Assembly (NCBI GenBank): GCA_963727505.1
Contig: CAVSGP010000005.1
Coordinates: 32,001-96,000, forward strand
Origin: an uncultured Trueperaceae bacterium
GTDB taxonomy: Bacteria; Deinococcota; Deinococci; Deinococcales; Trueperaceae
Length of the DNA: 64,000 nucleotides
Direction: 5' to 3'
Shown one piece after another: positions 1 through 64,000 of the stretch (position 1 is its first letter; each line of letters opens with the position of its first letter). A program made the position numbers and the translations under genes. The notes beneath the pieces are model-generated. The model was not told the origin of the DNA. It searched no databases and saw only the letters and a program-made list of their open reading frames with translations.

Positions 1-793
1 GCAGGGCGTCCAGGTCGTCGACGCGCTGTCCGGTGACGATCTCGCCGCCGTGGGCGACGATCTCGGCTGCGAGCGCGTCGGCGATGGCCTGCGAGCCGCC
101 CCGCGCCAACGGCCAGCCGACCGCGTGCCCCGCCGCCGCCAGCACCACGGCGGGCGCGCTGCTCAACGGAGCCTCGAGCGGCAGCATGCCGTGGGCGGCG
201 AGGCCGGCCCAGAGCGCGCGGGCGGGCTCGTCCGCGAAGCTGCGACGCGCCAGCCAGCGCGCCGCAGGGAGCGCGCGCAGGCCGAAGCGAGCGTAGCCGA
301 GCGGGGCTCTCGGCCAATGCAGAGGGGGCGCCAGTACGTCCGGAGCGAGCGCCTCCCAGTGCTCGGCCAGCGGCGCGACCAGCGCCCGGTAGGCCGCGCC
401 GTCGCGGCCCAGGTGCGTGGCGGTTGCGGCCAGATCGCGTTCCAACACGGCCGCGCGCCCGCCGTCGAGCGGGTGGGCGAGCGGCGCCGGCGGCTGGATC
501 CAGGTGAGTCCGTGACGCTCGAGCGCCAGCGAGCGCAGCGCCGGCGAGCCGACGGCCAGCGGGTGGACCGCCGCGCACACGTCATGCGCGAAGCCGGGCA
601 AGGTCAGCGCGTCGGTGCGGGTGCCGCCCCCGACGCGCTCCTGCGCCTCGAGCACGAGGACGCGCCAGCCTTCGCGCGCCAGCAGCGCGGCCGCGGTGAG
701 GCCGTTGGGGCCCGAGCCGACCACGATGGCGTCGAAGCGGGGCGCTCGCCTGCCAGCGGCGCCGCTCGCGGCCCGCGAGCGAGCGGCTCTCAC
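1..793 (-). CDS. Phytoene dehydrogenase-like FAD-dependent oxidoreductase (COG1233), runs off the left edge
   Basis: Not in the ORF track because no stop lies in the window. Manual translation from GTG at 793 gives ...[38 protein letters not shown]...[15 protein letters not shown]...[16 protein letters not shown], i.e. the Rossmann GxGxxG motif plus typical family motifs. Confidence 0.85.
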
Positions 794-803
794 GTTCCTG
801 TGC

Positions 804-1682
804 TCACCGTCCGTCGCTCGCCTCCCAGCGCAGCGTGTGCCCGTCGCGACGCACGCGCTGCGCCCCGCGGATGTGGCTGAAGACCACGCGCGCCCCCTCT
901 CGCGCGGCGCGTTCCATCAGCGCCGCCTTGCTGGCCCGCATCGCCTCCTGGTCGACCCACACCACGTTGCGTGCGCTCTCGCGGAACTCGATGGGGTGAT
1001 GGTAGAGATCTCCGGCTGCGTACACCACGTCGTCGCCGAGCTGGGCGCGCGCCAGCAGGTGCCCCGGCGACTCGCCGGGGGCGGGCACCAGGCTCAACCC
1101 GCCGCCCAGATCGACATCGTCCAGAGCGATATCGCCCAGATCGACATCGTCCGGGTCGCGATCCCCAGGACTCGTGTCGTCCGAGACCGAGCCGCCGCGC
1201 TCTACCACCGCATCGATCAGCGTCAACAGTCCGGCACGCTCCACCACCAGCAGGTCCTCGCGCGCCATCGACGCGAAGGCCTCCGGGTCCCACTCGGCGC
1301 GGCCGAGGAGATGCCGGGCCCGCGGGAAGGCGGGCGAGCGCTCGGGCCCGTCGCCGCGGGCCAGCGCCCCCAGGTGGTCGAAGTGGGCGTGGGTGATGAC
1401 CACGTCGGTGACGTCCGAGGGATCGATGCCGGCCGCGCGGAGCTGCTCGAGCAGCGGAGGCGGCGCCTCGTACTCGGGCAAACGGTAGTCCTCCGGCGTC
1501 GACGCCGCGTCGTAGCTCGGCGCGTCGACCAGCACCGAACGGCCCGGCAGGGCGAGGTGGTAGGCCAGGACCGGCAACGCCACCACCTGCGCCGCGGGGT
1601 GCCCGGCCGGGAGCGCGTACGGCGTCCGGAGGTCGAAGCGGAGTTGGGCGATCTCGAGCGGTGTGACCCGCACCTGCTGCAT
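804..1682 (-). CDS. MBL-fold metallo-hydrolase (AHL-lactonase-like)
   Basis: THAHFDH motif, PGESPGH and AGDL motifs. ATG at 1682 is preceded by AGGAGG. Confidence 0.8.
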
Positions 1683-1791
1683 GACGGCCTCCTGTGGCCG
1701 CATGATACGCACCGACCCACTGCGCGCTGAAGGCCGAGCCGTTCCGGCGGCGGAGCGCGGCCCCGGCGGAACCGTCGGCTGCAGCGCGGCG

Positions 1792-2532
1792 TCAGACCAG
1801 GGTGCGACCGCCGTCGACGTAGAGGACCTGACCGGTGACGAAGCCGGCATGGCGGGACGCCAGGAACAGCGCGGGCCCGACCAGTTCGTCGGGGGTTCCC
1901 AGCCTGCCCGCCGGGACCAGTGAGGTGAGCTGCTCGCGGCGGTCGCCTTGCTCCAGGTAGGCACGCGTGAGATCGGTCTCGGTGTAGCCGGGCGCGATGG
2001 CGTTGACCGTGATGCCTTCGGACGCGACCTCGTGCGCCAGGACCCGGGCGAGCTGGTTGAGCCCGCCCTTGCTTGCGGCGTAGGGACCGTGGTGCTGGTG
2101 GGCGAGCACAGAGGAGACCGAGGAGAAGAACAGGATGCGCCCGCTGCGCTGGGTCCGCATCACCGGCAGCGTGGCGCGCACGAGCCAGAACGCGCTCGAC
2201 AGGTTGGTGTTCAGAATGGCGTTCCAATCGTCGTCGTCGCAGGCCTCGAGCGGCTTGCGGCGGTTGATGCCGATGGCGTGAACCAGCACGTCCAGGCCGG
2301 CAAGACGGTCCACGGCAGCCGTCACCGTCGCGCGGCAGGCCTCGGGCGACCCGGCGTCCATCTCGAGCACGGACATGCCGTGGGTGCGGGCCTCGGCGAG
2401 CCGCGCAGGATCGCGATCGGCCACCACGACCGCGCTGCCGGCGGCAGCGAAGCCCCGGGCCACCGCCAGGCCGATCCCACCGGCACCGGCCACGAGCACG
2501 CGCGCCCCCTCCAGGCCGAGCCAGGAGCTCAT
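1792..2532 (-). CDS. SDR-family oxidoreductase (gluconate 5-dehydrogenase/KduD-like)
   Basis: AGAGGIG, YAASK and NAIAPG motifs. ATGA overlap with the upstream stop at 2529-2532. Confidence 0.88.
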   Translation of the reverse strand: MSSWLGLEGARVLVAGAGGIGLAVARGFAAAGSAVVVADRDPARLAEARTHGMSVLEMDAGSPEACRATVTAAVDRLAGLDVLVHAIGINRRKPLEACDDDDWNAILNTNLSSAFWLVRATLPVMRTQRSGRILFFSSVSSVLAHQHHGPYAASKGGLNQLARVLAHEVASEGITVNAIAPGYTETDLTRAYLEQGDRREQLTSLVPAGRLGTPDELVGPALFLASRHAGFVTGQVLYVDGGRTLV

Positions 2533-3413
2533 GTGGGCACCGTCGAACGGAGCCGCCAAACGTTCAGCGTGACCACGTCCTGGCCGCCGACGACGGCGCT
2601 GTGGACCGTGCCGCCGGGGATGAGCAGCACATCGCCGGGGTGCAGCGCGAAGCTGCGGCCGCCGACGTCGAAGCGCAACTCGGCGCCGGAGAGCAGCATC
2701 GTGAGCTGGTCCTCGGGATGGGCGTGCTCCTGCCATACGGCCCCAGCCGCGTAGCGGTACGTCGTGACCGTCAGATCGCGCGTCTCCACGTTGGCTCCAT
2801 CGACCCCGGGTCGGACCGGCGCGAACGCCTGCTCGGCGGGACGGAAGCTGGTCGGCAGGCTGGCGGCGCGTTCGGCGTCGAGGCGAAAGAGGGGGTTGCC
2901 GCCCAGCGCGACGGCGAGCCGATTCGCCTCGTCCGCCAGGTGGTCGCGCTGCAAGAGTGCCGCGCCGCGCTTGTCGTGGGCGACACAGGCGGCGAGGATC
3001 GCTGCGTGTTGGTCGCCGTTGGCGCCGAGCGATGGCGCGACGTCGGCGGGGAGCAGCGCCGGTCCATAGCGGTTCGCGTCGTCCCAGAGGGTCGTCGCGA
3101 GCTTAAGCCAGCGGTCCGAGAGGCAGGCGGCGTAGAGCGCCAGGTGGAACCCGCGGTGGGCGTCCTGCGCGGCGTCGAGGTCGCCCTGCGCTTCGGCGGC
3201 CGCCTGCCGGTCGAGCCAGGCGCGCGCGGCGGCAGCGTCCTCGTTGGTGAAGGCGCTTGCGGCTTGTGCGAGGACCTCGGGCTCGAGGAGCAGGCGGGCA
3301 TCGTAGAGGTCTCGAAGGTCGGCGAGCGTCTGCGTCGCCGCGTCTCGTGGATCGCCAATGTCCGGCGGGGCGTCTTGGGATGGGAGCACGATGTCACCGA
3401 GTCTACGGCGCAC
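2529..3413 (-). CDS. FCD (GntR ligand-binding) domain fused to a C-terminal cupin, with no N-terminal HTH
   Basis: LRDLYDARLLLE, HRGFHLAL, QHAAILAA and RDHL give the FCD pattern, followed by cupin EHAHPEDQ...PGDVLLIPGGTVHS. GTG start preceded by GGAGG; start uncertain. Confidence 0.7.
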   Translation of the reverse strand: MRRRLGDIVLPSQDAPPDIGDPRDAATQTLADLRDLYDARLLLEPEVLAQAASAFTNEDAAAARAWLDRQAAAEAQGDLDAAQDAHRGFHLALYAACLSDRWLKLATTLWDDANRYGPALLPADVAPSLGANGDQHAAILAACVAHDKRGAALLQRDHLADEANRLAVALGGNPLFRLDAERAASLPTSFRPAEQAFAPVRPGVDGANVETRDLTVTTYRYAAGAVWQEHAHPEDQLTMLLSGAELRFDVGGRSFALHPGDVLLIPGGTVHSAVVGGQDVVTLNVWRLRSTVPT

Positions 3414-3491
3414 CCCTCCGCCCTTCGGGCAGCTGCGCTCGAGACGGGTAGAACCGGCACAGGCACGGCACGTGTTGGCCACGGGACAACG

Positions 3492-3525
3492 CGAGGAGGC
3501 CGCCCTTTCTCGGGCGGCCTCCTCG
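3492..3525 (-). terminator. Stem-loop downstream of the aldo/keto reductase gene
   Basis: Perfect 14-bp inverted repeat cgaggaggccgccc / gggcggcctcctcg with a 6-nt loop; weak U-tract. Confidence 0.65.
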
Positions 3526-3549
3526 TCGCGGTCGCTGACGTGGTGCGAT

Positions 3550-4536
<987 letters not shown>

Positions 4537-4785
4537 GCTGCCTCCTTCGTCGGTCGTGACGATGCGCGTTGCTACGTTCGAAGGGTCCATCCTGCGGAGA
4601 GGGAGCGCGACGCCTCCCTGTGTCCCCATCTTGGGCGTCGATCGCCGGCGGCCATGTTCCGCCGGCCACGGACCTCGGGAGCCGCCGCCGCGCTACCCTC
4701 GCGTCGCACACGAGATGCGAGACTGCGACCCGTGCCGCCGCCGGGGACGAGGCCCGGCCGGCGCAACGGGAGAGGAGCCCTCACC

Positions 4786-5943
4786 GTGCCGCTGCGCGCT
4801 CGCTCGCCGCTCACCCTGGTGCTGGCCGCTTTCACGGGCATCTCGGTCGCCAATCTCTACTACACGCAGCCCCTGCTCGACACGCTCGGTCGGAGCTTCG
4901 GCCTGCCGGGCGGCAGCGCCGGCTTGATCGTCACCGTGACGCAACTCGGCTACGCCGCCGGGCTGGTGCTCGTCGTGCCGCTGGGCGACCTGGTGGACCG
5001 GCGCCGCCTGGTGTCGGGTGTGTCGGTGCTCACCGCCCTCGCGTTGCTGGGTGCGGCGCTGGCGCCGAGCTTCGCCCTGTTCCAGCTCGCCAGCCTGGCG
5101 ATCGGACTCACCGCCGTCGTCGCCCAGGTGCTGGTGCCCTTCGCCGCCCACCTGGCTGCCGACGCCGACCGGGGGCGGGTGGTGGGCCGGGTCATGACCG
5201 GGCTGCTGCTCGGGGTGCTGTTGGCGAGGGTCGTCGCGGGTGTCGTCTCCGACGCCCTGGGCTGGCGCGCGCTGTTCGGCGTCGCCGCCGGCCTCATGGT
5301 GGTGCAGGCGGTCGTGCTGGGGCGGCTGCTCCCCGCCGGGCGGGGCGAGGCGCGCATGAGCTATCCCGCGCTGTTGCGTTCGGTGGGGCGGTTGGTGCGC
5401 GAGGAACCGCTGCTGCGCCGCCGCGCCCTCTACGGCATGAGCGTGTTCGGGGCCTTCAGCGTTCTGTGGACGGGGCTGCCGTTCCTGCTGGCGCGGCCGC
5501 CTTACAGCTACGGCGACACCGTCATCGGGATGTTCGGCCTGCTGGGCGTGGCCGGCGCGCTCATGGCGTCGTTCGCCGGTCACCTGCACGACCGCGGGCG
5601 CACGCACATCGGCACCGGCGTCTTCCTAGCGGTCGTGGCGGGCGCGTTCGTGCTGATGGGGGCGCTTCCGCACCTGCTGCCCGTGGTTGTGGCGGGCGTG
5701 GTGCTGCTCGACCTGGGGACGCAAGGAACCCACGTCCTCAACCAGAGCACCATCTACGCGCTCCGGCCCGAGGCGCGAAGCCGCCTCACCACCGCCTACA
5801 TGACCGCGTTCTTCCTGGGGGGCGCGCTGGGCTCGGCCGCCGCCGCGCTGGCGTTCTCGCGCTTCGGCTGGACCGGCGTGACGGTGGCCGGTGTCGCCTT
5901 CGGCGCCGTCGGACTGGGCGCGTGGCTGACCCGGCGACGCTGA
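4786..5943 (+). CDS. MFS transporter
   Basis: ANLYYTQPLL, PLGDLVDRRRL (motif A) and about 12 hydrophobic segments. GTG start after AGGAG. Confidence 0.88.
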   Translation: MPLRARSPLTLVLAAFTGISVANLYYTQPLLDTLGRSFGLPGGSAGLIVTVTQLGYAAGLVLVVPLGDLVDRRRLVSGVSVLTALALLGAALAPSFALFQLASLAIGLTAVVAQVLVPFAAHLAADADRGRVVGRVMTGLLLGVLLARVVAGVVSDALGWRALFGVAAGLMVVQAVVLGRLLPAGRGEARMSYPALLRSVGRLVREEPLLRRRALYGMSVFGAFSVLWTGLPFLLARPPYSYGDTVIGMFGLLGVAGALMASFAGHLHDRGRTHIGTGVFLAVVAGAFVLMGALPHLLPVVVAGVVLLDLGTQGTHVLNQSTIYALRPEARSRLTTAYMTAFFLGGALGSAAAALAFSRFGWTGVTVAGVAFGAVGLGAWLTRRR

Positions 5944-5972
5944 GCGCGCGCCGGCCACGGGGGGACGTGAGA

Positions 5973-5986
5973 TGTGAACGTTCAGG
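5973..5986. promoter_or_regulatory. Putative LacI-type operator
   Basis: TGTGAACGTTCAGG, a CG-centred palindrome nearly identical to the site at 21631. Confidence 0.55.
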
Positions 5987-6060
5987 GCCGGGCCGGTGCC
6001 GCCCTGGGCGAAGCTGGTGCGGTTCCGGTGGCTCCTTGACGCGTTTTCGGCCAGGTGCTA

Positions 6061-6074
6061 TTTTAACGCTAACA
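6061..6074. promoter_or_regulatory. Putative LacI-type operator next to a likely -10 (TATTTT)
   Basis: TTTTAACGCTAACA upstream of the sugar ABC operon. Confidence 0.6.
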
Positions 6075-6188
6075 TTCGCTTTCAGGTGAGGTTCCCCGAG
6101 CGTCTTGACGTCGGCCGGCGGGCATCCGGTCCGGGGCACGGCGTAGGACTAGAACGCTTCTCGTAGCTTCTCGTAGGGGGTTGGTTCC

Positions 6189-7190
6189 ATGAAGAAGTTC
6201 GTCGTTTCGGTAGCCGCGCTCGCGCTCGTCGCGGGGCTGTCGCTTGCCAGCGCACAGGACAAGGCGCCGGTGGGTCAGCAGTTCTGCAAGGGCGTGAACA
6301 TCACGTTCTTCCCCGGCGGCCCGGAGGGCGGCCCCTTCGCGTCGACCGTCTACCGCGGCGCCAAGGCAGCCCAGGACCTCACCGGAGCCAGCGTCGACTA
6401 CGTGTGGTCCAACTGGATCCCAAGCACCATGGTGGCGCAGTTCAAGAATGCCGTCGCCCGGCAGCCCGACGGCATCGCCGTGATGGGGCACCCCGGTGAC
6501 GCCGCGCTCGACCCCCTGATCCAGGACGCGGAGAAGGCGGGCATCATCGTCACCTCGCAGAACACCACGCTGCCCAAAGCCGAGCAGGAGTACAAGGCCC
6601 AGGGCTTCGGCTACGTCGGCCAGGAGCTTTACCAGTCGGGCGTCATGGTCGCCCAGGGGGCCGCCAAGATCGCCAACCTCCAGAAGGGCGACCGCGTCAT
6701 GGTGTGGGGCCTGCTGAGCCAGGGCACGCGTGGCCAGCGCACCGCTGGCGCGGTTGACACGCTCAAGAAGATGGGCATGCAGGTCGACTACATCGAGATC
6801 TCCGACGCCGTGAACAGTGACCCCTCGCAGGGCACTTCGGTGATCGGCGGCTACATCGCCGCCCACCCCGACGTGAAGTTGATCGTCGTCGACCACGGCG
6901 CCCTCACCGCCACTATCCCCACCTACCTGCAGGCGGCGGGCGTGAAGCCAGGCCAGATCACCATGGCGGGCTTCGACATGACCCCGGCCACCGTCAGCGG
7001 CATCAAGGAGGGCTACATCAGCGTCGTCCTCGACCAGCAGCCGTGGCTCCAGGGCTTCCTGCCGATCATGCAGATTTGCCTCACCAAGCAGTACGGCTTC
7101 TCCGGCCTGCACATCGACACCGGGGGCGCCCTCGTCACCAAGGACAACATCGACAAGATCGCGTCGCTCGTCGACCAGGGCATCCGCTAG
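6189..7190 (+). CDS. Monosaccharide ABC transporter substrate-binding protein (RbsB-like)
   Basis: Signal peptide ending ASAQ; PDGIAV, AGFD and LDQQPWLQG motifs. Confidence 0.9.
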   Translation: MKKFVVSVAALALVAGLSLASAQDKAPVGQQFCKGVNITFFPGGPEGGPFASTVYRGAKAAQDLTGASVDYVWSNWIPSTMVAQFKNAVARQPDGIAVMGHPGDAALDPLIQDAEKAGIIVTSQNTTLPKAEQEYKAQGFGYVGQELYQSGVMVAQGAAKIANLQKGDRVMVWGLLSQGTRGQRTAGAVDTLKKMGMQVDYIEISDAVNSDPSQGTSVIGGYIAAHPDVKLIVVDHGALTATIPTYLQAAGVKPGQITMAGFDMTPATVSGIKEGYISVVLDQQPWLQGFLPIMQICLTKQYGFSGLHIDTGGALVTKDNIDKIASLVDQGIR

Positions 7191-7221
7191 CCGCTCGCCT
7201 GGCGAGCCGGACGGGAACCGC

Positions 7222-8001
7222 ATGACGGAAACGGCCACCATGAACGCCTCTGAGCTCCTGAAGCTCAGAGGCGTTCACAAATCCTTCGGACGCGTCAACG
7301 TCCTGCGCGGCATCGACTTCGACGTCGGCAGCAACGAGATCGTGGGGCTGGTCGGCGACAACGGCGCGGGCAAGTCGACGCTGATCAAGATCATCACGGG
7401 CGTCCACCGGCCCAGCAGCGGGGAGATCTTCTACAAGGGCGAGCGCATCACCATCCACTCCGTCAGGCGCTCGCGCGAGCTCGGCATCGAGACCGTCTAC
7501 CAGGAGCGCGCCCTGGGCGACCAGCAGACCCTGTGGCGCAACATGTTCGTGGGCCGCGAGATCGCCAACTGGGCGGGCTTCATCGACGTCAAGAAGGAGA
7601 AGCGGGAGACCGAGCGTTTGTTGCGCGACCACATGGGCTTCACCTCCAAGGCCATCGACACCGACTCGACGGTGATGTTCCTCTCCGGCGGAGAGAAGCA
7701 GGGCATCGCCATCGGCCGTGCGTTGCACTTCAACGCCGACCTCATCATCCTCGACGAGCCCACGATGGGCCTGTCGCTGTCCGAGACCCAGAAGGTCCTG
7801 GCCTTCGTGGGCGACATCAAGAGCCAGGGCAAGTCCGCCATCGTCATCAGTCACAATATGTTGCAGGTCTACCCGGTCGTCGATCGCTTCGTGGTCCTCG
7901 ACCGCGGCCAGATCGCCGCGGAATTCCCCAAGTCCGAGGTGACGCAGGAGGAGTTGACCGAGCGCATGGTCCGGCTCGCTCGCACGGGGAAGCTCACATG
8001 A
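7222..8001 (+). CDS. Sugar ABC transporter ATP-binding protein
   Basis: GDNGAGKS, LSGGEKQ, ILDEPT and ISH motifs. Confidence 0.93.
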   Translation: MTETATMNASELLKLRGVHKSFGRVNVLRGIDFDVGSNEIVGLVGDNGAGKSTLIKIITGVHRPSSGEIFYKGERITIHSVRRSRELGIETVYQERALGDQQTLWRNMFVGREIANWAGFIDVKKEKRETERLLRDHMGFTSKAIDTDSTVMFLSGGEKQGIAIGRALHFNADLIILDEPTMGLSLSETQKVLAFVGDIKSQGKSAIVISHNMLQVYPVVDRFVVLDRGQIAAEFPKSEVTQEELTERMVRLARTGKLT

Positions 8002-8022
8002 GCCCGCTGCCGGGAGGCTGCC

Positions 8023-9030
8023 ATGGCTGACGCGCCCGAACCGTCTGTCGACGCGGCCGACACGAAGCCGGCTCGGCCGCGCTTCCGCATCCGTTCGACG
8101 CTCGAGACCGGCATCTTCATCGTGTTCATCCTGGTCTGGGCGATCTTCCTGATCGGCAACCCGCGGGTCTTCACAGGGCCCCATATCTACTATTCGCTGA
8201 TGTCGACGGTCCCCTTCATCGGCATCCTGGCGCTATCGGTCACCCTCGTGGTCATCCTTGGCGAGATGGACCTGTCCTTCCCGTCGGTGCTGGGCATCAG
8301 CTCCTGGGTGTTCGCAACCACCTTCGCGGCCACCCACAACCTGCTCATATCGTGCATCGCGGGGCTCGCCGCCGGCATCGCCTGCGGCTGGGTGAACGCC
8401 ATCCTGGTGGTGAACATCGGCATCCCTTCCCTGGTGGCCACCATCGGCACCATGTTCCTGTTCCGCGGCCTCACCAACGTAGTCGCGGCGGGCAACGGCA
8501 TCGCCCTGTCCGCGGCACGCGGCCACTTCCTCTACCAGGTCGCGGTCGGGCGGCTGTTCGGCGTCATCCCTGCGCAGGCGATCTGGATGCTGGGGCTGGG
8601 GGTGGTGTTCTGGTTGCTGCTCAACCGGCACCGCTTCGGCGGGCATCTGCTGTTCGTCGGCGACAACCCCGAGAGCTCGCGCATGATGGGCATCAACGTC
8701 AACCGCGTGAAGTCCATCGCCTTCATCCAGGTGGGCTTCTTCGCCGCGCTGGTGGGGATCCTCTCCACCCTCGAAGTGACGTACTTCTGGCCCAACCAGG
8801 GCACCGGATACCTGCTGACGGCGCTGGCCGCGGTGTTCGTGGGTGGCACCTCCGTCTTCGGCGGCATGGGCACCATCCTCGGGACCTTCCTCGGCGCGCT
8901 GATCATCGGCTCGCTGGAGGCCGGCATCGTGGCCATCGGTCTCACCGGCTTCTGGACGCAGCTCATCTACGGCGGCATCATCACCATCTCGGTGTCGATC
9001 TACGCCTTGCTGATGCGACGGCCCCGATAG
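8023..9030 (+). CDS. Sugar ABC transporter permease (RbsC-like)
   Basis: GEMDLS, GDNPESSRMMGI and AAVFVGGTSVFGG motifs. Confidence 0.92.
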   Translation: MADAPEPSVDAADTKPARPRFRIRSTLETGIFIVFILVWAIFLIGNPRVFTGPHIYYSLMSTVPFIGILALSVTLVVILGEMDLSFPSVLGISSWVFATTFAATHNLLISCIAGLAAGIACGWVNAILVVNIGIPSLVATIGTMFLFRGLTNVVAAGNGIALSAARGHFLYQVAVGRLFGVIPAQAIWMLGLGVVFWLLLNRHRFGGHLLFVGDNPESSRMMGINVNRVKSIAFIQVGFFAALVGILSTLEVTYFWPNQGTGYLLTALAAVFVGGTSVFGGMGTILGTFLGALIIGSLEAGIVAIGLTGFWTQLIYGGIITISVSIYALLMRRPR

Positions 9031-9104
9031 GGGCGTGCAGCGGTAGGCTGGGAGGCGATGAGCGTCCTCCCAGCCTGCGCCGTTCGTGTCCACCCTCTCC
9101 CGAC

Positions 9105-10163
9105 ATGAGGGCCGCTCGCCTCTACGGCGCCCGTGACGTGCGGGTCGATGACGTCCCCGAGCCGGCGGCGCCGGGGCCCGGCGAGGTGGTGGTGGAGGTG
9201 GGCTCGGTGGGGGTGTGCGGCTCCGACATCCATACCTACCTCGACGGGCGCATCGGCGACACGCCGGTGCCGGAACCTCTCGTCCTCGGCCATGAGTTCA
9301 TGGGCACGGTGATCGCTGCCAGCGAGGACGCCCGCGACGGCGGCCACCGGCCGCTGGCGCTTGGCACCCGGGTGGCGGTGGACCCCAACATCCCCGACAT
9401 CAACCACGAGCAGTACGAGCTCGGCAACCCCAACCTGGCGGTGAAGGCCTTCCTCGGGCTCTACCCGACCGACGGCGGGCTGCAGGAGCGCATCCGGGTG
9501 CCCGCGCGCATCTGCTTCCCGGTGCCGGATGCGCTGTCGGGCGACGCTGCGGCACTGCTCGAGCCCCTCGGTGTGGCGCTCCACAGCGTCGACCTCGCGC
9601 ATCTCGACCTGGGGGACGCGGTCGCGGTGCTGGGGTGCGGGCCCATCGGTCTGCTCATCCAGCGGCTGGCGCGGCTCTCCGGCGCACGGCAGGTGCTCGG
9701 CTTCGACCGCTTCCCCTGGCGCGTGGCGAAGGCGCGCGAGTGGGGCGCCAGCGAAGCGCACCTCATCGAGGACCCCAGGGATGCGATCGCCGTAGTGGAG
9801 GGGGCGACCGGCGGCCGGGGGGTGGACGTGGCGATCGAAGCCGCCTGGGCGGACGAGAGCGTGGCGGTGGCGGCCGAGGTCACGCGTCTGGGAGGGCGCC
9901 TGGTGCTGGCCGGCATCCCCGGCGACGACCGCCTCGCCCTCAAGCACTCCACCGCACGACGCAAGGGGCTGACGCTGCGCCTCGTCCGCCGCATGAAGCA
10001 TGCCTACCCGCGGGCGCTGGCGCTGGCCGCGTCGGGAGCGGTGCCGCTGGACGAGCTGGTGTCGCACCGCTACCCGCTGCAACAGGCGGCCGAGGCCTTC
10101 GCCGCCAACGCCCGCTACGACGAGGGCGTGTGCAAGGTGATGGTGGAGGTTGCGGCCAGCTGA
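9105..10163 (+). CDS. Zinc-binding polyol (sorbitol/iditol-type) dehydrogenase
   Basis: GVCGSDIH, GHE, LLEPLG and GCGPIG motifs. Real start MRAARLYG lies inside the 8352..10163 ORF. Confidence 0.88.
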   Translation: MRAARLYGARDVRVDDVPEPAAPGPGEVVVEVGSVGVCGSDIHTYLDGRIGDTPVPEPLVLGHEFMGTVIAASEDARDGGHRPLALGTRVAVDPNIPDINHEQYELGNPNLAVKAFLGLYPTDGGLQERIRVPARICFPVPDALSGDAAALLEPLGVALHSVDLAHLDLGDAVAVLGCGPIGLLIQRLARLSGARQVLGFDRFPWRVAKAREWGASEAHLIEDPRDAIAVVEGATGGRGVDVAIEAAWADESVAVAAEVTRLGGRLVLAGIPGDDRLALKHSTARRKGLTLRLVRRMKHAYPRALALAASGAVPLDELVSHRYPLQQAAEAFAANARYDEGVCKVMVEVAAS

Positions 10164-10215
10164 GCACCGTGGATTCGGTCGACCCGCTGGAGGCGGTTCA
10201 GCAGCGCGGGGCGGT

Positions 10216-11457
10216 TCACGAGTGGCGTCGGTCCTGCGGGCCCCGCCAGAGCGCCGCGTGCTCGTCGCGCTTCCACCCCGGTGCGTGGAGCGACAGGGGG
10301 TTGCGGGCCCAACCGGCATCGAGCCGCTGCTGGCATGCTTCCCAGCTCGGCCCTCCGCCCGACGCGGTCGGCGCCTCGACGCAGAAGGCGCCGACCGCCG
10401 CGGCGACGGTCAACGCCTCCTCGGGCAACAGTCCACGCAGGAGCGCGGCGATGAAGCCCGCGCAGGTCGCGTCCCCGGCCCCGACCGTGTTGACGACCTC
10501 GGTCCTCAGGCTCGGGCTCCACAGCTCGCGATCGGCCCACGCGTCCACCTCGCGTGGTGTGGCGGACCCCATCGTGTGGAGCGCGTCGGTCATCGCGGTG
10601 CGAAGGTAGACGCCCTCCGACCCCATCTTGAAGAGCACCATCCTGGCGCCCATAGCGAGGAGCTCCCCGGCCAGTCGCGAGACGCGAGCGGCCTGCGCGC
10701 TTCGCCCGTCTGCGCCGGGCGCCGTCGGTTCTTCCTCGCGGGGCGTGTCGCGCAGCAGCACCACCGTCTCGTCGAAACTCGGCATGAACAGGTCTGTGTA
10801 GGGGAGGCTGCGCTCCAGGATCGCGCGCCAGTCGACCTGCCCGGAGGGCGATGCCGGGTCCGGCATCGCCATGTCGAGCGATACCGCCACGCCGCGCTCC
10901 CGCACGGCGCGCAGGAGCGAGGCTAGGGGCCGGCCTCCGTCCGCGTAGAGATGGGGCACCAGGGGCGGGTAGCCGAAGTGGAAGAGGCGGGCGCCCATGA
11001 CGAGGTCGAGATCGACGGCGTCGTTGTCGAACGTGGCGTAGGCGCCGGGCTCGTGCAGGAACATGCGTTCTCCACCGGGGGGTGTCAGTACCATCGTGTA
11101 CGACGTGGATGCGCCAGCCACCGTGGCGATGCCGCTCGTGTCGTCCGCGCCGCCGCGGACCAGAGCGTCGCGCAATGCGTCGCCCAACGCGTCATCCCCG
11201 ACCGTTCCCAGCAGCCGGGTGGGGACGCCCAGCCGTTGCAGCGCCAGGCCGGTGTTCGAGACGGCGCCCCCCGTGGCGAGCCGCGTGCCGCGGACCTCGA
11301 CCAGCGCTCCCGGCTCGAGCGACAGCCGCTCTCCCGCGATGCTGCACACGAGATCCAGGCAGACGTTTCCGGCGACCACCACATCGACGAGGCCGGTTCC
11401 GGCCGTGCGACCGCCGGCGTGCCCGCGTGCCGAGGACGGTCTCACGGTCGGCGCCAC
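10216..11457 (-). CDS. PfkB-family carbohydrate kinase
   Basis: GGAVSNTG, VGDDALG and NTVGAGDATCAG motifs. Confidence 0.9.
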   Translation of the reverse strand: MAPTVRPSSARGHAGGRTAGTGLVDVVVAGNVCLDLVCSIAGERLSLEPGALVEVRGTRLATGGAVSNTGLALQRLGVPTRLLGTVGDDALGDALRDALVRGGADDTSGIATVAGASTSYTMVLTPPGGERMFLHEPGAYATFDNDAVDLDLVMGARLFHFGYPPLVPHLYADGGRPLASLLRAVRERGVAVSLDMAMPDPASPSGQVDWRAILERSLPYTDLFMPSFDETVVLLRDTPREEEPTAPGADGRSAQAARVSRLAGELLAMGARMVLFKMGSEGVYLRTAMTDALHTMGSATPREVDAWADRELWSPSLRTEVVNTVGAGDATCAGFIAALLRGLLPEEALTVAAAVGAFCVEAPTASGGGPSWEACQQRLDAGWARNPLSLHAPGWKRDEHAALWRGPQDRRHS

Positions 11458-11485
11458 GCCCCGAAGTCGCGGCTCGCCCGCACCC

Positions 11486-12310
11486 TCACGCCTTCACGTG
11501 CACGCGCAAGAGCCGGATCTTCTCGCGTGCCACTCGCTTGAGCGCTTCTCTCGCAACCGGGAGCACCTCGTAGTGCACCGTTGCCTCCGGCGCCGCCTGG
11601 CGCCAGGCCTCCACCAGAGCGCGGAACAGGGCAGCTCCGATGTTCACCTTGACGACGCCGAGCTCGGTCGCCCGCGCGAGGTCGTCGGCCGGGATGCCCG
11701 ACCCGCCGTGCAACACCAGCGGCCCGCGAACGGCGTGAGCGATCGCCTCGAGCCGGTCCAGGTCGAGCTTGCTCGGCTGCCCGTGGCGGGAGCCGACCGA
11801 GCAGGCCACCATGTCGGCTCCGGTCTCGCGCATGAGGGTGGCGGCCACCTCGGGCTCGGTCAGATGGACGCCGCTCTCGCCCTCGCCGCCACCGAAGCCA
11901 CCGGCCGCGGTCTCCATGGAGGCGCCCGCCGCGTGCGCGACGGTCGCGATGGTCCTCGAAGCGGCGATGTTCTCGTCCAGGGGGAGTTCGTCGCCGTCGA
12001 ACATCACCGAGGAGTAGCCGGCCCGCAGGCATGCCACGGCCCGGTCCAGGCCGTCGCCGTGGTCCAGGTGCAGCATGACGGGGACGCTGGCCTCGTCGGC
12101 CAGTGCCTGCACCATGGCGGCGAACACCCGGGGCGTTGCCTGCTCCAGGTCGCCTGGGTAGGTCTGCAGGATGATGGGCGCGCGTTCTTCCTCGGCCGCC
12201 TCGATGCAGGCGCGTCCCATCTCCAGATTGGAAACGTTGAAGGCCGGCAGGGCGTAGTGGCCCGCTAGGGCCGCCTCGATCAGCGAACGACCGTCGGACA
12301 CGAAGGGCAT
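11486..12310 (-). CDS. Class II ketose-phosphate aldolase (FbaA/GatY family, divergent)
   Basis: PAFN, HLDHG, SSVMFDG, GSRHG, VLHGGSG and KVNIG motifs. Confidence 0.88.
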   Translation of the reverse strand: MPFVSDGRSLIEAALAGHYALPAFNVSNLEMGRACIEAAEEERAPIILQTYPGDLEQATPRVFAAMVQALADEASVPVMLHLDHGDGLDRAVACLRAGYSSVMFDGDELPLDENIAASRTIATVAHAAGASMETAAGGFGGGEGESGVHLTEPEVAATLMRETGADMVACSVGSRHGQPSKLDLDRLEAIAHAVRGPLVLHGGSGIPADDLARATELGVVKVNIGAALFRALVEAWRQAAPEATVHYEVLPVAREALKRVAREKIRLLRVHVKA

Positions 12311-12383
12311 GGGATCGACCTCCAGGGTGCGAGGCAGGGTGAGGGTCCCCACACCGGGTGCATTGCGAAACGTGCTTCGCCCG

Positions 12384-13463
12384 TCATCTCGAGGGCCCGA
12401 CCACCGGAACGGCGCCCAGCGCTGCGATGGCCTCGGGTGAATGGCCCCGTGCCAGAAGGGGTTCGACGACGTCGCGTTGGAGATCGGGCAGGTAGCACGC
12501 GATCACATCGCCTTTCCCCTCGGGCTCGAGCCGAACGTGCTCCAGACCGGCGGGCAGGATGCATGACTCAGCACTTCCCAACGGCTCGGACTTCCCTTCG
12601 TAGCGCAATGCGACGGGGTCACCGAGGTTGGTCAGGACGGTGCAGCGGCGCGGTCCAGCATCGACTACGTGCTCGCGCTCGAGCCTCCAGCGTTCGAGCG
12701 CGAAGTGCGGGCCGGCGCAACCCATCGTGCGCCGGTTCGTGCCGTCCTCCAACGCCAGGCCCGGGTTGGGGCGCGGGTAGAAGTCCCGGCGGAGCTCGTC
12801 GAGCGTCTCGGCGATGTTGGCGCGCCACGCTGGTTCTCCGACATCCCGACCGTAGAGGTCGGTGGGCATGACGCTCTGACCCAGGTCGGAGGTCTGCTGC
12901 ACCTCGAAGATCAGCGTCTCCGGGCCGAAGGCGTGAAGCACCCCTCCGGGGACGTAGACGGTGTCTCCGGAACGGATGGGGTAGCGATACATGAGGCGGT
13001 CGTAGTCCTGCTCGAGGAACCCCGCCGCGAGCTCTTCGTCGCTCTGTCCCGGCCGGACACCCGCCAGGATGGTCGCCCCCTCCGCCGCCCAAAGGATGTG
13101 CCAGGCCTCGGTCTTGCCGTTCGGCTCGCCATGCTTGCGCCGGGCGGTGGCGTCGTCGGCGTGAAGGTGCACGGGCAACGGGCGGCTGGCGTCGAGCAGC
13201 TTCGCGAGCAGCGGGAAGTGCGGCCCATGCCACGACCGGCCGACGAGGGCCTCGGGATGCTCTTGGACCAGCGTGCGGAGGCTGGAGCCAGCGTACGCGC
13301 CGTTGCGTACCGTTGCCATGGCATCGCGGTGGTCGCTCACCTCCCAGCTCTCCGCCACGTCCCCAGGCGGCAGGCCCTGCTTCCCGAGGCGATCGGCGAT
13401 CAAGCGTTGGCCGAAAGCGTACGTTCGGACGTGGAAGGTGAGCTTGAGTGGGTAGAGGTCCAT
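12384..13463 (-). CDS. Type I mannose-6-phosphate isomerase-like cupin (divergent)
   Basis: AESWEVS, FPLLAKLLDA, GKTEAW, VPGGVLHA and EVQQTSD motifs. Confidence 0.85.
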   Translation of the reverse strand: MDLYPLKLTFHVRTYAFGQRLIADRLGKQGLPPGDVAESWEVSDHRDAMATVRNGAYAGSSLRTLVQEHPEALVGRSWHGPHFPLLAKLLDASRPLPVHLHADDATARRKHGEPNGKTEAWHILWAAEGATILAGVRPGQSDEELAAGFLEQDYDRLMYRYPIRSGDTVYVPGGVLHAFGPETLIFEVQQTSDLGQSVMPTDLYGRDVGEPAWRANIAETLDELRRDFYPRPNPGLALEDGTNRRTMGCAGPHFALERWRLEREHVVDAGPRRCTVLTNLGDPVALRYEGKSEPLGSAESCILPAGLEHVRLEPEGKGDVIACYLPDLQRDVVEPLLARGHSPEAIAALGAVPVVGPSR

Positions 13464-13528
13464 ACATGCCCCTGACTTGGTCGCCATCGCAGACGAGATC
13501 ATCGTACGTCCGTCGCTGGAGTGCCTCC

Positions 13529-14449
13529 TCAACCTTTGACGGCCCCGAACGTCAGGCCCCGGACCACGTAGCGCTGTGCCAGCAAGGCTGCGACCACCGG
13601 CGGCAGGATCGCCACCAACGTCCGCACGCTGATGACGTTGAACTGGATTCCTTGCACGCCTGTGCCCGATCCGATGAGGAGCGGTAGGGTCTGGCTCGTG
13701 GGGCCCGTGAGGATGAGGGCGAACAGGAACTCGTTCCAACTGAACGCGAAGCAGATGAGCCCGGCGGCCACCAACCCGGCTGCGGCGAGCGGCATGGCCA
13801 CCAGCCAGAACGTCTGCATCCGGTTGGCTCCGTCCACCAGTGCGGCCTCCTCGAGCTCGAAGGGGAGCTCACGGAAGATCGACCGCATGATCAGCACCAC
13901 GAAGGGCATGTTGAAGGTGGTGTGGGCGATGACCACCGACGTGAGGTTGTTGAGGAGCGTTCGGCTGCCCGTTGCCATGCAGGCCAGCTGCAGGGGTTGA
14001 GGGAGATGGAGGCCCCACAGGTCGAGCGGCTGGCACCCCGAGCGCATCATCAGTAGGAACGGCACGATGACCACGGCCGGGGGAAGGAAGCGTTGCGACA
14101 GGAACCAGATGGACAGGTTCAGGTTGTCCGGGATGTAGTAGCGGAAGCGCGCCAGGGCGTAACCCGCGAGCGTCCCGAGTAGCAGCGCCAGCACGGTGCT
14201 GACGACCGCCACGATGAGGCTGTGGCTTGCGGCGGAGACGAGGCCACTCTGCCCCGACAGCTCCGATCGCCAGGTCGCCAGCGTGGGCTCGAACTGCACG
14301 AACGGGATGAACCAGGGCTTGTAGGTGTCCTGCAGGCGCATGATCGAGTTCCGTAGCGCCCACAGGAAGGGGAAGATCGACCACAGGGTGGCCACGAGCA
14401 GCAGGACGACGAACAGCGCGACCTGGAGGGGGGATCGACGGCGGATCAC
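13529..14449 (-). CDS. Carbohydrate ABC permease (MalG-like)
   Basis: EAA loop ELEEAALVDGA, FSWNEF and GLTFGAVKG motifs. Confidence 0.92.
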   Translation of the reverse strand: MIRRRSPLQVALFVVLLLVATLWSIFPFLWALRNSIMRLQDTYKPWFIPFVQFEPTLATWRSELSGQSGLVSAASHSLIVAVVSTVLALLLGTLAGYALARFRYYIPDNLNLSIWFLSQRFLPPAVVIVPFLLMMRSGCQPLDLWGLHLPQPLQLACMATGSRTLLNNLTSVVIAHTTFNMPFVVLIMRSIFRELPFELEEAALVDGANRMQTFWLVAMPLAAAGLVAAGLICFAFSWNEFLFALILTGPTSQTLPLLIGSGTGVQGIQFNVISVRTLVAILPPVVAALLAQRYVVRGLTFGAVKG

Positions 14450-14450
14450 A

Positions 14451-15386
14451 CTAGTCCTCCCCGAAGATGCTGATGCGCAACCCGCCCGCGAACAGCAGGA
14501 CGTTGACCACGATCAGCACCAGGATGAGCAGCAGGAAGCCGTACGAGGCGGCCGATCCGAGCGCGAACGAGTTGAACGCCACGCGCCACACCAGCATGGT
14601 GTAGGTCTGCGTGGCGATGCCGGGACCCCCCTTGGTGAACGCGAACGGGATATCGATGATCTTGAACGCCTCCACCGTGGTCAGGAGTAGGGCGAGGGCG
14701 ATCATGGGCTTGAGCAGCGGCAGCGTCACGAACCGGAAGACGTCCCAGCCGTTGTTGGTCTCGAGGCTGGCTGCCTCGTAGACCTCCTCGGGGATCCCCT
14801 GCATGCCGGCCAACAGCACGAGGAAGGAGAATGGCGTCCAGCGCCAGATCTCCAGCATCGTCACGGCCACGGCGGCGCCGGTAGGGTCGGAGCCCCAGTT
14901 GACGGCCAGCGAAGCGTTCGACCCTAGCAGGTGCAGCAGGCCCTGAACGGCACCGAGGAGGCCGTTGATCGGGCCGTTCTGAGCGAACAGGATGACCGCG
15001 AGATAGCCGATGCCCACCGGCGTGGCGAACAGCGGGATCATGAACAACATACGGAAGAGGTTGCGGCCTGCCAGACGCTGGCTCATGAGCATGGCAAGGC
15101 CGAGGCCGACAGCCAACGAGGCGGCGACCGTTACGACCACGAGGATGGCGGTGAAGCTCAGCGCGGTCCAGAACTGCGCGTCCTGGAAGGCGCCGGCGTA
15201 GTTGCTGAAGCCGATGAACCGCACCGGTTGCCCCAGGCGGGCCCGTTGGAAGCTCAGGATCAGCGCGTGGATGAGCGGGTACAGCGTGAAGGCCAGCGTC
15301 CACAACGCCGCCGGCAGGATGAACCAGGTGCGCGCGGTGCCGAGACTCACGCGGAGGCCGCGCTTCACCGTTGCACGTGCACTCAT
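14451..15386 (-). CDS. Carbohydrate ABC permease (MalF-like)
   Basis: WRWTPF, EVYEAASLE and TKGGPG motifs. ATG at 15386 follows AGGAG, downstream of two hairpins. Confidence 0.9.
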   Translation of the reverse strand: MSARATVKRGLRVSLGTARTWFILPAALWTLAFTLYPLIHALILSFQRARLGQPVRFIGFSNYAGAFQDAQFWTALSFTAILVVVTVAASLAVGLGLAMLMSQRLAGRNLFRMLFMIPLFATPVGIGYLAVILFAQNGPINGLLGAVQGLLHLLGSNASLAVNWGSDPTGAAVAVTMLEIWRWTPFSFLVLLAGMQGIPEEVYEAASLETNNGWDVFRFVTLPLLKPMIALALLLTTVEAFKIIDIPFAFTKGGPGIATQTYTMLVWRVAFNSFALGSAASYGFLLLILVLIVVNVLLFAGGLRISIFGED

Positions 15387-15414
15387 CGATCGACCGCTCC
15401 TGTACGCAAGAGGG

Positions 15415-15502
15415 GGGTTGGGCGCCGGCGGCGCCCAACCCTGGGAGTTTGCGTGCACCGTGTCATGTCGAGGCGCGTGAGCCGCTCCAGCGGCTCACGC
15501 GC
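15415..15502 (-). promoter_or_regulatory. Two strong stem-loops between the SBP and permease genes
   Basis: gggttgggcgcc/ggcgcccaaccc (15415-15441) and gcgcgtgagccgct/agcggctcacgcgc (15473-15502). Confidence 0.7.
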
Positions 15503-15512
15503 GGAGTCTCCG

Positions 15513-17195
15513 CTACTTCAACGATTCCTGGAAGACGTTGATCTGATCCTGACGGCCGATCTGATCGGTCGTGGTGTTCCAGCGCTTGGCGACCTGATCG
15601 AGGGCGGCCTGTGGGCTCATCTGGCCGGTGATGGCGGCCTGGATGTTCTGTTCGAGCGCGAGCGCGTAGTCGGGGGTTCCGGGGACACGCAGGTACTCGT
15701 AGGCCTTCTCGGTGAAGTTCTGGGCGTAGGCGTCGGAGATCTGCTTGATGTCGTCGGCGTTGAACCCGGCGCTCAGGTAGTTGTTGATGTTCGCGGAGCC
15801 GTTCGGCGGCAGGAAGTCCGTGTGCCGACCGAGGTCGATGCCGTCGAAGCCCCAGCGGGCGTTCCACAGGTGCATGGCCGGGCTGGAGAGGAAGGCGTAC
15901 AGAGCGTAGGTGGCGTCGGGGTGTTGTGAGAGCGAAGAGACCATGCCCGACCAGCTGGCGCCGGCCTCGTTCCCCACGTGGTTCGGTTGGCTCAGCGTGT
16001 CCCAGCTCTTGGTGGAGACGTTGTAGACCTCGGTGGAGCCCGGGACGGGCGCCACGCCCAGGTGGCCCTTCACCGGCGACTTGCCGTCCGGCGACTCCAC
16101 GATGGTGCCGGTGTCACCGAAGTTGATCTGGAAGACCGCCTGGCCCTCGGCGAACATGTTGAAGGAGGTGCCGAGGTCGATGGACGCGGGGTCCTGCGGG
16201 CCGCACTTGTAGAGGTCGACGAAGGTCTGCAGCCCCTTCACCGCCGCCGGATTGTTGATGAGGGGATCCATGGTCTTCGGATCGAACTGCAGGGTCTGGC
16301 TGTACCCCTGCGACGCTCCGCCAGGGACCACCCCGTACTGGGCCGCGACGGCCCGGTAGTACTCGAAGAACTGGCTCCCGATCTGAGCGGGCTCGACGAT
16401 GCCGTACAGCGGCTTGCCCGTGTTCAACGGGTCCTTGCCGTTGAAGTAGCACGACTCCTTCACGAGCTGGTCGAGCGTCGAGGGGACCACGAGGTCCTCA
16501 CCCGTCGCCTGTTTGTACGCTGCCTGGACGTCGGGGCTGTCGAGCACGTCCTTGCGGTAGTACAGCACGACGCCGTCGGAGTCCCAGGGGGCCGCGTACC
16601 AGGTGCTGCCCCAGCGGTAGAGCCGTTGCAGGCTGGGCTCGAGCACGCCGTCAAGACCCCACTGGGTGGGATCCTGGTTGGTGTTGTCGAACACGCCCGC
16701 GTACTTATCGGACTTCATGTAGTCGTTGAGAGGGACGATGAAGTTGCCGGAGACGAGGCTACCCATGAATGCCATCGGAACGACAAAGCCGTCGTAGGCT
16801 CCCGTTCCAGTGCGCACGTCGTTGAACATGACTGGGGCCAGGTCGTCGAACGGCTTCTGGACGACGTTGACCTTGGCGCCGGTGAGTGCCTCGAACGCCG
16901 GCACCCAGTTGATGATGCCGCCCGAGATGGCGCCCTTGTCGCCGGCCTGCAAGGTCATGATGTTCAGCGTGACGCCGGCGAAGGGCTTCGTGCCGCCGTT
17001 CTTCCAGGCGTCCGTGATCAGCGTGCCCAGCGTGCCGGGAGCGAAAGTGACGGTGTCACCGGGGTAGAGGCTCTTGACGACGAACGATCCGTCGGGCTGC
17101 TGCGTGACGTACTGGTCGCCTTGCGCGAACGCGACCGAAGCACAGAGCAAGAGCAGCGCTCCCAGGAGAATTCCGAGCCTACGATGTCCGACCAT
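15513..17195 (-). CDS. Carbohydrate ABC transporter solute-binding protein (CUT1, large)
   Basis: Signal peptide ending AFAQ; PWDSDGVVLYYRKD motif. ATG at 17195 follows GGAGG. Confidence 0.88.
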   Translation of the reverse strand: MVGHRRLGILLGALLLLCASVAFAQGDQYVTQQPDGSFVVKSLYPGDTVTFAPGTLGTLITDAWKNGGTKPFAGVTLNIMTLQAGDKGAISGGIINWVPAFEALTGAKVNVVQKPFDDLAPVMFNDVRTGTGAYDGFVVPMAFMGSLVSGNFIVPLNDYMKSDKYAGVFDNTNQDPTQWGLDGVLEPSLQRLYRWGSTWYAAPWDSDGVVLYYRKDVLDSPDVQAAYKQATGEDLVVPSTLDQLVKESCYFNGKDPLNTGKPLYGIVEPAQIGSQFFEYYRAVAAQYGVVPGGASQGYSQTLQFDPKTMDPLINNPAAVKGLQTFVDLYKCGPQDPASIDLGTSFNMFAEGQAVFQINFGDTGTIVESPDGKSPVKGHLGVAPVPGSTEVYNVSTKSWDTLSQPNHVGNEAGASWSGMVSSLSQHPDATYALYAFLSSPAMHLWNARWGFDGIDLGRHTDFLPPNGSANINNYLSAGFNADDIKQISDAYAQNFTEKAYEYLRVPGTPDYALALEQNIQAAITGQMSPQAALDQVAKRWNTTTDQIGRQDQINVFQESLK

Positions 17196-17344
17196 ACGAA
17201 TCAACCTCCGATCCATCCTGTCGGTCGACCACGCCTATCGTGGTCCGTGCACCTGTCCCCAGCTGCCCTCGACCGACATGTTCGCCTCGCTTGGTTCTCG
17301 CCATGAACGGACAGTCCGTCCGGAAGATCGGGTTGAGGATTTCA

Positions 17345-17358
17345 GGTTAACGTTCCCA
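17345..17358. promoter_or_regulatory. Putative LacI-type operator upstream of the CUT1 SBP gene
   Basis: GGTTAACGTTCCCA (reverse complement TGGGAACGTTAACC). Confidence 0.6.
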
Positions 17359-17508
17359 TGGCGGGCGGTGCAATGGTCGCAAGTCCCGCCGCGTCCGCTG
17401 CACGCAGGGATCGAGGCCCCCGGTCTGCGACTGCCCGCGATCCTCTTGTGGGCGGCGCGCGTGGGCCACGGGGCTCTTGAAGATTCGCGCATCGAGCGAG
17501 CCTGTTGC

Positions 17509-19014
17509 TCAACCACGGGCGGCCCGCAGGGTGGCGTAATACAGGTCCCCCAGGTGCAGGTCGCGCTTCAACGCACGCAACGCGGTGGCGGCGTCGATGA
17601 CGACCGACTCCACGCCCGCGATCTCCGCGAAGTCCGCCACGTGCTCGCTCGTGAGGGCGTAGCTGAACACCGTGTGGTGCGCGCCTCCGGCGTAGATCCA
17701 GGCCGCGACGCCGGTCTCGAAGCTGGGTTCGACGCGCCACAGTGCGCGGGCCACCGGCAGTTTCGGGAGCGGCGGCGGCGTCACGGCTTCCACCTCGTTG
17801 ACCAGCAGGCGGAAGCGGTTGCCCAGGTCGACCAGCGACACGTTGACGGCCCGTCCCGGGCGTGCGTCGAACACGAGACGCACCGGGTCCTGCTTCCCGC
17901 CGATCGAGAGCGGGTGCACCTCGAGCGCGGGGGTGCCGGCCGCGATGCTGGGGCAGACCTCGAGCATGTGGGCGCCCAGCACCTGCTCCCCGCCAGACGG
18001 CAGGTGGTAGGTGTAGTCCTCCATGAACGAGGTGCCGCCGCTCGCGCCCGCCATCACCTTGGCGGCGCGCAGCAGGGCTGCGGTCTTCCAGTCCCCCTCG
18101 GCGCCGAAACCGTAGCCGTCCGCCATGAGGCGCTGCACGGCGAGCCCGGGTAGCTGCTTGAGCCCGTGCAGGTCCTCGAAGGTGGTCGTGAAGCCCTTGA
18201 AGCCTCCGTCTTCGAGGAACGCGCGGAGGCCGAGCTCGATGCGGGCTCCGTCCTTGAGGGAGTCCTCGCGCTCCCCGCCGGGCATGAGCTCGGGAGCGAC
18301 CCGGTAGCTCTCGCGGTACTCCTCGAGCTGCCCATCGACGGCTGTTTCCTCGACCGCGTCCACACGCTCGACCAGATCGCCGACGCCGTACCCGTCGACG
18401 GTGAACCCGAAGCGCATCTCGGCCGCGACCTTGTCCCCCTCGGTCACGGCGACCTGGCGCATGTTGTCGCCGAAGCGCGCGAAGCGCGCTCCTTGCAGGT
18501 CATACCAGGCGTGGGTGGCGCTGGCCCAGGTGGCCAAGTGAGCGCGGACGGCGGGGTCTTGCCAGTGGCCGACCACGACCTTGCGCCGTAGCCCCATGCG
18601 TGTGTGCAGGAACCCGGCCTCCCTGTCACCGTGGGCCGACTGGTTGAGGTTCATGAAGTCCATGTCGATGGTGTCCCAGGGCAGCTCGCGGTTGAACTGG
18701 GTGTGCAGGTGACAGAGCGGCTTGTCGAGGGAGCTAAGGCCACGGATCCACATCTTGGCCGGCGAGAAGGTGTGCATCCACAACACGACGCCGGCGCAGG
18801 CGGGATCCTGGTCGGCTCGATGGCAGGCGCCGGCGATCTCGTCGGAGGTCGTCATCACCCCCTGGAAGATCACCTCGAGCGGCATGCCGGGCGCCGCGGC
18901 GAGGCCACGCGCGATGGTTCGGGCGTGCTCCTCCACCTGCTCGAGTGCCTCGGCGCCGTACAGCTGCTGCGAGCCGCAGAGGAACCAGATCTGGGGTGGT
19001 TGGTGATCGCGCAT
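17509..19014 (-). CDS. araA: L-arabinose isomerase
   Basis: [47 protein letters not shown] and GGAHH motifs. Confidence 0.97.
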
Positions 19015-19052
19015 GGTGGGACTGCCTCCTTCGGGCGTAGAGGCCGGCGTGG

Positions 19053-19703
19053 TCACTGCCCGTAGACGGTGGTGTAGCGCTCGTAGAGCGCGTCGATGTC
19101 GTCCTGCGCGATGAGTTCCGGTGTCCCCAGCTGTAGCGCGTGGTGCACGGTGCGCGCCACGTCCTCGCACATCACCGCGGCCTTGACGGCGGCCTTCGGG
19201 GTGGCGCCGACGGTGAACACGCCGTGGCTCTGCATCAGCGCGGCGGGAGAGCGGTGACCGCGCAGCAGGCGCACCACTTCGAGGCCGATCGCTTCGCCGC
19301 CGATGCGCTCGAAGCCGCCGCAGGGGATGGGACCACCGAACTCGTCGGCCATGGCCGTGAGCACGCAAGGGATCTCCCGGCCCAGAGCTGCGAAGGCCGT
19401 GGCATAGGAGCTGTGCGTGTGAACGATGCCCCCCACCTCGGGCATTGCCCGGTAGATGGCGGCATGGGTGGCGGTGTCCGAAGAGGGCTTGAGGTCGCCC
19501 TCGACCGACAGGTCGTCGAGATCGACGACGCACATGGAGGCGGGGTCGAGGTCCTCGAAGGCCACTCCACTCGGCTTGATCACCATGCGTCCGTCGCCTT
19601 CCAGGCGTCCCGAGATGTTGCCGCTGGTCCACGCGACGAGCCGCTCTGCCGGCAGCAGCGCATGGAGGTCCGACACCGTCTGGCGGAGCTCGTGCAACGT
19701 CAC
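19053..19703 (-). CDS. araD: L-ribulose-5-phosphate 4-epimerase
   Basis: [25 protein letters not shown] and C-terminal YGQ; lies between araB and araA. Confidence 0.93.
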
Positions 19704-21379
19704 GATCCCACCTCCTTCTCAGCCTCGGCCACGCTGCGCGCAAGATGGCGCAGCCGCTTCATCACGCCGCCCGGCTCATCGGATCCGGCGCGGCCGAAGG
19801 TGTCGTGCAGGAACAGGTAGTCGGCGTAGAGCTGGTCGTACACAGCGGTGTGCTCGGCCACGGGTGTGTAGGTGGTGGGCGCGAGCGACCCCATGTGCTC
19901 GGCCGCCTCGCGGATGTCGCGGTAGGCACCCGCCGCCACCGCGGCGTGCATGGCGCTGCCGAGTGCCGGCCCTTGCTCGCTGCCGATGACATGCATCTCG
20001 CGCCCCAGCACGTCGGCGTAGATCTGCATCATCAGCGGGTTCTTGGCCGGAAGGCCGCCGGCCGCCACCAGTCGCGTGACGGGTACGCCGCCGTTCTCCA
20101 GCGTTTCGATGATCAGCCGGGTGCCGTAGGCCGTGGCTTCAAGCAGCGCGCGGTAGATGTCGGGGGGGCGGGTCGCCAGCGTCATCCCCACGAGGAGGCC
20201 GCCCAGCTCGGCATCGACGAGGATGCTGCGGTTGCCGTTGAACCAGTCGAGTGCCAGAAGGCCGTGCTCGCCGGGATGCTTTGTGCGCGCCTCCCGCTCC
20301 AGCAGGGCATGGAGGTCGATGCCCTCGCGCACCGCGGCCTCGTGGTACTCCGGGGGCACGCCGTTCTCCAGGTACCACGCGAAGATATCGCCTACGCCGC
20401 TCTGCCCCAGCTCGTAGCCGTACATGCCCGGCACGATGCCCCCCTCGACCACGCCGGCCATGCCCTCGACTTCGTGCAATTCGTCCCCGACGAGCACGTG
20501 GCAGGTCGACGTGCCCATGATCATGACCATGGTGCCTGCCTCGACGTGACCGCTAGCCGGCAGCGTGACGTGGGCGTCCACGTTGGCCACGGCGACAGGC
20601 GTCCCGGGATGGAGGCCGGTCCAGCGGGCCGCCTCCTCCGTGAGTCCGCCGGCCTTGCCGCCCAGCGCAGCGAGCTCGCGCGACATCTTCCCGTCGACGA
20701 CATCCTCGAGCTCTGGGTGCAGAGCCGCGAAGTAGTCCCGGCTCGGGAAGCTAGCGTCCTGGTAGATGGCCTTGTAGCCGGCCGTGCAGGCGTTGCGGAT
20801 CTCGACGCCGGTCAGCTGCCAGACGACCCAGTCGGTGGCCTCGATGAGGCGGTCGGCCTGGCGGTAGATGTGCGGGGCTTGCTCGAGGATCTGCAGGGTC
20901 TTGCTGAAGAACCACTCACTGCTGATCTTGCCGCCATAGCGCATGAGCCACGGCTCGCCGCGCTCGCGGGCCACCCGATTGATGAGGTCGGCCTGGGGCT
21001 GTGCAGCGTGGTGCTTCCACAACTTGACCCAGGCGTGTGGTTCGCCGCGCAGCTCGGGCAGCCGGCACAGCGGCGTGCCGTCGGCCAGCGTTGGCAGCAT
21101 GGTGCAGGCGGTGAAGTCGATGGCGAGACCGAGGATGTCCTCCGGGTCGACCTCGGCCTGGCGGAGCACGGCCGGGACCGTCTCGCGGACCGCCTCGAGG
21201 TAGTCGTCGGGGTTCTGCAGCGCCCAGTCGGGCGGCAGCCTGGGCCCGCCCGGCAGGCGCTCGTCGATCACGCCGTCACCGTAGGGGTGGACGGCGGTTG
21301 CGACTTCGCTACCGTCGGAAACGCGCACCAACAGGGCGCGGGCCGACTCCGTACCGAAGTCGATGCCGATGGTGTACAT
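19700..21379 (-). CDS. araB: Ribulokinase
   Basis: [34 protein letters not shown] and LDWFNGNRS motifs. Confidence 0.95.
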
Positions 21380-21464
21380 GGATCCTCCCGCCCTTCCTAC
21401 CGATGCTTCGGCGGAGCGCGTCAACTCGGTCCGGGCCGGCGCATGTCGGGACGTCACGCCTTCT

Positions 21465-21478
21465 TGTTAACGCTCTCA
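21465..21478. promoter_or_regulatory. Putative LacI-type operator upstream of araB
   Basis: TGTTAACGCTCTCA. Confidence 0.7.
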
Positions 21479-21630
21479 GAATAGCGACCCCTCGCGAGGG
21501 GCGTCAAGACGCTGGACGATTCTGTGACGCTGCGCCCACACTTCCCTAGGGAGTTTCCCTAGTCGAATGCGCTCGGTACGCGCCAGCGCGGCCATCGGCT
21601 CGGTTGCGCGCCTCCCGCCCGATGGTAGGA

Positions 21631-21644
21631 TGTGAACGTTCTCA
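21631..21644. promoter_or_regulatory. Putative LacI-type autoregulatory operator
   Basis: TGTGAACGTTCTCA, overlapping a TAGGAT -10-like element upstream of the LacI gene. Confidence 0.7.
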
Positions 21645-21692
21645 GCACCAAAGCGGCTGGTAGGCTCTTCGGAGTCGAGATTCGGAGAGGGC

Positions 21693-22724
21693 ATGGGTTT
21701 GGCCGACAACCAGCGAAGGGCGACGCTTCACGATGTGGCAGAACTCGCCGGAGTGTCGCATCAAACGGTCTCACGGGTCGTCAACCGGCACCCGAGCGTG
21801 GCGGCGGCCACGCGGACGCGCGTGCTCGAGGCCATCCGCAAGCTCGACTACGCTCCCAATCGCGTCGCCCAGAGCCTGGCCACGCGTCGTTCCAAGACGG
21901 CGGGCATCATCGGCTACGGAACGACGCACTACGGTCCTTCGCAGATGGTCGCGCACATCGAAGCGACCCTCAAGATCAGGGGGTACGGGCTGGTCTACGC
22001 TGCGGTTCCCGACTTGAGCATCGAAGTGCTCCGGGAGCAGGTCGCCACGCTGCGGAACCAGCTCGTGGACGGGCTCGTGTTGATCACCCCCGTCGGGGGC
22101 GGTCACCTGGTGGAGACGAGCGACTTCATCGGGGTTCCTTACGTGATGATCGACGCCATGCTGGGCGAGCACGTTCCCTCGGTGGTGATCCACCAACACT
22201 ACGGCGCGCGGCTCGCCACGCGCCACCTCATCGAAAGCGGCCATCGTGCGATCGCGGAGATCAGCGGTCCCATGGAGTGGAGTGGCGCGAAGCAGCGCCA
22301 CGACGGATGGCTGTCGACGCTGTCCGACGCCGGGATCGAGCCGGGGGCCAGCGTCGAGGGGAACTGGACCGCAGAGAGCGGCTACGAAGCAGCCCGGCAC
22401 CTGCTCGAACGGGGCGCGCCGTTCACCGCCCTGTTCGCGGGCAACGACCAGATGGCGCTGGGAGCGATGCGCGCGCTGCGGGAAGCAGGGCGCAGGGTGC
22501 CGCGCGACGTCTCCGTGGTGGGGTTCGACGACGTGCCCGAGGCCGCCTACTACGAACCTCCGCTCACCACGATCCGACAGGATTTCCCGGCCCTGGGTCA
22601 GCAGGCGGTCGAGCTGCTGCTCGCCCGCATGGACGCTCCCGACGCGCCCGCCCATCAGCGCATCCTCTACCCGACCCTGATCGAGCGCGCCAGCGTCGCC
22701 AGCCCCAGCCTCGTCGCGTCCTGA
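21693..22724 (+). CDS. LacI-family transcriptional regulator (likely arabinose-regulon repressor)
   Basis: [34 protein letters not shown] hinge, SVVGFDD and LTTIRQ motifs; divergent from araB. Confidence 0.95.
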
Positions 22725-22813
22725 GGCTTACGCGGGCCGGGCAGGATTGGTCGCCCGGCGCACGCTCGACGCAAACGGTCGAGGGTGCCGACGCTGGCGC
22801 CCCCCGGCCGGAC

Positions 22814-24343
22814 CTAGGCCAGTTCGCTCGGCAGCAACGCCTTCGGGAAGTTCTGGTACGCCACCAGCCGCGTGAACCGCTCGATGGCGCGCGCCCCGAC
22901 CGAGGTGGTTCGGCCGTCGGAGGTGGCCGGGTAGGGGCCGCCGTGGACCATCGCGCGGCACACCTCGACGCCGGTAGGGACCTGGTTCACGATCAGACGG
23001 CCGGCCTTGCGCTCGAGTGCCGCCACCAACGGCCGGTAGCGCTCCCACTCGTCGCCCTCGCCGTGCAGCGTGGCCGTGAGCTGCCCCTCCATGGCGCCGG
23101 CGAAGGCCAGCAGCTCGTCGTCGTTGCGGTAACGGACCAGCACCGTGGTGGGGCCGAACACCTCCTGGGTGAGGCGCGGGTCGTCGAGGACCGCCGCGAC
23201 GTCGGCTTCCCACACCGTGGCGCTGGCGGCGGTCAGCCCTCCCCCGCGGTGCCCCTCGGCCAGGCGCCGGGCGCCCGCGTCGGCCAGCCGTTGCAGGCCC
23301 GCGCCGAACGCATGCTGGATGCCCGGCGTCAACATGGCGTGCGCCTCGGCCGTGCGCGCTCCCTCCACCAGCCGCTCGCGCAGCGCGTCGCCGGCCTCGC
23401 CGGCCTCCAGCAGCACGATGCCGGGGTTGGTGCAGAACTGGCCGACGCCCAGCGTGAACGACGCCAGCAGCGCGTCCGCGATGGGGCCGGGGCGCCGGCG
23501 CGTCGCCAGCGGCAGCACGAACACCGGGTTGACGCTGCTCATCTCGGCGTACACCGGGATCGGTTCGGGCCGCTCGGCCGCCAGCCGCATCAGGGCCTGG
23601 CCGCCGCCGCGCGAGCCGGTGAACCCCACTGCGCGGACCAGCGGATGCCGCACCAGCGCCTGCCCTACGTCGTAGCCGTCGTCGAACAGGAGCGAGAAGA
23701 CGCCGTCGGGCGTGCCCTGCTCGTGGGCCGCGGCGCGGATGGCGCGCGCCACCAGCTCGGAGGTGCCGGGGTGGGCAGGGTGCGCCTTGACGAGCACGGG
23801 ACATCCGGCCGCCAGGGCGGAGGCCGTGTCGCCGCCGGCGACCGAGAACGCCAGCGGGAAGTTGCTGGCTCCGAACACCGCCACCGGTCCGAGGGGGCGC
23901 CGCAGGGAGCGCACGTCGGGCTTGGGCGCGGTCGCGCGTTTAGGGTCGCCGGAGTCGATGCGGATGTCGAGCCAGGCGCCCTCGTCGAGCAGCGTCGCGA
24001 AGAGCCGGAGCTGGTTGGCGGTGCGGCCCAGCTCACCGGTGAGGCGGGCCGTGCCCAGTGCGGTCTCGCGATCGGCGCGCTCGATGATGGGCTCGCCTCG
24101 AGCCTCCAGCTCGGCCGCGATGGCGCGCAGGAACGCCGCGCGCTCGGCCGGCGGGGTGGCGGCGTAGGCGGGGAAGGCGTGCTCGGCTGCGACGGCCGCG
24201 CGCTCCAGGTCGGCTGTTCGGGTCGGGTGGAAGGCGGGCTCGAGCCGCTCGCCCGTGCGGGCGTCGCTTGCGTGGAAGGTGCGCTCACCCGGTTCGGCGG
24301 TTGCGAGGCCGATCAGGGAGAGCCCCTTCATCGTCCCCGGCAT
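22814..24343 (-). CDS. 2-oxoglutarate semialdehyde dehydrogenase-like aldehyde dehydrogenase
   Basis: FGASNFPLAFSVAGGDTASA, GFTGS, EMSSVNP, GQFCTNPG and HGGPYPAT motifs. Confidence 0.9.
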   Translation of the reverse strand: MPGTMKGLSLIGLATAEPGERTFHASDARTGERLEPAFHPTRTADLERAAVAAEHAFPAYAATPPAERAAFLRAIAAELEARGEPIIERADRETALGTARLTGELGRTANQLRLFATLLDEGAWLDIRIDSGDPKRATAPKPDVRSLRRPLGPVAVFGASNFPLAFSVAGGDTASALAAGCPVLVKAHPAHPGTSELVARAIRAAAHEQGTPDGVFSLLFDDGYDVGQALVRHPLVRAVGFTGSRGGGQALMRLAAERPEPIPVYAEMSSVNPVFVLPLATRRRPGPIADALLASFTLGVGQFCTNPGIVLLEAGEAGDALRERLVEGARTAEAHAMLTPGIQHAFGAGLQRLADAGARRLAEGHRGGGLTAASATVWEADVAAVLDDPRLTQEVFGPTTVLVRYRNDDELLAFAGAMEGQLTATLHGEGDEWERYRPLVAALERKAGRLIVNQVPTGVEVCRAMVHGGPYPATSDGRTTSVGARAIERFTRLVAYQNFPKALLPSELA

Positions 24344-25296
24344 CAGGCGGCTCCCTTCAGCGCGGGGCGGGTGGCGAGCGCGACCGCGATCACCCGCTCC
24401 GCCTCGGCACGTTCGTCGCCGGTCAGCTCCAGTCGCGGCGGGCGAACGCGAGTGCTCCCGTGCCCGACGCGCTCCTGCGCCACCTTGATGAGCTGCACGA
24501 ACTTCGGCACCGTATCGAGCCGCAGCAGCGGCAGGAACCAGCGGTAGAGCGCGAATGCTTCTTCGTTCCGTCCCTGCCGCGCCAGCTCGAACAGCGCCAC
24601 CGACTCGGCGGGGAAGGCGTTGACCAGCCCCGCGATCCAGCCCACCGCGCCGGCGGCGATCCCCTCGACGATGGCGTCGTCGACGCCCACCAGGATCTCC
24701 AGGCGGTCGCTTGTCAGCGTGCGCAGCGCGGTCACGCGCCGCACGTCGGTGCTGGATTCCTTGATGGCGACGAGGTTGGGGTGCTCGTCTGCCAGCTCGG
24801 CCACCTGTTCGGGCGTGAAGTCGGTGGTGTAGGCAACCGGGTTGTTGTAGAGCATGCAGGGCAGCGAGGTGGCGTCCAGCACTGCGGCGACGTGCGCCTT
24901 CATCTCGCGCCAGTCGGTGCTGTAGACGTAGGGGGGCAGCACCATCAGGCCGCGGGCGCCCTCGGCTTCGACCGCCTGGGCGAAGCGCTTCGCCTCGGCG
25001 GTGGCGAGGGCGGCCACTCCGGGGATGACGGGTGCGCGCCCGTCCAGGGCAGTAACGAGGGTGTGCACCACCGCGACCTTCTCGTCGAAGGCGAGGGTGG
25101 CCGCCTCGCCCAGCGAGCCTCCCGGCACCACGCCGATGCACCCCTCGTCGACCATCCAGCGGGCGTGCTCGCCGAGGAAGGCGTGGTCGACCTCGAGGTC
25201 AGCGTTGAAGGGCGTGGTGATGGCGGGAAGGACGCCGCGCCAGTCGACGCGGCCCCCCGATGCTGAGGATGGCGTCTCCAGAGGGCTCGCTGGCAT
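24343..25296 (-). CDS. DHDPS-family protein, probable 1-pyrroline-4-hydroxy-2-carboxylate deaminase
   Basis: WRGVLPAITTPF, GSLGE, YNNP, IKESS and GWIAGLVNAFP motifs; context with Hyp epimerase. Confidence 0.82.
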   Translation of the reverse strand: MPASPLETPSSASGGRVDWRGVLPAITTPFNADLEVDHAFLGEHARWMVDEGCIGVVPGGSLGEAATLAFDEKVAVVHTLVTALDGRAPVIPGVAALATAEAKRFAQAVEAEGARGLMVLPPYVYSTDWREMKAHVAAVLDATSLPCMLYNNPVAYTTDFTPEQVAELADEHPNLVAIKESSTDVRRVTALRTLTSDRLEILVGVDDAIVEGIAAGAVGWIAGLVNAFPAESVALFELARQGRNEEAFALYRWFLPLLRLDTVPKFVQLIKVAQERVGHGSTRVRPPRLELTGDERAEAERVIAVALATRPALKGAA

Positions 25297-25513
25297 GCGC
25301 GGTCTCCTTTCGAGGCGGAGGCGAGACCCCTGCCTACAGGACGGGCGGTGTCCCGGTCCCGCTTAGCGCCTTCGGCGCCGGTCGGGGGCGGTCTCACAAC
25401 GGTAGACTATGGCCCGCGTCCGGGATGCATCAAGGCCGCGCGTCGAGCGCGCTTGCCGAGATCGTGCAATGCGAGGGGTGCGTCCGGGCGACGCGGGGAG
25501 CGGAGGCACGGAC

Positions 25514-26461
25514 GTGGACCTCCAACGCGTGCAGACCGTCGATTCCCACACGGCTGGCGAGCCCACCCGGGTCGTGATCGCCGGCGGCCCCGACCTGGGC
25601 GGTGGCGCCATGGCCGAGCGCCTCGAGCGCTTCCGACGCGACCACGACGCCTTCCGCTCCGCAGTCGTCAACGAGCCCCGCGGCTCCGACGTGCTGGTGG
25701 GCGCGCTGCTGCAGGAGCCGGTCGATCCCGCGGCGGCCGCCGGCGTGCTCTTCTTCAACAACGTGGGCATGCTGGGCATGTGCGGGCACGGGACCATCGG
25801 GCTCGTGCGCACCCTCCAGTACCTCGGCCGCATCGAGCCCGGCCGGCATCGCATCGAGACGCCGGTGGGCCCGGTCGAGGCGGAGTTGATGGGCGACGGC
25901 AGGGTGAGCGTGCGCAACGTGCCCGCCTACCGCCACCGCAAGGGCGTGCGCGTCGAGGTGCCGGGTCACGGGACCGTCACCGGGGACGTGGCGTGGGGCG
26001 GCAACTGGTTCTTCCTCACCGACGACCACGGCCAGGCGGTCGAAGCGGGGCGCACCCCGGCGCTTGCCGGCTACGCGCAGACGCTGCGCGACGCGCTGGC
26101 GGGCGCCGGCGTGACGGGCGCCGATGGCGCCGAGATCGACCACATCGAGCTGTTCGCTGCCGCTCCGGCGCCAGAGCTCGCCGACGGCCGCAGCTTCGTT
26201 CTCTGCCCTGGCGGCGCCTACGACCGCTCGCCCTGTGGCACCGGCACCAGCGCCAAGCTCGCCTGCCTGCATGCCGACGGCAGCCTGCGGCCGGGGGAGA
26301 CCTGGCGCCAGGAGAGCGTGATCGGCAGCCGGTTCGAGGCGCGCTACGAGCTCGACGACGAGGCGCGCGTGATCCCCACCATCACCGGCGAGGCGTTCGT
26401 CACGGCCGAGGCCACGCTGCTGTTCGACCCGCGCGACCCCTTCCGCTGGGGCATCCGATGA
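25514..26461 (+). CDS. 4-hydroxyproline 2-epimerase (proline racemase family)
   Basis: [24 protein letters not shown] and [12 protein letters not shown], with both catalytic Cys present. Confidence 0.9.
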
Positions 26462-27816
26462 GCCGCCGGGTCGTCGTGGTGGGCGCCGGCGTGGTGGGGC
26501 TGTTCAGCGCTCTGCACGCCCGCCGTGCCGGGTTCGAGGTGACCGTGGTGGACCACGAGGGGCCCGAGCGGGACACCACCTCCTTCGGGAACGCCGGTCT
26601 GGTGGTGCCGAGCCACGTCGTGCCGCTCGCCGCCCCGGGAGCCGTGGCGCAGGGCCTGAAGTGGATGTTCGACCCGGAGAGCCCGTTCTACGTACGGCCG
26701 GCGCTCGACCCCGAGCTGCTCGCCTGGGGGTGGCGCTTCTGGCGCGCCTCCACGGCCGAGCGCGCGCGCCGGGCGGGGCCGCTGCTGCGCGACCTGCACC
26801 GCGCCGGAAAGGCCGGCTACCTGGCGTTGGCCGAGCGCCTCGGCAACCCCTTCGACCTGAAGGAGACCGGCGTGCTGGGGATGTGCGTCACGGAGGAGGG
26901 GCTGGAGGACGAAGCGAGGGTCGTCGCGCGGGCGATCACGCTGGGGATGCCCGCCAGGGTGCTCGGAAAGGCCGAGGTGGAGGCGCTGCAACCGGGTGTA
27001 GAGCTCGACATCGTGGGCGGCGTCTATTTTCCAGAGGACGCGCGCCTCGACCCGGGCCGGCTGATGCGGGCGCTGCAGGCGCATCTCGTCGAGCTCGGGG
27101 TGACGTTCCGCTGGGGCGCACGCGTCGAGGGGCTCGAAATGAACGGCGACCTGATCGAGGGGGTGCGGGTGAGCGAGACGGGCTCGGGTCCGGCGCAGGG
27201 GGATGCGGCGGCGGGGCCCGCCCGCCCGGCGGGGGCACGGCCGGCCGGGACCCCTGCTTCGCAGGCCGGCTCCTACCGGAACGCCACCATCGCGGCGGAC
27301 GAGGTGGTGCTCGCCGCCGGGGTGTGGTCGGGTGGGCTGGCTCGAGCCCTGGGCCTGCGCCTGCCGCTGCGCGCCGGCAAAGGGTACAGCGTCACGCTCG
27401 CCGATCCGCCGCAGCGTCCGTCGACACCGGCCCTCCTGTCCGAGGGACGGGTCGCGATCACGCCACTCGAGACCGGGGTGCGCTTCGGAGGCACCATGGA
27501 GATCACGGGGGTGCGAGAAGGGGTCAGCGCCAGCCGCATGCGCGGCATCGTGAAGTCCGTGTTGCGCGCCTTCCCGGGCTTCACGGCCGAGGCGTTCGCG
27601 GACGCGCCGGTGTGGTACGGGTTCCGGCCCTGCAGCCCGGACGGGCTGCCCTACCTGGGCCGGACGGGCCGTGCGCGTAACCTGATCGTCGCCACCGGAC
27701 ACGCCATGATGGGGGTGTCGCTGGCGCCGGTGACGGGCCGTCTGGTAGGCGAGCTGCTGGCGGGGGAGCGTACGAGCCTGCCGCTCGAGACGCTCAGCCC
27801 GGACCGATACGCCTGA
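26458..27816 (+). CDS. D-amino-acid dehydrogenase-like FAD enzyme (probable D-hydroxyproline dehydrogenase)
   Basis: GAGVVG, TSFGNAG, GKGYS, GFRP and ATGH motifs; ATGA overlap with the epimerase stop. Confidence 0.85.
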
Positions 27817-27880
27817 ACACCACGGTGTCGGCCGCCGCTCGCCGTTGCGAGCGGCACCCGCATTCCGAAGGGAGACGCAC

Positions 27881-28870
27881 GTGAGCAAAGTTCGATGGGG
27901 CGTTCTCAGCACGGCCAACATCGCCGTGAGCAAGGTGATCCCGGCGCTGCAGAAGAGCGAGCTGGTCGAGGTGAGCGCCATCGCCTCCCGCGACCTGGGC
28001 AGGGCGCAGGCGGCGGCCGAGAAGCTCCGCATCCCGCACGCCTACGGCAGCTACGAGGAGCTTCTGGCGTCGCCCGAGGTCGACGTCGTGTACAACCCGC
28101 TCCCCAACCATCTCCACGTGCCCTGGTCGATCCGAGCGATCGAAGCCGGCAAGCACGTGCTGTGCGAGAAGCCCGTCGGATTGAGCGCCGAGGAGGGGGA
28201 GCGGCTGGTGCAGGCGTCGCGCGCGCACCCGGAGCTGAAGGTGATGGAGGCGTTCATGTACCGCTTCCACCCGCAGTGGCGCGAGGTGAAGCGCATCGTC
28301 GACGAGGGCGGCATCGGTGAGCTGCGCACCATCCAGTCGTTCTTCTCTTACTTCAAGCTCGACCCGGACAACATCCGCAACATGCCCGACATCGGCGGCG
28401 GCGGGCTGATGGACATCGGTTGCTACAACATCTCGCTGTCGCGCTTCGTGTTCGGCGCCGAGCCCACACGTGTGGTCTCCACCGTCGAGTTCGATCCGAA
28501 CCTTGGCGTCGACCGCCTGTCCTCGGCGATCCTCGACTTCGGCCGCGGCACCTCGACCTTCACATGCAGCACCCAGCTGGCGCCCTACCAGGCCGTGAGC
28601 GTCTTCGGCACGAAGGGGCGCGTTACCCTCGAGATCCCCTTCAACGCCCCGCAGGACGGCCCCAGCCGGCTCTGGCACCAGCGCGACGGAGAGACGGTCG
28701 AGCGCGTGTTCGACCGCGTCGACCAGTACACTCTCCAGGGCGATGCCCTCTCCCGGGCGGTCCTCGACGGCACTCCGGTTCCCACCCCGCTCGAGGACGC
28801 GGTGGCGAACATGCGGGTCATCGACGCGGTGTTCGGCAGCGGGCGGTCGGACGGGTGGGTGAACCTCTGA
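27881..28870 (+). CDS. Gfo/Idh/MocA-family oxidoreductase
   Basis: WGVLSTANIA, GKHVLCEKP and GGGLMDIGCY motifs. Confidence 0.92.
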   Translation: MSKVRWGVLSTANIAVSKVIPALQKSELVEVSAIASRDLGRAQAAAEKLRIPHAYGSYEELLASPEVDVVYNPLPNHLHVPWSIRAIEAGKHVLCEKPVGLSAEEGERLVQASRAHPELKVMEAFMYRFHPQWREVKRIVDEGGIGELRTIQSFFSYFKLDPDNIRNMPDIGGGGLMDIGCYNISLSRFVFGAEPTRVVSTVEFDPNLGVDRLSSAILDFGRGTSTFTCSTQLAPYQAVSVFGTKGRVTLEIPFNAPQDGPSRLWHQRDGETVERVFDRVDQYTLQGDALSRAVLDGTPVPTPLEDAVANMRVIDAVFGSGRSDGWVNL

Positions 28871-28913
28871 GGCGCGGTGTTGGCGGTGCGGTTACAGGCG
28901 TGGCTTGACGGCC

Positions 28914-29714
28914 TCAGGGGGCGGGGGCCGCTCCCGGGTCCATGGGCCACCCCGCCATCTCCTCGATGACGGCGGCGAGGGCTTCCGCAGCAACGTCCAG
29001 CGCCTTTCGGCCGGCGTCCGCGGTGGCGAGCGTCGGATCTCCCAGCGTTCCACTGGAGGACAGCGTCCGAAAGCTGCGGAACGTCGCCACGACGCTCGAC
29101 TCGAACAGGTCCGTGCGGAGGTGCGGCGTCGCTCCCTCCGGGTAGGTGGTCTGAGCGACCGACATGTCCACCAGGGCGGGCTTGACGGCCAGCATGAGCG
29201 AGGTCTCGAACTCGCCGGCGTGACCGGTGCCCCCGGAGCGCGACCGCCGGATCTCGTGCTGACGTTCGCGCAGGAGTTCGAAGTACGTCACCGCTGCAAC
29301 GCGGGCACGGCCAGCGAGAGCATGACCGGCCTCGTGGGCTGCGGTTGCAGCCGCGGAGGCGTTGCCTCCGTGGCCATTCACGAGCAGGATCCGCTGCATG
29401 CCCTGTGCAGCCAGGCTCGAGCACAGGGACAGGACCACGTCGATCCAGAGGCGCGCGGAGAGTGTCAACGTGCCAGGGAAGTCCATGTGATGACTCGAGA
29501 GGCCGAGCCACAATGCAGGGGTGACGACGACCGAAGCGGAGCTCCGGCGCGCAGCCTCGGTGCTCACGGCCTCGGCAAGATAGCTGTCCGTCCCGACGGG
29601 AAGGTGCCAACCGTGCTGCTCGGTCGCGCCGAGCGGCACGAGAACGACGGCCCCGGCGTCGCGCAGCGCGGCCAGCTTGCGTTGGTCGAGGTCGGTCCAG
29701 CGATGGGCGCTCAC
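28914..29714 (-). CDS. Creatininase/creatinine amidohydrolase family protein
   Basis: EQHGWHLP.GTD, NGHGGN and HAGEFETS motifs. Confidence 0.9.
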   Translation of the reverse strand: MSAHRWTDLDQRKLAALRDAGAVVLVPLGATEQHGWHLPVGTDSYLAEAVSTEAARRSSASVVVTPALWLGLSSHHMDFPGTLTLSARLWIDVVLSLCSSLAAQGMQRILLVNGHGGNASAAATAAHEAGHALAGRARVAAVTYFELLRERQHEIRRSRSGGTGHAGEFETSLMLAVKPALVDMSVAQTTYPEGATPHLRTDLFESSVVATFRSFRTLSSSGTLGDPTLATADAGRKALDVAAEALAAVIEEMAGWPMDPGAAPAP

Positions 29715-30463
29715 GCGGCCGCCCCCTCGTCAAGAATGGCGCCGAGCTCCGCGGAGATGCGTCGAGCGCACGCGATAACGGCAGGGACGAGTGTGCGCTG
29801 GCGCTTCTCGGTGACGAAGACGGATGCGCCGCTCAGGCTGATGGCGGCCACCACGTTGCCGCGGGCATCGATGACGGGAGCCGCCACGCAGCGGATCCCG
29901 ACCTCGTTTTCTTCCCGATCGAAGGCGTATCCCTGGGAGCGAACCTCGGCCAGCTCGCGCAGGAAGGCCTCCCGGTCGGTGATGCTGTGCGGTGTTGCAG
30001 GGGCGAGACTCATGTAGCGACCGTCCCATTCGTCCGGGGAGATGCTCGCCAACAGCACCTTGCCCATGGCCGTGGTTTGGGCGGGACTCTGAAGGCCAAC
30101 GTGGCTGGCCATCTGCAGGCCGCGTCGCCCCTCCATCTTGGCGATGTAAATGACGTGCGACGCGTCGAGGATGCCCAGATGGACGGTCTCTTGGGTGTCC
30201 GACGCCAACTTCCGCATCGGTTCGTCGGCCAGAGCCGGGAGGCGCAGTTGCCGGCGCACTTGCTCGCCGAGCTGGAGCAGCCGGATCCCGAGCCGGTAGT
30301 TCCGGCCCTCTCGCGCTAGGACGTGCCGGTCCACCAGATCGCTCAGCAGGCGGTGGACCGTGCTGCGTGGCATCCGGCTGGCCTCCGCGAGCTCGCCAAG
30401 CGTCACCTTCCCCGATGCCACGAGATCCACGAGCGCGAACGCCTTGTCGAGCGATGTTCCCAT
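29711..30463 (-). CDS. IclR-family transcriptional regulator
   Basis: SLDKAFALV...PRSTVHRLL HTH, ETVHL, TAMGKVLL and GIRCVAAPV motifs. Confidence 0.93.
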   Translation of the reverse strand: MGTSLDKAFALVDLVASGKVTLGELAEASRMPRSTVHRLLSDLVDRHVLAREGRNYRLGIRLLQLGEQVRRQLRLPALADEPMRKLASDTQETVHLGILDASHVIYIAKMEGRRGLQMASHVGLQSPAQTTAMGKVLLASISPDEWDGRYMSLAPATPHSITDREAFLRELAEVRSQGYAFDREENEVGIRCVAAPVIDARGNVVAAISLSGASVFVTEKRQRTLVPAVIACARRISAELGAILDEGAAA

Positions 30464-30523
30464 GCCACACGCTCCTCCCCGTCGCCACAGGGCCCGGCAT
30501 TGGGGCCTCCGCCGCACACGGCA

Positions 30524-30560
30524 GTTCCAGTATATGGGACGACTGTCCGTATAGTTGAAA
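30524..30560. promoter_or_regulatory. Two imperfect palindromes, candidate IclR operators
   Basis: GTTCCAGTATATGGGAC (30524-30540) and TGTCCGTATAGTTGAAA (30544-30560) in the divergent promoter region. Confidence 0.5.
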
Positions 30561-30728
30561 ATCGGACCCCACATCGCGTAAGCTTGCAATGAGCTTGCAA
30601 GTGAGCTTCTGGGTTGCCGAGGACCGTCCTGCGTGACGTGTCCGAGGCGCAAAGCATGCGGCGCGAGGGGGCGTCGCGAGTGGGCCGACAGGGTCGGACC
30701 GCAATGGCTCTAGTGGAGGTGCCAGTCG

Positions 30729-32015
30729 ATGAGACGCTTCACGATCTACGCAGTGGCGGCTGTGCTCGCAGCCTTCTTCCTGACGGCGGCGTTCGCGCAA
30801 GCGCCGCTGAAGCTGACCGGTTGGCCTTACCAGGTCGACACGGTCAACGCGAACCTCGCGAGGTTCCAGCAGCAGACCGGCATCTCGGCTACGTTCTCGC
30901 CGTTCCCCAGCGACAATTACCACGACAAGATGGTGGCCTCGTTCGTGGGCGGTACCGACTTCGACGTCGTGTACGTGCGCGACAACTTCCTCGCCGAGTG
31001 GGCGTCGGCGGGGTGGCTCACGCCTATCGACGGCATGCCGGGCGTGCAGCAGTACGTCAGTGATCTCCCCGGTGCCATCGTGAACCAGCTCTCCTACGAC
31101 GGGAAGCTGTACGGATTGCCGTACTACTCGGGCATGTCGGTGTTCGCATACAACGCCGATCAGCTCAAGCAGGCGGGTGTCGACCAGCCCCCGAAGACCT
31201 GGGACGATCTGCTGGCGGCGGCGAAGAAGGTCAAGGACGCCGGCATCAGCGACCACCCCATCATCCTTGAGCTCAAGAAGGGTGACTACATCACCCAGAC
31301 GCTCGAGATCATCACCGCGGGCTTCGGTGGCAAGATGTTCAACGACACCAACGAACCGGTCTTCCAAGAGCAGGGGAGCGCCTTCCGCTCGGCGGTGGAC
31401 TGGATCCGCAAGGGCCTGGAGATGGGCGTCATCGACCCCGCATCGCTTAGCTCCGATGACCACGACGTGACGCTGGCGCTGTCCGCGGGCACGCACACCT
31501 TCACGCTGGTAGCCGACTACAACCTCAAGACCATCAACGATCCCGAGCAGTCGAAGACGGCCGGCCAGGTCAAGAACGCCCTTATCCCGGGCAACGGCTC
31601 CACGGTCAGCGGCACCACCTCGTACGTCCGCCTGTACGGCATCACCTCGAACTCCAAGAACAAGGATGAGGCCTGGAAGCTGGTTCAGTTCCTCGGCGGC
31701 AAGGACGCCACCGGCGAGTACTACGTGCCAAAGAGGTGGGCGCTCGACTACGGTCTCGGCTTCGCCTACACCTCGATGTACAACGACCCCGACATCCGTG
31801 CGTCGTTGCAGGACTGGATCAACCCGGACCTCCTGAGCAAGCAGGCGGATTACGCCGTGAACCGCTCCTACCGCTTCACGCCTTACTTCTCCGACTGGCA
31901 GACCAGCGAGTGGGGCACCATGCAGAACCTGCTGTCGGGTAGCGGCTCGATGGACAAGACGCTTGACGGCATGGCTAAGCACTGGAACGACCTCAAGTCT
32001 CAATACGGCGGATAG
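30729..32015 (+). CDS. CUT1 ABC transporter solute-binding protein
   Basis: Signal peptide ending AFAQ; DGKLYGLP and PPKTWDDL motifs. Confidence 0.9.
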   Translation: MRRFTIYAVAAVLAAFFLTAAFAQAPLKLTGWPYQVDTVNANLARFQQQTGISATFSPFPSDNYHDKMVASFVGGTDFDVVYVRDNFLAEWASAGWLTPIDGMPGVQQYVSDLPGAIVNQLSYDGKLYGLPYYSGMSVFAYNADQLKQAGVDQPPKTWDDLLAAAKKVKDAGISDHPIILELKKGDYITQTLEIITAGFGGKMFNDTNEPVFQEQGSAFRSAVDWIRKGLEMGVIDPASLSSDDHDVTLALSAGTHTFTLVADYNLKTINDPEQSKTAGQVKNALIPGNGSTVSGTTSYVRLYGITSNSKNKDEAWKLVQFLGGKDATGEYYVPKRWALDYGLGFAYTSMYNDPDIRASLQDWINPDLLSKQADYAVNRSYRFTPYFSDWQTSEWGTMQNLLSGSGSMDKTLDGMAKHWNDLKSQYGG

Positions 32016-32053
32016 GACGGAACGGGGACCAACGTGATTCCCTCCGAGTCTCA

Positions 32054-32083
32054 GCACCACGGCGCCTCCGGGCGCCGTGGTGC
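32054..32083 (+). promoter_or_regulatory. Stem-loop after the SBP gene
   Basis: 13-bp perfect stem gcaccacggcgcc / ggcgccgtggtgc. Confidence 0.65.
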
Positions 32084-32087
32084 CCGT

Positions 32088-32969
32088 GTGACGCGGGAGA
32101 GCAGCCCGGGAACGTTGGCGGCGATGTTCTCCGCCCCCACGTTGCTGGTCATCTTCACCACCATCGTGTTCCCGCTCGGCTATGCGGTTTATCTGAGTTT
32201 GCACCGCTACAACCTCAAGTTTCCGGTACGTCCCTTCGTGGGGCTCCGGAATTACGCCCGGCTCCTCCAGAGCGGTGAGTTCTGGAACTCGCTGACGACG
32301 ACCTTTGTCTTCTCGCTGTCGGCGGTGGTGGCGATCATCGTGGTGGGCTTCTTCATCGCCCTGCTGCTGGACCAGGACTTCCCCGGACGGGGGCTGCTGC
32401 GGGCGTTGCTGCTGGTGCCGTGGGCGGTACCGCCGGTGGTCAACGGCCTGCTCTGGAAGTGGCTGCTCGATCCCGGCTACGGCGTGGTCAACGGCCTGCT
32501 GACGCAGCTCCACCTCATCGACAGCTATCGTTCCTGGTTGACCAGCATGCCGAGCGCCATGATCTGGGTGGTTTCGGCCTACACCTGGACGCACGTTCCG
32601 CTGGCCGCGCTGCTGATTCTTGCGGGTCTACAGACGATCCCGGGCGAGCTGTACGAGGCGGCTACGGTGGACGGAGCCTCGTCCTGGCAGCGCCTCACGG
32701 GCATCACCCTTCCGCTGGTGCGCCCCACCATCATGGTGGTCCTCATCTTCGAGACGATCTTCGCGTTGAAGGTGTTCGACATCATCTACGTCTTGACGGG
32801 CGGAGGGCCCGGCAATGCCACCACGGTGCTGGGGTGGGAGATCTATTCCAAGACCTTCCGCCAGCTCGACTTCGGCAACGGCAGTGCCCTCGCCATTCTG
32901 CTCGGGCTGATCACGCTCGGGCTCGCCGCCGGCTACTTCGCGATGCTCAATCGCGAGCGCTCGACCTGA
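32088..32969 (+). CDS. Carbohydrate ABC permease (MalF-like)
   Basis: LYEAATVDGA and LTGGGPG motifs. Start placed after the hairpin; alternative start 32034. Confidence 0.9.
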   Translation: MTRESSPGTLAAMFSAPTLLVIFTTIVFPLGYAVYLSLHRYNLKFPVRPFVGLRNYARLLQSGEFWNSLTTTFVFSLSAVVAIIVVGFFIALLLDQDFPGRGLLRALLLVPWAVPPVVNGLLWKWLLDPGYGVVNGLLTQLHLIDSYRSWLTSMPSAMIWVVSAYTWTHVPLAALLILAGLQTIPGELYEAATVDGASSWQRLTGITLPLVRPTIMVVLIFETIFALKVFDIIYVLTGGGPGNATTVLGWEIYSKTFRQLDFGNGSALAILLGLITLGLAAGYFAMLNRERST

Positions 32970-32988
32970 ATCGGGAGGAAGCGACACC

Positions 32989-33873
32989 GTGTTCGTGACG
33001 AAGCGACAACGACGCATCGGACGCATGGTCGCGCTCTACGCGGCGGCTCTGGTGGTGCTCGCCTATCTGGTGGGCCCCTTCCTGTGGCTGGTGACCTCCA
33101 GCTTTCAGACCGAGACCCGGCTGCTGAGCGTCCCGCCGAGCTGGATCCCCCGACCACTGAACTTCGGCAGTTACCGGGAGCTCCTGACCGGCGCCTTCCT
33201 GCCGCAATCGGCGGGCGTTCCCTACCAGTCGCGGGTGTTCCTGCGGGCCATGCTGAACAGCTTCATCGTGGCGGGGTCGGTATCGGTGCTGGCGCTGGCG
33301 TTCGGCGCCTTCGCCGCCTATCCGCTCGCTCGGTTGAAGTTCCGCGGGCGCAACGGCCTGATGTTCCTGATCCTCGCGACGCGACTGATCCCGGCCCTGG
33401 CGCTGGCCGTGCCGTTCTACCTGCTGGCGAACCGCCTTGGCGTCCTCGACCAGCTCGGTACGCTCATCGTCATCAACCTCTCGTTCGTCCTGCCGTACGT
33501 GGTGTGGCTGTTGCAGTCCTACTTCCGAACGATCCCGATGGACCTCGAGGACGCGGGGCGCATCGACGGCTGCAGCCGTAGTCAGGTCGTGACCCGGATC
33601 ATCATGCCACTGGCCATGCCGGGCCTGGTCTCGGCAGGGATCCTGGCATTCCTTCTCACCTGGGGCGAGTTCTTCTTCGCCCTCATCCTCACCAGCTCGC
33701 AACGTGCCTACACCAGCACGGTCGTGGCGGCCATGTTCGCCACGGACATCGACGTCAACTATGTCACCATCATCACGGCGGGTGTGCTGTCGGTCCTGCC
33801 CCCCGTGCTGTTCGCACTCATCTTCCAGCGCTATATCGTGAGCGGCCTGCTGTCGGGGGCCGTGAAAGGCTGA
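32989..33873 (+). CDS. Carbohydrate ABC permease (MalG-like)
   Basis: DLEDAGRIDG, WGEFF and SGAVKG motifs. Confidence 0.92.
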   Translation: MFVTKRQRRIGRMVALYAAALVVLAYLVGPFLWLVTSSFQTETRLLSVPPSWIPRPLNFGSYRELLTGAFLPQSAGVPYQSRVFLRAMLNSFIVAGSVSVLALAFGAFAAYPLARLKFRGRNGLMFLILATRLIPALALAVPFYLLANRLGVLDQLGTLIVINLSFVLPYVVWLLQSYFRTIPMDLEDAGRIDGCSRSQVVTRIIMPLAMPGLVSAGILAFLLTWGEFFFALILTSSQRAYTSTVVAAMFATDIDVNYVTIITAGVLSVLPPVLFALIFQRYIVSGLLSGAVKG

Positions 33874-33875
33874 GC

Positions 33876-35207
33876 ATGAACGACGACACGCCCACGTCTT
33901 CAATCCTCGACTGGCTCCGCCAGAACCGGGTCATCAACGCCTCGGGAACCATGACGTTCCTGGGCGCGTCCATCGTCGCGCCCGAGACCGCCGCCGTCGT
34001 CCACGAGAGCCTCGGCTACTTCGTGGATATTGCCGCTCTGCAGGCGCACGCGAGTGCGACCATCGCCCGGCTTACGGGCGGTGAGGCCGGCTGCGTGAGC
34101 GCCTGCGCCGCCTCTGGGATCGCGGTTTCGCTGGCGGCGGCGATGACCGGCCTGGAGCCGTCTGCGGCCGAGGATCTTCCCGACGGCCAGGGCATCTCGC
34201 GCCGCCGCGTCGTGATCCAGCGAGGCCACGTCGTGAACTACGGTGCGTCGATCCTGCAGCTCATCCGACAGATCGGCGCCGTGCCGGTAGAGATCGGCAC
34301 CGCGACGCACGGCGAGGCCTTCGAGCTGGCTCATGCGCTGACGCCGGAGACGGCGGCCGCCCTGTACGTGGTGAGCCACCACACCGTGCAGTCCGAGCAG
34401 ATCGGCCTCGGCGATTTCGTCGAAACTTGCCACGCCGCCGGCGTGCCCGTCGTCGTGGACGCGGCGTCCGAGTACGATCTGCGCAGCTTCCTGGAGCTCG
34501 GGGCCGATATCGTCGTGTATAGCGCGCACAAGTTCCTGAGCGGAGCCACAGCCGGCATCGTGGCGGGCCGCAAGGAGCTGGTGCGGGCCGCGTACATGCA
34601 TCAGTCGGTCGGGTTGGGTCGGCCGATGAAGGTGGGCAAGGAGGGGATCGTCGGGGCCGTGGCAGCGCTCGAGCGCTGGGAACGCCTCGATCACCGGGAC
34701 CTGCACCGGCACGAGTACGCGCGCGTCGAGGCCCTCCGCGACGGCCTGTCCCGGGTGGACGGCGTGACGGTCGAAGAGTTGCCCGATCCCACCGGGAACC
34801 CCATCACCCGCCTCCGTGTGCGCATCGATCGGGCGCGGTCCGGCCGGACGGCGGCATGGTTGGCCAAGCGCTTGCGTGCGAGCTCTCCGGCCATCGTCGT
34901 GCGGGATCACCACGTCGATCTCGAGTTCTTCGAGCTCGATCCCTGCAACCTCCTCGACGACGACGTCGACGTCATCGTGAAGCGCTTCATGGACCTGTCG
35001 ACCGAGCTCCTCGGCGTTCCGCCCCAGACGTCCGGCGACTTCGGCCCGCGCATGGCGCATTACGACGAAGACGGCCTTCCGCGCGTCGACCTCGACCGTG
35101 TGCCCTGGGCGTTTTCGCGGGTCGCCTACGGCGGACGGGCACACGGGATGGAGACCTGGCCCGACGTCTACCTGGAGAAGTCGGTCGACGGAGCCGGCGA
35201 AGAGTGA
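33876..35207 (+). CDS. SelA-related PLP enzyme, DgaE (D-glucosaminate-6-P ammonia-lyase)-like
   Basis: VINASGTMTFLGAS, VDAASE, YSAHK (PLP Lys) and GRPMKVGKE motifs. Confidence 0.85.
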   Translation: MNDDTPTSSILDWLRQNRVINASGTMTFLGASIVAPETAAVVHESLGYFVDIAALQAHASATIARLTGGEAGCVSACAASGIAVSLAAAMTGLEPSAAEDLPDGQGISRRRVVIQRGHVVNYGASILQLIRQIGAVPVEIGTATHGEAFELAHALTPETAAALYVVSHHTVQSEQIGLGDFVETCHAAGVPVVVDAASEYDLRSFLELGADIVVYSAHKFLSGATAGIVAGRKELVRAAYMHQSVGLGRPMKVGKEGIVGAVAALERWERLDHRDLHRHEYARVEALRDGLSRVDGVTVEELPDPTGNPITRLRVRIDRARSGRTAAWLAKRLRASSPAIVVRDHHVDLEFFELDPCNLLDDDVDVIVKRFMDLSTELLGVPPQTSGDFGPRMAHYDEDGLPRVDLDRVPWAFSRVAYGGRAHGMETWPDVYLEKSVDGAGEE

Positions 35208-36376
35208 GCGGCTACCTTCTCAGATCGGTCCACCCGATGCCGGGGCGCTCGGGTGCCTCCCGGGAGACGGTCGACGTGCTCGTGGACCCCGCGGGTCGCG
35301 TGGCGCGCGTCGAGCCCTCCATCGACGCCCCGGACGGCGTGCGGGCCGTCGATGGCCGGGGGGCGTACCTGTCGCGCGGGTGGACGGACCTTCACACGCA
35401 CGTCTACTACGGCGCCACCGACATCTCGGTGCGCCCCTCGCAAGCAGGCATGGCGACCGGCGTGACGACGCTGGTGGACACGGGCTCCTCTGGCGAAGCG
35501 AACTTCCATGGTTTTCGCGAGTACATCATCGATAAGGCCGACGAGCGGGTGTTCGCGTTCCTGAACATCGGGTCCATCGGCCTCGTCGCGACCAACCGGG
35601 TGAGCGAGCTCATCGATATCCGGAGCATCGATTTCGACCGCTCGCTGGCAGTCATCGAGCGAAACCGAGACGTGATCAAGGGGATCAAGATCCGCGCCAG
35701 TCACGTCATCACGGGGAGTTGGGGAATCACGCCGCTGAAGGTCGCCAAGAAGCTGAGCCGCACGGTCGGGCTGCCGCTCATGGTGCACGTCGGTGAACCT
35801 CCTCCCTTGCTCGACGATGTCCTCGCACACCTCGATGCGGGTGACATCGTGACGCACTGCTTCAACGGCAAGCCGGGCGGCAACGTGCTGGACGACGAGC
35901 ACGTGTTCGCTGCAGCGCGCGATGCGCAACGCCGCGGCGTGCTCTTCGACATCGGGCACGGCTCGGCATCGTTCTCCTTCGACGTCGCCGAGCGCGCCCT
36001 CGCCCGGGGTCTGGAGCTCCACAGCATCAGCACGGACCTTCACGGGCACAACATCGATGGGCCGGTCGTCGACCTAGCCACGACGATGTCCAAGCTTCTA
36101 GCCCTCGGCGTGGATCTGGACACGGTCGTGGCGGCTGTGACGGTGGCGCCTGCGAAGGCGCTGCGGCTCGAGGAGGAAGGGTGGCTCGAGCTGGGATCCT
36201 TCGCGGATTTCACGGTCTTCGATGTCCAGGACGTCGACCTTACGGTGCGCGACTCTCGCGGAAGCGTGCGGCGCTTGGGTCGGTTCATCCGACCTCTCCA
36301 TGCAGCCCGCGGCGCCCACATCGTCGCGGCGGGGAGTCGCTCGCTCGATGGATCGAAGGAACGAGGTGGCGGGTGA
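35204..36376 (+). CDS. COG3964-type amidohydrolase/deacetylase (dihydroorotase-like)
   Basis: DLHTH, GVTTLVDTGSSG, GIKIRAS, MVHVG, THCFNG, DIGHG and ISTD motifs; GTGA overlap. Confidence 0.85.
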   Translation: MSGYLLRSVHPMPGRSGASRETVDVLVDPAGRVARVEPSIDAPDGVRAVDGRGAYLSRGWTDLHTHVYYGATDISVRPSQAGMATGVTTLVDTGSSGEANFHGFREYIIDKADERVFAFLNIGSIGLVATNRVSELIDIRSIDFDRSLAVIERNRDVIKGIKIRASHVITGSWGITPLKVAKKLSRTVGLPLMVHVGEPPPLLDDVLAHLDAGDIVTHCFNGKPGGNVLDDEHVFAAARDAQRRGVLFDIGHGSASFSFDVAERALARGLELHSISTDLHGHNIDGPVVDLATTMSKLLALGVDLDTVVAAVTVAPAKALRLEEEGWLELGSFADFTVFDVQDVDLTVRDSRGSVRRLGRFIRPLHAARGAHIVAAGSRSLDGSKERGGG

Positions 36377-36843
36377 CGACGCCGGACGAACGCCTAGAGG
36401 CACTGGGTATCCGCTTGCCGGCTCCTCCAGAACCCGTGGCCAACTTCGTCGTTGCGGTGCGTCACGGCGACACGCTCTTCCTCTCGGGGCAGGGGCCGAC
36501 GCGAGAAGGCAAGCCGGTCTACACCGGGAAGCTGGGCGACACGGTCACCGTCGAGGAGGGTTACGAAGCCGCGAGGTTGTGTGCACTCAACCTGCTCGGT
36601 GTGGTTCAGGCCGAGATCGGCCTGCTCGATCGTGTGCGGCGCGTCGTGAAGCTACTGGCGTTCGTGGCGAGCGCGAGCGGATTCGATCAACAACCGAGCG
36701 TGGTCAACGGCGCCTCCGATCTTCTGGTCGAGGTGTTCGGCCCGCGCGGTCGGCACGCCAGGAGTGCGATCGGGACAAGTCAATTGCCCTTCGACATCCC
36801 GGTCGAGATCGAGATGATCGTAGCGCTCGAGAGAGGGGATTGA
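36373..36843 (+). CDS. RidA/YjgF-family protein
   Basis: LFLSGQGP, NGASDL, HARSAIG (conserved Arg) and VEIE motifs; GTGA overlap. Confidence 0.9.
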   Translation: MTTPDERLEALGIRLPAPPEPVANFVVAVRHGDTLFLSGQGPTREGKPVYTGKLGDTVTVEEGYEAARLCALNLLGVVQAEIGLLDRVRRVVKLLAFVASASGFDQQPSVVNGASDLLVEVFGPRGRHARSAIGTSQLPFDIPVEIEMIVALERGD

Positions 36844-36849
36844 GCGGCC

Positions 36850-37869
36850 ATGGCGCGGGGAGGCGGTCCGCAGAACCAAGGACGAGAGGGCGGGCGCCCC
36901 CTCGCTCTAGAGCGCCGGTACGACGTTGCTACGTTCGGCGAGACCATGATCCGCCTCTCGGCGCCGTCGGGGGTGCGTCTGCCGGTCACTTCCGCGTTGT
37001 CCGTTCACGCCGGAGGCGCCGAGAGCAACGTCGCCGCCGATCTCGCGCAGCTCGGCCGGCACACGACCTGGTACAGCGCCTTGCCGGACCACGCCATGGG
37101 AGATGCGGTCGTCCGACGCATCGCAGCGGCAGGCGTGGACGTGTCGCACGTCAAGCGCGTGCCCGGAACGCGCGTCGGCGTCTACTACCTCGAGGGAGGG
37201 CTGGACGCCTCAACCCCCGAAGTCATCTACGATCGGCAGGCGACTGCGTTCTCTTGCATCGCGCCTGGAGACTTGCCCTTGGCGGCACTTCTCGACACGC
37301 GGGTGCTCCACGTTAGCGGGATCTCGGCGGCCGTGGGCGCGGGCCCCCGGGCGGCGCTCGTTCGGCTCTTGGACGAGGCGAAGCGCGCCGGCGTCTTGCT
37401 GAGCTTCGACATCAACTACCGTTCGCGTCTGTGGGACGCCGAGCAGGCGAGCGAAGCGCTGGCTCCCCTAGTGTCGCGCGCCGACCTCCTGTTCGTGAGC
37501 GAGTCGGACGCATCCACCCTGTTCCATCACAGGGGTGCGCCGGAGGCGATCGTCCGCGCACTCTCCGAACGGTCGCAGGCGAGCGTCGTCGTGCTGACCC
37601 GAGGTGATCGGGGCGTGGTTGCGTCGATCGATGGGACGATCCACGAGGTCCTGGCCCTTCCGGTGCAGGTGATCGACCGGCCCGGGGCCGGAGACGCGCT
37701 GGCGGCGGGGGTCCTGGATGGTGTGTTGGATGGCGATGCCCTTGCAGGGGTCCACCGCGGCGTGGTCCTTGCAGCGCATGCGCTCACGCAACTGGGGGAC
37801 ATCGTGACGACGAGTCGTAGCGATCTTCTGCGCTTCATGGCGAAGCCCCGCACGACGATCGCGAGATAG
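36850..37869 (+). CDS. PfkB-family sugar kinase, 2-keto-3-deoxygluconate kinase-like
   Basis: FGETMIRL, GGAESNVA, YDR, SFDINYRSRLW and DRPGAGDA motifs. Confidence 0.85.
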   Translation: MARGGGPQNQGREGGRPLALERRYDVATFGETMIRLSAPSGVRLPVTSALSVHAGGAESNVAADLAQLGRHTTWYSALPDHAMGDAVVRRIAAAGVDVSHVKRVPGTRVGVYYLEGGLDASTPEVIYDRQATAFSCIAPGDLPLAALLDTRVLHVSGISAAVGAGPRAALVRLLDEAKRAGVLLSFDINYRSRLWDAEQASEALAPLVSRADLLFVSESDASTLFHHRGAPEAIVRALSERSQASVVVLTRGDRGVVASIDGTIHEVLALPVQVIDRPGAGDALAAGVLDGVLDGDALAGVHRGVVLAAHALTQLGDIVTTSRSDLLRFMAKPRTTIAR

Positions 37870-38096
37870 CGGTTCCGTTGGGCGACGCGGTGCCGTTTCC
37901 GCCGCTCGCGGTTCGTCGGGACGCCGTGGCAATCGGTGTTAGCATCGACGACGGAAATGAAAGCGTATGCACCGGTCGCGCAGGGAACGGCGGGGCGTAA
38001 GGCCCGCGCCAGTGTGCATCCCGGCGCGGCCGGCGCGTGCGCTGTGGGAGAGTTGACGACCCGAGCGAGTTGAGCGTCAGCGGGAAGAGGCACGGC

Positions 38097-40010
38097 ATGG
38101 GCGAGGCGCCCGCGCACACGACGACCAGGAGTCCGGAGACGGTCGCGCCGACGCGCTCGGCGCCGACGGACGCGTCGGAGGACGAGTCGCCCCCCGACCA
38201 AGGGGCCCGCGGCGCGGCCCTCGAAACGATCGGCCCGCCAGGAGTCAGTCTTCGTCTCACCCTCTACGCAGTCCTCGTCGGTCTCATCGCCGGGCTGGGC
38301 GCGGTCGCCTTCCGCGGCCTCATCGCGCTGTTCCACAACCTGTTCTTCTACGGACGGATCAGCACCGTCTACGACACCCTGAAGCATGCTGCGGCCAGCC
38401 CCTGGGGGGTCGGCGTCATCGCGGTTCCCGTTGCGGGCGCACTGCTGGTGGCGTTCCTGGTCCGGACGTTCGCCCCGGAAGCCAAGGGGCACGGCGTTCC
38501 CGAAGTGGTCGACGCCATCTACTACAACGGCGGACGGATCCGCCCGGCGGTGGCGGTCATCAAGTCGCTGGCGTCCTCGATCTCGATCGGGTCTGGCGGC
38601 TCGGTCGGCCGCGAAGGGCCGATCATCCAGATCGGAGCGACCTTCGGCTCCGTGCTGGCGCAGTGGGCGCACCTCCCGGAGTGGAAACGTCTCACGCTGT
38701 TGGCCTGCGGGGCGGGGGCCGGCATCGCCGCCACCTTCAACACCCCCATCGGCGGCATCCTCTTCGCCGTCGAGATCATGCTGGTCGAGGTCAGCGCGCG
38801 CAGCCTGGTACCGGTGATGATCGCGACCGGCGCGGCCAGCTTCATCGGGCGCCTCTTCTTCGGATCCGACGCGTCCTTCCTGATTCCGTCGCTCACGTTG
38901 AACTCGGCCACCACGACGTCGCTGCCCGTGTACGGCGCTTACGCCGCGCTTGGCGTGCTGATGGGTCTGCTCGCCGTGGTGTACACGCGCTCGATCTACG
39001 CCTTCGAGGACCTGTTCGATCGAATCCCCGGCAGCTACTACCTGCGGCACGCGTTCGGCATGGCGCTGGTGGGCGTCATCATGTACCTGCTGTACCGGAC
39101 GCTGGGGCACTACTACATCCAGGGGGTCGGCTACTCCACCATCCAGGACATCCTGAACGGCGCTCTCACCACCACCTGGATCCTCCTGTTGCTGGTGGTG
39201 TTGAAGCTGCTGGCGGTGTCGTTGACGCTCGGTTCCGGCGCCTCGGGCGGCATCTTCTCGCCGGCGTTGTTCATGGGAGCGACCCTTGGGGCGGGGCTGG
39301 TGCAGGTGGGGCACGCCGCCTTCCCGGGGCTGCTGGTGAGCCTGGCGGGGGGCGCCGTCATCGGCATGGCGTGCATGGTGGCCGCGAGCACCGGCGCGGC
39401 CGTGACCGCGGTGGTGATGATCTTCGAGATGACGCGCGACTACAACGTCATCATCCCGCTGATCATCGCCGTGTCGCTGGCCTACGCCATCCGTCGCTGG
39501 CTGCTGGCCGACAGCATCTACACCCTCAAGCTGACGCGCCGCGGTCGGGTGATCCCGGCATCGATCCAGAGCAACCTCTACCTGATGCGCGATGCGCTGG
39601 AGCTGATCCAGGCGCCCTTCTTGCGGCTCGATGCCAGCAGCCGGGTGGAGGCGCTGCGCCAGCAGGTGCACTTCGGCCAGCCGGTGCCGCACGTGGTGCT
39701 CGTGCGCAAGGACAGGATCATCGGCATCGTCACGGCTGACACGCTCCGACCGCGGCTGCGTAGCGGCGTCGGTTCCGGCTCGATGCCGCTGGCCGACCTG
39801 GCCGACGGACACTACACGGTGCTGGAGGACACGACCCAGGTCGTCGACCTCATCGGGCGGCTACGGGCCGAGGCCAGCCGGGTCGTGGTTCTCATCCACG
39901 GCGACACCGACCCGGTCGACCCCACCTCGGTGGTGGGCATCGTGTCCTGGGGCGACGTCATGCAGAACGCCAACCTGCCGGTCAACCTCGACCGCATCGG
40001 CAAGCACTGA
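38097..40010 (+). CDS. ClC chloride channel/transporter family protein with C-terminal CBS-like region
   Basis: GHGVPE, GREGP, GGIFSP and SIYT motifs. Confidence 0.92.
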   Translation: MGEAPAHTTTRSPETVAPTRSAPTDASEDESPPDQGARGAALETIGPPGVSLRLTLYAVLVGLIAGLGAVAFRGLIALFHNLFFYGRISTVYDTLKHAAASPWGVGVIAVPVAGALLVAFLVRTFAPEAKGHGVPEVVDAIYYNGGRIRPAVAVIKSLASSISIGSGGSVGREGPIIQIGATFGSVLAQWAHLPEWKRLTLLACGAGAGIAATFNTPIGGILFAVEIMLVEVSARSLVPVMIATGAASFIGRLFFGSDASFLIPSLTLNSATTTSLPVYGAYAALGVLMGLLAVVYTRSIYAFEDLFDRIPGSYYLRHAFGMALVGVIMYLLYRTLGHYYIQGVGYSTIQDILNGALTTTWILLLLVVLKLLAVSLTLGSGASGGIFSPALFMGATLGAGLVQVGHAAFPGLLVSLAGGAVIGMACMVAASTGAAVTAVVMIFEMTRDYNVIIPLIIAVSLAYAIRRWLLADSIYTLKLTRRGRVIPASIQSNLYLMRDALELIQAPFLRLDASSRVEALRQQVHFGQPVPHVVLVRKDRIIGIVTADTLRPRLRSGVGSGSMPLADLADGHYTVLEDTTQVVDLIGRLRAEASRVVVLIHGDTDPVDPTSVVGIVSWGDVMQNANLPVNLDRIGKH

Positions 40011-40025
40011 GGCAAGACCTTCCAC

Positions 40026-41471
40026 CTAGGGCTTGTAGATCAGCTCCCGAGCGTTGTTCGTGTCGGCCACCAACAGCATGCCGTCGTAGACCTGGACGCC
40101 CCGGGGGCCGGCAAGGGTGTCGGCGTCGGTCCCGGTGGCCCGGTTGGAGGCGGTGTGGGTGAGATCGGCCTGGCCGAGGACGCCATCGGCGGGTTCGTGG
40201 GTGCCCGTGGGGAAGCCGTTCCAGACCAGCACGCGATTGTTGGCGGCGTCCGCGACGAAGAGCTGGTTGCCGTTGGATGTCACGGACGAGGGGCTCGACA
40301 GCCCGCTGGCACCGCCGGCGGGCGTGGCCGCGGCCATCGTCGCCTGGCCCAGCACGACGTTCGCCGCTTGGCCGTTCGACGTCGGGAAGCTCGTCCAGAT
40401 GAGCACCCGGTGGTTGCCGGTGTCGGCCACCACGAGGCGCGTGCCGTCGCTCCACACGTCACCGGGGGAGGTGAGCGTCTTGGCGGAGCGGGTGGTGCCG
40501 GCGTTGGCGAGGCAAGACGTGAGGTTGGTCTGGCCGAGCGTGAGATTCGCCGGCGTGCTCGAGTCCGCCGGCACGCTGTTCCAGATCAGCACGCGGTTGT
40601 GACCGGTGTCGGCCACGATGAGCTTGCCTTTCACGACGATCGCCGCCCTCGGCGCCTGGAGCCGGTTGGCGGCGCACGACGTATCGCCGGGCGAGTACAG
40701 CCCCGACTGACCGACGGCCACTGCCGCGGGCGAGTGGGTGAGGGTTGGCGCGCCGGTATAGATCAGCACGCGGTTGTTGCCTGTGTCGGCCACGATCAGG
40801 TCGCCGCCGGAAGCGGAGACGCCGGCCGGAGACACCAGCGAACGTGGGCTGATGAGCTCGGCCGTGTTCGCCGTCCACATCGTCTGGCCGAGAAGGATGT
40901 CGAACAACGTCCCCGAGGTGGTCGGAACGGAGCCATACCCCACCACCCGGTGGTTCCCCGTGTCGGGCATGTAGAGCTTCCCGTCGACCAGCGCCGGCGC
41001 GCCGGCCGGGGCATCGAGGTATTGTTGCGTCGCGGCTCCGGTGGGGGTGGCCGTGAAGCTCGTCTGCCCCATCACCACCGTCGCCGCCTCCCCGTTCGTC
41101 AGGCTCAGGTACGGATAGTAGAGATGCAGCGTGGCCGTCGACGTCTCGCCCGACGCCGTGGCGCTGGCGACCAGCGTGTTGACGCCGTCGCGGTCGAGCG
41201 TCACCGGGGAAGAGAAGGTGCCCGTGGTGGGGAGGGCGATGGGGACGTCCGTGCCGTTCAGCGTGAGGGTGAACGCGCTGGGCGCGGCGCCCTGCACGGT
41301 GCCGCTCACGGTGAGCGTTCGTGGGCCGACGATGCGTTGCCCGTCGGTGTACGACGTGAACGCGACGGTGACGGCCGGGCCCGGGAAGTCACAGGCCGTG
41401 GGGACCAGGACGAGGATCATCCCGGCCAGAGCGATCAAGAAGGGCCGCAAGAGCGGGCGCAGCAGGGGCAT
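40026..41471 (-). CDS. NHL-repeat beta-propeller lipoprotein with N-terminal Ig-like region
   Basis: Lipobox-like PTAC; six repeats of the (V)ADTGN(H/N)RVL(I/V)W type, mostly followed by xxGQ. Confidence 0.85.
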   Translation of the reverse strand: MPLLRPLLRPFLIALAGMILVLVPTACDFPGPAVTVAFTSYTDGQRIVGPRTLTVSGTVQGAAPSAFTLTLNGTDVPIALPTTGTFSSPVTLDRDGVNTLVASATASGETSTATLHLYYPYLSLTNGEAATVVMGQTSFTATPTGAATQQYLDAPAGAPALVDGKLYMPDTGNHRVVGYGSVPTTSGTLFDILLGQTMWTANTAELISPRSLVSPAGVSASGGDLIVADTGNNRVLIYTGAPTLTHSPAAVAVGQSGLYSPGDTSCAANRLQAPRAAIVVKGKLIVADTGHNRVLIWNSVPADSSTPANLTLGQTNLTSCLANAGTTRSAKTLTSPGDVWSDGTRLVVADTGNHRVLIWTSFPTSNGQAANVVLGQATMAAATPAGGASGLSSPSSVTSNGNQLFVADAANNRVLVWNGFPTGTHEPADGVLGQADLTHTASNRATGTDADTLAGPRGVQVYDGMLLVADTNNARELIYKP

Positions 41472-41746
41472 GGCGTACCTCCCTTGGGCACGTGCATCAT
41501 GGCTCGTTGCCTCGATGGTAGCACCGGCTCCCGCCGACGGCCGGGGCAGCCTTCTCAGGGGCAGGTCACCTGGACCCGCTAGGCTGGTCCCAGCTATGGG
41601 GGGCGAGGGGGTCCCGTGCGGGAACGGGCGGGGAGAAGCGTCGTCCCCGCGTCCATCACGGCTCGTCCGGCCCGGAGCGGTTTGCGAGCGCGACAGCGCG
41701 AAGCCGCGAGGGGATACGCCAGCGCATGCGAGAGGAGCGGTCACGC

Positions 41747-42976
41747 GTGACGCATCGAGCACGCAAGTACGACCTCTACAGCCAGGACTTCAAGCGGGAC
41801 GCCTACCGGACCTTCGCGGAGCTCCGTGACCGGGAGCCGGTGCTCCACCAGCTCACGCTCGACGCCAGCACCGAAGGCTGGTTCGTCAGCCGTTACGCTG
41901 ACGTCGAGGCGGCCCTGCGTGACGACAAGCGCCTGGTACGCGACCCTGCACGGGCCGGCGTCGCGTTCCCGACGTCGCCGCTCGACGACCTCCTGAACAA
42001 CCACATGCTCACCCGGGACGGCGAGGACCATCGCCGGCTGCGCGCTCTGGTGCAGCAGGCCTTCACGCCGAAACGGGTGGCGGCGTTGCGCCCGCGCGTG
42101 CAGGCGCTCGCCGACAACCTCATCGACGGGTTGGTCGAGCGCGGCAGCATGGACCTGATCGGCGCCTTCGCCTTCCCGCTGCCGACGTCGGTGATCCTGG
42201 AGATGCTGGGCGTTCCGACGGCAGACCGCGACCGCTTCCGCTCCTGGTCCAACGCCCTCATCACGCCCGTGCTGGACGCCGCCAGCGGCCAGGAGGCGTT
42301 CGAGCTGCTGACGCAGTTCACGGACTACCTCCGGGGGCTCTTCGAGGCGCGCCGCCGCGAGCCGCAGGACGACCTGCTGAGCGCGCTGCTGGCCGCCGAG
42401 GAGGCCGGCGACAAGCTCAGCGAGGGCGAGCTCTTCAGCACCATGGTGCTGCTCATCGTGGCCGGGCACGAGACCACCGTCAACCTCATCGCCAACAGCG
42501 TGCTCGCCCTGCACCGCAACCCCGAGCAGCGCGCCCGGCTCGAGGACGCGCTGGTCGCCGGCGACCCGCAGGCCATGCCGCGCGCGGTGGAGGAATTGCT
42601 GCGCTACGACGGTTCGGTGGAGCGCGCGTTGGTGCGTTGGGCGGCGGAGGACGTCGAGATCGCGGGTCACCGCATCCCCCGGGGCGACGGCGTCATCCTC
42701 ATCCTGGGCTCGGCAAACCACGACCCTGAACGCTTCGACGCGCCGCAGCGTCTCGACCTGGAGCGCGATGCCAGGGCGCACCTCGGGTTCGGGAAGGGGC
42801 CTCACTACTGCCTCGGTGCGCCGCTGGCACGGCTCGAGGCGGACGTGGCCCTGACCACGCTGCTGCGTCGCCTGCCGGGCCTGCGCGTGACGGTTCCGAC
42901 CGGCGAGTTGCGCTACCGGCCGCTGCCGATGTTCAAGGCCTTGGAGGAACTGCCGGTGGCCTGGGACGTCGGCTAG
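41747..42976 (+). CDS. Cytochrome P450 (CYP107-like)
   Basis: AGHETT, EELLR and HLGFGKGPHYCLGAPLA heme motifs. Confidence 0.95.
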   Translation: MTHRARKYDLYSQDFKRDAYRTFAELRDREPVLHQLTLDASTEGWFVSRYADVEAALRDDKRLVRDPARAGVAFPTSPLDDLLNNHMLTRDGEDHRRLRALVQQAFTPKRVAALRPRVQALADNLIDGLVERGSMDLIGAFAFPLPTSVILEMLGVPTADRDRFRSWSNALITPVLDAASGQEAFELLTQFTDYLRGLFEARRREPQDDLLSALLAAEEAGDKLSEGELFSTMVLLIVAGHETTVNLIANSVLALHRNPEQRARLEDALVAGDPQAMPRAVEELLRYDGSVERALVRWAAEDVEIAGHRIPRGDGVILILGSANHDPERFDAPQRLDLERDARAHLGFGKGPHYCLGAPLARLEADVALTTLLRRLPGLRVTVPTGELRYRPLPMFKALEELPVAWDVG

Positions 42977-43023
42977 CGTCCTGCGTGTCCGCCCCGACGG
43001 CGGACGTCGGGTAGCCTGAGCCG

Positions 43024-43830
43024 GTGATCGACCTGCACACGCACCACCAACGCTGCGGCCACGCCGAGGGCACCCTCGAGGACATGGCGCGCGCCGCCCA
43101 CGCCGCAGGCGTGACGGTCTTCGGCTGGAGCGACCATGCGCCGCTCTTCGCCGAGGCCGACGACCATCCCAAGCCGGGCATCCAGATGGCGCGTTCCCAG
43201 TGGGACGGCTACCTCTCCGAGGCCGAGGACTTGCGCGCCCGCCTGGCACGTGAGTTCCCCGGCTTCGACCTGCGCATCGGCGTGGAGGCGGACTACCTCC
43301 CCGGCACCGAGGCAACCTACCGGGACGCCCTCGACCGCGAGGCGCTCGACTACGTGCTGGGCTCGGTGCACGAGGTCGGCCCGTGGCACATCTACAAGCC
43401 CGCCACGTTCGCCGACATCGAGGACGTCGACGCCTTCCACCGCGGCTACTGGCGCGCGTTGCGCGGCGCGGCGCAGAGCGGGTTGTTCGACGTGCTCTCG
43501 CATCTCGACGCCATCAAGGCGATGGCGCCACGGGCCGAGAGCGACATGGAGGGCGAGATCACCGCGACCCTCGATTGCATCGCCGACAGCGGCGTGGCCG
43601 TGGAGATCAACGGCTCCGGGCTCAGCAAGGCCGGGGAGCTCTTTCCCGGTCCGGCGCTCGTAGAGGCGCTGGTGCAGCGCGACGTCCCCATCACGCTGGG
43701 CTCCGATGCACACCGTGCGACGGAGGTCGGGCGCGGCTTCCGCGAGGCCCGTGCGTTGTTCGGGCGGCTTGGGCGCGACCGGGTGATCACCTTCCGACGG
43801 CGGGAGCCGGTCTGGGTGGACCTCCCCTAG
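43024..43830 (+). CDS. PHP-family histidinol-phosphatase (HisJ/HisK family)
   Basis: DLHTH..RCGHA, SDHAP, GVEADY, LGSVH, SHLD, EIN and GSDAH motifs. Confidence 0.85.
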   Translation: MIDLHTHHQRCGHAEGTLEDMARAAHAAGVTVFGWSDHAPLFAEADDHPKPGIQMARSQWDGYLSEAEDLRARLAREFPGFDLRIGVEADYLPGTEATYRDALDREALDYVLGSVHEVGPWHIYKPATFADIEDVDAFHRGYWRALRGAAQSGLFDVLSHLDAIKAMAPRAESDMEGEITATLDCIADSGVAVEINGSGLSKAGELFPGPALVEALVQRDVPITLGSDAHRATEVGRGFREARALFGRLGRDRVITFRRREPVWVDLP

Positions 43831-43943
43831 GGCTCGCGCGTCGGTACCCTTTCCCGCGCCGCGGGCCGTTGCGCATAATGGCGGCACCCCGCGTGCCCGG
43901 CCGCGCGAGGCGGCGGCGTGCGGGGCGAGAGGGGGAGGGGACG

Positions 43944-44798
43944 ATGGACGAGAGAGTCCTGGGGGGCTTGGGCTGGACGCGCGACCTGCCCGACGTGCGC
44001 GATTACGACGTCGACACGCCCGAGGTCGAGGCCGTGCTGGCGGGCTCGAAGCCGTTGAAGAAGGCGCGCAAGGGCGTTCCCGCCAGCGTGGATCTGCGCG
44101 CCGCCTGCACGCCGATCGAGGACCAGGGGTCGCTCGGCGCGTGCACCGCGAACGCCGGCGTTGGCCTGCTGGAGTACTTCGAGCGGCGTGCGCACGGCAA
44201 GTACCTGGACGGCTCGCGCCTGTTCCTCTACAAGGCGACGCGCAACCTGCTCGGCTGGAAGGGCGACCAGGGCGCCTACCTGCGAAGCACCATGAAGGCG
44301 ATGGCGCTGTTCGGGGTACCGCCGGAGGACGTGCGACCGTATGACGTCGCGGCGTTCGACGACGAGCCGCCCGCGTTCTGCTACGCCTTCGCCCAGAACT
44401 TCAAGGCCATCCGCTACTACCGGCTCGATCCTGCCGGCACGCCCGGGAAGGACGTGCTGAGCGCGGTGAAGCGCAATCTGGCCGCGGGCTTGCCGTCGAT
44501 GTTCGGCTTCACCGTCTACAGCTCCATGCCCGGCATCGGTGAGGGCTCGGGTGACATCCCCTACCCCCAGCCCGGCGAGGCCGTGAAGGGCGGGCACGCC
44601 GTCGTCGTCGTCGGATACGACGACGCGCGCACGATTCATGACGAGGAGGGAGCGCTCCTCATCCGGAACTCCTGGGGCGTCGGCTGGGGCGAGAAAGGCT
44701 ACGGCTGGTTGCCCTACCGTTACGTGGTCGATCAGGTCGCCGTCGACTTCTGGTCGCTGGTGCAGGCCGACTTCGTCGACACCGAGCTGTTCCGCTGA
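43944..44798 (+). CDS. Papain-like cysteine protease (C1A, xylellain-like)
   Basis: GWTRDLPD.RD, DQGSLGACTAN (oxyanion Q, catalytic C), GGHAV and IRNSWG motifs. Confidence 0.9.
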   Translation: MDERVLGGLGWTRDLPDVRDYDVDTPEVEAVLAGSKPLKKARKGVPASVDLRAACTPIEDQGSLGACTANAGVGLLEYFERRAHGKYLDGSRLFLYKATRNLLGWKGDQGAYLRSTMKAMALFGVPPEDVRPYDVAAFDDEPPAFCYAFAQNFKAIRYYRLDPAGTPGKDVLSAVKRNLAAGLPSMFGFTVYSSMPGIGEGSGDIPYPQPGEAVKGGHAVVVVGYDDARTIHDEEGALLIRNSWGVGWGEKGYGWLPYRYVVDQVAVDFWSLVQADFVDTELFR

Positions 44799-44854
44799 CG
44801 GGCTCGCCGCGTGAGCTGCGCGGCGAGCCCGTCACGACGTGCGACAGACGACGT

Positions 44855-46153
44855 TCAGGACTCGGTTCCGCCGACCGTGGCCAGTCGCTCGCGCGCCCGG
44901 CGGATGTCCCCGCGGTGCGGGCGAAGGCTGAGAGTGGCGATCAGCCCGAGGACGCCCAGCGTGAACAGGCCGGTGCGGACGCCCAGGTGCCCGGCGAGCT
45001 GGGTCGTGAGCAGCGCCCCGAAGGGGATGAACCCGGCGAAGACCAGCATGTAGACGCTCATGGCGCGCCCGCGAAGCGCGTCGGGCACCATGAGCTGGAC
45101 GGTGGCCTGGGCGTTGACCATGGTCAGGATCATCCCCAGGCCGCACGCGACGAGCACCAGAGCCGCCGTCCACAGGTTGGGCGTGACCGTGAACACCAGG
45201 AACGACACCCCCAACACCAGCACCCCCCGGCGCATCAGCATGAGGCGAGCTTCGTCGGGGAAGGCGGCGTTGATGATGAAGGCGACGAAGGCGCCGATGC
45301 CGAGGCTGGAGAGCAGCAGGCCCAGGCTGCCGACCGTGCCGTGCAACGCCTGGCGGGCGAACAGCGGCACGATGGTCTGGAAGTTGATGATGGTGAGCGA
45401 CAGTGCGCCCACCAGCAGCGTGGCGATGCGCACCTCCGGGGTGCGCCAGGTGAAGCTCAGGCCCTCCCGGATCTCGCTCAGGATGTGATGGGGCACGATG
45501 GTGCGGTTCGGTAGGGGAGCCAGCGCCAGCACCACGATCACGCCGAGGTAGGAGGCTGCGTTGACCGCGAAGGCAGGCCCGTAGCGCAGTAAGGAGGTGC
45601 TCCCCAGCAGGTGGCCGAACAGGCCGATGGCGCCGGCCGCCACCACCGGTCCCAGCAAACGCGCCAGGTTGAACGACAGCGAGTTGAGGGCGACGGCGTT
45701 GCGCACGTCGTCGCGCGGTACCAGGTCGGGGATGAGGCTCTGGCGCGCCGGCGTGTCGAAGGTTCCGGCGACGCCGTTGAACGCCGCCAGCACCAGCAGC
45801 CAGCCGTACGTCAGGGCGCCCGTCAGGGTCAGCACAGCCATGGTCGCCGCCGACAGCGCCAGTGCGCTCTGGGTGGTCAGCAACACGTGCTTGCGCGAGC
45901 GGGCATCGATCACCACCCCCGCGAACAGGCCCAGCGCGAGCGTCGGCGCGAACTGGATGGCCCCCACGTAGCCGAACTTGAGCGCGGCCTCCGTGGGGTC
46001 GGGGATCAGGTCGAACACCAGCCAGGACTGCGCGGTGATCTGCATCCACGAGCCGACGACGCTGGCCAGCTGGGCCAGCCAGTAATGGCGGAAGAAGCGG
46101 TGCCTCAGCGCGTCCAGCGAGCGCGGGAAACGGCCGATGATGGGACGCGCCAT
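44855..46153 (-). CDS. MFS transporter (MFS_3/DUF894-like)
   Basis: GSWMQITAQSWLV and FDTPARQS...NAVALNS motifs. Confidence 0.9.
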   Translation of the reverse strand: MARPIIGRFPRSLDALRHRFFRHYWLAQLASVVGSWMQITAQSWLVFDLIPDPTEAALKFGYVGAIQFAPTLALGLFAGVVIDARSRKHVLLTTQSALALSAATMAVLTLTGALTYGWLLVLAAFNGVAGTFDTPARQSLIPDLVPRDDVRNAVALNSLSFNLARLLGPVVAAGAIGLFGHLLGSTSLLRYGPAFAVNAASYLGVIVVLALAPLPNRTIVPHHILSEIREGLSFTWRTPEVRIATLLVGALSLTIINFQTIVPLFARQALHGTVGSLGLLLSSLGIGAFVAFIINAAFPDEARLMLMRRGVLVLGVSFLVFTVTPNLWTAALVLVACGLGMILTMVNAQATVQLMVPDALRGRAMSVYMLVFAGFIPFGALLTTQLAGHLGVRTGLFTLGVLGLIATLSLRPHRGDIRRARERLATVGGTES

Positions 46154-46281
46154 GGCCGCCCAGCATACTTCCGATCGGTAACGACAGGGGTGTTCTACAC
46201 GCGCTCACGGGGTGCGCCCGTCGCCCCCCCGAGCCCGTCGGCCCGAAGGCAGGAACCGGGGCGGGCGCGCCGCAGACGGGG

Positions 46282-46299
46282 TTGTAAGGATTCTGTAAG
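46282..46299 (+). promoter_or_regulatory. 11-bp-period direct repeat upstream of the pilin operon
   Basis: TTGTAAG-gatt-CTGTAAG. Confidence 0.4.
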
Positions 46300-46336
46300 A
46301 ATCCCGTGAGGTCACACTCTTATCCTGGTTACACCC

Positions 46337-46825
46337 ATGAACCGGCCTCGTCCCCAGCCTCATGTACGCCGGCGCGTCGCCGCCTTCAGCCTCATCGAGC
46401 TCCTCATCATCCTCGCGATCGTGGGCCTGATCGCGGGTGTCGTCGCCGTGAGCGGCCGGCGGGTACTGGCGGGGCAGGAGGAGAAGGCGGCCCTCACCTC
46501 GGTCCAACAGAGCGTCTGGGAGGGGGCGACCGCCGCCGCGGCTCGCGGAACGGACACGGAGCTGGTGCACACCACCTCGGGTCTGGAGGTCCGCGAGGTC
46601 GGCAACGCCACGCCGCTCCGGACGTTCGCGCTCCCCGCCTCCGTGGCGACCAACCTGCCCGCACCGTCGGGATCCACGGGAACCGTGGTGCTGAAGTTCA
46701 CGCCTCCCGGCAGGGTCGACCTCGCGACGCTCCAGAGCCTCCCGGACCCCCTCACGCTGACGGTCAACGGTCACACCTTCAAGCTCCAGATCTCGCTCAT
46801 CGGAGAGGTCAAGGTGACGTCGTGA
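46337..46825 (+). CDS. Type IV minor pilin/pseudopilin (FimT/GspH-like)
   Basis: A|FSLIELLIILAIVGLIAG prepilin motif with E5. Confidence 0.85.
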   Translation: MNRPRPQPHVRRRVAAFSLIELLIILAIVGLIAGVVAVSGRRVLAGQEEKAALTSVQQSVWEGATAAAARGTDTELVHTTSGLEVREVGNATPLRTFALPASVATNLPAPSGSTGTVVLKFTPPGRVDLATLQSLPDPLTLTVNGHTFKLQISLIGEVKVTS

Positions 46826-47298
46826 AGCGCTCCATCGCCGCCCAGGGTCTCACCGTCGTCGAGGTGCTGATCGCGCTGGCCGTCATCGGCGTCGTCACCG
46901 CGGCGTTCACGACGGCGGTGGTGTCCAACCTCCACCACACGTCTGTCACGGGCGCGCGCACCGAGGCGGTGCAGGTGCTCAACTACCTGGGCCGCCGCGC
47001 TGCCGGAGGGGACACCGCCGTCCTGCCCGCGGCCGGTACGCCGAACGTCTGGTCGTACGGCACGCTTTCATCGAGCTTCCCGGACCTCACCAACCAGGGC
47101 GGCCTGGCCGATCCCTCGCGCTACCGGGCGTCGATCACGAATGCCGGCACGGTGACCCTGGCCGGAGCGAACTCGGTGGAATACGACGTGAACGTGTGCT
47201 ACGAGGCCGGCGGCGGCGAGCACTGCGTCCGGGGCACCACCATGGGCCCGGCGCCGTCGTCCGGGGGCGGCACGCCGACGCTCCCCGGGATCTACTAG
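46822..47298 (+). CDS. Type IV minor pilin (PilV/GspI-like)
   Basis: QG|LTVVEVLIALAVIG motif; GTGA overlap. Confidence 0.85.
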   Translation: MKRSIAAQGLTVVEVLIALAVIGVVTAAFTTAVVSNLHHTSVTGARTEAVQVLNYLGRRAAGGDTAVLPAAGTPNVWSYGTLSSSFPDLTNQGGLADPSRYRASITNAGTVTLAGANSVEYDVNVCYEAGGGEHCVRGTTMGPAPSSGGGTPTLPGIY

Positions 47299-47307
47299 GA
47301 GCCTGCG

Positions 47308-48195
47308 ATGCGACGAACCCAAGGTTTCACCCTCCTCGAGACGCTTATCGCGCTCGCCATCTTCGGGCTCATCGCGGTCATGGCGACCACGGGCGTGAGC
47401 GGAGCCTTGCGCGCGCAGAGCCTCAACGAGGCCGTGACGACCTCGCAGTCGCGCCTCCGGCGCGTTACGGAGGTGTTCACGCAGGAGCTCCGGGGCGCCG
47501 TGCTGGGCGGGGTCACCAACGCTCCGTACACTTCGAACGATCACCAGGTGTCCTTCGTCACGCTCATCGGGGGCGCGGGCGACCCGGTCCTCCCCCACGA
47601 CTACGGCAAGAACAAGAGCTTCCCGCACGCCGATAACCTCTTTCTCCTGTGGGGGCAGGCCAGCGTCGACCCGGCCACGGCTCTCGAGGGCCACCACGTG
47701 CTGATGGTGAACGACAACGGCGAGGCCATCGTCTTCGAGATCACCAACGTGCAGGCGAAGGGCAACGGCTCGTACAACGTGGTGCACGCCGGCTGCGACA
47801 ACACCATCGCCTACACCGGCAGCCGCACCATGACGATGCAGAGCCGTTCGGTCGGGTTCCGGTTCGACGCGGCCACGGGCACGCTCTACATGAAGGAGGG
47901 AGCCAACCCCGAGGTCCCGATGGCCTTCGACCTGGGATCGGTCGGCATCCAGTACGTCTACCTGACCGATTCGGGTACCACGGTCGTGCGCTCCACGCCC
48001 CTGACGAACAGCGCCGGCGAGCCGGTGCGTGTCGGCACGATCGGCGGACAACCCGCGACGTTGCAGCGGATCGGCCTCGTCGTGTCGGCGTCCAGCCGCG
48101 CCAACCGCGGCCAGGTGACGCGCACCGTCAGCGGCCAGGTCGAGATGTCCTCACGGCATAGCTTCTCCATCAACCAGGTGACGATATGCAACTGA
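47308..48195 (+). CDS. Type IV minor pilin (PilW/GspJ-like)
   Basis: QG|FTLLETLIALAIFG motif. Confidence 0.88.
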   Translation: MRRTQGFTLLETLIALAIFGLIAVMATTGVSGALRAQSLNEAVTTSQSRLRRVTEVFTQELRGAVLGGVTNAPYTSNDHQVSFVTLIGGAGDPVLPHDYGKNKSFPHADNLFLLWGQASVDPATALEGHHVLMVNDNGEAIVFEITNVQAKGNGSYNVVHAGCDNTIAYTGSRTMTMQSRSVGFRFDAATGTLYMKEGANPEVPMAFDLGSVGIQYVYLTDSGTTVVRSTPLTNSAGEPVRVGTIGGQPATLQRIGLVVSASSRANRGQVTRTVSGQVEMSSRHSFSINQVTICN

Positions 48196-50104
48196 GAGCA
48201 CGCGAACAGGGAATCGCCATGCTGTACGCGTTGCTGCTGCTGGTCGTGGTGATGGGCGTCGCCACGCTGATGTTCGCGCGCACGCTCGGTGAGATCAAGC
48301 ACAGCGGCGACGACGCCGGCATCGTGCAGTCGCTGATGCTGGCGCAAGGCACCGCCAACCTCGGCGGCACCATCCTGCAGCAACCGGTACGCAACACGCT
48401 CCAGACGATCGTTCAGTCGAAGTCGAACACCAGCTCGCAGTGGTCGTTCGGGACCAGCTCGGTCAACGCCGCCTTCCCGGACCCGTCGACGGTCGTGACG
48501 GCGCTGAGCTCCGGCTCTACGAGCGTCGCCGGGACCCTCCAACCCGCAATCAACGCCCTCATCTGCGACAAGCCGGTCGCGCCGAGCAGCGGCGGTAGCG
48601 GGCAGCTCGAGATCTTCGTCACGGACCACGGATGTCCGACCCAGCACGATCCCGCTGGCGCGCCGTTGCCCGCGGGCATCACGTTGCCGGCTCCGCATTT
48701 CGTCGAGGGGCAGCCGCGCAACGGCAGCAACTCGGACACCGAGCAGACCTACGCGCTGCCGTTCGTGCTGATCGCGACCGGCACCGTCGGAGGGTACACG
48801 CGTAACGTCGTCATCCAGGGCGAGTACGACTTCACTGTGGGCCGCCCTAGCTTCGCCAAGTACGCGCTGTTCACAAACGTGCACGAGCTCCCCAACCACG
48901 GCGGCGACGTGTGGTTCACCGACAACACGCTGTTCGACGGCCCCGTGCACACCAACCAGTACTTCCGCTTCTATCACAAGCCCTGGTTCGGCGGCGAGGT
49001 CACCAGCGCGGGGTGTGCGAACCCGGGCGCCACCAGCTGCAACGGCAACCCCACCAGGATCGGCGCCGAGTTCTACGACGAAGGCTTCGTGAACGATCCC
49101 GGTCCGACGCCGTCGTACTCGAACGGCTACGGCACGCACGCCCCGCAGCTCACGGCCGGCGTCGACTGGAGCAGCGCCTACGTGCAGCTCCCGCAGCAGT
49201 CGAACGACCAGAGAGCGCCGCCCAGAACGGAGGGCTCTACTTCGGAAGCGACGTGAGCTCGCTGCAGATGTGGGCGGCCGACGGTAACGGCGACCCGCTG
49301 ACCAAGGACGCCAGCGGCAACTGGGGACCCGCGGCGACGTACCAGTACATCCAGGCGTGCACGACGAGTGGAAACCGCTGGCGCCCGCGCACCACGTGCA
49401 CGACCTATCGCTACGACAGCAACAACGTGCTCTACGTGCAGAAGAACGGGAGCTGGCAGCAGGATCAGGCCGCCTTCAACGGTGTCATCTACGCCAACGG
49501 CTCCATCGACCGGCTCACGGGCCCGTCCCGCACGCCCTCGTACAGTTCCGACCCGAGCGACGCGCCGCCCGCGCTCGCCTCCTTCGCGCAGGTCACGGTG
49601 GCCTCGGAGAACACCACCACCATCACCGGCGACCTGACCTACGAGAACCAGCCCTGCCAGGGCGAGCTGCACCGCGACAGCAACGGGCAGGCGGTCCAGG
49701 CGACCTGCAACAACCTCGGCGCTTCGAACGTGCTCGGCGTCTACGCCCAGAATGGCAGCGTCTACATCGGCAACGCCAACGGCGGCAGCTACGACGCCCC
49801 CGAGAACGTGAAGATCGACGGCGTGCTCATGAGCGCGAAGGGCACGGTCAGCGTCGAGAACTACGCCTACGGCGCGCCGCGCGGCGACGTCCACCTCCTC
49901 GGCGGCGTCATCGAGTACGACTACGGCGCCTTCGGGACCTTCAATCCCAACACCGGCAACGACGTGTCGGGCTACAGCCGCAAGTTCACCTACGACCCGC
50001 GCATGGGCAAGGGCCTGGCGCCGCCCCACTTCCCCACGGTCGGCGGCGACGAGGTCCAGAAGGTGGCGCTGTTCACCTACGGCCAGCGCGAGCAGGTCTA
50101 CTGA
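48186..50104 (+). pseudogene. PilX/DUF4900-like large pilin/adhesin split by a frameshift near 49210-49215
   Basis: N-part has QG|IAMLYALLLL (no E5) ... FAKYALFTN..VWFTDNTLFDGPVHTN. It continues in the -1 frame as SAAQNGGLYF ... FNGVIYANG ... GYSRKFTYDPRM..GLAPPHFP. Confidence 0.8.
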
Positions 50105-50137
50105 GAACGCGTCTTCTCATCGTCCGAGGCCGGCTTC

Positions 50138-50167
50138 CGGCCCCGCCCCGTTCGCCGGGCGGGGCCG
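50138..50167 (+). terminator. Hairpin after the pilin operon
   Basis: 11-bp stem cggccccgccc / gggcggggccg. Confidence 0.55.
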
Positions 50168-50381
50168 TGATTCGGAGCGAGTCTCCGCTCACGCTACGGT
50201 CACGGGAAGCTCATCCATGTTGCGGGCCTGGACGCCCCGGGGACGCGTCGGGCCCGCGTGCCTGGGCCCGTGTTCGTCGATGCCGCCGGCCCCGTCCAGG
50301 TGGTGGGCATACCTCCCGCCGTACCTGTGAAGAAGCTGTGAACGATGAGCGTTTGTGCCGTCCAGGACGTAACTCATGAGG

Positions 50382-50410
50382 TTGACAGGGTACCGGTTCG
50401 GTCCTAGGGT
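50382..50410 (+). promoter_or_regulatory. Sigma70-type promoter of the cupredoxin gene
   Basis: TTGACA, 17-bp spacer, TAGGGT. Confidence 0.65.
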
Positions 50411-50513
50411 GCAGAGGTTCCCGAGCGGCGCCCCCGCGGCGCCGGTGGAACCGACGAGCGCCGGAACTCCGGCGCAGCACCTCACCACGACGAGCGAAGG
50501 GAGAGTGCTCGAT

Positions 50514-51092
50514 ATGAACACGCGCAAACGCGATCTCGATACGCCTCGCAAGGGGCGGTTCGCCCGGATCTTCATCGGCCTGGCCGCCTTGATCGGCGTG
50601 ACGCTGGTGGCCGCTCCGTTCGCGCTCGCCGACACCAGCATCCAGGTCGGAAACAACGTCCAGAAGATCACCATCAACGAGAGCGACTATGCTTTCTCGC
50701 CGAACCACCTGACCTTCACGGCAGGGCAGACGGTGCGCATCACGCTGGTCAACAAGTCCACCGACAAGTCGCACGAGTTCCTGATGGGCAAGAACCTCAA
50801 GAAGTGCAAGGACAACTTCGGCAAGACCTACGCCTGCGGTTGGCAGGACCCGCTCATCGCGCAGGACTCGATGGTGATCTACGGCCAGGGGCACGGCATC
50901 GATGAGCTCCAGGTCGACCAGCCCAGCCAGGTGGCGCTGCTCGACAAGGGCGGGACGGTCACCATGCAGTTCACCGTTCCGAAGAATGCCGCCGGCGACT
51001 GGCAGTTCGGGTGCTTCGAGCAGAAGGGCTCGCACTTCACCGACCATGGCATGAAGGGCACCATCACGATCAAGCCTGCGAGCGGCTCGTAG
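50514..51092 (+). CDS. Secreted cupredoxin (type 1 copper protein, COG4454/CopI-like)
   Basis: Signal peptide ending ALA; FSPNHLTFTAGQTV, HEF and GCFEQKGSHFTDHGMKG supply H/C/H/M ligands. Confidence 0.82.
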   Translation: MNTRKRDLDTPRKGRFARIFIGLAALIGVTLVAAPFALADTSIQVGNNVQKITINESDYAFSPNHLTFTAGQTVRITLVNKSTDKSHEFLMGKNLKKCKDNFGKTYACGWQDPLIAQDSMVIYGQGHGIDELQVDQPSQVALLDKGGTVTMQFTVPKNAAGDWQFGCFEQKGSHFTDHGMKGTITIKPASGS

Positions 51093-51130
51093 CCGAGCGC
51101 GTCGTCGGGGGCGTAACGCACCCCCGGCAA

Positions 51131-51169
51131 AGGCGGGCGGGCGCCGCAGCGAGCGGCACCCGCCCGCTT
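51131..51169 (+). terminator. Hairpin after the cupredoxin gene
   Basis: gcgggcgggcgccgc / gcggcacccgcccgc stem with one mismatch. Confidence 0.5.
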
Positions 51170-51360
51170 GCTGCGGCGCCCTGAGCGGATAGGCGGCCGT
51201 GACCTGAGCGCGATTGCCGGACGCACGTGCGTCGGGGTCGTCGACCTGCGAACCGTCACGCGGCCCGCATGCGGGCGCCGCTATGCTGAGCCAACGGAGT
51301 CATGGGAGGAGAGGGGGCCGTGAGGCAGGAGGACCGTCTCGGCGGAACGGGAGGTCGGCG

Positions 51361-52662
51361 ATGGTCGTGAGGCGCCGCTGGCGTCCATTGCGTGTCGTGC
51401 TGGTCCTGGCCGCGGCCGTCGCCCTGGGGGCAACCGGATGCGGGCCGTCGCAGCGCGAGCGCGAACTGCGGGATTCCAACCAGCAGCTCGAGCACGAGTT
51501 GAGGGGTCTGCAGAACGATCTCACGTCCGCGCAGAAGGCGCGCGACCAGGCGCTCGCCGACCTCGCCAAGGCGAAGCAGGAGCGCGACGCAGCCAGGAAA
51601 GACCTGGCCGATGCCGAGGCGCACGCCGAGATGCTGAGCCAGGACCGGGACCAGGCGGTGCAGCAGCTCCAGGCGGCGAAGGCCCAGGTCGACACCCTAA
51701 CGAAGCAACGTGACGAGGCGCGTGCCGCGCTCGATCAGGCGAACGGGGCCTTGACGCAGGCCCGCGCCGACGCAGCCAACGGTTCTACGCCGCCCGTTTC
51801 GGCGCAGCCGGACGCCGGATCGATGCAGGCCTCCCTGGACGCTACCAACGCCCGTGCTGACGCGGCCGAGGCGGCGGCGGCCAAGCTCCGCGACCAGCTT
51901 CAGAAGCTGGAGACGCAGCTGGTGAAGGCCAGTGACGACCTTGCCGCCGCCACCCAGGCGCGCGACGAACTACAGCAGACGCGGAGCGCCCTCGAGGCGC
52001 AGAGCGTCGAGCAGGCCAACGCCCTCGCCGCCGCGAAGGAGCAGGAACAGTCGCTTCGGGCCCAGGTGGCCGACTTGCAGGGGAAGGTGGCGGGGCTCCA
52101 GGCCCAGGTCGACGATGCGTCCGGCACCATCACCCAGGTCCGGGGCCGAGCGGCCGACAGCGAAGTCGCGCTGGTAGCGGCTCGGAAGGAGCGCGACGCG
52201 TTCCAGGCCCAACTGGTTGCGGCCCGCCAAGAACGCGACGTGCTGCAGGCTCGACTCGACGCAACCCAGGCGCGCAGCACCAACCTGGCACAGCAGTTGC
52301 AGCAGACGGCGGGCAACCTGCAGGCTGCCCGCGGGCGCGCTACCGAGCTGACGCTCAGCCTCGAGACGCTGCTGGCCAACCACCAGGGGCTGCAGCAGCT
52401 CACCGAGGCGCAGCGCACCGAGCTCGCCAGCGTGCGTCGTCGGCTGGAGGACGCCCAGAACGAGGTCGCTCGCCTCACCGGCGCGCGCGGGATCTACACG
52501 GTGCAGCCGGCCGACTCGCTGTCTTCGATCGCCGTCTTCTTCTACCGCAACGGCCACCTGTGGCCGGCCATCCTGGAAGCCAACGCCCACCTCATCGACG
52601 ATCCCGACCTGATCTTCCCGGGCATGGTGTTGATCGTTCCCGATGTCGCCGGCGCGGGCTGA
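51361..52662 (+). CDS. Coiled-coil lipoprotein with C-terminal LysM domain
   Basis: Lipobox ATGC, long A/Q/L heptad region, and YTVQPADSLSSIA...WPAILEAN..IDDPDLIFPGMVL. Confidence 0.85.
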   Translation: MVVRRRWRPLRVVLVLAAAVALGATGCGPSQRERELRDSNQQLEHELRGLQNDLTSAQKARDQALADLAKAKQERDAARKDLADAEAHAEMLSQDRDQAVQQLQAAKAQVDTLTKQRDEARAALDQANGALTQARADAANGSTPPVSAQPDAGSMQASLDATNARADAAEAAAAKLRDQLQKLETQLVKASDDLAAATQARDELQQTRSALEAQSVEQANALAAAKEQEQSLRAQVADLQGKVAGLQAQVDDASGTITQVRGRAADSEVALVAARKERDAFQAQLVAARQERDVLQARLDATQARSTNLAQQLQQTAGNLQAARGRATELTLSLETLLANHQGLQQLTEAQRTELASVRRRLEDAQNEVARLTGARGIYTVQPADSLSSIAVFFYRNGHLWPAILEANAHLIDDPDLIFPGMVLIVPDVAGAG

Positions 52663-52672
52663 TCGCCAGGCC

Positions 52673-53413
52673 TCAGCCGGTCTTCGCTAGCTCCGCCAGG
52701 CGCTGGGCCACGCCCTGGTTCACGACCCCCCCGTGGTACGTGATGACGGTAGCGATGTCGAGCGGCGCCAGCTTCGCAAGAGAGCTGAGGGCTGTCTCCA
52801 TGTCGGGCGTCACCCCCGGGCGCGGTCCTTCGAGACGTCCTCCCTCGGAAACCAGTGCGTCGCCGGCGACGAGGGTGCGGCTGCGCTGCAGATAGAGGCT
52901 GACGTGGCCGGGGGTGTGGCCCGGTGTGTGGATCACCGTGATGCCGCCGCAGTAGGGGAGCACCTCGCCGTCCTCGACGGCACGATCGACCGCGGCGTGC
53001 GGCGGGTTCTTCATGATGGCCTCCACCGCTTCGCGACGCTCGGCGGGCAGGCCCTTCAGGCGCTCCGCCATGCGCCCCATGTCCATCTTGATCGGGGTCT
53101 TCTCTCCCTCGATGTAGGGCCGGTCGAGTGGGTGGGCGAGCACCTCTACCTCGTGACCGACCGCGCGAAGGAGCTCGGGCAGGCCGCCGATGTGGTCGAT
53201 GTCCTGGTGCGTGAGGACGATGCGGGTGAGCCGTTCGAGCGGAATGCCCGCTTGCAGGCAGGCCTCACGGATGGCCTGGAGCTGGCCCGGCATGCCGGTG
53301 TCGATGAGGATCGCGTCCTGCTCGTCCCACATCAGGGTGGGATGGATGGCGCTGGGGCCACCCAGGAAGTCCATCGTCAGTTCGAGCGCTTCGACGCCTT
53401 CGGCTACGCGCAT
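52673..53413 (-). CDS. MBL-fold metallo-hydrolase
   Basis: LIDTG, THQDIDHIGG, TPGHTPGH, AGDAL and YHGG motifs. Confidence 0.9.
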   Translation of the reverse strand: MRVAEGVEALELTMDFLGGPSAIHPTLMWDEQDAILIDTGMPGQLQAIREACLQAGIPLERLTRIVLTHQDIDHIGGLPELLRAVGHEVEVLAHPLDRPYIEGEKTPIKMDMGRMAERLKGLPAERREAVEAIMKNPPHAAVDRAVEDGEVLPYCGGITVIHTPGHTPGHVSLYLQRSRTLVAGDALVSEGGRLEGPRPGVTPDMETALSSLAKLAPLDIATVITYHGGVVNQGVAQRLAELAKTG

Positions 53414-53540
53414 GGAGAACCACTCCTTGTCGGGTCCAACGTACGTCGGGGAGTCGATGCCCGGCGTATCGCGCGGATGCGGACGGCGCGAACACCTGGC
53501 GCAAGGGAGGACCGGAGGGGTGCTAGGGTTCTCTCGACCC

Positions 53541-53909
53541 ATGGACGAGCCCGTCACGTTCCTCGCGGCCCTCGAGCGCGCCTGCCTGGCGAAGCCGGGT
53601 GCGGTCCTGGATCGCCCGTTCGGCCCCGAGACGCTCGTCTACAAGGTGGCCGGCCGCATGTTCGCGCTGGTGGCCCGGCGCGCCACGCCCCTCCAAGTCA
53701 GCCTGAAGTGCGACCCCGAGCTCGCGGTGGCGTTGCGATCGAGCTATCCGGCGATCACCGCCGGCTACCACCTCAACAAGCGCCACTGGAACACCGTTTG
53801 CCTGGACGGAAGCGTACCGGACACCACCGTCAGCGAGCTGATCGACCTCTCCTACGACCTGGTGGTGGCCAAGCTGTCGGCAGCCGTGCGTGGCTCGCTT
53901 GCCTCCTAG
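53541..53909 (+). CDS. MmcQ/YjbR-family protein
   Basis: [22 protein letters not shown] and [11 protein letters not shown] motifs. Confidence 0.9.
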
Positions 53910-54919
53910 CGCCCGCGCACCGCGCCTTCCAGGAAGTCGTAGGGGTAGGGCGGTATGACATCGCTGGCCGAAGTCAGCTTCGTCATCTGGTCCTCCGTAA
54001 GGCCCCAACCGACTGCTCCGAGGTTGTCCTCGAGCTGCGTCATGGTGCGGGCTCCCAGGATCGGTGCGGTGACGCCGGGCCGCTGCAGGAGCCAGCGGAC
54101 GGCCACCTGTGCAGGGGTCCGTCCGGCTTCCTCGGCCACCTCGAGCAGGGCGTCGATGACCGTCCAGGTGTGCTCGTTGGCGAGATTGGGCCAGCTCTCG
54201 CCCCAGCCCTTCTTCGCTGCGATCTCCACGCGCGTGCCCTGCGGGGGTTGCTCCATGCCACGCCGGTACTTGCCGGACAGCCAGCCGCCCCGCAGCGGGC
54301 TCCACGGGATCACGCCGAGGCCCTCGCGCTGCGCCACCGGAAGGAGCTCCCACTCGGTCGAGCGGCACAGCAGGTTGTACTGCGGCTGCAACGACACGAA
54401 CGGTTCGAAGCCGCGCTCGCGGCTCAGGTCGAGGGCGCGCTGGAGCTGGTAGCCCGCGAAGTTGCTGGCGCCCAGGTAACGCACGCGTCCGTCCTTCACG
54501 ACCGTGTCGAGGGTGCTCATCACCACCTCGAGCGGGGTCCCCGGATCCCAGGCGTGGACCTGCAGTAGATCGACGTGGTCGGTCTGGAGGCGGGCAAGGC
54601 TGGCATTCAGCGACGCGAGGATGTGCTTGCGGCTGAGACCCACGTCGTTGGGGCCCTCGCCCATCGGGAAGCGCACCTTCGTCGCAACGACCAGGTCGTC
54701 CCGGTCCTGACGCTTCAGCCAGCGGCCGACGATCTCCTCCGATACGCCGCGCGAGTACACGTTCGCGGTGTCGATGAAGTTCCCGCCGGCGGTGACGAAG
54801 GCGTCCAGCATGCGGTGGCTCTCCTGCTCGCTGGCTTCCCCTTCGCGGCCGAAGGTCATGGCTCCCATGCAGAGCTCGCTGACCTTCACGCCGGACGCTC
54901 CTAAGTAGCGGTATTCCAT
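53906..54919 (-). CDS. Aldo/keto reductase
   Basis: [27 protein letters not shown] and WSPL motifs. Confidence 0.92.
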
Positions 54920-55075
54920 GGCACGCCCTCCCTTGCATGAGGACCCGGCCACCGGGGCCGAGCTACGGCACCATGGTAGCTCCGCGGCGCGAGGGGCCGC
55001 GGTCCGGACCGCGCCTTCACGCGCCTGCACACGGGGTGCGCGCGGTCCCTGCAGACTGGCCGACCCGTGCGGACG

Positions 55076-55915
55076 CTAGCCGCCAACCACCAACCGGGTG
55101 GTGAGTCGCCCCAGGGGTCCCACCTCGACGCCGAGCTCGTCGCCGGGGCGCAGCCAACGCTTCTCTTGCATGCCGAGGATGACGCCCTCGGGGGTGCCGG
55201 TGGCGATCACGTCGCCGGGCTCCAGGGAGAAGTAGGTGCTGGCGTAGCTGATGATCTCGGCCACGCTGAAGATCATGTCCGCCGTGTTGGAGTCCTGCCG
55301 CAGCTCACCGTTGAGCCAGCAGCGCACGCCGAGCGCCTGCGGGTCGGGGATGGTGTCGGCGGTGTGGAGCTCCGGGCCGAGCGGCAGGAAGCCGTCGAGC
55401 GTCTTGCCGAGAAGCCACTGGCCGGTGCGCTGCTGCAGCCCGCGCGCGCTCAGGTCGTTGCCGTTGGTGTAGCCCAGCACGTAGTCGAGCGCGCGGGCCT
55501 CACTGACGCGCCGAGCGCGGCGACCCATGACGACGACGAGCTCCGCCTCGTAGTCGAGCTTCTCCACCTCAGGCGGGACCGCGACCTCGGCGTCGGGGCC
55601 GGTGACGGCGTTGCCGAACTTCGAGAACAGCACCGGACTGGTAGGGATCTTCATGCCGGTCTCGTTGGCGTGGCGCCGATAGTTGAGGCCCACGCACAGC
55701 ACCTTGCCGGGCCGAGGGATCGGCGGCCCGAGCCGCAGCTGCGCCGCGTCGACCGTGGAGCGTCTCTCTTCGGCGATGCGGGCCAGCTCGGGCAGGGCGG
55801 ACGACCCCTTTGCTGCCAGCTGGTCCGCGGTGAGCTCGGTGCGCACGACGGTGTCGCCCTCGCGCACGCCGACGCGCAGGGTGCCCTCGGAGTCATAGAA
55901 ACTGACCAGGATCAT
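55076..55915 (-). CDS. Fumarylacetoacetate hydrolase family protein
   Basis: CVGLNY, DYEAEL, NDLSAR, GKT and TGTP motifs. Confidence 0.92.
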   Translation of the reverse strand: MILVSFYDSEGTLRVGVREGDTVVRTELTADQLAAKGSSALPELARIAEERRSTVDAAQLRLGPPIPRPGKVLCVGLNYRRHANETGMKIPTSPVLFSKFGNAVTGPDAEVAVPPEVEKLDYEAELVVVMGRRARRVSEARALDYVLGYTNGNDLSARGLQQRTGQWLLGKTLDGFLPLGPELHTADTIPDPQALGVRCWLNGELRQDSNTADMIFSVAEIISYASTYFSLEPGDVIATGTPEGVILGMQEKRWLRPGDELGVEVGPLGRLTTRLVVGG

Positions 55916-56078
55916 GCTGCCTCCCATGTCCGGCCGGCACGTCCGTGGGCGGCCGGCAGGGGTGTGACGATCGGCCCCAAGCCTACCGAACTCGGGCCCG
56001 TGATGCGGTCCGCCGCCGGTCGGTTGCCATGACGCTCCCTCTCCAACCGGATGACGGAGGCCACGTCCGCGCGGCCGG

Positions 56079-56750
56079 TCAGCCGGTCTTGCGGTAGAGC
56101 GCGTTCACGGTGGTGCGGTGGCCCTGCTCCGTAGGCACGCGCACGGCCTCCGTCGGCTCGGCCGGCTCGAGCCCGTGCCGCGCGAAGGCGGCGTCGAGCG
56201 CCTCCGGCGTGAGCAGCGTGATGCGGTCGTGCGGCCCCCCGAAACCGAAGTAGACGTCGGTTTCCCCGGGGACCCGCTCGAGCGCGACGCCGCGGGGTCG
56301 AGAGTCGGGGGCGAAGTTCGCGACCAGGCAGTGCCCCCCGGGCGCGAGGAGGCGGGCCGTGCCCGCCAGGGTGCGCTCCCATTCCTCGACGCCGGCCGCG
56401 TTCTGGAAGGCGCCGAGCGCGATCACCAGATCGAAGGCGCCATCGGGGAACGGGCCGAGGTCGTCCATGCGGCCGAGCACCACGCGCTGCTCTGCCACAG
56501 CGGCGCCGATCACCGGCTCGAGCCGTGCGCGGGTCGCCTCGACCATGGCCTCGGAGCTGTCGAGCGCCCACACCTCGGCGCCCGCCTCGGCCAGGAACAG
56601 GCTGTTGCGTCCCGCCGCGCAGCCGATGTCGAGGCTGCGCAGCGCCGACGCCTCGCGCTGCGACAGCCACCTCACCAGCCGGTGGTCGGGCTCGCGGGCG
56701 CCGAAGCGCTCCACGATATCGGGGCGTTCCCAGAAGGACGAGGCGCTCAT
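56079..56750 (-). CDS. Class I SAM-dependent methyltransferase
   Basis: LDIGCAAGRN, FDLVI and LAPGG motifs. Confidence 0.85.
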   Translation of the reverse strand: MSASSFWERPDIVERFGAREPDHRLVRWLSQREASALRSLDIGCAAGRNSLFLAEAGAEVWALDSSEAMVEATRARLEPVIGAAVAEQRVVLGRMDDLGPFPDGAFDLVIALGAFQNAAGVEEWERTLAGTARLLAPGGHCLVANFAPDSRPRGVALERVPGETDVYFGFGGPHDRITLLTPEALDAAFARHGLEPAEPTEAVRVPTEQGHRTTVNALYRKTG

Positions 56751-56906
56751 CCTCGCATTGTGCCGCACGCGGGTGAGAGGCCTTCCGGGCCCGGCGTGTA
56801 CCAGGCCATTGACGTCGCGTGGGCGCTCCTCTAGGCTTTGACTGTCCGGTCAGGAAATCGCCGCCGGTGCACGAGGGGCGTGTCCCGCTGTCGGAAGGAG
56901 CGCATC

Positions 56907-57263
56907 ATGAGATCAGGATCCGATCAATTGTCGGCCCTGAGCATGCTGGCCGCCGTCTGGTTGTTCTTGTCGCCGTGGATCGTGAGACCCTGGCACCAGG
57001 TCTACGCCGTGGACGCCTGGATGGTCGGCGCCGTCGCCGTGGTCGTGCTCACGAGCGCCATGCGCGCGCCGCGCCCGCCGCTGTCCGACATCGTGGCCGG
57101 GCTCCTCGGGGCGTGGATATTCGCGTCGCCCTGGGTTCTCCACTACACCGATGCCTTGGGGCCGGCACGGAACTCCTGGATCATCGGCGGCATCATCGCC
57201 GTGTTGTCGCTGGGCGCCGCCGCCATGGGGCTGGCCGGAAGCCGGGGGACCCAGCCGGCCTGA
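56907..57263 (+). CDS. SPW-repeat membrane protein
   Basis: WLFLSPW and WIFASPWVL repeats in a 4-TM protein; RBS AAGGAG. Confidence 0.8.
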   Translation: MRSGSDQLSALSMLAAVWLFLSPWIVRPWHQVYAVDAWMVGAVAVVVLTSAMRAPRPPLSDIVAGLLGAWIFASPWVLHYTDALGPARNSWIIGGIIAVLSLGAAAMGLAGSRGTQPA

Positions 57264-57371
57264 ATCGACGGGCCGCGCGCGCCGGGCGCCCAGCAGGAGC
57301 GCCCACGGCACGCGTAGAGCCCCCGGTGGTTTCCCGCTGTGGTTGCTCGCGGTGACCGCCCCCGATCCGCG

Positions 57372-58205
57372 TCAGCGGGCTCCCTGCAGGAGCGGGAAGA
57401 ACACGTGCCAGACGATGTCGGCCCAGAAGTGGATGCCGCTGGCGGCGAGCAGCCCGTAGCGCAGGAAGGCGCGACCGGCCAGCAGGCCGAGCCCGCCGTT
57501 GAGAAGCACCAGCTCCACCAGCTCCACCGCCGGAAGCGCGAGCGGCGTGCCCACGCCCGCCAGCATCATGACGCTCGCCAGATGGCCGGCCGCGAACGCC
57601 AGTGCCGCCAGGACGTTGGCGGTCCACAGCGCCGCGCGCCGCAGGTCGGGGCGGCGCAGCCACCGCAGCAGCGTGGTGAGGAGCCAGGCCCACAGGCTGA
57701 GCACGAACAAGCGGAAGGCGATCTCCTCCCCGATGCCGGCGGTCAGCGACGCGAGCAGGGACGAGGGGAACGGGGGGTGCGGGAACCCGGAGAAGGTGGG
57801 GCTCAAGCGGGCCGCGAGGCGGTCGAGGACCACCAGACCCACGCCGGCGGCCACACCCACGACGAGGGGCCCCAACCACAGCGCGCGGGCGGACACGCGC
57901 GCTGCCAGCGTGCCAGGCAACCCGGCGCCACGCGCCATCGCGTCGCCGGCGAGCCCGAGCAGGCCGTAGAGCACCAGCACCAGAAAAAGGTTGGCGACCG
58001 CCAGTTGCCACAGCGGGATGTCGGGCATGGGCGTGCCCAGGAGAGAGGCGTTGGCCGCCATGCCTTCGGGAAGCAGCACGTAGGCGGCCGTCGCCAGCGC
58101 GTAGACCGCCAGCATGACGGCCAGGAGACGCAGGCGCGCGGCGCGCGGCGCTGCGGCCGGTGTTGCGGCGGGTGTCGCGGCCGTGGCGGGACGATGGTCG
58201 CGCAC
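57372..58205 (-). CDS. CPBP (Abi/CAAX type II) intramembrane metalloprotease
   Basis: EEIAFR, FAAGH and HFWAD motifs; start uncertain. Confidence 0.8.
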   Translation of the reverse strand: MRDHRPATAATPAATPAAAPRAARLRLLAVMLAVYALATAAYVLLPEGMAANASLLGTPMPDIPLWQLAVANLFLVLVLYGLLGLAGDAMARGAGLPGTLAARVSARALWLGPLVVGVAAGVGLVVLDRLAARLSPTFSGFPHPPFPSSLLASLTAGIGEEIAFRLFVLSLWAWLLTTLLRWLRRPDLRRAALWTANVLAALAFAAGHLASVMMLAGVGTPLALPAVELVELVLLNGGLGLLAGRAFLRYGLLAASGIHFWADIVWHVFFPLLQGAR

Positions 58206-58419
58206 GGCTCGAGCCTTGCACGAAGCGTTCCCGGTCGCTAGGGAGGGACGTCCGGGCGCGGCCGCGGTTGGATCTCGGGGGGCCACCCGGACCGCTCGCC
58301 CGCGGCGCCGCGCGTTCGGGCGGCGTTCGCGCATCGGGCGTGCATCGGGCGCGGGATGGCAGGCGCTATCGTGGAGTCGTGAACGTTCGCTCGCTCTCCA
58401 CCACCAAGGAAGCCCGACC

Positions 58420-59394
58420 ATGAGCTCATCTTCGCGCTCCCCAGGGAAGGCGCGCGGCCTCGCGGCCTGCGCTACGGAACGGGGCATCATCGCGGCGCTG
58501 GCCATCGATCAGCGCGGGAGCCTGCGCAAGGCGCTCGCGAGGGCCGGAGGCAAGGAGGCCGCGGCGGTGACCGACGAGGATCTCGCCGCTTTCAAGGCGG
58601 CGGTGACGCGCGTGCTGACGCCGCAGGCGTCGGCGGTGCTGCTCGACCCGCTCTACGGCTGGGGGGCGGCCGAGGGCCGCGCGGCCGGAGCGGGGCTCAT
58701 CGTCGCCTACGAGAAGAGCGGCTACGACGCCACCGACGAGCACCGCATGCCGACGTTGTTGCCAGAGTGGTCGGCCGCCCGTCTGAAGGCATCGGGAGCG
58801 GACGCCGTCAAGGTACTGGTCTACTACGATCCCGCGAGCCCCGCCGAGGTCAACGAGCACAAGCAGGCGTTCGTCCGGCGCGTGGGTGAGGAGTGCCGGG
58901 ACGCGGATGTGGCCTTCTTCCTGGAGCCGGTCACCTACAGCGGTGAGGGCGGCGGCGCGGGCGTCGACGCCGCCGAGCGCAAGCCCGAGCGGGTGACGCG
59001 CAGTATCGCCGAGTGGACGCGGCCCGAGTACGCCGTGGACGTGCTGAAGGTGGAGGTGCCGGTCGATCCGGGCTGGCTCGAGCCTGCGGCGCTGTCCTCC
59101 CAGCGCGATCGCGTCCTGTCCGCCTTCCGGCAGGCCACGGAGGCGTCGACGCTGCCCCTGATCTTCCTGTCGGCCGGGGTCGACATGGAGCTGTTCGTGC
59201 GTTCGCTCGAGCTCGCCGGCGAAGCGGGCGCTCGCTTCAACGGCGTGCTGTGCGGCCGCGCCACCTGGAAGGGCGGGATCGCAGCCTACGCCGGGGGCGG
59301 GGAGTCCGCGCTGGAAGCATGGTTGCGCAGCGACGGGCTGGCCAACATCGGCCGCCTCAACGAGGCGCTGGAAGCGAGCGCGACGGCGCTCTAG
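58420..59394 (+). CDS. Tagatose-1,6-bisphosphate aldolase-like class I aldolase (LacD family)
   Basis: ALAIDQRGSL, LLDPLYG, YEKSGYD, VDVLKVE, FLSAGV and GVLCGRATW motifs. Confidence 0.88.
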   Translation: MSSSSRSPGKARGLAACATERGIIAALAIDQRGSLRKALARAGGKEAAAVTDEDLAAFKAAVTRVLTPQASAVLLDPLYGWGAAEGRAAGAGLIVAYEKSGYDATDEHRMPTLLPEWSAARLKASGADAVKVLVYYDPASPAEVNEHKQAFVRRVGEECRDADVAFFLEPVTYSGEGGGAGVDAAERKPERVTRSIAEWTRPEYAVDVLKVEVPVDPGWLEPAALSSQRDRVLSAFRQATEASTLPLIFLSAGVDMELFVRSLELAGEAGARFNGVLCGRATWKGGIAAYAGGGESALEAWLRSDGLANIGRLNEALEASATAL

Positions 59395-59398
59395 CCAC

Positions 59399-59533
59399 GG
59401 GCTCTCAGGCCCTGGGCTCTCAAACCCTGGGCTCTCAAACCCTGGGCCCTCAAACCCTGGGCCCTCAAACCCCGGGCTCTCAAACCCCGGGCTCTCGAAC
59501 CCCGGGCTCTCGAACCCCGGGCCTTCAGGCGCC
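59399..59533. repeat. 15-bp tandem repeat (about 9 units) between convergent genes
   Basis: Consensus GGGCTCTCAAACCCY, head-to-tail with no spacers. Confidence 0.95.
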
Positions 59534-62500
59534 GGCCTCGACCGCGACGCTCCACCAGCGCGTGAGGCGCTCCGCCTCCCCCAACAGGTCCTCGGCGGCG
59601 CGCGCGTCCGAGAGGTCGCCCGCTGCCGTCCCCTGCGCCGCGAGCGCCTCCAGCACACGCTGACGCAATCCCGCTTCGTCGAGCGCCGGCCGGTCGTCGA
59701 GGTAGCCGTGGTCGAGAAGCCACTCCCGCAGCTGCTCGCGGGCGTCATTGCGGAAGCGCGCCACCTCGCCGTTCTCGAGCCCCACCAGCAATGCGCGGGC
59801 ATCCCCCCCGACGCGGGTGGAGAGGTCGTCGACCCGGTCGAGGAAGGTGGGCGTAACGGCGTCCGAGGCCTCGAGCGCGGGCCGGTCGACGGGGCGCCCT
59901 CGGCCGCGCCGCCAGCCTTCCAGGAACGGGTCGACCGCAGCGGCTCGCGCCTCGAGGCGTGCACGCTCGGCGCCGGTCAGGAGCGTGCGAGCGCCGTCGC
60001 CCCTCAGGAACGCCCGCATCGTGCCCAGGTGCTCGACGCCCGCGCGCAAGAGGCGGTGGAGTAGCGGCAGATCGTCGCGCAGCAGGTGGAAGAGGTGGCA
60101 CGCGTCGCCCGGCCGCCACGGGTCGACGGGGGGCACGCCCAGCGCGGCTCCGTACGCCTCCGGGGTGGTGCCGTCGGGCGCGGGAGGGTCGTTGTGGGCG
60201 GGAAGGGCGAGCGCTTCGGGCCCCGCGACGGCCTGGCCGAGGCGCCGCACGCGTGCGATGTCGATCAGGTGGGGTGCCCCGTCGCGCTCGGCCGCGGCTC
60301 CGTCGCGTGCCGAAGGCGTGGCGTCCCGCTCCGTCCGGGCATCCCAGAGGAGGGCGTCCTCGGGGCGGGCGGTGAGGTAGAAGAGCTGCCGGCCCCCCTC
60401 TCGCGCCAGCACGCTCAGGCTGCGGCCCACCGCGCGGAACCGTTCGACGTCGGCGGTGGTGAGCGCCTCGTCCAGGAACAGCGGCAGCGGCGCTCGTCCT
60501 CTCTCGGCCTCCGTGGCGAACGCCACCCGCACCGCCAGCAGGAGCTGCGCACGCGTTCCCGTGGAGAGCTCGGTCAGCGAGCGACGTTCACCGCTGGCGG
60601 TCTCCCGGGCCGCGAAATCGCCCTGGCGGCCGCCATCGAACAGCAGCTCGTACTGGTCGCGCGTGAAGCGGCGGAACCAGCTCGCGGCGCGCCGCAGCGC
60701 GTCGGGCTGGCTGGTCTGCTCGTGCTCGGTCTCGACCGTGTCGAGCAGGAAGGCTCCGGCCTCGGCGTAGAGAGCCTCGTCGAGCCGATCGTCGAGCGTG
60801 TCGGCGGCCTCCTGCCGCTCCTGACGCGCGCGTTCGAGATCGCGCTCGGTTCCTGCCCGCCGGACGCGTTCGCGCGTGACGGCGATCCTCTCGGAGATCT
60901 CCTTGGCGGCTGCCGCCGTCTGCCGCAGCTCCGCGCGGCCGGCGCGAAGCCCCTCGGCATCGTCGGCGTCGGCGCGTTCGAGCAGGTCCGAGCGGTGCGC
61001 CAGCTCCTGGCGCCGATCGCCCTCCCGCAGCTCGGCGGCGCGCAACGCCTCGCTCCGCTGCCGGTAGGCGTCGAGGCGTCCGAGCCGCTGGTGGAGTTGC
61101 CGTTCGGCGTCGCGCAGCCCCGCTGCACCGTCGCCGGAGTCCATCCCGGCGCCCGCGAGGAGGGCGCGAACCGCGGCGCGCGCCCGCTCCAGGTCGCGCT
61201 CGGTGCGTTCGATGGCGGCCCGCGCGCCCTCCCGGTCCTTGCGCGCGTCGTCACGCATCGTCAGGCGTCCGGAGAGAGCGCTCCAGCGCGACTCGAGCAA
61301 CGTGACCGGAGGCGCGGGCTCGTCGACCGTCTCGCCGTGCTCGTCCAGGAACGCCTGCAGGGCGGCCGTGGAGGCGTCGAGACGTTGGCGGCGCGGTGCG
61401 CGCTTGGCCTCGATGCCGCGCAGCTTGACTTCGGCGCGGTCGACCGCGTCGACCAGGCGGAGCCAGCGCTCGAGCCCGGCGTCGAGCACGGTGGGGTCGA
61501 AGCCCACGCGCTCCGCCAGCTCGCCGAGAATGCGCTCGGCCTCGACCTGCCGGGCCTGCGCCGCCGCCCGCCGACGCTCGGCCTCGGCGCGCTGTTCCAG
61601 CTGCGTGCGCAGGCCCTCGGCGCGGGCGACGGCAGCTTCGAGGGTGTCGAGACGACGGCGAATGCCCGGCGCGTCCCAGGTCTCGGGCGCGGTGAGGCCG
61701 CTCCGGCGGAAGCGCTCGCGCGCCTGGTCTCGCTCGCGGGCGGCCGCGCCGTCGCGGAGCAGCAGCGGCAGGCCTACGAGCAGCACGCCCGCAAGACCGG
61801 CCAGCAGCAGCGTCTGCGCCCCGCCCAGGAAAGCGAGCACGAGCGCGCCGCCGCCTCCTCCGAGCACGAGCGCCAGGCCGAGCCCGCGCGCCGCCGTCCA
61901 GCGCGGCCTGCGGGCGGCGGAGAGCCATCCCGCCAGGGCGTCACGCGCCGTCTTCAGGCGCTCCGGGGGTTCCTCCTCGTCGTCGGGCGTGGGCAACCGG
62001 TCGAGCTCGTGCCGGAGCTCGCGCAGCTCCGCGTCGACCGAGCGCTTCGCCTCCAGCGCCCCGTCGACGGCGCTCAGGGTGGGCGGGTCGAGCTTCGGAC
62101 CCGGGTCCGGGCGGGCCTCCGGGCCGAACGCGCGCCGCGCCAACTCGAGCTCCGCTTGCGCCTCGTGGCGACGGTCCTCCAGGGCCGCGAGCTCCGAAGC
62201 CTCGCGTTGCATCTCCTTCAGGAACTGGTTGCGTTCCTCGAGGTCCGATCGCTTCAGTGCGCTGTGCTCGAGCCCGGAGGTCTTCAGGGTCTGGCCCGCC
62301 TCTTCGTCGCGGCGCCGCGCGGCCGCGAGCTCCGCTTCGGACGCTTCGATCTCGGTGTGCAGGGCATCGAGCCGTTCCGCCTCGCCGCCTAGCAGGTGCT
62401 TCATGCCCCGCGGGAAGCCGTCGAGCTCGGCTCGCGCGCGCTCGACCTCGCGCCGCGCCTCGATGAGACCGAGCGCGTGGTCGTGGTCGTCGGCGTCGTG

Positions 62501-63085
62501 CGCCGCGGCCTCCGCCTCCCGCTCCTGCCGGAGCCAGCGTTCGATCTGCTCCTCCTGCTGGATTAGTTGCTCGCGTTCGCGCAGCACCGCGTTGAGCGCC
62601 TCGGTCGCGCGCTGGAGGCGCTTCGCTTCGCTCTGGCCGCTCCCGCGGCCGCGGAAGGGCCCGCGCTCGCGGACCTCGGCGAGGTCGTAGCCGCCGGACA
62701 GTTCGAGCGCGAGCTGTCGCGCGATGTGCGCGTCGGTCGTGCCGGGCGCGGTGAGGTCCTCGACGCCGAGCGTGTAGCAGCCGAGAAGGTGATGCTCGGG
62801 CAGGGACGGTCGCGGCACCGCCCGGCCGTCGCGGCTCCAGCTCACTGCGTCGCCGGCACGGCTCACCCGCAGCTCGCCGTCGTCGTCCTCGAACAGGGCT
62901 TCCAGGATCACGCCGGAGCCGCGCTGCTCCTCGGGGTAGAGCAGGGCCTGCACGGCGCGCAGCACGCTGCTCTTGCCCGACGCGTTGGGCCCGACCACGA
63001 CGTTCACGCCCGGATCGACGTCGGTCAGCTCGAAGCCGGGGTGGATGCCCGGCAGCCGGTCGACGCGGAGCCGTCGCAGTCTCAT
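59525..63085 (-). CDS. YhaN/SbcE-like Rad50/SMC-family ATPase with central TM hairpin and C-terminal extension
   Basis: Walker A GPNASGKS, long coiled coil, LSTGTRAQL signature and LFLDEAL Walker B. Confidence 0.88.
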   Translation of the reverse strand: MRLRRLRVDRLPGIHPGFELTDVDPGVNVVVGPNASGKSSVLRAVQALLYPEEQRGSGVILEALFEDDDGELRVSRAGDAVSWSRDGRAVPRPSLPEHHLLGCYTLGVEDLTAPGTTDAHIARQLALELSGGYDLAEVRERGPFRGRGSGQSEAKRLQRATEALNAVLREREQLIQQEEQIERWLRQEREAEAAAHDADDHDHALGLIEARREVERARAELDGFPRGMKHLLGGEAERLDALHTEIEASEAELAAARRRDEEAGQTLKTSGLEHSALKRSDLEERNQFLKEMQREASELAALEDRRHEAQAELELARRAFGPEARPDPGPKLDPPTLSAVDGALEAKRSVDAELRELRHELDRLPTPDDEEEPPERLKTARDALAGWLSAARRPRWTAARGLGLALVLGGGGGALVLAFLGGAQTLLLAGLAGVLLVGLPLLLRDGAAARERDQARERFRRSGLTAPETWDAPGIRRRLDTLEAAVARAEGLRTQLEQRAEAERRRAAAQARQVEAERILGELAERVGFDPTVLDAGLERWLRLVDAVDRAEVKLRGIEAKRAPRRQRLDASTAALQAFLDEHGETVDEPAPPVTLLESRWSALSGRLTMRDDARKDREGARAAIERTERDLERARAAVRALLAGAGMDSGDGAAGLRDAERQLHQRLGRLDAYRQRSEALRAAELREGDRRQELAHRSDLLERADADDAEGLRAGRAELRQTAAAAKEISERIAVTRERVRRAGTERDLERARQERQEAADTLDDRLDEALYAEAGAFLLDTVETEHEQTSQPDALRRAASWFRRFTRDQYELLFDGGRQGDFAARETASGERRSLTELSTGTRAQLLLAVRVAFATEAERGRAPLPLFLDEALTTADVERFRAVGRSLSVLAREGGRQLFYLTARPEDALLWDARTERDATPSARDGAAAERDGAPHLIDIARVRRLGQAVAGPEALALPAHNDPPAPDGTTPEAYGAALGVPPVDPWRPGDACHLFHLLRDDLPLLHRLLRAGVEHLGTMRAFLRGDGARTLLTGAERARLEARAAAVDPFLEGWRRGRGRPVDRPALEASDAVTPTFLDRVDDLSTRVGGDARALLVGLENGEVARFRNDAREQLREWLLDHGYLDDRPALDEAGLRQRVLEALAAQGTAAGDLSDARAAEDLLGEAERLTRWWSVAVEAGA

Positions 63086-64000
63086 ACGGCCGGCTCCTTC
63101 TGGGCCAGCAGCGCGTCGAGTGCGTCCAGGGCGGCGGCCTCGAGCAGCGCGGCGACGCGCCCCTCGTCGGGAGGCGCGGCTCCGGTCGCGCTGAGGTGGC
63201 GGCGCTGGGGCACCTCGGCGAGCCGCCGGCTCGCCGCCCGGAGGAGCGCCTGTCGCGCCTCCGGCTCGCCCCGCCCTTGCAGCAGCAGCAGCTTGCGGGC
63301 GAGCAGGCCCACCGGATCGGCGCTGCGCGCCAGCGCCTCGAGGTCCCGTTCGGGGAGGGCCTTCAGCGAGGTGGCGTGCACGAAGTAGGTGGTGCCGTCG
63401 TGAGGGTAGAGACCCGATCGCGGGTCGGCGGCGGCCAACGCCTGGGCCACGCCGGCACGCAGGGCCGTGCGTCCGGTCAGGAGCAGGCGGCATCCGACGG
63501 CGGCCGCGCGGAACGGCGCCTCGGCGAGGGCGGCATGCAGCGCATCGATCGCCGCCGTGATGCGCACCGTGACGTCGGCAGGGTCGGCGAGGCCGTCCAG
63601 CGGAACTTCGACCGTCTCCCAGCGCAGCGGCGCCAGCGGTAGCGCGCTCAGCTGCAGGGTGCCGTCGGGGTCGACCTCCAGCATCCAGGCGCCGTGCGGC
63701 CCCGGCTCGCCCGGGTCGGTGCCCACCAGCGAGCCGAGGTAACCGATCGGCCGCGGGCCCGGCGTGATGTCGGGCCGGTGCACGTGCCCCAGCAGCCAGG
63801 CGTCGACCGGCGCCGCCTGCAGATCGGCCGAACGCACGGGGGCGTAGCGGCTGCCGGTCTGGTCGCGGTCGGCGTGGAGGAGCCCGATGGTGGTCTCGTG
63901 TGCGCGTGCCGGCAACCCTGCTGCCAGCGGGTCGTCGGGCGCCACGCGCGCCGGGAACGACCAGCCGAGCACGCGCACGTGGACGCCGTCCGAGCCGTGC
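63082..64000 (-). CDS. YhaO/SbcD-like Mre11-family metallophosphoesterase nuclease (5' end outside window)
   Basis: IGLLH, YAP, WLLGHVH and YLGS....PGE.G.HG motifs; ATGA overlap with the ATPase gene. Confidence 0.88.
   Translation of the reverse strand, partial: HGSDGVHVRVLGWSFPARVAPDDPLAAGLPARAHETTIGLLHADRDQTGSRYAPVRSADLQAAPVDAWLLGHVHRPDITPGPRPIGYLGSLVGTDPGEPGPHGAWMLEVDPDGTLQLSALPLAPLRWETVEVPLDGLADPADVTVRITAAIDALHAALAEAPFRAAAVGCRLLLTGRTALRAGVAQALAAADPRSGLYPHDGTTYFVHATSLKALPERDLEALARSADPVGLLARKLLLLQGRGEPEARQALLRAASRRLAEVPQRRHLSATGAAPPDEGRVAALLEAAALDALDALLAQKEPAV

Follow-up and report, generated by a model that had tools for sequence, protein, structure and literature searches.

Six adjacent genes within a 64,000-nucleotide stretch of DNA from an uncultured Trueperaceae bacterium (the window) may form a self-contained cassette that takes up and degrades a non-phosphorylated sugar, a reading about as likely as not, in which isomerization is followed by 1-phosphorylation and cleavage. 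The reading draws on gene content, gene order, paralogy, residue changes, synteny and co-occurrence, which are direct observations, and from these we infer all of the reactions, the C1 position and a neutral distal end of the substrate. The proposed steps include: (i) uptake of a free aldose via a large binding protein and two permeases, with the ATPase encoded elsewhere, (ii) conversion of the aldose to a ketose by a PMI-like cupin whose metal site is of the 3His/1Glu type, (iii) phosphorylation of the ketose at C1, beside the keto group, by a long PfkB kinase, and (iv) cleavage of the ketose-1-phosphate to DHAP and an uncharged aldehyde by an IolJ-related class II aldolase. As a first guess, the substrate would be manno-configured at C2/C3 (D-mannose, D-lyxose, 6-deoxy-D-mannose or similar), because of the PMI ancestry of the isomerase and the alpha-mannosidase neighbors of the kinase family.

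The genes lie on the minus strand with short spacing, in the order binding protein, two permeases, PMI-like cupin, aldolase and PfkB kinase, as assigned from ORFs and Pfam (Table 1). The gaps between them, in this order, are 54, 1, 65, 31 (or 73) and 28 bases. Homolog alignments suggest the later start listed for the aldolase, and the start of the PfkB kinase is uncertain (11457, 11445 or 11382). The araB-araD-araA genes are on the same strand, directly upstream of the binding-protein gene; the co-directional ABC, cupin, aldolase and PfkB set downstream of araBDA described in an earlier note is borne out by the ORF, Pfam and NCBIfam data. The cupin, the aldolase and the PfkB kinase all score below the NCBIfam equivalog cut-offs, and Pfam detects no 6-phosphofructokinase or hexokinase-type gene within the operon. 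Elsewhere, the same genome encodes a canonical PMI of the short type I kind on contig C4 (QVHPDD, SDLTYRLFDYLRR), as well as a canonical FBA on contig C9 (323 bits). The cassette copies are, thus, extra paralogs, in agreement with the earlier claim that they are specialized proteins and not the housekeeping manA and fba products.

Table 1. Features of the cassette and of its surroundings in the window.
Feature	Position	Strand	Supporting matches
Convergent ABC/polyol-dehydrogenase operon	5974..10163	+	motif at 5974-5983; ORFs, Pfam
Ribose-type binding protein of convergent operon	6189-7190	+	PF13407
ATPase of convergent operon	7222-8001	+	
Permease of convergent operon	8023-9030	+	
Zn-dependent alcohol/polyol dehydrogenase of convergent operon	9105-10163	+	PF08240, PF00107
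Long PfkB sugar kinase, up to 413 aa	10216..11457	-	PF00294, 110.4 bits
IolJ-related class II aldolase, likely start 12310 (MPFV...)	11486..12352	-	PF01116, 257.9 bits
PMI-like cupin, 359 aa	12384..13463	-	PF20511, 29.2 bits (cut-off 22)
ABC permease 2, MalG/UgpE-like	13529..14449	-	PF00528
ABC permease 1, MalF/UgpA-like	14451..15458	-	PF00528
Solute-binding protein, 567 aa, alternative start 17195	15513..17216	-	PF01547, 76.5 bits
Operator-like 10-mer GAACGTTAAC	17346-17355	-	GARCGTTMAC match
araA	17509-19014	-	NCBIfam L-arabinose isomerase, 779.3 vs 622
araD	19053-19703	-	NCBIfam L-ribulose-5-P 4-epimerase subfamily, 323.7 vs 251
araB	19700-21457	-	NCBIfam ribulokinase, 742.8 vs 583.25
LacI-family regulator, divergent from araB	21693-22724	+	PF00356 + PF13377

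The PMI-like cupin is predicted to interconvert the aldose and ketose forms of a sugar that carries no phosphate. It falls below the TIGR00218 cut-off (73 bits against 116.2), and its closest solved relative, 1QWR (E 1.4e-30), is a short Bacillus-type class I/type I PMI of the same Pfam family. Three of four metal-ligand positions are common to the two, as is the 'QQxSD' motif; they differ in that PMIs of the 1QWR type have Q/K-x-H where the cupin has H-x-H, and in the replacement of the 'TYR..DY.R' stretch. The PMI-like family is large, strongly conserved and found in five phyla. Among the matches listed, 115 of 120 relatives have H-L-H, as opposed to the Q-x-H of canonical PMI, and family-wide 'SDLGQxVMPxDLYG' stands in for the canonical 'SD.TYR..DY.R', with both cationic residues of the latter motif missing. 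The PMI motif deviation claimed earlier is real. The Arg and Lys of the canonical stretch correspond to Arg304 and Lys310 of Candida PMI, which we take to be phosphate ligands; the papers searched confirm only the Zn ligands, and a statement of the Arg/Lys as phosphate ligands was not found in them. Public sources label family members 'mannose-6-phosphate isomerase', in line with the earlier expectation of automatic manA annotation. Another PMI candidate is present in all seven tested genomes with a PMI-like gene (type I in G000, G003 and G004; a PF01050 domain in G001, G002, G005 and G006). The PMI-like family is surrounded by genes for the use of free sugars: a PfkB gene is immediately downstream of the PMI-like gene in 41 of 79 loci, and the family also neighbors XylB-type FGGY kinases, ribokinase, and ABC and MFS sugar transporters. 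A class II aldolase of this kind is absent from the vicinity at 71 of these 79 loci; thus, the family may supply ketoses for phosphorylation by ordinary distal kinases, and the isomerase-aldolase coupling of this operon could be lineage-specific.

The operon aldolase is IolJ-like, not FBA-like, in sequence. Its best NCBIfam match (238.8 bits) is below the cut-off of 423, and the metal-ligand and catalytic residue columns are kept in the alignment. The nearest relatives, at 50-58% identity, reside in iol clusters at 14 Deinococcota loci, beside genes of the IolB, IolC, IolD, IolE, IolG and IolA Pfam families. In the tree, the operon and iol-cluster aldolases form one superclade (support 100/99), within which the branch joining the operon aldolase pair to an FGGY-context group has a support of only 83/81. 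The operon enzyme has V-H-Y, compared to D-P-R in FBA and GatY and x-H-R in the iol-context homologs, with Arg in the Tyr column of 14 of the 14 homologs from the iol context. The same Arg is absent from E. coli YdjI, a ketose-1-phosphate aldolase. According to PMC10665668, this residue binds the 6-phosphate and is missing in the sulfofructose-1-P aldolase. The operon aldolase also has N-I-G-A-A, compared to N-x-G-S-A in IolJ and N-x-D-T in FBA. In SqiA, the Thr of the N-x-D-T position is described to bind the 1-phosphate (PMC10665668); Ala at this IolJ Ser/FBA Thr position indicates that the DHAP-phosphate site itself is altered, a change for which the model has no explanation. The aldolase deviations claimed earlier are genuine; however, Arg-to-Tyr and Ser-to-Ala are the only changes specific to the enzyme's own subclade, and many other departures from FBA, among them short loops and N-I-G-x for N-x-D-T, are general traits of the IolJ-like clade as a whole.

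The kinase belongs to a long PfkB subfamily that is separate from IolC. Its best NCBIfam match, the IolC N-domain, reaches 85.5 bits (cut-off 300), and its identity is 24-28% to IolC, YdjH and RbsK compared to 45-47% to the long PfkB proteins of Rubrobacteraceae and Anaerolineae. This family mostly occurs without the aldolase or PMI-like gene, which speaks against the cassette reading: both are clearly present in 2 of 26 loci, and one further locus has the aldolase at the contig end. In 3 of the 26 loci, a Zn-ADH homolog is found close to the long PfkB homolog, and GH38 alpha-mannosidases adjoin members of the family. The binding protein is of the extracellular type, unusually large, and has a signal-peptide-like N-terminus. 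It matches no NCBIfam family, and its best solved relative is a trehalose/maltose-binding protein, at only E 1.5e-9. Orthologs in L003 and L001 are 85-88% identical, and relatives at 35-37% adjoin PMI-like genes in L009 and L028. The nearest NCBIfam models of permease 1 are UgpA, GlcT and MalF, all with scores far under cut-off, and those of permease 2 are GlcU, UgpE and MalG, also under cut-off.

The same six genes are found in the same order in L003/L088, at 73-92% identity, and in one other genome the set is divided between two contigs (L001 and L087). The flanks differ among the genomes that carry the set; thus, the conservation of its content and order is beyond chance. In related Trueperaceae, an FGGY kinase takes the place of PfkB beside the same aldolase clade at six loci. 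In L009, a DeoR regulator, the large binding protein (37%) and permeases are grouped with an FGGY kinase, the aldolase (67%) and the PMI-like gene (63%). In L003, L009, L140 and G080, the aldolase and PMI-like genes are direct neighbors or no more than a few kb apart, in varied arrangements. Across 301 Deinococcota genomes, the PMI-like gene occurs in 9 of the 17 with an aldolase match of at least 59% identity and in 8 of the 284 others, a comparison in which the threshold was set after the data were seen and related genomes are not independent. Neighborhood analysis, proposed earlier as a check, thus links an isomerase, the aldolase, a kinase and a transporter across genomes.

Several other readings of the six genes may be considered. 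An Iol-type sugar-acid route, with the PMI-like protein for IolB, the long PfkB for IolC and the aldolase as IolJ, would isomerize, phosphorylate and cleave 5-deoxyglucuronate or another uronate to DHAP and an acid semialdehyde. This route is consistent with the iol-cluster relatives of the aldolase and their shared superclade, with IolC N-domain as the top NCBIfam match of the kinase, and with a genome in which the operon aldolase is the sole IolJ-like gene and orthologs of iol-cluster IolC (74%) and IolA (73%) lie elsewhere. It is nevertheless unlikely, as tblastn of the genome (E 1e-10) found neither IolB nor IolE and gave IolD and IolG matches of only 25-32%, the kinase is distant from IolC, the invariant Arg of the iol-context aldolases is Tyr in the operon clade, and the PMI-like family is without cationic residues at the distal site. 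Conservation of order and spacing from binding protein to kinase, seen in at least two genomes whose flanks are unrelated, and the recurrence of the PMI-like gene near the aldolase at four loci in varied arrangements, make it improbable that the genes serve no single linear pathway. In that case, the transporter and PMI-like isomerase would supply a ketose to an unlinked kinase such as the XylB of the genome or a fructokinase, and the aldolase and long PfkB would handle, for example, a ketose formed from an imported polyol by the Zn-dependent dehydrogenase. In favor of this reading, 52 bases separate the end of the dehydrogenase gene from the kinase stop, and Zn-ADH genes lie near some long PfkB homologs; at most PMI-like loci the partner is a kinase of the fructokinase-like PfkB or XylB-like kind and no aldolase is present, and FGGY-aldolase pairs are accompanied by SDR or Gfo/Idh/MocA genes.

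A sulfo-EMP-like route for sulfoquinovose (isomerase, sulfofructose kinase and class II sulfofructose-1-phosphate aldolase) has an identical three-step logic, and its sulfonate could take the place of the M6P phosphate. SqiA is a PF01116 enzyme with structures among the top PDB matches of the operon aldolase (8q57, E 8.3e-44). The route is extremely unlikely here: the aldolase is nearer IolJ than SqiA, a GH31 sulfoquinovosidase, sulfolactaldehyde reductase/dehydrogenase and exporter were not found among the window genes scanned, the sulfo-EMP2 isomerase and kinase as described in PMC9594981 are FucI-type (PF02952) and PfkA-type (PF00365), and a 2026 review makes no mention of a cupin or PMI-type isomerase. 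Ordinary metabolism of imported mannose or fructose by a true M6P isomerase, an FBP/tagatose-bisphosphate aldolase and a fructokinase is very unlikely. The missed equivalog cut-offs, the canonical PMI and FBA genes elsewhere, the lack of distal-phosphate residues in both the PMI-like protein and the aldolase, and an operon without a 6-phosphofructokinase or hexokinase-type gene all argue against it, although the Pfam families (PMI, F_bP_aldolase and PfkB), the public naming of PMI-like proteins and the GH38 neighbors of the kinase family are compatible with it.

The ketose-1-phosphate pathway put forward in the earlier note is partly supported, by paralogy, the missing distal-phosphate residues and gene linkage, but its novelty was overstated. 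Precedents for the logic exist in IolB/C/J, YdjH/I and sulfo-EMP2, and its construction 'from different protein families' does not hold as new, since cupin, PfkB and PF01116 already make up the IolB/IolC/IolJ arrangement. In B. subtilis, a cupin isomerase (IolB) forms a ketose, a PfkB kinase (IolC) adds a phosphate beside the keto group, and DHAP is then released by a PF01116 aldolase (IolJ). The operon differs from this myo-inositol segment in its PMI-type (PF20511) rather than KduI/IolB-family (PF04962) isomerase, its separate kinase subfamily, its aldolase Tyr and an ABC transporter that belongs to the unit. The FucIKA (L-fucose) and RhaABD (L-rhamnose) pathways likewise convert a free aldose to a ketose, a ketose-1-phosphate, and DHAP plus an aldehyde. 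FucK and RhaB resemble the FGGY kinases that relatives carry next to this aldolase clade of the operon; however, all three protein families differ from those of the operon, with a PF00596 aldolase in place of PF01116. E. coli YdjH/YdjI, listed in RefSeq as an L-glycero-L-galacto-octuluronate kinase and the corresponding 1-phosphate aldolase, also pair a PfkB kinase with a PF01116 aldolase that lacks the D-P-R arginine and acts on a ketose-1-phosphate, not a bisphosphate. Zn-dependent dehydrogenase and aldo-keto reductase genes neighbor both the ydj cluster and the operon. By contrast, the ydj cluster has no PMI-like isomerase, YdjI is outside the IolJ-like superclade, and identities are 33% (aldolase) and 24% (kinase). 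Sulfo-EMP2 (SqvD, SqiK and SqiA) shares the isomerase, 1-kinase and PF01116 aldolase lacking the distal-phosphate Arg, as described in PMC9594981 and PMC10665668, and is set apart by its isomerase and kinase families (PMC9594981) and its sulfoquinovosidase and sulfolactaldehyde enzymes.

The cassette appears to be under a LacI-type operator common to araBDA and the neighboring ABC/polyol-dehydrogenase operon. A separate LacI-type site ahead of the operon had been claimed, and a GARCGTTMAC match (GAACGTTAAC) is indeed found inside the 292-base gap separating araA from the binding-protein gene. The LacI-family regulator scores 325.9 bits against NF007075, below the cut-off of 340, and two motif sites (21466-21475 and 21632-21641) lie between its gene and araB. 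The remaining sites start at 5974 and 58379. The window has five sites where 0.34 are expected, a count not reached in any of 100 shuffles; the pattern was built post hoc from three of them, so that only the extra match at 5974, upstream of the neighboring sugar ABC operon, is independent. In L003, a relative without ara genes, an exact match (GAGCGTTCAC) is located upstream of the binding-protein gene.

Six tightly spaced minus-strand genes between 10216 and 17358 encode a solute-binding protein, two permeases, a cupin related to mannose-6-phosphate isomerase (PMI), a class II aldolase and a long PfkB kinase, with intergenic gaps of 54, 1, 65, 31-73 and 28 bases and no enrichment of terminator-like sites (2 seen vs 3.3 expected). 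This cassette lies directly downstream of araB, araD and araA, which are on the same strand and all score above their NCBIfam cut-offs; a LacI-family gene is divergent from araB, and an ABC/dehydrogenase operon converges on the kinase gene. The gene set proposed in the earlier note is thereby borne out. The G+C content of the window is ~64-76%. The importer, with an SBP_bac_1 binding protein and two BPD_transp_1 permeases, is of the MalFG/UgpAE kind, which we take to be the type labelled CUT1; an ATPase gene is absent from the cassette genes by Pfam and NCBIfam. The binding protein is atypically long, matches no NCBIfam model and gave no informative ligand upon comparison with solved structures.

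Positions of the cassette genes, putative operator sites and other features in the window
Feature	Position	Strand	Family or remark
Solute-binding protein, 567 aa	15513-17216	minus	PF01547
Permease 1	14451-15458	minus	PF00528
Permease 2	13529-14449	minus	PF00528
PMI-like cupin	12384-13463	minus	PF20511, 29.2 bits
Class II aldolase	11486-12352, probable start 12310	minus	PF01116, 257.9 bits
Long PfkB kinase	10216-11457	minus	PF00294, 110.4 bits
Ribose-type binding protein, ATPase, permease and Zn-dependent dehydrogenase operon	6189-10163	plus	converges on kinase gene
LacI-family gene	21693-22724		divergent from araB
10-mer before cassette	17346-17355		GAACGTTAAC
10-mer before araB	21466-21475
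10-mer before LacI gene	21632-21641
10-mer before ABC/dehydrogenase operon	5974-5983
10-mer inside an ORF region	58379-58388
DHDPS-family and proline-racemase-family genes	24343-26461	minus; plus	adjoin LacI/ara genes
Second sugar-type cluster	28914-37869	minus and plus
Likely type IV pilus or pseudopilin cluster	47299-50104

The PMI-like protein scores above the PF20511 cut-off of 22 bits and below that of TIGR00218 (manA; 73 bits vs 116.2). The Zn ligands of Candida PMI are given as Gln111, His113, Glu138 and His285 in passages of PMC10069634 and PMC3765361; the cassette protein keeps the His, Glu and His and carries a His at the Gln position. Canonical PMIs have Q-x-H (Q-V-H in E. coli ManA and in the canonical paralog of the source genome); the motif P-V-H-L-H-x-D-D is found in 115 of 120 members of this H-x-H family and reads P-V-H-L-H-A-D-D in the window. 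After 'QQTSD', the family has 'LGQxVMPxDLYG' where canonical PMIs, including 1QWR in alignment, have 'xTYRxxDYxR'. The cassette SDLGQSVMPTDL aligns with SDLTYRLFDYLR of its own paralog and SDATYRVYDYDR of 1QWR, and the cationic residues after 'SD' are absent. These residues (Candida Arg304/Lys310) presumably hold the 6-phosphate, a role for which a literature search on PMI Arg304 gave no confirmation. The paralog, a second PMI gene on contig C4 of the source genome (3.26 Mb, 97% complete), has the canonical QVHPDD, GKSEAWY and SDLTYRLFDYLRR.

Of 8000 candidates scored in a protein search, 1489 were relatives with E at most 0.001. The top 120 show 60-97% identity, and those that bear a name are listed as mannose-6-phosphate isomerase, just as the earlier note had warned of automatic naming; ESM Atlas returned only generic PMI and PfkB names. 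The family ranges over Deinococcota, Actinomycetota, Chloroflexota, Cyanobacteria and Nitrososphaera. Scanning genomes gave 323 relatives, of which 80 loci (55-80% identity) were retained; these are from Trueperaceae, Rubrobacteraceae, Thermomicrobiales and other Chloroflexota, Leptolyngbya-type cyanobacteria and two Nitrososphaera MAGs. Another PMI candidate is present in all seven carrier genomes tested, being type I in G000 (the source genome), G003 and G004 and a PF01050 domain gene in G001, G002, G005 and G006. The PMI-like gene was also considered as the sole PMI of Rubrobacteraceae and cyanobacteria, an idea rejected in view of the PF01050 type II PMI domain gene that they also carry. 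Widespread, highly conserved and apparently mis-named, the H-x-H family is perhaps more interesting than the cassette.

Among 79 loci, the commonest neighbour of the PMI-like gene is a fructokinase-like PfkB gene, which is directly downstream in 41 (median gap of 4 bases); such pairs are mostly in Rubrobacteraceae. Chloroflexota loci have XylB-like FGGY kinases, with ribulose-phosphate 3-epimerase in 12 loci, and an Oculatella locus has the order XylB, ribose-type ABC transporter, XylB-like kinase, PMI-like gene and ribokinase. Since these neighbours are free-sugar genes, they fit an isomerase that would act ahead of phosphorylation. In the two Nitrososphaera MAGs (L074:5139-7201 and L075:8256-10318), the PMI-like gene (56-57% identical) directly follows an SDR gene, a two-gene unit that suggests cross-domain transfer into ammonia-oxidising archaea. 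A substitute for xylose isomerase was another candidate function, with XylB present and XylA of either NCBIfam type absent in six of six carriers examined (the source genome and five others). This idea was dropped because XylA does occur in at least 12 of the 17 carriers of the PMI-like gene in a set of 301 Deinococcota genomes (a tally that takes in the unpublished genome G258, on which no claim rests), and the distribution in the phylum is not complementary. XylA of either NCBIfam type was not found in the source genome and is carried by the same-genus G219 and G247; a xylulokinase above its NCBIfam cut-off lies among housekeeping genes of the source genome (C2:106577-107893, L116).

The cassette aldolase belongs to PF01116 and retains all metal ligands and catalytic residues, with H95, D97, H98, E147, H190, H215, K235 and N237 invariant across nine aligned sequences. 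It scores below the equivalogs for fructose- and tagatose-bisphosphate (FBA/TBP) aldolases (best 238.8 bits vs a cut-off of 423) and the cbbA subfamily (195.6 vs 215.6); a second PF01116 gene of the source genome (contig C9) scores higher, at 323 bits. Its solved-structure matches include, at similar levels, Bacillus FBAs, sulfofructose-1-phosphate aldolases, AgaY and YdjI. The V-H-Y of the cassette enzyme aligns with the D-P-R of the organism's own FBA, GatY and FbaA, and the distal-phosphate Arg is thus missing. According to passages of PMC10665668, the D-P-R Arg is a 6-phosphate ligand from the partner protomer, for which the sulfofructose-1-phosphate aldolase SqiA has Ala, and the Thr is a 1-phosphate ligand. 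E. coli YdjI, which is annotated as a ketose-1-phosphate aldolase, is also without the D-P-R Arg.

Matches to the aldolase at E at most 1e-60 were found in 49 of the 301 Deinococcota genomes. Of 20 loci fetched, 14 (50-58% identity) are iol clusters (PfkB, KduI/IolB, TPP-enzyme, IolE-type TIM-barrel, Gfo/Idh/MocA and aldehyde dehydrogenase), five (59-64% identity) have an FGGY kinase as neighbour, in many cases together with an SDR gene, and one has neither context. Maximum-likelihood analysis places the 14 iol-context aldolases in one group (99/97) and pairs the aldolases of the window and of L003, a related Trueperaceae contig (100/100); this pair weakly joins (83/81) six FGGY-context sequences, from the five fetched loci and L009 of a Trueperaceae MAG; all of these together split from FBA, GatY and YdjI (100/99). 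Short loops, 'QTYP' and 'N-x-G-x-A' are found in the 14 iol-context sequences and the window's subclade and not in FBA/GatY. The D-P-R arginine column is Arg in FBA/GatY and in all 14 iol-context sequences (as x-H-R) and Tyr in most members of the window's subclade, while the phosphate-binding Thr column is Thr, Ser and Ala, respectively. Judged by its sequence, the cassette aldolase is IolJ-like, after the 2-deoxy-5-keto-6-phosphogluconate aldolase of the inositol pathway, but it differs from IolJ in having H-Y and G-A-A where the iol-context enzymes of the same superclade (100/99) keep H-R and G-S-A, and iol genes are absent among the window genes scanned. Elsewhere in the source genome (C6:217538-218542, L158), an ortholog (74% identical) of the iol-cluster IolC kinase is convergent with a distinct binding-protein/permease operon; other iol genes were not found in the genome.

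The kinase has the PfkB G-A-G-D motif (as 'VGAGDA') and falls below every NCBIfam equivalog cut-off (best 85.5 bits vs 300). It belongs to a separate long PfkB subfamily. Identity with IolC, YdjH and ribokinase is 24-28%, and with homologs from Rubrobacteraceae and Anaerolineae it reaches 45-47%. Among 26 kinase-homolog loci, only L088 (the same contig as L003) has both the aldolase and the PMI-like gene. Seven Anaerolineae loci (L090, L092, L093, L096, L097, L099 and L101) have kinase homologs (45-49%) beside a divergent GH38 alpha-mannosidase gene at a median distance of 72 bases, and an MFS_2 glycoside transporter follows the kinase homolog in four loci (L093, L097, L098 and L102). These neighbours are a weak pointer to mannose-derived substrates.

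The six-gene order recurs in L003/L088 (73-92% identity) and is split over L001 and L087, two contigs of another MAG, with the aldolase of L087, one of the 26 kinase-homolog loci, at the contig end. The flanks of the cassette are unrelated, and no extra gene is shared in the five other contigs compared. In L009 (53% G+C), a DeoR regulator, a large binding protein (37%), two permeases, an FGGY kinase and the aldolase (67%) converge on the PMI-like gene (63%) with a Gfo/Idh/MocA gene. The aldolase clade of the window has a PfkB kinase partner in two loci and an FGGY kinase partner in six, a non-orthologous displacement of the sort expected if phosphorylation is what counts, whichever family supplies the kinase. 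In Rubrobacteraceae (L071, L078, L025, L011 and L051), an aldolase of 50-51% identity is near the PMI-like gene, with a long PfkB (45%) in L071. Across the 301 Deinococcota genomes, the PMI-like gene is present in 9 of 17 with an aldolase match of at least 59% identity vs 8 of 284 others, a threshold picked after the fact and a tally in which related genomes are not independent. At L140:10983-12919 (genome G244), beside an FGGY-aldolase pair, the PMI-like gene is a 214-aa fragment adjoining a DDE transposase and is likely a pseudogene. A P450 gene is beside the cassette in L003, and Rieske genes are in L028 and L061; these genes prompted consideration of a 1,5-anhydrofructose/anhydromannitol substrate, for which a literature search yielded nothing usable. 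A literature search for the gene combination itself found nothing.

The best-supported route, each step of which we infer, is that a free aldose would be imported, isomerised by the PMI-like cupin, phosphorylated at C1 as the ketose and cleaved as the ketose-1-phosphate to DHAP and an uncharged aldehyde; we consider it evenly poised between right and wrong. The earlier note had proposed this mechanism from deviations at phosphate-binding motifs, and those motif changes are confirmed. Three observations argue against the route: the 1-phosphate site of the aldolase is also changed (Ser/Thr to Ala), most PMI-like genes are without an aldolase partner, and the kinase family is mostly in other contexts. 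Two independent modules housed in one operon would be an alternative of low probability. An Iol-type route for a sugar acid, favoured by the ancestry of the aldolase, is improbable to a like degree, given the Arg to Tyr change in that enzyme and a tblastn of the source genome with no match to IolB or IolE and only distant (25-32%) matches to IolD and IolG.

Ordinary PMI and FBA function is very unlikely. The system does not pass as PMI, FBA/TBP aldolase, IolJ or sulfo-EMP2 when the traits that define each are compared. In passages of PMC9594981 and PMC10665668, sulfo-EMP2 is described with the isomerase SqvD (PF02952, FucI-like), the kinase SqiK (PF00365, PfkA-like), a sulfoquinovosidase and a sulfolactaldehyde enzyme. 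None of these families was found among the window proteins scanned, nor were GH31 and sulfolactaldehyde genes among the window genes, and sulfoquinovose degradation is thus extremely improbable.

The preferred ketose-1-phosphate route would share its working logic with the Fuc/Rha pathways, using parts other than the Fuc/Rha enzymes, and would work still more like IolB/IolC/IolJ, YdjH/YdjI and sulfo-EMP2. The possible new pathway of the earlier note is therefore to be narrowed: the enzyme combination may be undescribed, but the principle is not new, as related parts already follow this logic in the Iol, Ydj and sulfo-EMP2 systems. To our knowledge, xylulose-1-P and ribulose-1-P routes have so far been engineered synthetically. 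A broader reading, tentative and somewhat doubtful, is that the H-x-H proteins are unrecognised free-sugar aldose-ketose isomerases, which Trueperaceae joined to an Arg-less IolJ-derived aldolase and a PfkB or FGGY kinase in an undescribed natural ketose-1-phosphate route. Under this reading, the candidate routes lead from mannose to fructose-1-phosphate or from lyxose to xylulose-1-phosphate, with DHAP and glyceraldehyde or glycolaldehyde as products. If so, a large and very conserved family would need re-annotation as free-sugar isomerase, its members in bacteria of soil, crust and sediment, in cyanobacteria and in ammonia-oxidising archaea being called mannose-6-phosphate isomerase at present; IolJ-type aldolases would have radiated beyond inositol catabolism, with a single Arg/Tyr position that could mark the shift; and non-Fuc/Rha parts would be seen to make up a further natural route of ketose-1-phosphate cleavage.

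The LacI-type site that the earlier note placed before the cassette corresponds to a 10-mer, GAACGTTAAC, inside the 292-base gap before the binding-protein gene, with similar 10-mers before araB and the LacI gene. The pattern GARCGTTMAC, derived from these three sites, has five matches in the window vs 0.34 expected, including one just upstream of the convergent ABC/dehydrogenase operon and one inside an ORF region. Only the match at 5974 is independent of pattern-making, because the pattern came from the other three promoter sites. In L003, which has the cassette without ara genes, an exact match is 150-200 bases upstream of the binding-protein gene; L001 has only a one-mismatch match, as chance predicts. 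The presence of the site thus stands, and its role as a LacI-type operator common to these operons is plausible. That the 10-mer occurs in the promoter regions of the ABC/Zn-dehydrogenase operon, the cassette, araB and the LacI gene, four in all, suggests one regulon.

The DHDPS-family and proline-racemase-family genes that adjoin the LacI/ara genes are of the hydroxyproline-catabolism type. The second sugar-type cluster has a creatininase-family gene and an IclR regulator on the minus strand and, on the plus strand, a binding protein, two permeases, a SelA-like PLP enzyme, an amidohydrolase, a RidA/YjgF protein and a PfkB kinase, and it resembles amino-sugar-acid clusters. Further along the window, genes with a prepilin-type N-terminal methylation motif and DUF4900 likely form a type IV pilus or pseudopilin cluster.

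Follow-up and report, generated by a model that had tools for sequence, protein, structure and literature searches.

The window analysed here is a 64,000-nucleotide stretch of DNA from an uncultured Trueperaceae bacterium, a soil or sediment organism. Nine genes at positions 28914-37869 all match, in Pfam and NCBIfam profile searches, the families named for them beforehand in an earlier note on this DNA, and the divergent cassette described there is real, with all nine genes in place. The regulator and a creatininase-family gene are encoded on the minus strand, divergently from a seven-gene operon on the plus strand that runs in the order solute-binding protein, permease 1, permease 2, DgaE-like PLP lyase, COG3964 amidohydrolase, Rid protein and KDG-type kinase. 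The features are as follows.

28914-29714, minus strand: creatininase-family (PF02633) metal hydrolase (Pfam Creatininase PF02633, E 4.8e-66)
29711-30463, minus strand: IclR-family transcriptional regulator (IclR_C, E 1.2e-48, and HTH_IclR)
30464-30728: divergent intergenic region of 265 bp, with presumed promoters and operator
30729-32015, plus strand: secreted solute-binding protein of a sugar-type CUT1 ABC importer (SBP_bac_1, E 4.8e-36)
32034-32969, plus strand: ABC permease 1, UgpA/MalF-like (BPD_transp_1, E 2e-19)
32989-33873, plus strand: ABC permease 2, MalG/UgpE-like (BPD_transp_1, E 6.3e-21)
33876-35207, plus strand: DgaE-like fold-type I PLP enzyme of the SelA/DgaE family, 443 aa (TIGR01437, NF047797, PDB 7lc0/7lce)
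35204-36376, plus strand: COG3964/PRK09237 (EF_0837-type) amidohydrolase-deacetylase (NF006689, PDB 2ogj)
36373-36843, plus strand: Rid-family protein, YjgF_endoribonc type (PF14588, E 3.8e-20)
36850-37869, plus strand: PfkB kinase (PfkB, E 3.7e-40)

The tight gene overlaps pointed out in the earlier note are also present. Two 4-bp GTGA overlaps join the lyase to the amidohydrolase (35204-35207) and the amidohydrolase to the Rid gene (36373-36376), and the iclR stop overlaps the creatininase-family start by 4 bp (29711-29714); these two minus-strand genes are co-transcribed. The other plus-strand genes follow one another closely: permease 1 lies 18 bp behind the solute-binding protein gene and 19 bp ahead of permease 2, the lyase begins 2 bp after permease 2, and 6 bp separate the Rid gene from the kinase. 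Neither flank is related to the cassette; a hydroxyproline-type cluster and a GFO/IDH/MocA oxidoreductase lie upstream and a CLC channel downstream.

Judged from its sequence, the PLP enzyme is a relative of DgaE and not a DgaE orthologue. It belongs with SelA/DgaE as the earlier note had it, though it scores under both NCBIfam DgaE cut-offs (304.8 bits against 385.3 for the TIGR01437 DgaE family and 287.8 bits against 600 for the NF047797 DgaE equivalog). The gene is present as a single copy in the genome, and the protein matches the Salmonella enzyme (PDB 7lc0/7lce) at E 2e-63. Residues K219, H168/H169 and R232 align with the PLP lysine, His-162/His-163 and the carboxylate Arg-226 of Salmonella DgaE; in the alignment of relatives the two His and the Lys are invariant and position 232 is variable. 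Salmonella DgaE, the sole characterised relative, acts on a 6-phosphate, and its three-arginine phosphate cluster (Arg-301/332/346) derives from a manual docking model (PMC9529869). The window lyase keeps two of these residues, as R312 and R343, and has Cys357 at the position of Arg-346. The third arginine is likewise Cys in the Rid-linked clades; L161 and L167, relatives that retain it, lack both PTS and kinase and import through ABC systems as well, and the change does not track with phosphate use in any way seen. Both enzymes would give a product of the same class, a 2-keto-3-deoxy-gluconate derivative feeding an Entner-Doudoroff aldolase. The present enzyme differs in its C-terminal extension of about 70 aa and in the Cys, and its operon has an ABC importer, deacylase, Rid protein and kinase in place of a PTS and an adjacent DgaF; profile searches of the operon genes found neither a mannose-family PTS nor DgaF. 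The enzyme is predicted to be a 2-amino-2-deoxy-aldonate (glucosaminate) ammonia-lyase with the unphosphorylated acid as its substrate. The proposed reaction is that of glucosaminate ammonia-lyase (EC 4.3.1.9), which converts D-glucosaminate to KDG and ammonia and is known from older Pseudomonas enzymology. We know of no tie between this classical activity and a SelA/DgaE-family gene, and a literature search found no paper linking the two.

The amidohydrolase, which starts with the GTG inside the first GTGA overlap, is a member of NF006689 (420.2 bits, over the cut-off of 371) and matches PDB 2ogj at E 1.9e-132 over residues 4-377 of 390. This structure is presumably that of Agrobacterium Atu3266. 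In 2013 Ornelas and colleagues (Biochemistry 52:228) reportedly found that the 2ogj-type enzyme deacetylates R-configured carboxylic acids at the alpha-heteroatom; its best substrates are said to be acetyl-(R)-mandelate and similar non-physiological compounds, reportedly with no natural substrate or pathway assigned. Such a geometry would fit N-acetyl-D-glucosaminate also, and the window protein is predicted to be an N-deacylase of an imported N-acyl amino-aldonate. The Rid protein is not an archetypal RidA, since it scores 30.3 bits against a cut-off of 106.25 for TIGR00004. It matches PDB 3d01 and, most closely, 9bk9 (Rid family protein PA0814), contains the motif HARSAIG, whose Arg we take to be catalytic, and is predicted to hydrolyse the 2-imino or enamine compound that the lyase releases.

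The kinase falls under the curated cut-off of every NCBIfam KDG kinase model, with its best score for the bifunctional KDG/KDGal kinase NF041332 (249 bits, cut-off 440) and 81.8 bits for the NF052444 KdgK (cut-off 400). Its best PDB match is the Thermus thermophilus KDG kinase 1v19 (E 3.5e-41), and it is predicted to be a 2-keto-3-deoxy-gluconate/galactonate kinase (KdgK). An Eda-type KDPG aldolase lies on another contig (G000:C1:16232-16819). The idea in the earlier note that the kinase replaces the aldolase is not supported, as both are needed and relatives pair the kinase with an Eda or DgaF-like aldolase.

The N-terminus of the solute-binding protein resembles, by eye from its residues, a signal peptide without a lipobox Cys, and its best PDB match is weak (sorbitol-binding protein 4rya, E 4e-19). 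The best NCBIfam model for permease 1 is UgpA, under the cut-off. The nine-gene cassette (28914-37869) has no ABC ATPase; the genome has one of MalK type, outside the cassette.

The Ong cluster of Pseudoalteromonas offers the closest comparison. In the pathway published for it in 2022, N-acetyl-glucosaminate is converted to glucosaminate, KDG and KDG-6-P without initial phosphorylation, and the deacetylase, PLP deaminase, RidA and KdgK are each essential for growth on GlcNAc1A (PMC9537276). The same report describes a KdgK that acts on KDG and hardly on GlcNAc1A, a fold-type III PLP enzyme, OngC, that deaminates D-serine and D-threonine as well, and a survey in which the complete pathway is almost confined to Gammaproteobacteria (PMC9537276).

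For the window, we consider it slightly better than an even chance that the cassette is an IclR-controlled operon with an Ong-like logic that takes up and degrades an N-acyl 2-amino-2-deoxy-aldonic acid, most likely N-acetyl-D-glucosaminate (GlcNAc1A). GlcNAc1A is the C1-oxidised form of GlcNAc and an oxidised chitin product. The CUT1-type ABC system would import the acid with energy from the genome's single MalK-type ATPase, encoded elsewhere, and the COG3964 amidohydrolase would strip the acyl group to give a free D-alpha-amino acid, glucosaminate. The DgaE-like enzyme would then act on this acid, still unphosphorylated, to eliminate its 3-OH and amino group, with the Rid protein hydrolysing the resulting 2-imino or enamine product. 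The PfkB kinase would form KDG-6-phosphate, which the Eda aldolase from the other contig would split into pyruvate and glyceraldehyde-3-phosphate. This order of deacylation, PLP elimination without phosphorylation and KDG phosphorylation, put forward in the earlier note, is the best-supported reading from comparative context. No LPMO_10, GH18 or GH20 gene was found in the bacterium's own genome (97% complete), so a link to chitin would be through monomer scavenging only.

The catabolic core of the Ong cluster of Pseudoalteromonas prydzensis (OngB, OngC, OngD and KdgK; PMC9537276; PMC12017989), made up of deacetylase, PLP deaminase, RidA and KdgK, is matched one for one in gene content, and the predicted reaction order, the absence of initial phosphorylation, an aldolase encoded elsewhere and repressor control are shared. 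The Rid protein (PF14588/PF01042) and the KDG-type kinase correspond at family level. The deacetylase, in contrast, is of COG3964/PRK09237 type whereas OngB is of D-aminoacylase type, and the deaminase, as a relative of SelA/DgaE, is of fold type I whereas OngC is fold-type III, so the window lyase is an analogue of OngC and not a homologue. The importer is a CUT1 ABC system instead of an SSS (sodium-solute) symporter, the regulator is IclR instead of MurR/RpiR, and the GH20 OngA, TonB receptor and LPMO are absent from both the cluster and the genome here. The bacterium's own genome gave no tblastn match at E 1e-8 to the OngB orthologue of L147, one of the related loci compared below, and holds no PF14031 D-ser_dehydrat domain, which we take OngC to carry. 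What is new relative to Ong is the enzyme families (deacetylase and deaminase) and the importer, not the chemistry; the route that the earlier note put forward as a candidate undescribed one had been published for the Ong cluster in 2022 (PMC9537276).

At least 2582 proteins match the window lyase at E <= 1e-20. The related loci compared here are the best matches to the lyase query, 161 in number and mostly from Mesorhizobium and other Alphaproteobacteria; as these loci are kin, counts over them are not independent. Genes within 8 kb of the lyase were counted as neighbours. A Rid gene was found in 90 of the 161 loci and an IclR gene in 77. COG3964 genes do occur beside SelA-like lyases, as had been stated for them, in 36 of 161, and any candidate deacylase in 42. 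The importers nearby (SBP_bac_3 in 45/161, SBP_bac_5 in 31/161 and GntP in 7/161) are of types that suit amino acids, acyl-amino acids or sugar acids. A close CUT1 importer accompanies the lyase solely in L003, where the solute-binding protein adjoins the lyase and is 59% identical, and permeases 1 and 2 are 66% and 64% identical. A KdgK or KDPG aldolase stands beside the lyase in a minority of the 161 loci. A KdgK-like gene was near the lyase in just 10 of 161 loci (7 of the 80 where both flanks reach at least 5 kb), and three of these ten (L027, L032 and L051) are weak, distant PfkB matches of 29-32% identity. The exact nine-gene set was found in none of the 161 related loci. The outcome for joint conservation, whose lack the earlier note had listed among the points against its reading, is thus mixed: the exact set is not conserved, but the functional module recurs with swapped parts, including three or four deacylase families (one of them the PpOngB orthologue) and several importer types. 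Such varying partners around the lyase read as the pattern of non-orthologous displacement.

Several loci preserve larger parts of the module. Importer, lyase and amidohydrolase occur jointly in L003, with identities of 55-66%. L146 and L147 have the order KdgK, OngB orthologue, Rid, IclR, DgaE-like lyase, porin and GntP permease; their deacetylase matches PDB 9kb1 at E 2e-163, and this entry was confirmed as PpOngB. No second PLP gene was found in the L146/L147 stretch, so the DgaE-like enzyme occupies the place of OngC. In L097 (G332, a genome of the same genus), the order is amino-acid-type ABC importer, DgaE-like lyase (57% identical to that of the window), RidA, IclR, PfkB kinase, PIG-L family de-N-acetylase and DgaF-like KDPG aldolase; the logic is unchanged, and the deacetylase comes from a third family. 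The lyase adjoins a kinase and/or an Eda aldolase in L107, L108, L140 and L104 as well. In the tree, the window lyase groups with L003, L083 (G332) and L099 (SH-aLRT 99), and a separate nearby clade holds L140, L104, L107, L108 and L128 (support 99); KdgK and/or Eda are nearby in six of the nine rows of these two clades.

Other readings of the cassette differ in where the kinase acts or in what is imported. It is fairly unlikely that the same chemistry serves another substrate class, a different N-acyl D-beta-hydroxy-alpha-amino acid or a conjugate, such as N-acetyl-galactosaminate or -mannosaminate, an acylated hydroxy-amino acid, or a compound of opine or Amadori type, with the kinase acting on the matching keto-deoxy acid or on a released sugar. 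The natural substrate of the 2ogj family is unsettled, the best NCBIfam model for the kinase is bifunctional for KDG and KDGal, and the genome is without the chitin-degrading genes sought (LPMO_10, GH18 and GH20). ABC importers of peptide or amino-acid type, without a kinase, are found in most of the related loci. In L107 and L108 there are further thrC-like PLP enzymes together with an M20 deacylase and an aminotransferase, a hint that some relatives handle more complex substrates. OngC, too, deaminates D-serine and D-threonine (PMC9537276). However, KdgK, Eda, a DgaF-like aldolase, the GntP permease and the OngB orthologue recur near the lyase, which argues for a six-carbon 2-amino-aldonate giving KDG or KDGal and not for a small amino acid, and galactosaminate or mannosaminate in place of glucosaminate would amount to a variant of the main explanation and not to a real rival.

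We regard as rather improbable a route in which import and deacylation are followed by phosphorylation of glucosaminate (or its N-acetyl form) at C6 by the PfkB kinase, which would stand in for the PTS, so that the DgaE-like enzyme would yield KDPG directly. The best models and best PDB matches of the kinase are all KDG kinases, although it lies below every curated KDG-kinase cut-off and its specificity is thus not fixed by sequence. In 151 of the 161 loci no PfkB kinase lies within 8 kb of the lyase, which is more in keeping with a housekeeping KdgK that acts on KDG than with a kinase devoted to glucosaminate. Salmonella DgaE, the one relative to have been characterised, does use a 6-phosphate (PMC9529869), and two of the three docked phosphate-site arginines are kept (R312 and R343); against this, the third is Cys in the Rid-linked clades and the lyase is under both DgaE model cut-offs. 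L146 and L147 are otherwise Ong-like, and the Ong KdgK acts on KDG and hardly on GlcNAc1A (PMC9537276). It is highly improbable that the genes adjoin without forming one pathway, so that a single compound would be handled by the lyase, amidohydrolase and Rid protein, and ordinary sugar metabolism would be served by the importer and kinase. The exact combination occurs in none of the other 161 loci, and a GC content of 0.665 in the cluster, where the genome has 0.699, points to acquisition as a mosaic, but the seven plus-strand genes have gaps of at most 19 bp and two 4-bp start/stop overlaps, the importer stays with the lyase and the amidohydrolase in L003 (55-66% identity), and the kinase-lyase linkage recurs in distant lineages.

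The preferred reading, Ong-like catabolism of an N-acyl amino-aldonate, can be extended tentatively, at somewhat less than an even chance. The Rid-linked branch of SelA/DgaE proteins with the 'DPCN' motif would consist of fold-type I lyases that release ammonia from unphosphorylated glucosaminate, and COG3964 enzymes of the 2ogj type would be their natural upstream partners, deacetylating N-acetyl-glucosaminate. Joined by a dedicated Rid protein, the two would make up a second pathway for oxidised chitin and glucosamine products, one that evolved independently. If so, its occurrence in Alpha- and Betaproteobacteria and here and there in other phyla would cover ground from which the Ong pathway, restricted to Gammaproteobacteria, is missing, and the orphan COG3964 family would gain a physiological substrate, N-acetyl-glucosaminate.

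On the minus strand, the longest iclR open reading frame spans 29711-30652, but the HMM match starts only at about residue 60-67, and the ATG at 30463 gives a protein of 250 aa. The nearest NCBIfam models are BhcR and KdgR, each below its cut-off, and the protein is a probable repressor of the divergent operon. Neither an inverted repeat nor a sigma-70-like site was found in 30464-30728, which leaves the operator there undefined. The creatininase-family protein falls under the NCBIfam cut-offs for MftE, creatininase and IolN, and its best PDB matches are creatinine amidohydrolases at no better than E 1e-18 to 1e-17. A homologue of 39% identity occurs in one of the 161 related loci (L108).

The earlier note described a divergent nine-gene cassette, and this layout is borne out by the ORF listing and by HMM scans:

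28914-29714, minus strand: creatininase-family hydrolase, its start overlapping the iclR stop by 4 bp
29711-30463, minus strand: IclR regulator, start reassigned to the ATG at 30463
30464-30728: intergenic region of 265 bp between the divergent arms
30729-32015, plus strand: SBP_bac_1 binding protein (SBP)
32034-32969, plus strand: permease 1
32989-33873, plus strand: permease 2
33876-35207, plus strand: SelA/DgaE-like PLP enzyme (the lyase)
35204-36376, plus strand: PRK09237/COG3964 amidohydrolase
36373-36843, plus strand: Rid protein
36850-37869, plus strand: PfkB kinase

The iclR start was moved on the evidence of the HMM match, which covers the longest ORF only from about residue 60 onwards. 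The creatininase-family gene is co-transcribed with the IclR regulator gene. Start/stop overlaps of the GTGA type occur at the lyase-amidohydrolase and amidohydrolase-Rid junctions, and the remaining gaps in the plus-strand operon are 2 to 19 bp. Neither an inverted repeat nor a sigma-70-like site was found in 30464-30728. The flanks are unrelated to the cassette, with a hydroxyproline-type set and a GFO/IDH/MocA oxidoreductase upstream and a CLC channel downstream. The cassette has a GC content of 0.665 versus 0.699 for the genome, and a value as low is reached by only 4.2% of the 1051 9-kb windows taken across the genome.

The window's own assembly (3.26 Mb, 15 contigs, 97% complete) holds one copy each of the lyase, amidohydrolase and Rid genes, together with an Eda-type KDPG aldolase at C1:16232-16819. 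The operon lacks an ABC ATPase because the single MalK-type (OB_MalK) ATPase found in the genome is encoded elsewhere (G000:C4:9854-10006, locus L179). Matches to a CUT1-like SBP or permease number a dozen or more in this genome, and its gene content suggests that one ATPase is shared by all of its sugar ABC importers. No OngB-type, PIG-L-type or GntP-type genes were found in it by tblastn (E 1e-8), and a domain search returned no LPMO_10, GH18, GH20 or D-ser_dehydrat domains. A chitin link via the organism's own enzymes was rejected on the lack of the first three of these domains. Half or more of the sampled words of the window stretch were matched in metagenome runs of soil and sediment, which came from two studies.

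Lytic polysaccharide monooxygenases and sugar oxidases convert part of the world's chitin and glucosamine to aldonic acids. We know of no worked-out route for the consumption of N-acetyl-glucosaminate other than the Ong pathway. This system was studied in Pseudoalteromonas, N-acetyl-D-glucosaminate (GlcNAc1A) being a C1-oxidised chitin product (Jiang et al., 2022; PMC9537276). In that paper, OngB, of the D-aminoacylase family, deacetylates GlcNAc1A, OngC, a fold-type III PLP enzyme, performs the deamination yielding 2-keto-3-deoxy-gluconate (hereafter KDG), KdgK phosphorylates KDG, and a member of the RidA family, OngD, is genetically essential; the complete pathway was detected almost exclusively in Gammaproteobacteria (PMC9537276). 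The earlier note had proposed deacylation of an N-acyl amino-aldonate, PLP-dependent elimination and KDG phosphorylation as a candidate undescribed route; this chemistry was already published as the Ong pathway. All four cytoplasmic Ong proteins have functional counterparts in the window; its deacetylase comes from another amidohydrolase family than OngB and its deaminase is of a different fold type from the fold-type III OngC. The pathway logic is known, and what is new is the enzyme families at two steps. Full-text searches that covered few subscription journals found no paper that connects the SelA/DgaE family with COG3964 and KdgK through a route of this sort.

To our knowledge, structures of COG3964 amidohydrolases have been available for more than ten years, in which time their only substrates have been surrogates. 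The window amidohydrolase passes the NCBIfam model PRK09237 (420.2 against a cut-off of 371) and matches PDB 2ogj (E 1.9e-132), which we take to be Atu3266, treated as a cog3964 enzyme by Ornelas et al. 2013. The kinase is nearest to KDG/KDGal kinases: its NF041332 score of 249 bits falls short of the cut-off, and its match to the KDG kinase of T. thermophilus (1v19) has E 3.5e-41. The Rid protein is of the PF14588 type, nearest to PA0814-like Rid proteins, and retains an Arg in HARSAIG.

Among 8000 candidates scored, at least 2582 lyase relatives were found at E <= 1e-20; the nearest two, both metagenomic, are 87% and 81% identical and every other is at most 61% identical. The lyase is patchy in its own phylum, since only 14 of 364 species-level genomes have a match at E <= 1e-30 (own genome counted) and the only close one is the same-genus genome G332 (58%), one of nine other genomes of the genus. 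More distant SelA/DgaE-like genes of the phylum (L084-L096; L numbers denote loci) are 32-36% identical to the window lyase. They have AM, VM or other residues in place of its His-His pair and form a separate deep clade, and are therefore predicted to be probably of different function.

Gene neighbourhoods were scored by tblastn at 161 loci, the best matches to the query (80 from species-representative genomes, 80 from metagenomes and the G332 contig), using window proteins and proteins from informative loci as queries. The set includes many short contigs, is dominated by Mesorhizobium and other Alphaproteobacteria, and counts the near-duplicates L097/L098, L146/L147 and L105/L106.

Genes near the lyase (E <= 1e-8, >= 60% query coverage, within 8 kb): all loci; loci with >= 5 kb on both flanks
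Rid protein: 90/161; 64/80
IclR: 77/161; 56/80
COG3964 amidohydrolase: 36/161; 30/80
Any candidate deacylase: 42/161; 34/80
KdgK-like kinase: 10/161 (three weak and distant: L027, L032, L051); 7/80
Eda or DgaF-like aldolase: 5/161; 2/80
GntP permease: 7/161; 6/80
SBP_bac_3: 45/161; 33/80
SBP_bac_5: 31/161; 29/80
CUT1 SBP: 4/161 (only L003 close, 59%); 0/80
Creatininase-like: 1/161 (L108); 1/80

The GFO/IDH/MocA oxidoreductase gene (27845-28870) showed no conserved linkage to the lyase in this survey. The constant core across loci is lyase, Rid and IclR. The deacylase varies (absent, COG3964, OngB-type, PIG-L or M20), as does the importer (amino-acid ABC, peptide-type ABC, sugar ABC or GntP), and KdgK and the aldolase are local in some loci and not in others. 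Among culturable carriers, Mesorhizobium has the SBP_bac_3 type and Rhizobium or Ensifer the Dpp type with COG3964.

Gene contents of informative loci, from Pfam/NCBIfam profiles
L146/L147: KdgK, PpOngB-like deacetylase, Rid, IclR, DgaE-like lyase, Gram-negative porin, GntP permease
L097 (G332, same genus): SBP_bac_3 ABC system, lyase, RidA, IclR, PfkB kinase, PIG-L de-N-acetylase, DgaF-like aldolase
L107: Dpp-type ABC, COG3964, second D-aminoacylase-like amidohydrolase, lyase, kinase
L108: IclR, aminotransferase, Rid, Dpp-type ABC, an amidohydrolase, lyase, thrC-like PLP enzymes, M20 deacylase, creatininase-like gene (39% identical), Eda, kinase
L140: IclR, Rid, aldehyde:ferredoxin oxidoreductase, SBP_bac_3 ABC, DUF6282, lyase, Eda, kinase
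L003: nearest importer orthologues (59-66%), lyase, two COG3964-like amidohydrolases, LacI regulator; contig stops 972 bp upstream of the lyase
L036 and four similar loci (Paraburkholderia type): IclR, Rid, lyase, GntP only

L146/L147 is an Ong-like cluster with a DgaE-like enzyme in the place of OngC; its deacetylase matches PpOngB (9kb1) at E 2e-163, and the identity of 9KB1 as PpOngB was confirmed. A quick IQ-TREE analysis of the lyase with SH-aLRT support (160 rows; HSPs shorter than 330 aa, HSPs with stops and exact duplicates excluded) placed the window lyase with L003, L083 (G332) and L099 in one clade (support 99), and L140, L104, L107, L108 and L128 in another (support 99). KdgK and/or Eda lie nearby in six of these nine rows, and three rows (L003, L099, L128) have truncated flanks. 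A large proteobacterial clade of 128 rows has SBP_bac_3, SBP_bac_5 with COG3964, and GntP contexts. The tree does not settle in what order these groups branched.

We lean somewhat towards reading the window operon as a route of this kind for an N-acyl amino-aldonate, GlcNAc1A being the likeliest substrate. Deacylase-bearing loci would take up the N-acyl form; those that lack a deacylase would import glucosaminate, the free amino acid, which would suit amino-acid-type ABC systems and GntP. Where the Entner-Doudoroff pathway already runs, no local KdgK or Eda would be required.

In the main mechanistic rival, the PfkB kinase would supply the 6-phosphate and the lyase would keep the phospho-specificity of DgaE; this appears quite unlikely. 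The lyase fails both NCBIfam DgaE models (287.8 against a cut-off of 600 for the equivalog, 304.8 against 385.3 for the family). Residues discussed in PMC9529869 were transferred to it via pairwise alignment. It retains H168/H169 as the His-His pair, K219 as the PLP lysine and R232 as the carboxylate arginine, along with R312 and R343, two of the three arginines that the authors of that paper docked to the 6-phosphate. The third position is Cys357, inside a DPCN motif that is invariant in a 19-sequence alignment and seen in most tblastn rows. Cys357 could not be used as a marker of lost phosphate binding, since the Arg-keeping relatives L161, L166, L167 and L171 likewise have ABC importers, with a PALP enzyme and AstE/AspA-type deacylases, and no PTS or kinase. 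A different substrate class is fairly unlikely. The best match of the SBP among solved structures is the sorbitol SBP, at only 72 bits too weak to indicate specificity. Chance juxtaposition of the cassette genes is highly improbable because of the start/stop overlaps and the synteny with L003.

If the module does the Ong job with other enzymes, it would explain aldonic-acid use by many soil Alpha- and Betaproteobacteria and by organisms like this one. Many proteins now mis-annotated as "selenocysteine synthase-like / aminotransferase class V", which form a large group, would be given a function, COG3964 amidohydrolases would gain a concrete natural substrate, and the module would be a clear example of non-orthologous displacement affecting two successive steps in a single pathway.

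Threonine-synthase-like or PALP-family PLP enzymes recur beside DgaE-like genes, with and without Rid (L107:281-1567, L108:11209-12471, L108:14481-15779, L161:8718-9884, L167:72-1091), and may reflect either another family of substrates or an additional PLP step. The aldehyde:ferredoxin oxidoreductase (L140:2237-4183) and DUF6282 protein (L140:5741-6667) lie inside a metagenomic lyase cluster, possibly a variant that works anaerobically and has one more step. On a metagenomic contig, the catabolic cluster is followed downstream by a TIR-domain protein of Thoeris ThsB-like type (L107:11678-12556). Records L009 and L042 are titled Mycobacterium or Mycobacteriaceae and look mislabelled or contaminated; the tree places both tightly with Inquilinus and other Alphaproteobacteria, and the L009 neighbourhood is of Inquilinus type.

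Elsewhere, the window carries an L-arabinose utilisation cluster (13529-22724) and the hydroxyproline-type catabolic set (22814-27816):

13529-15458: CUT1 ABC permeases, arabinose cluster
15513-17216: CUT1 SBP, arabinose cluster
within 17509-19743: AraA
19053-19703: class II aldolase AraD-like gene
19700-21457: FGGY kinase
21693-22724: LacI regulator
within 22814-25141, minus strand: aldehyde dehydrogenase, hydroxyproline-type set
24343-25296, minus strand: DHDPS-family gene
25409-26461, plus strand: proline-racemase family gene
within 25348-27816, plus strand: DAO FAD oxidoreductase
27845-28870: GFO/IDH/MocA oxidoreductase, after this set and convergent with the creatininase-like gene

At 47308-50104 lie genes bearing DUF4900 and a motif for N-terminal methylation (type IV pilin / pseudopilin); such pilin-motif genes, together with an SBP signal peptide without a lipobox Cys, hint at a diderm envelope.
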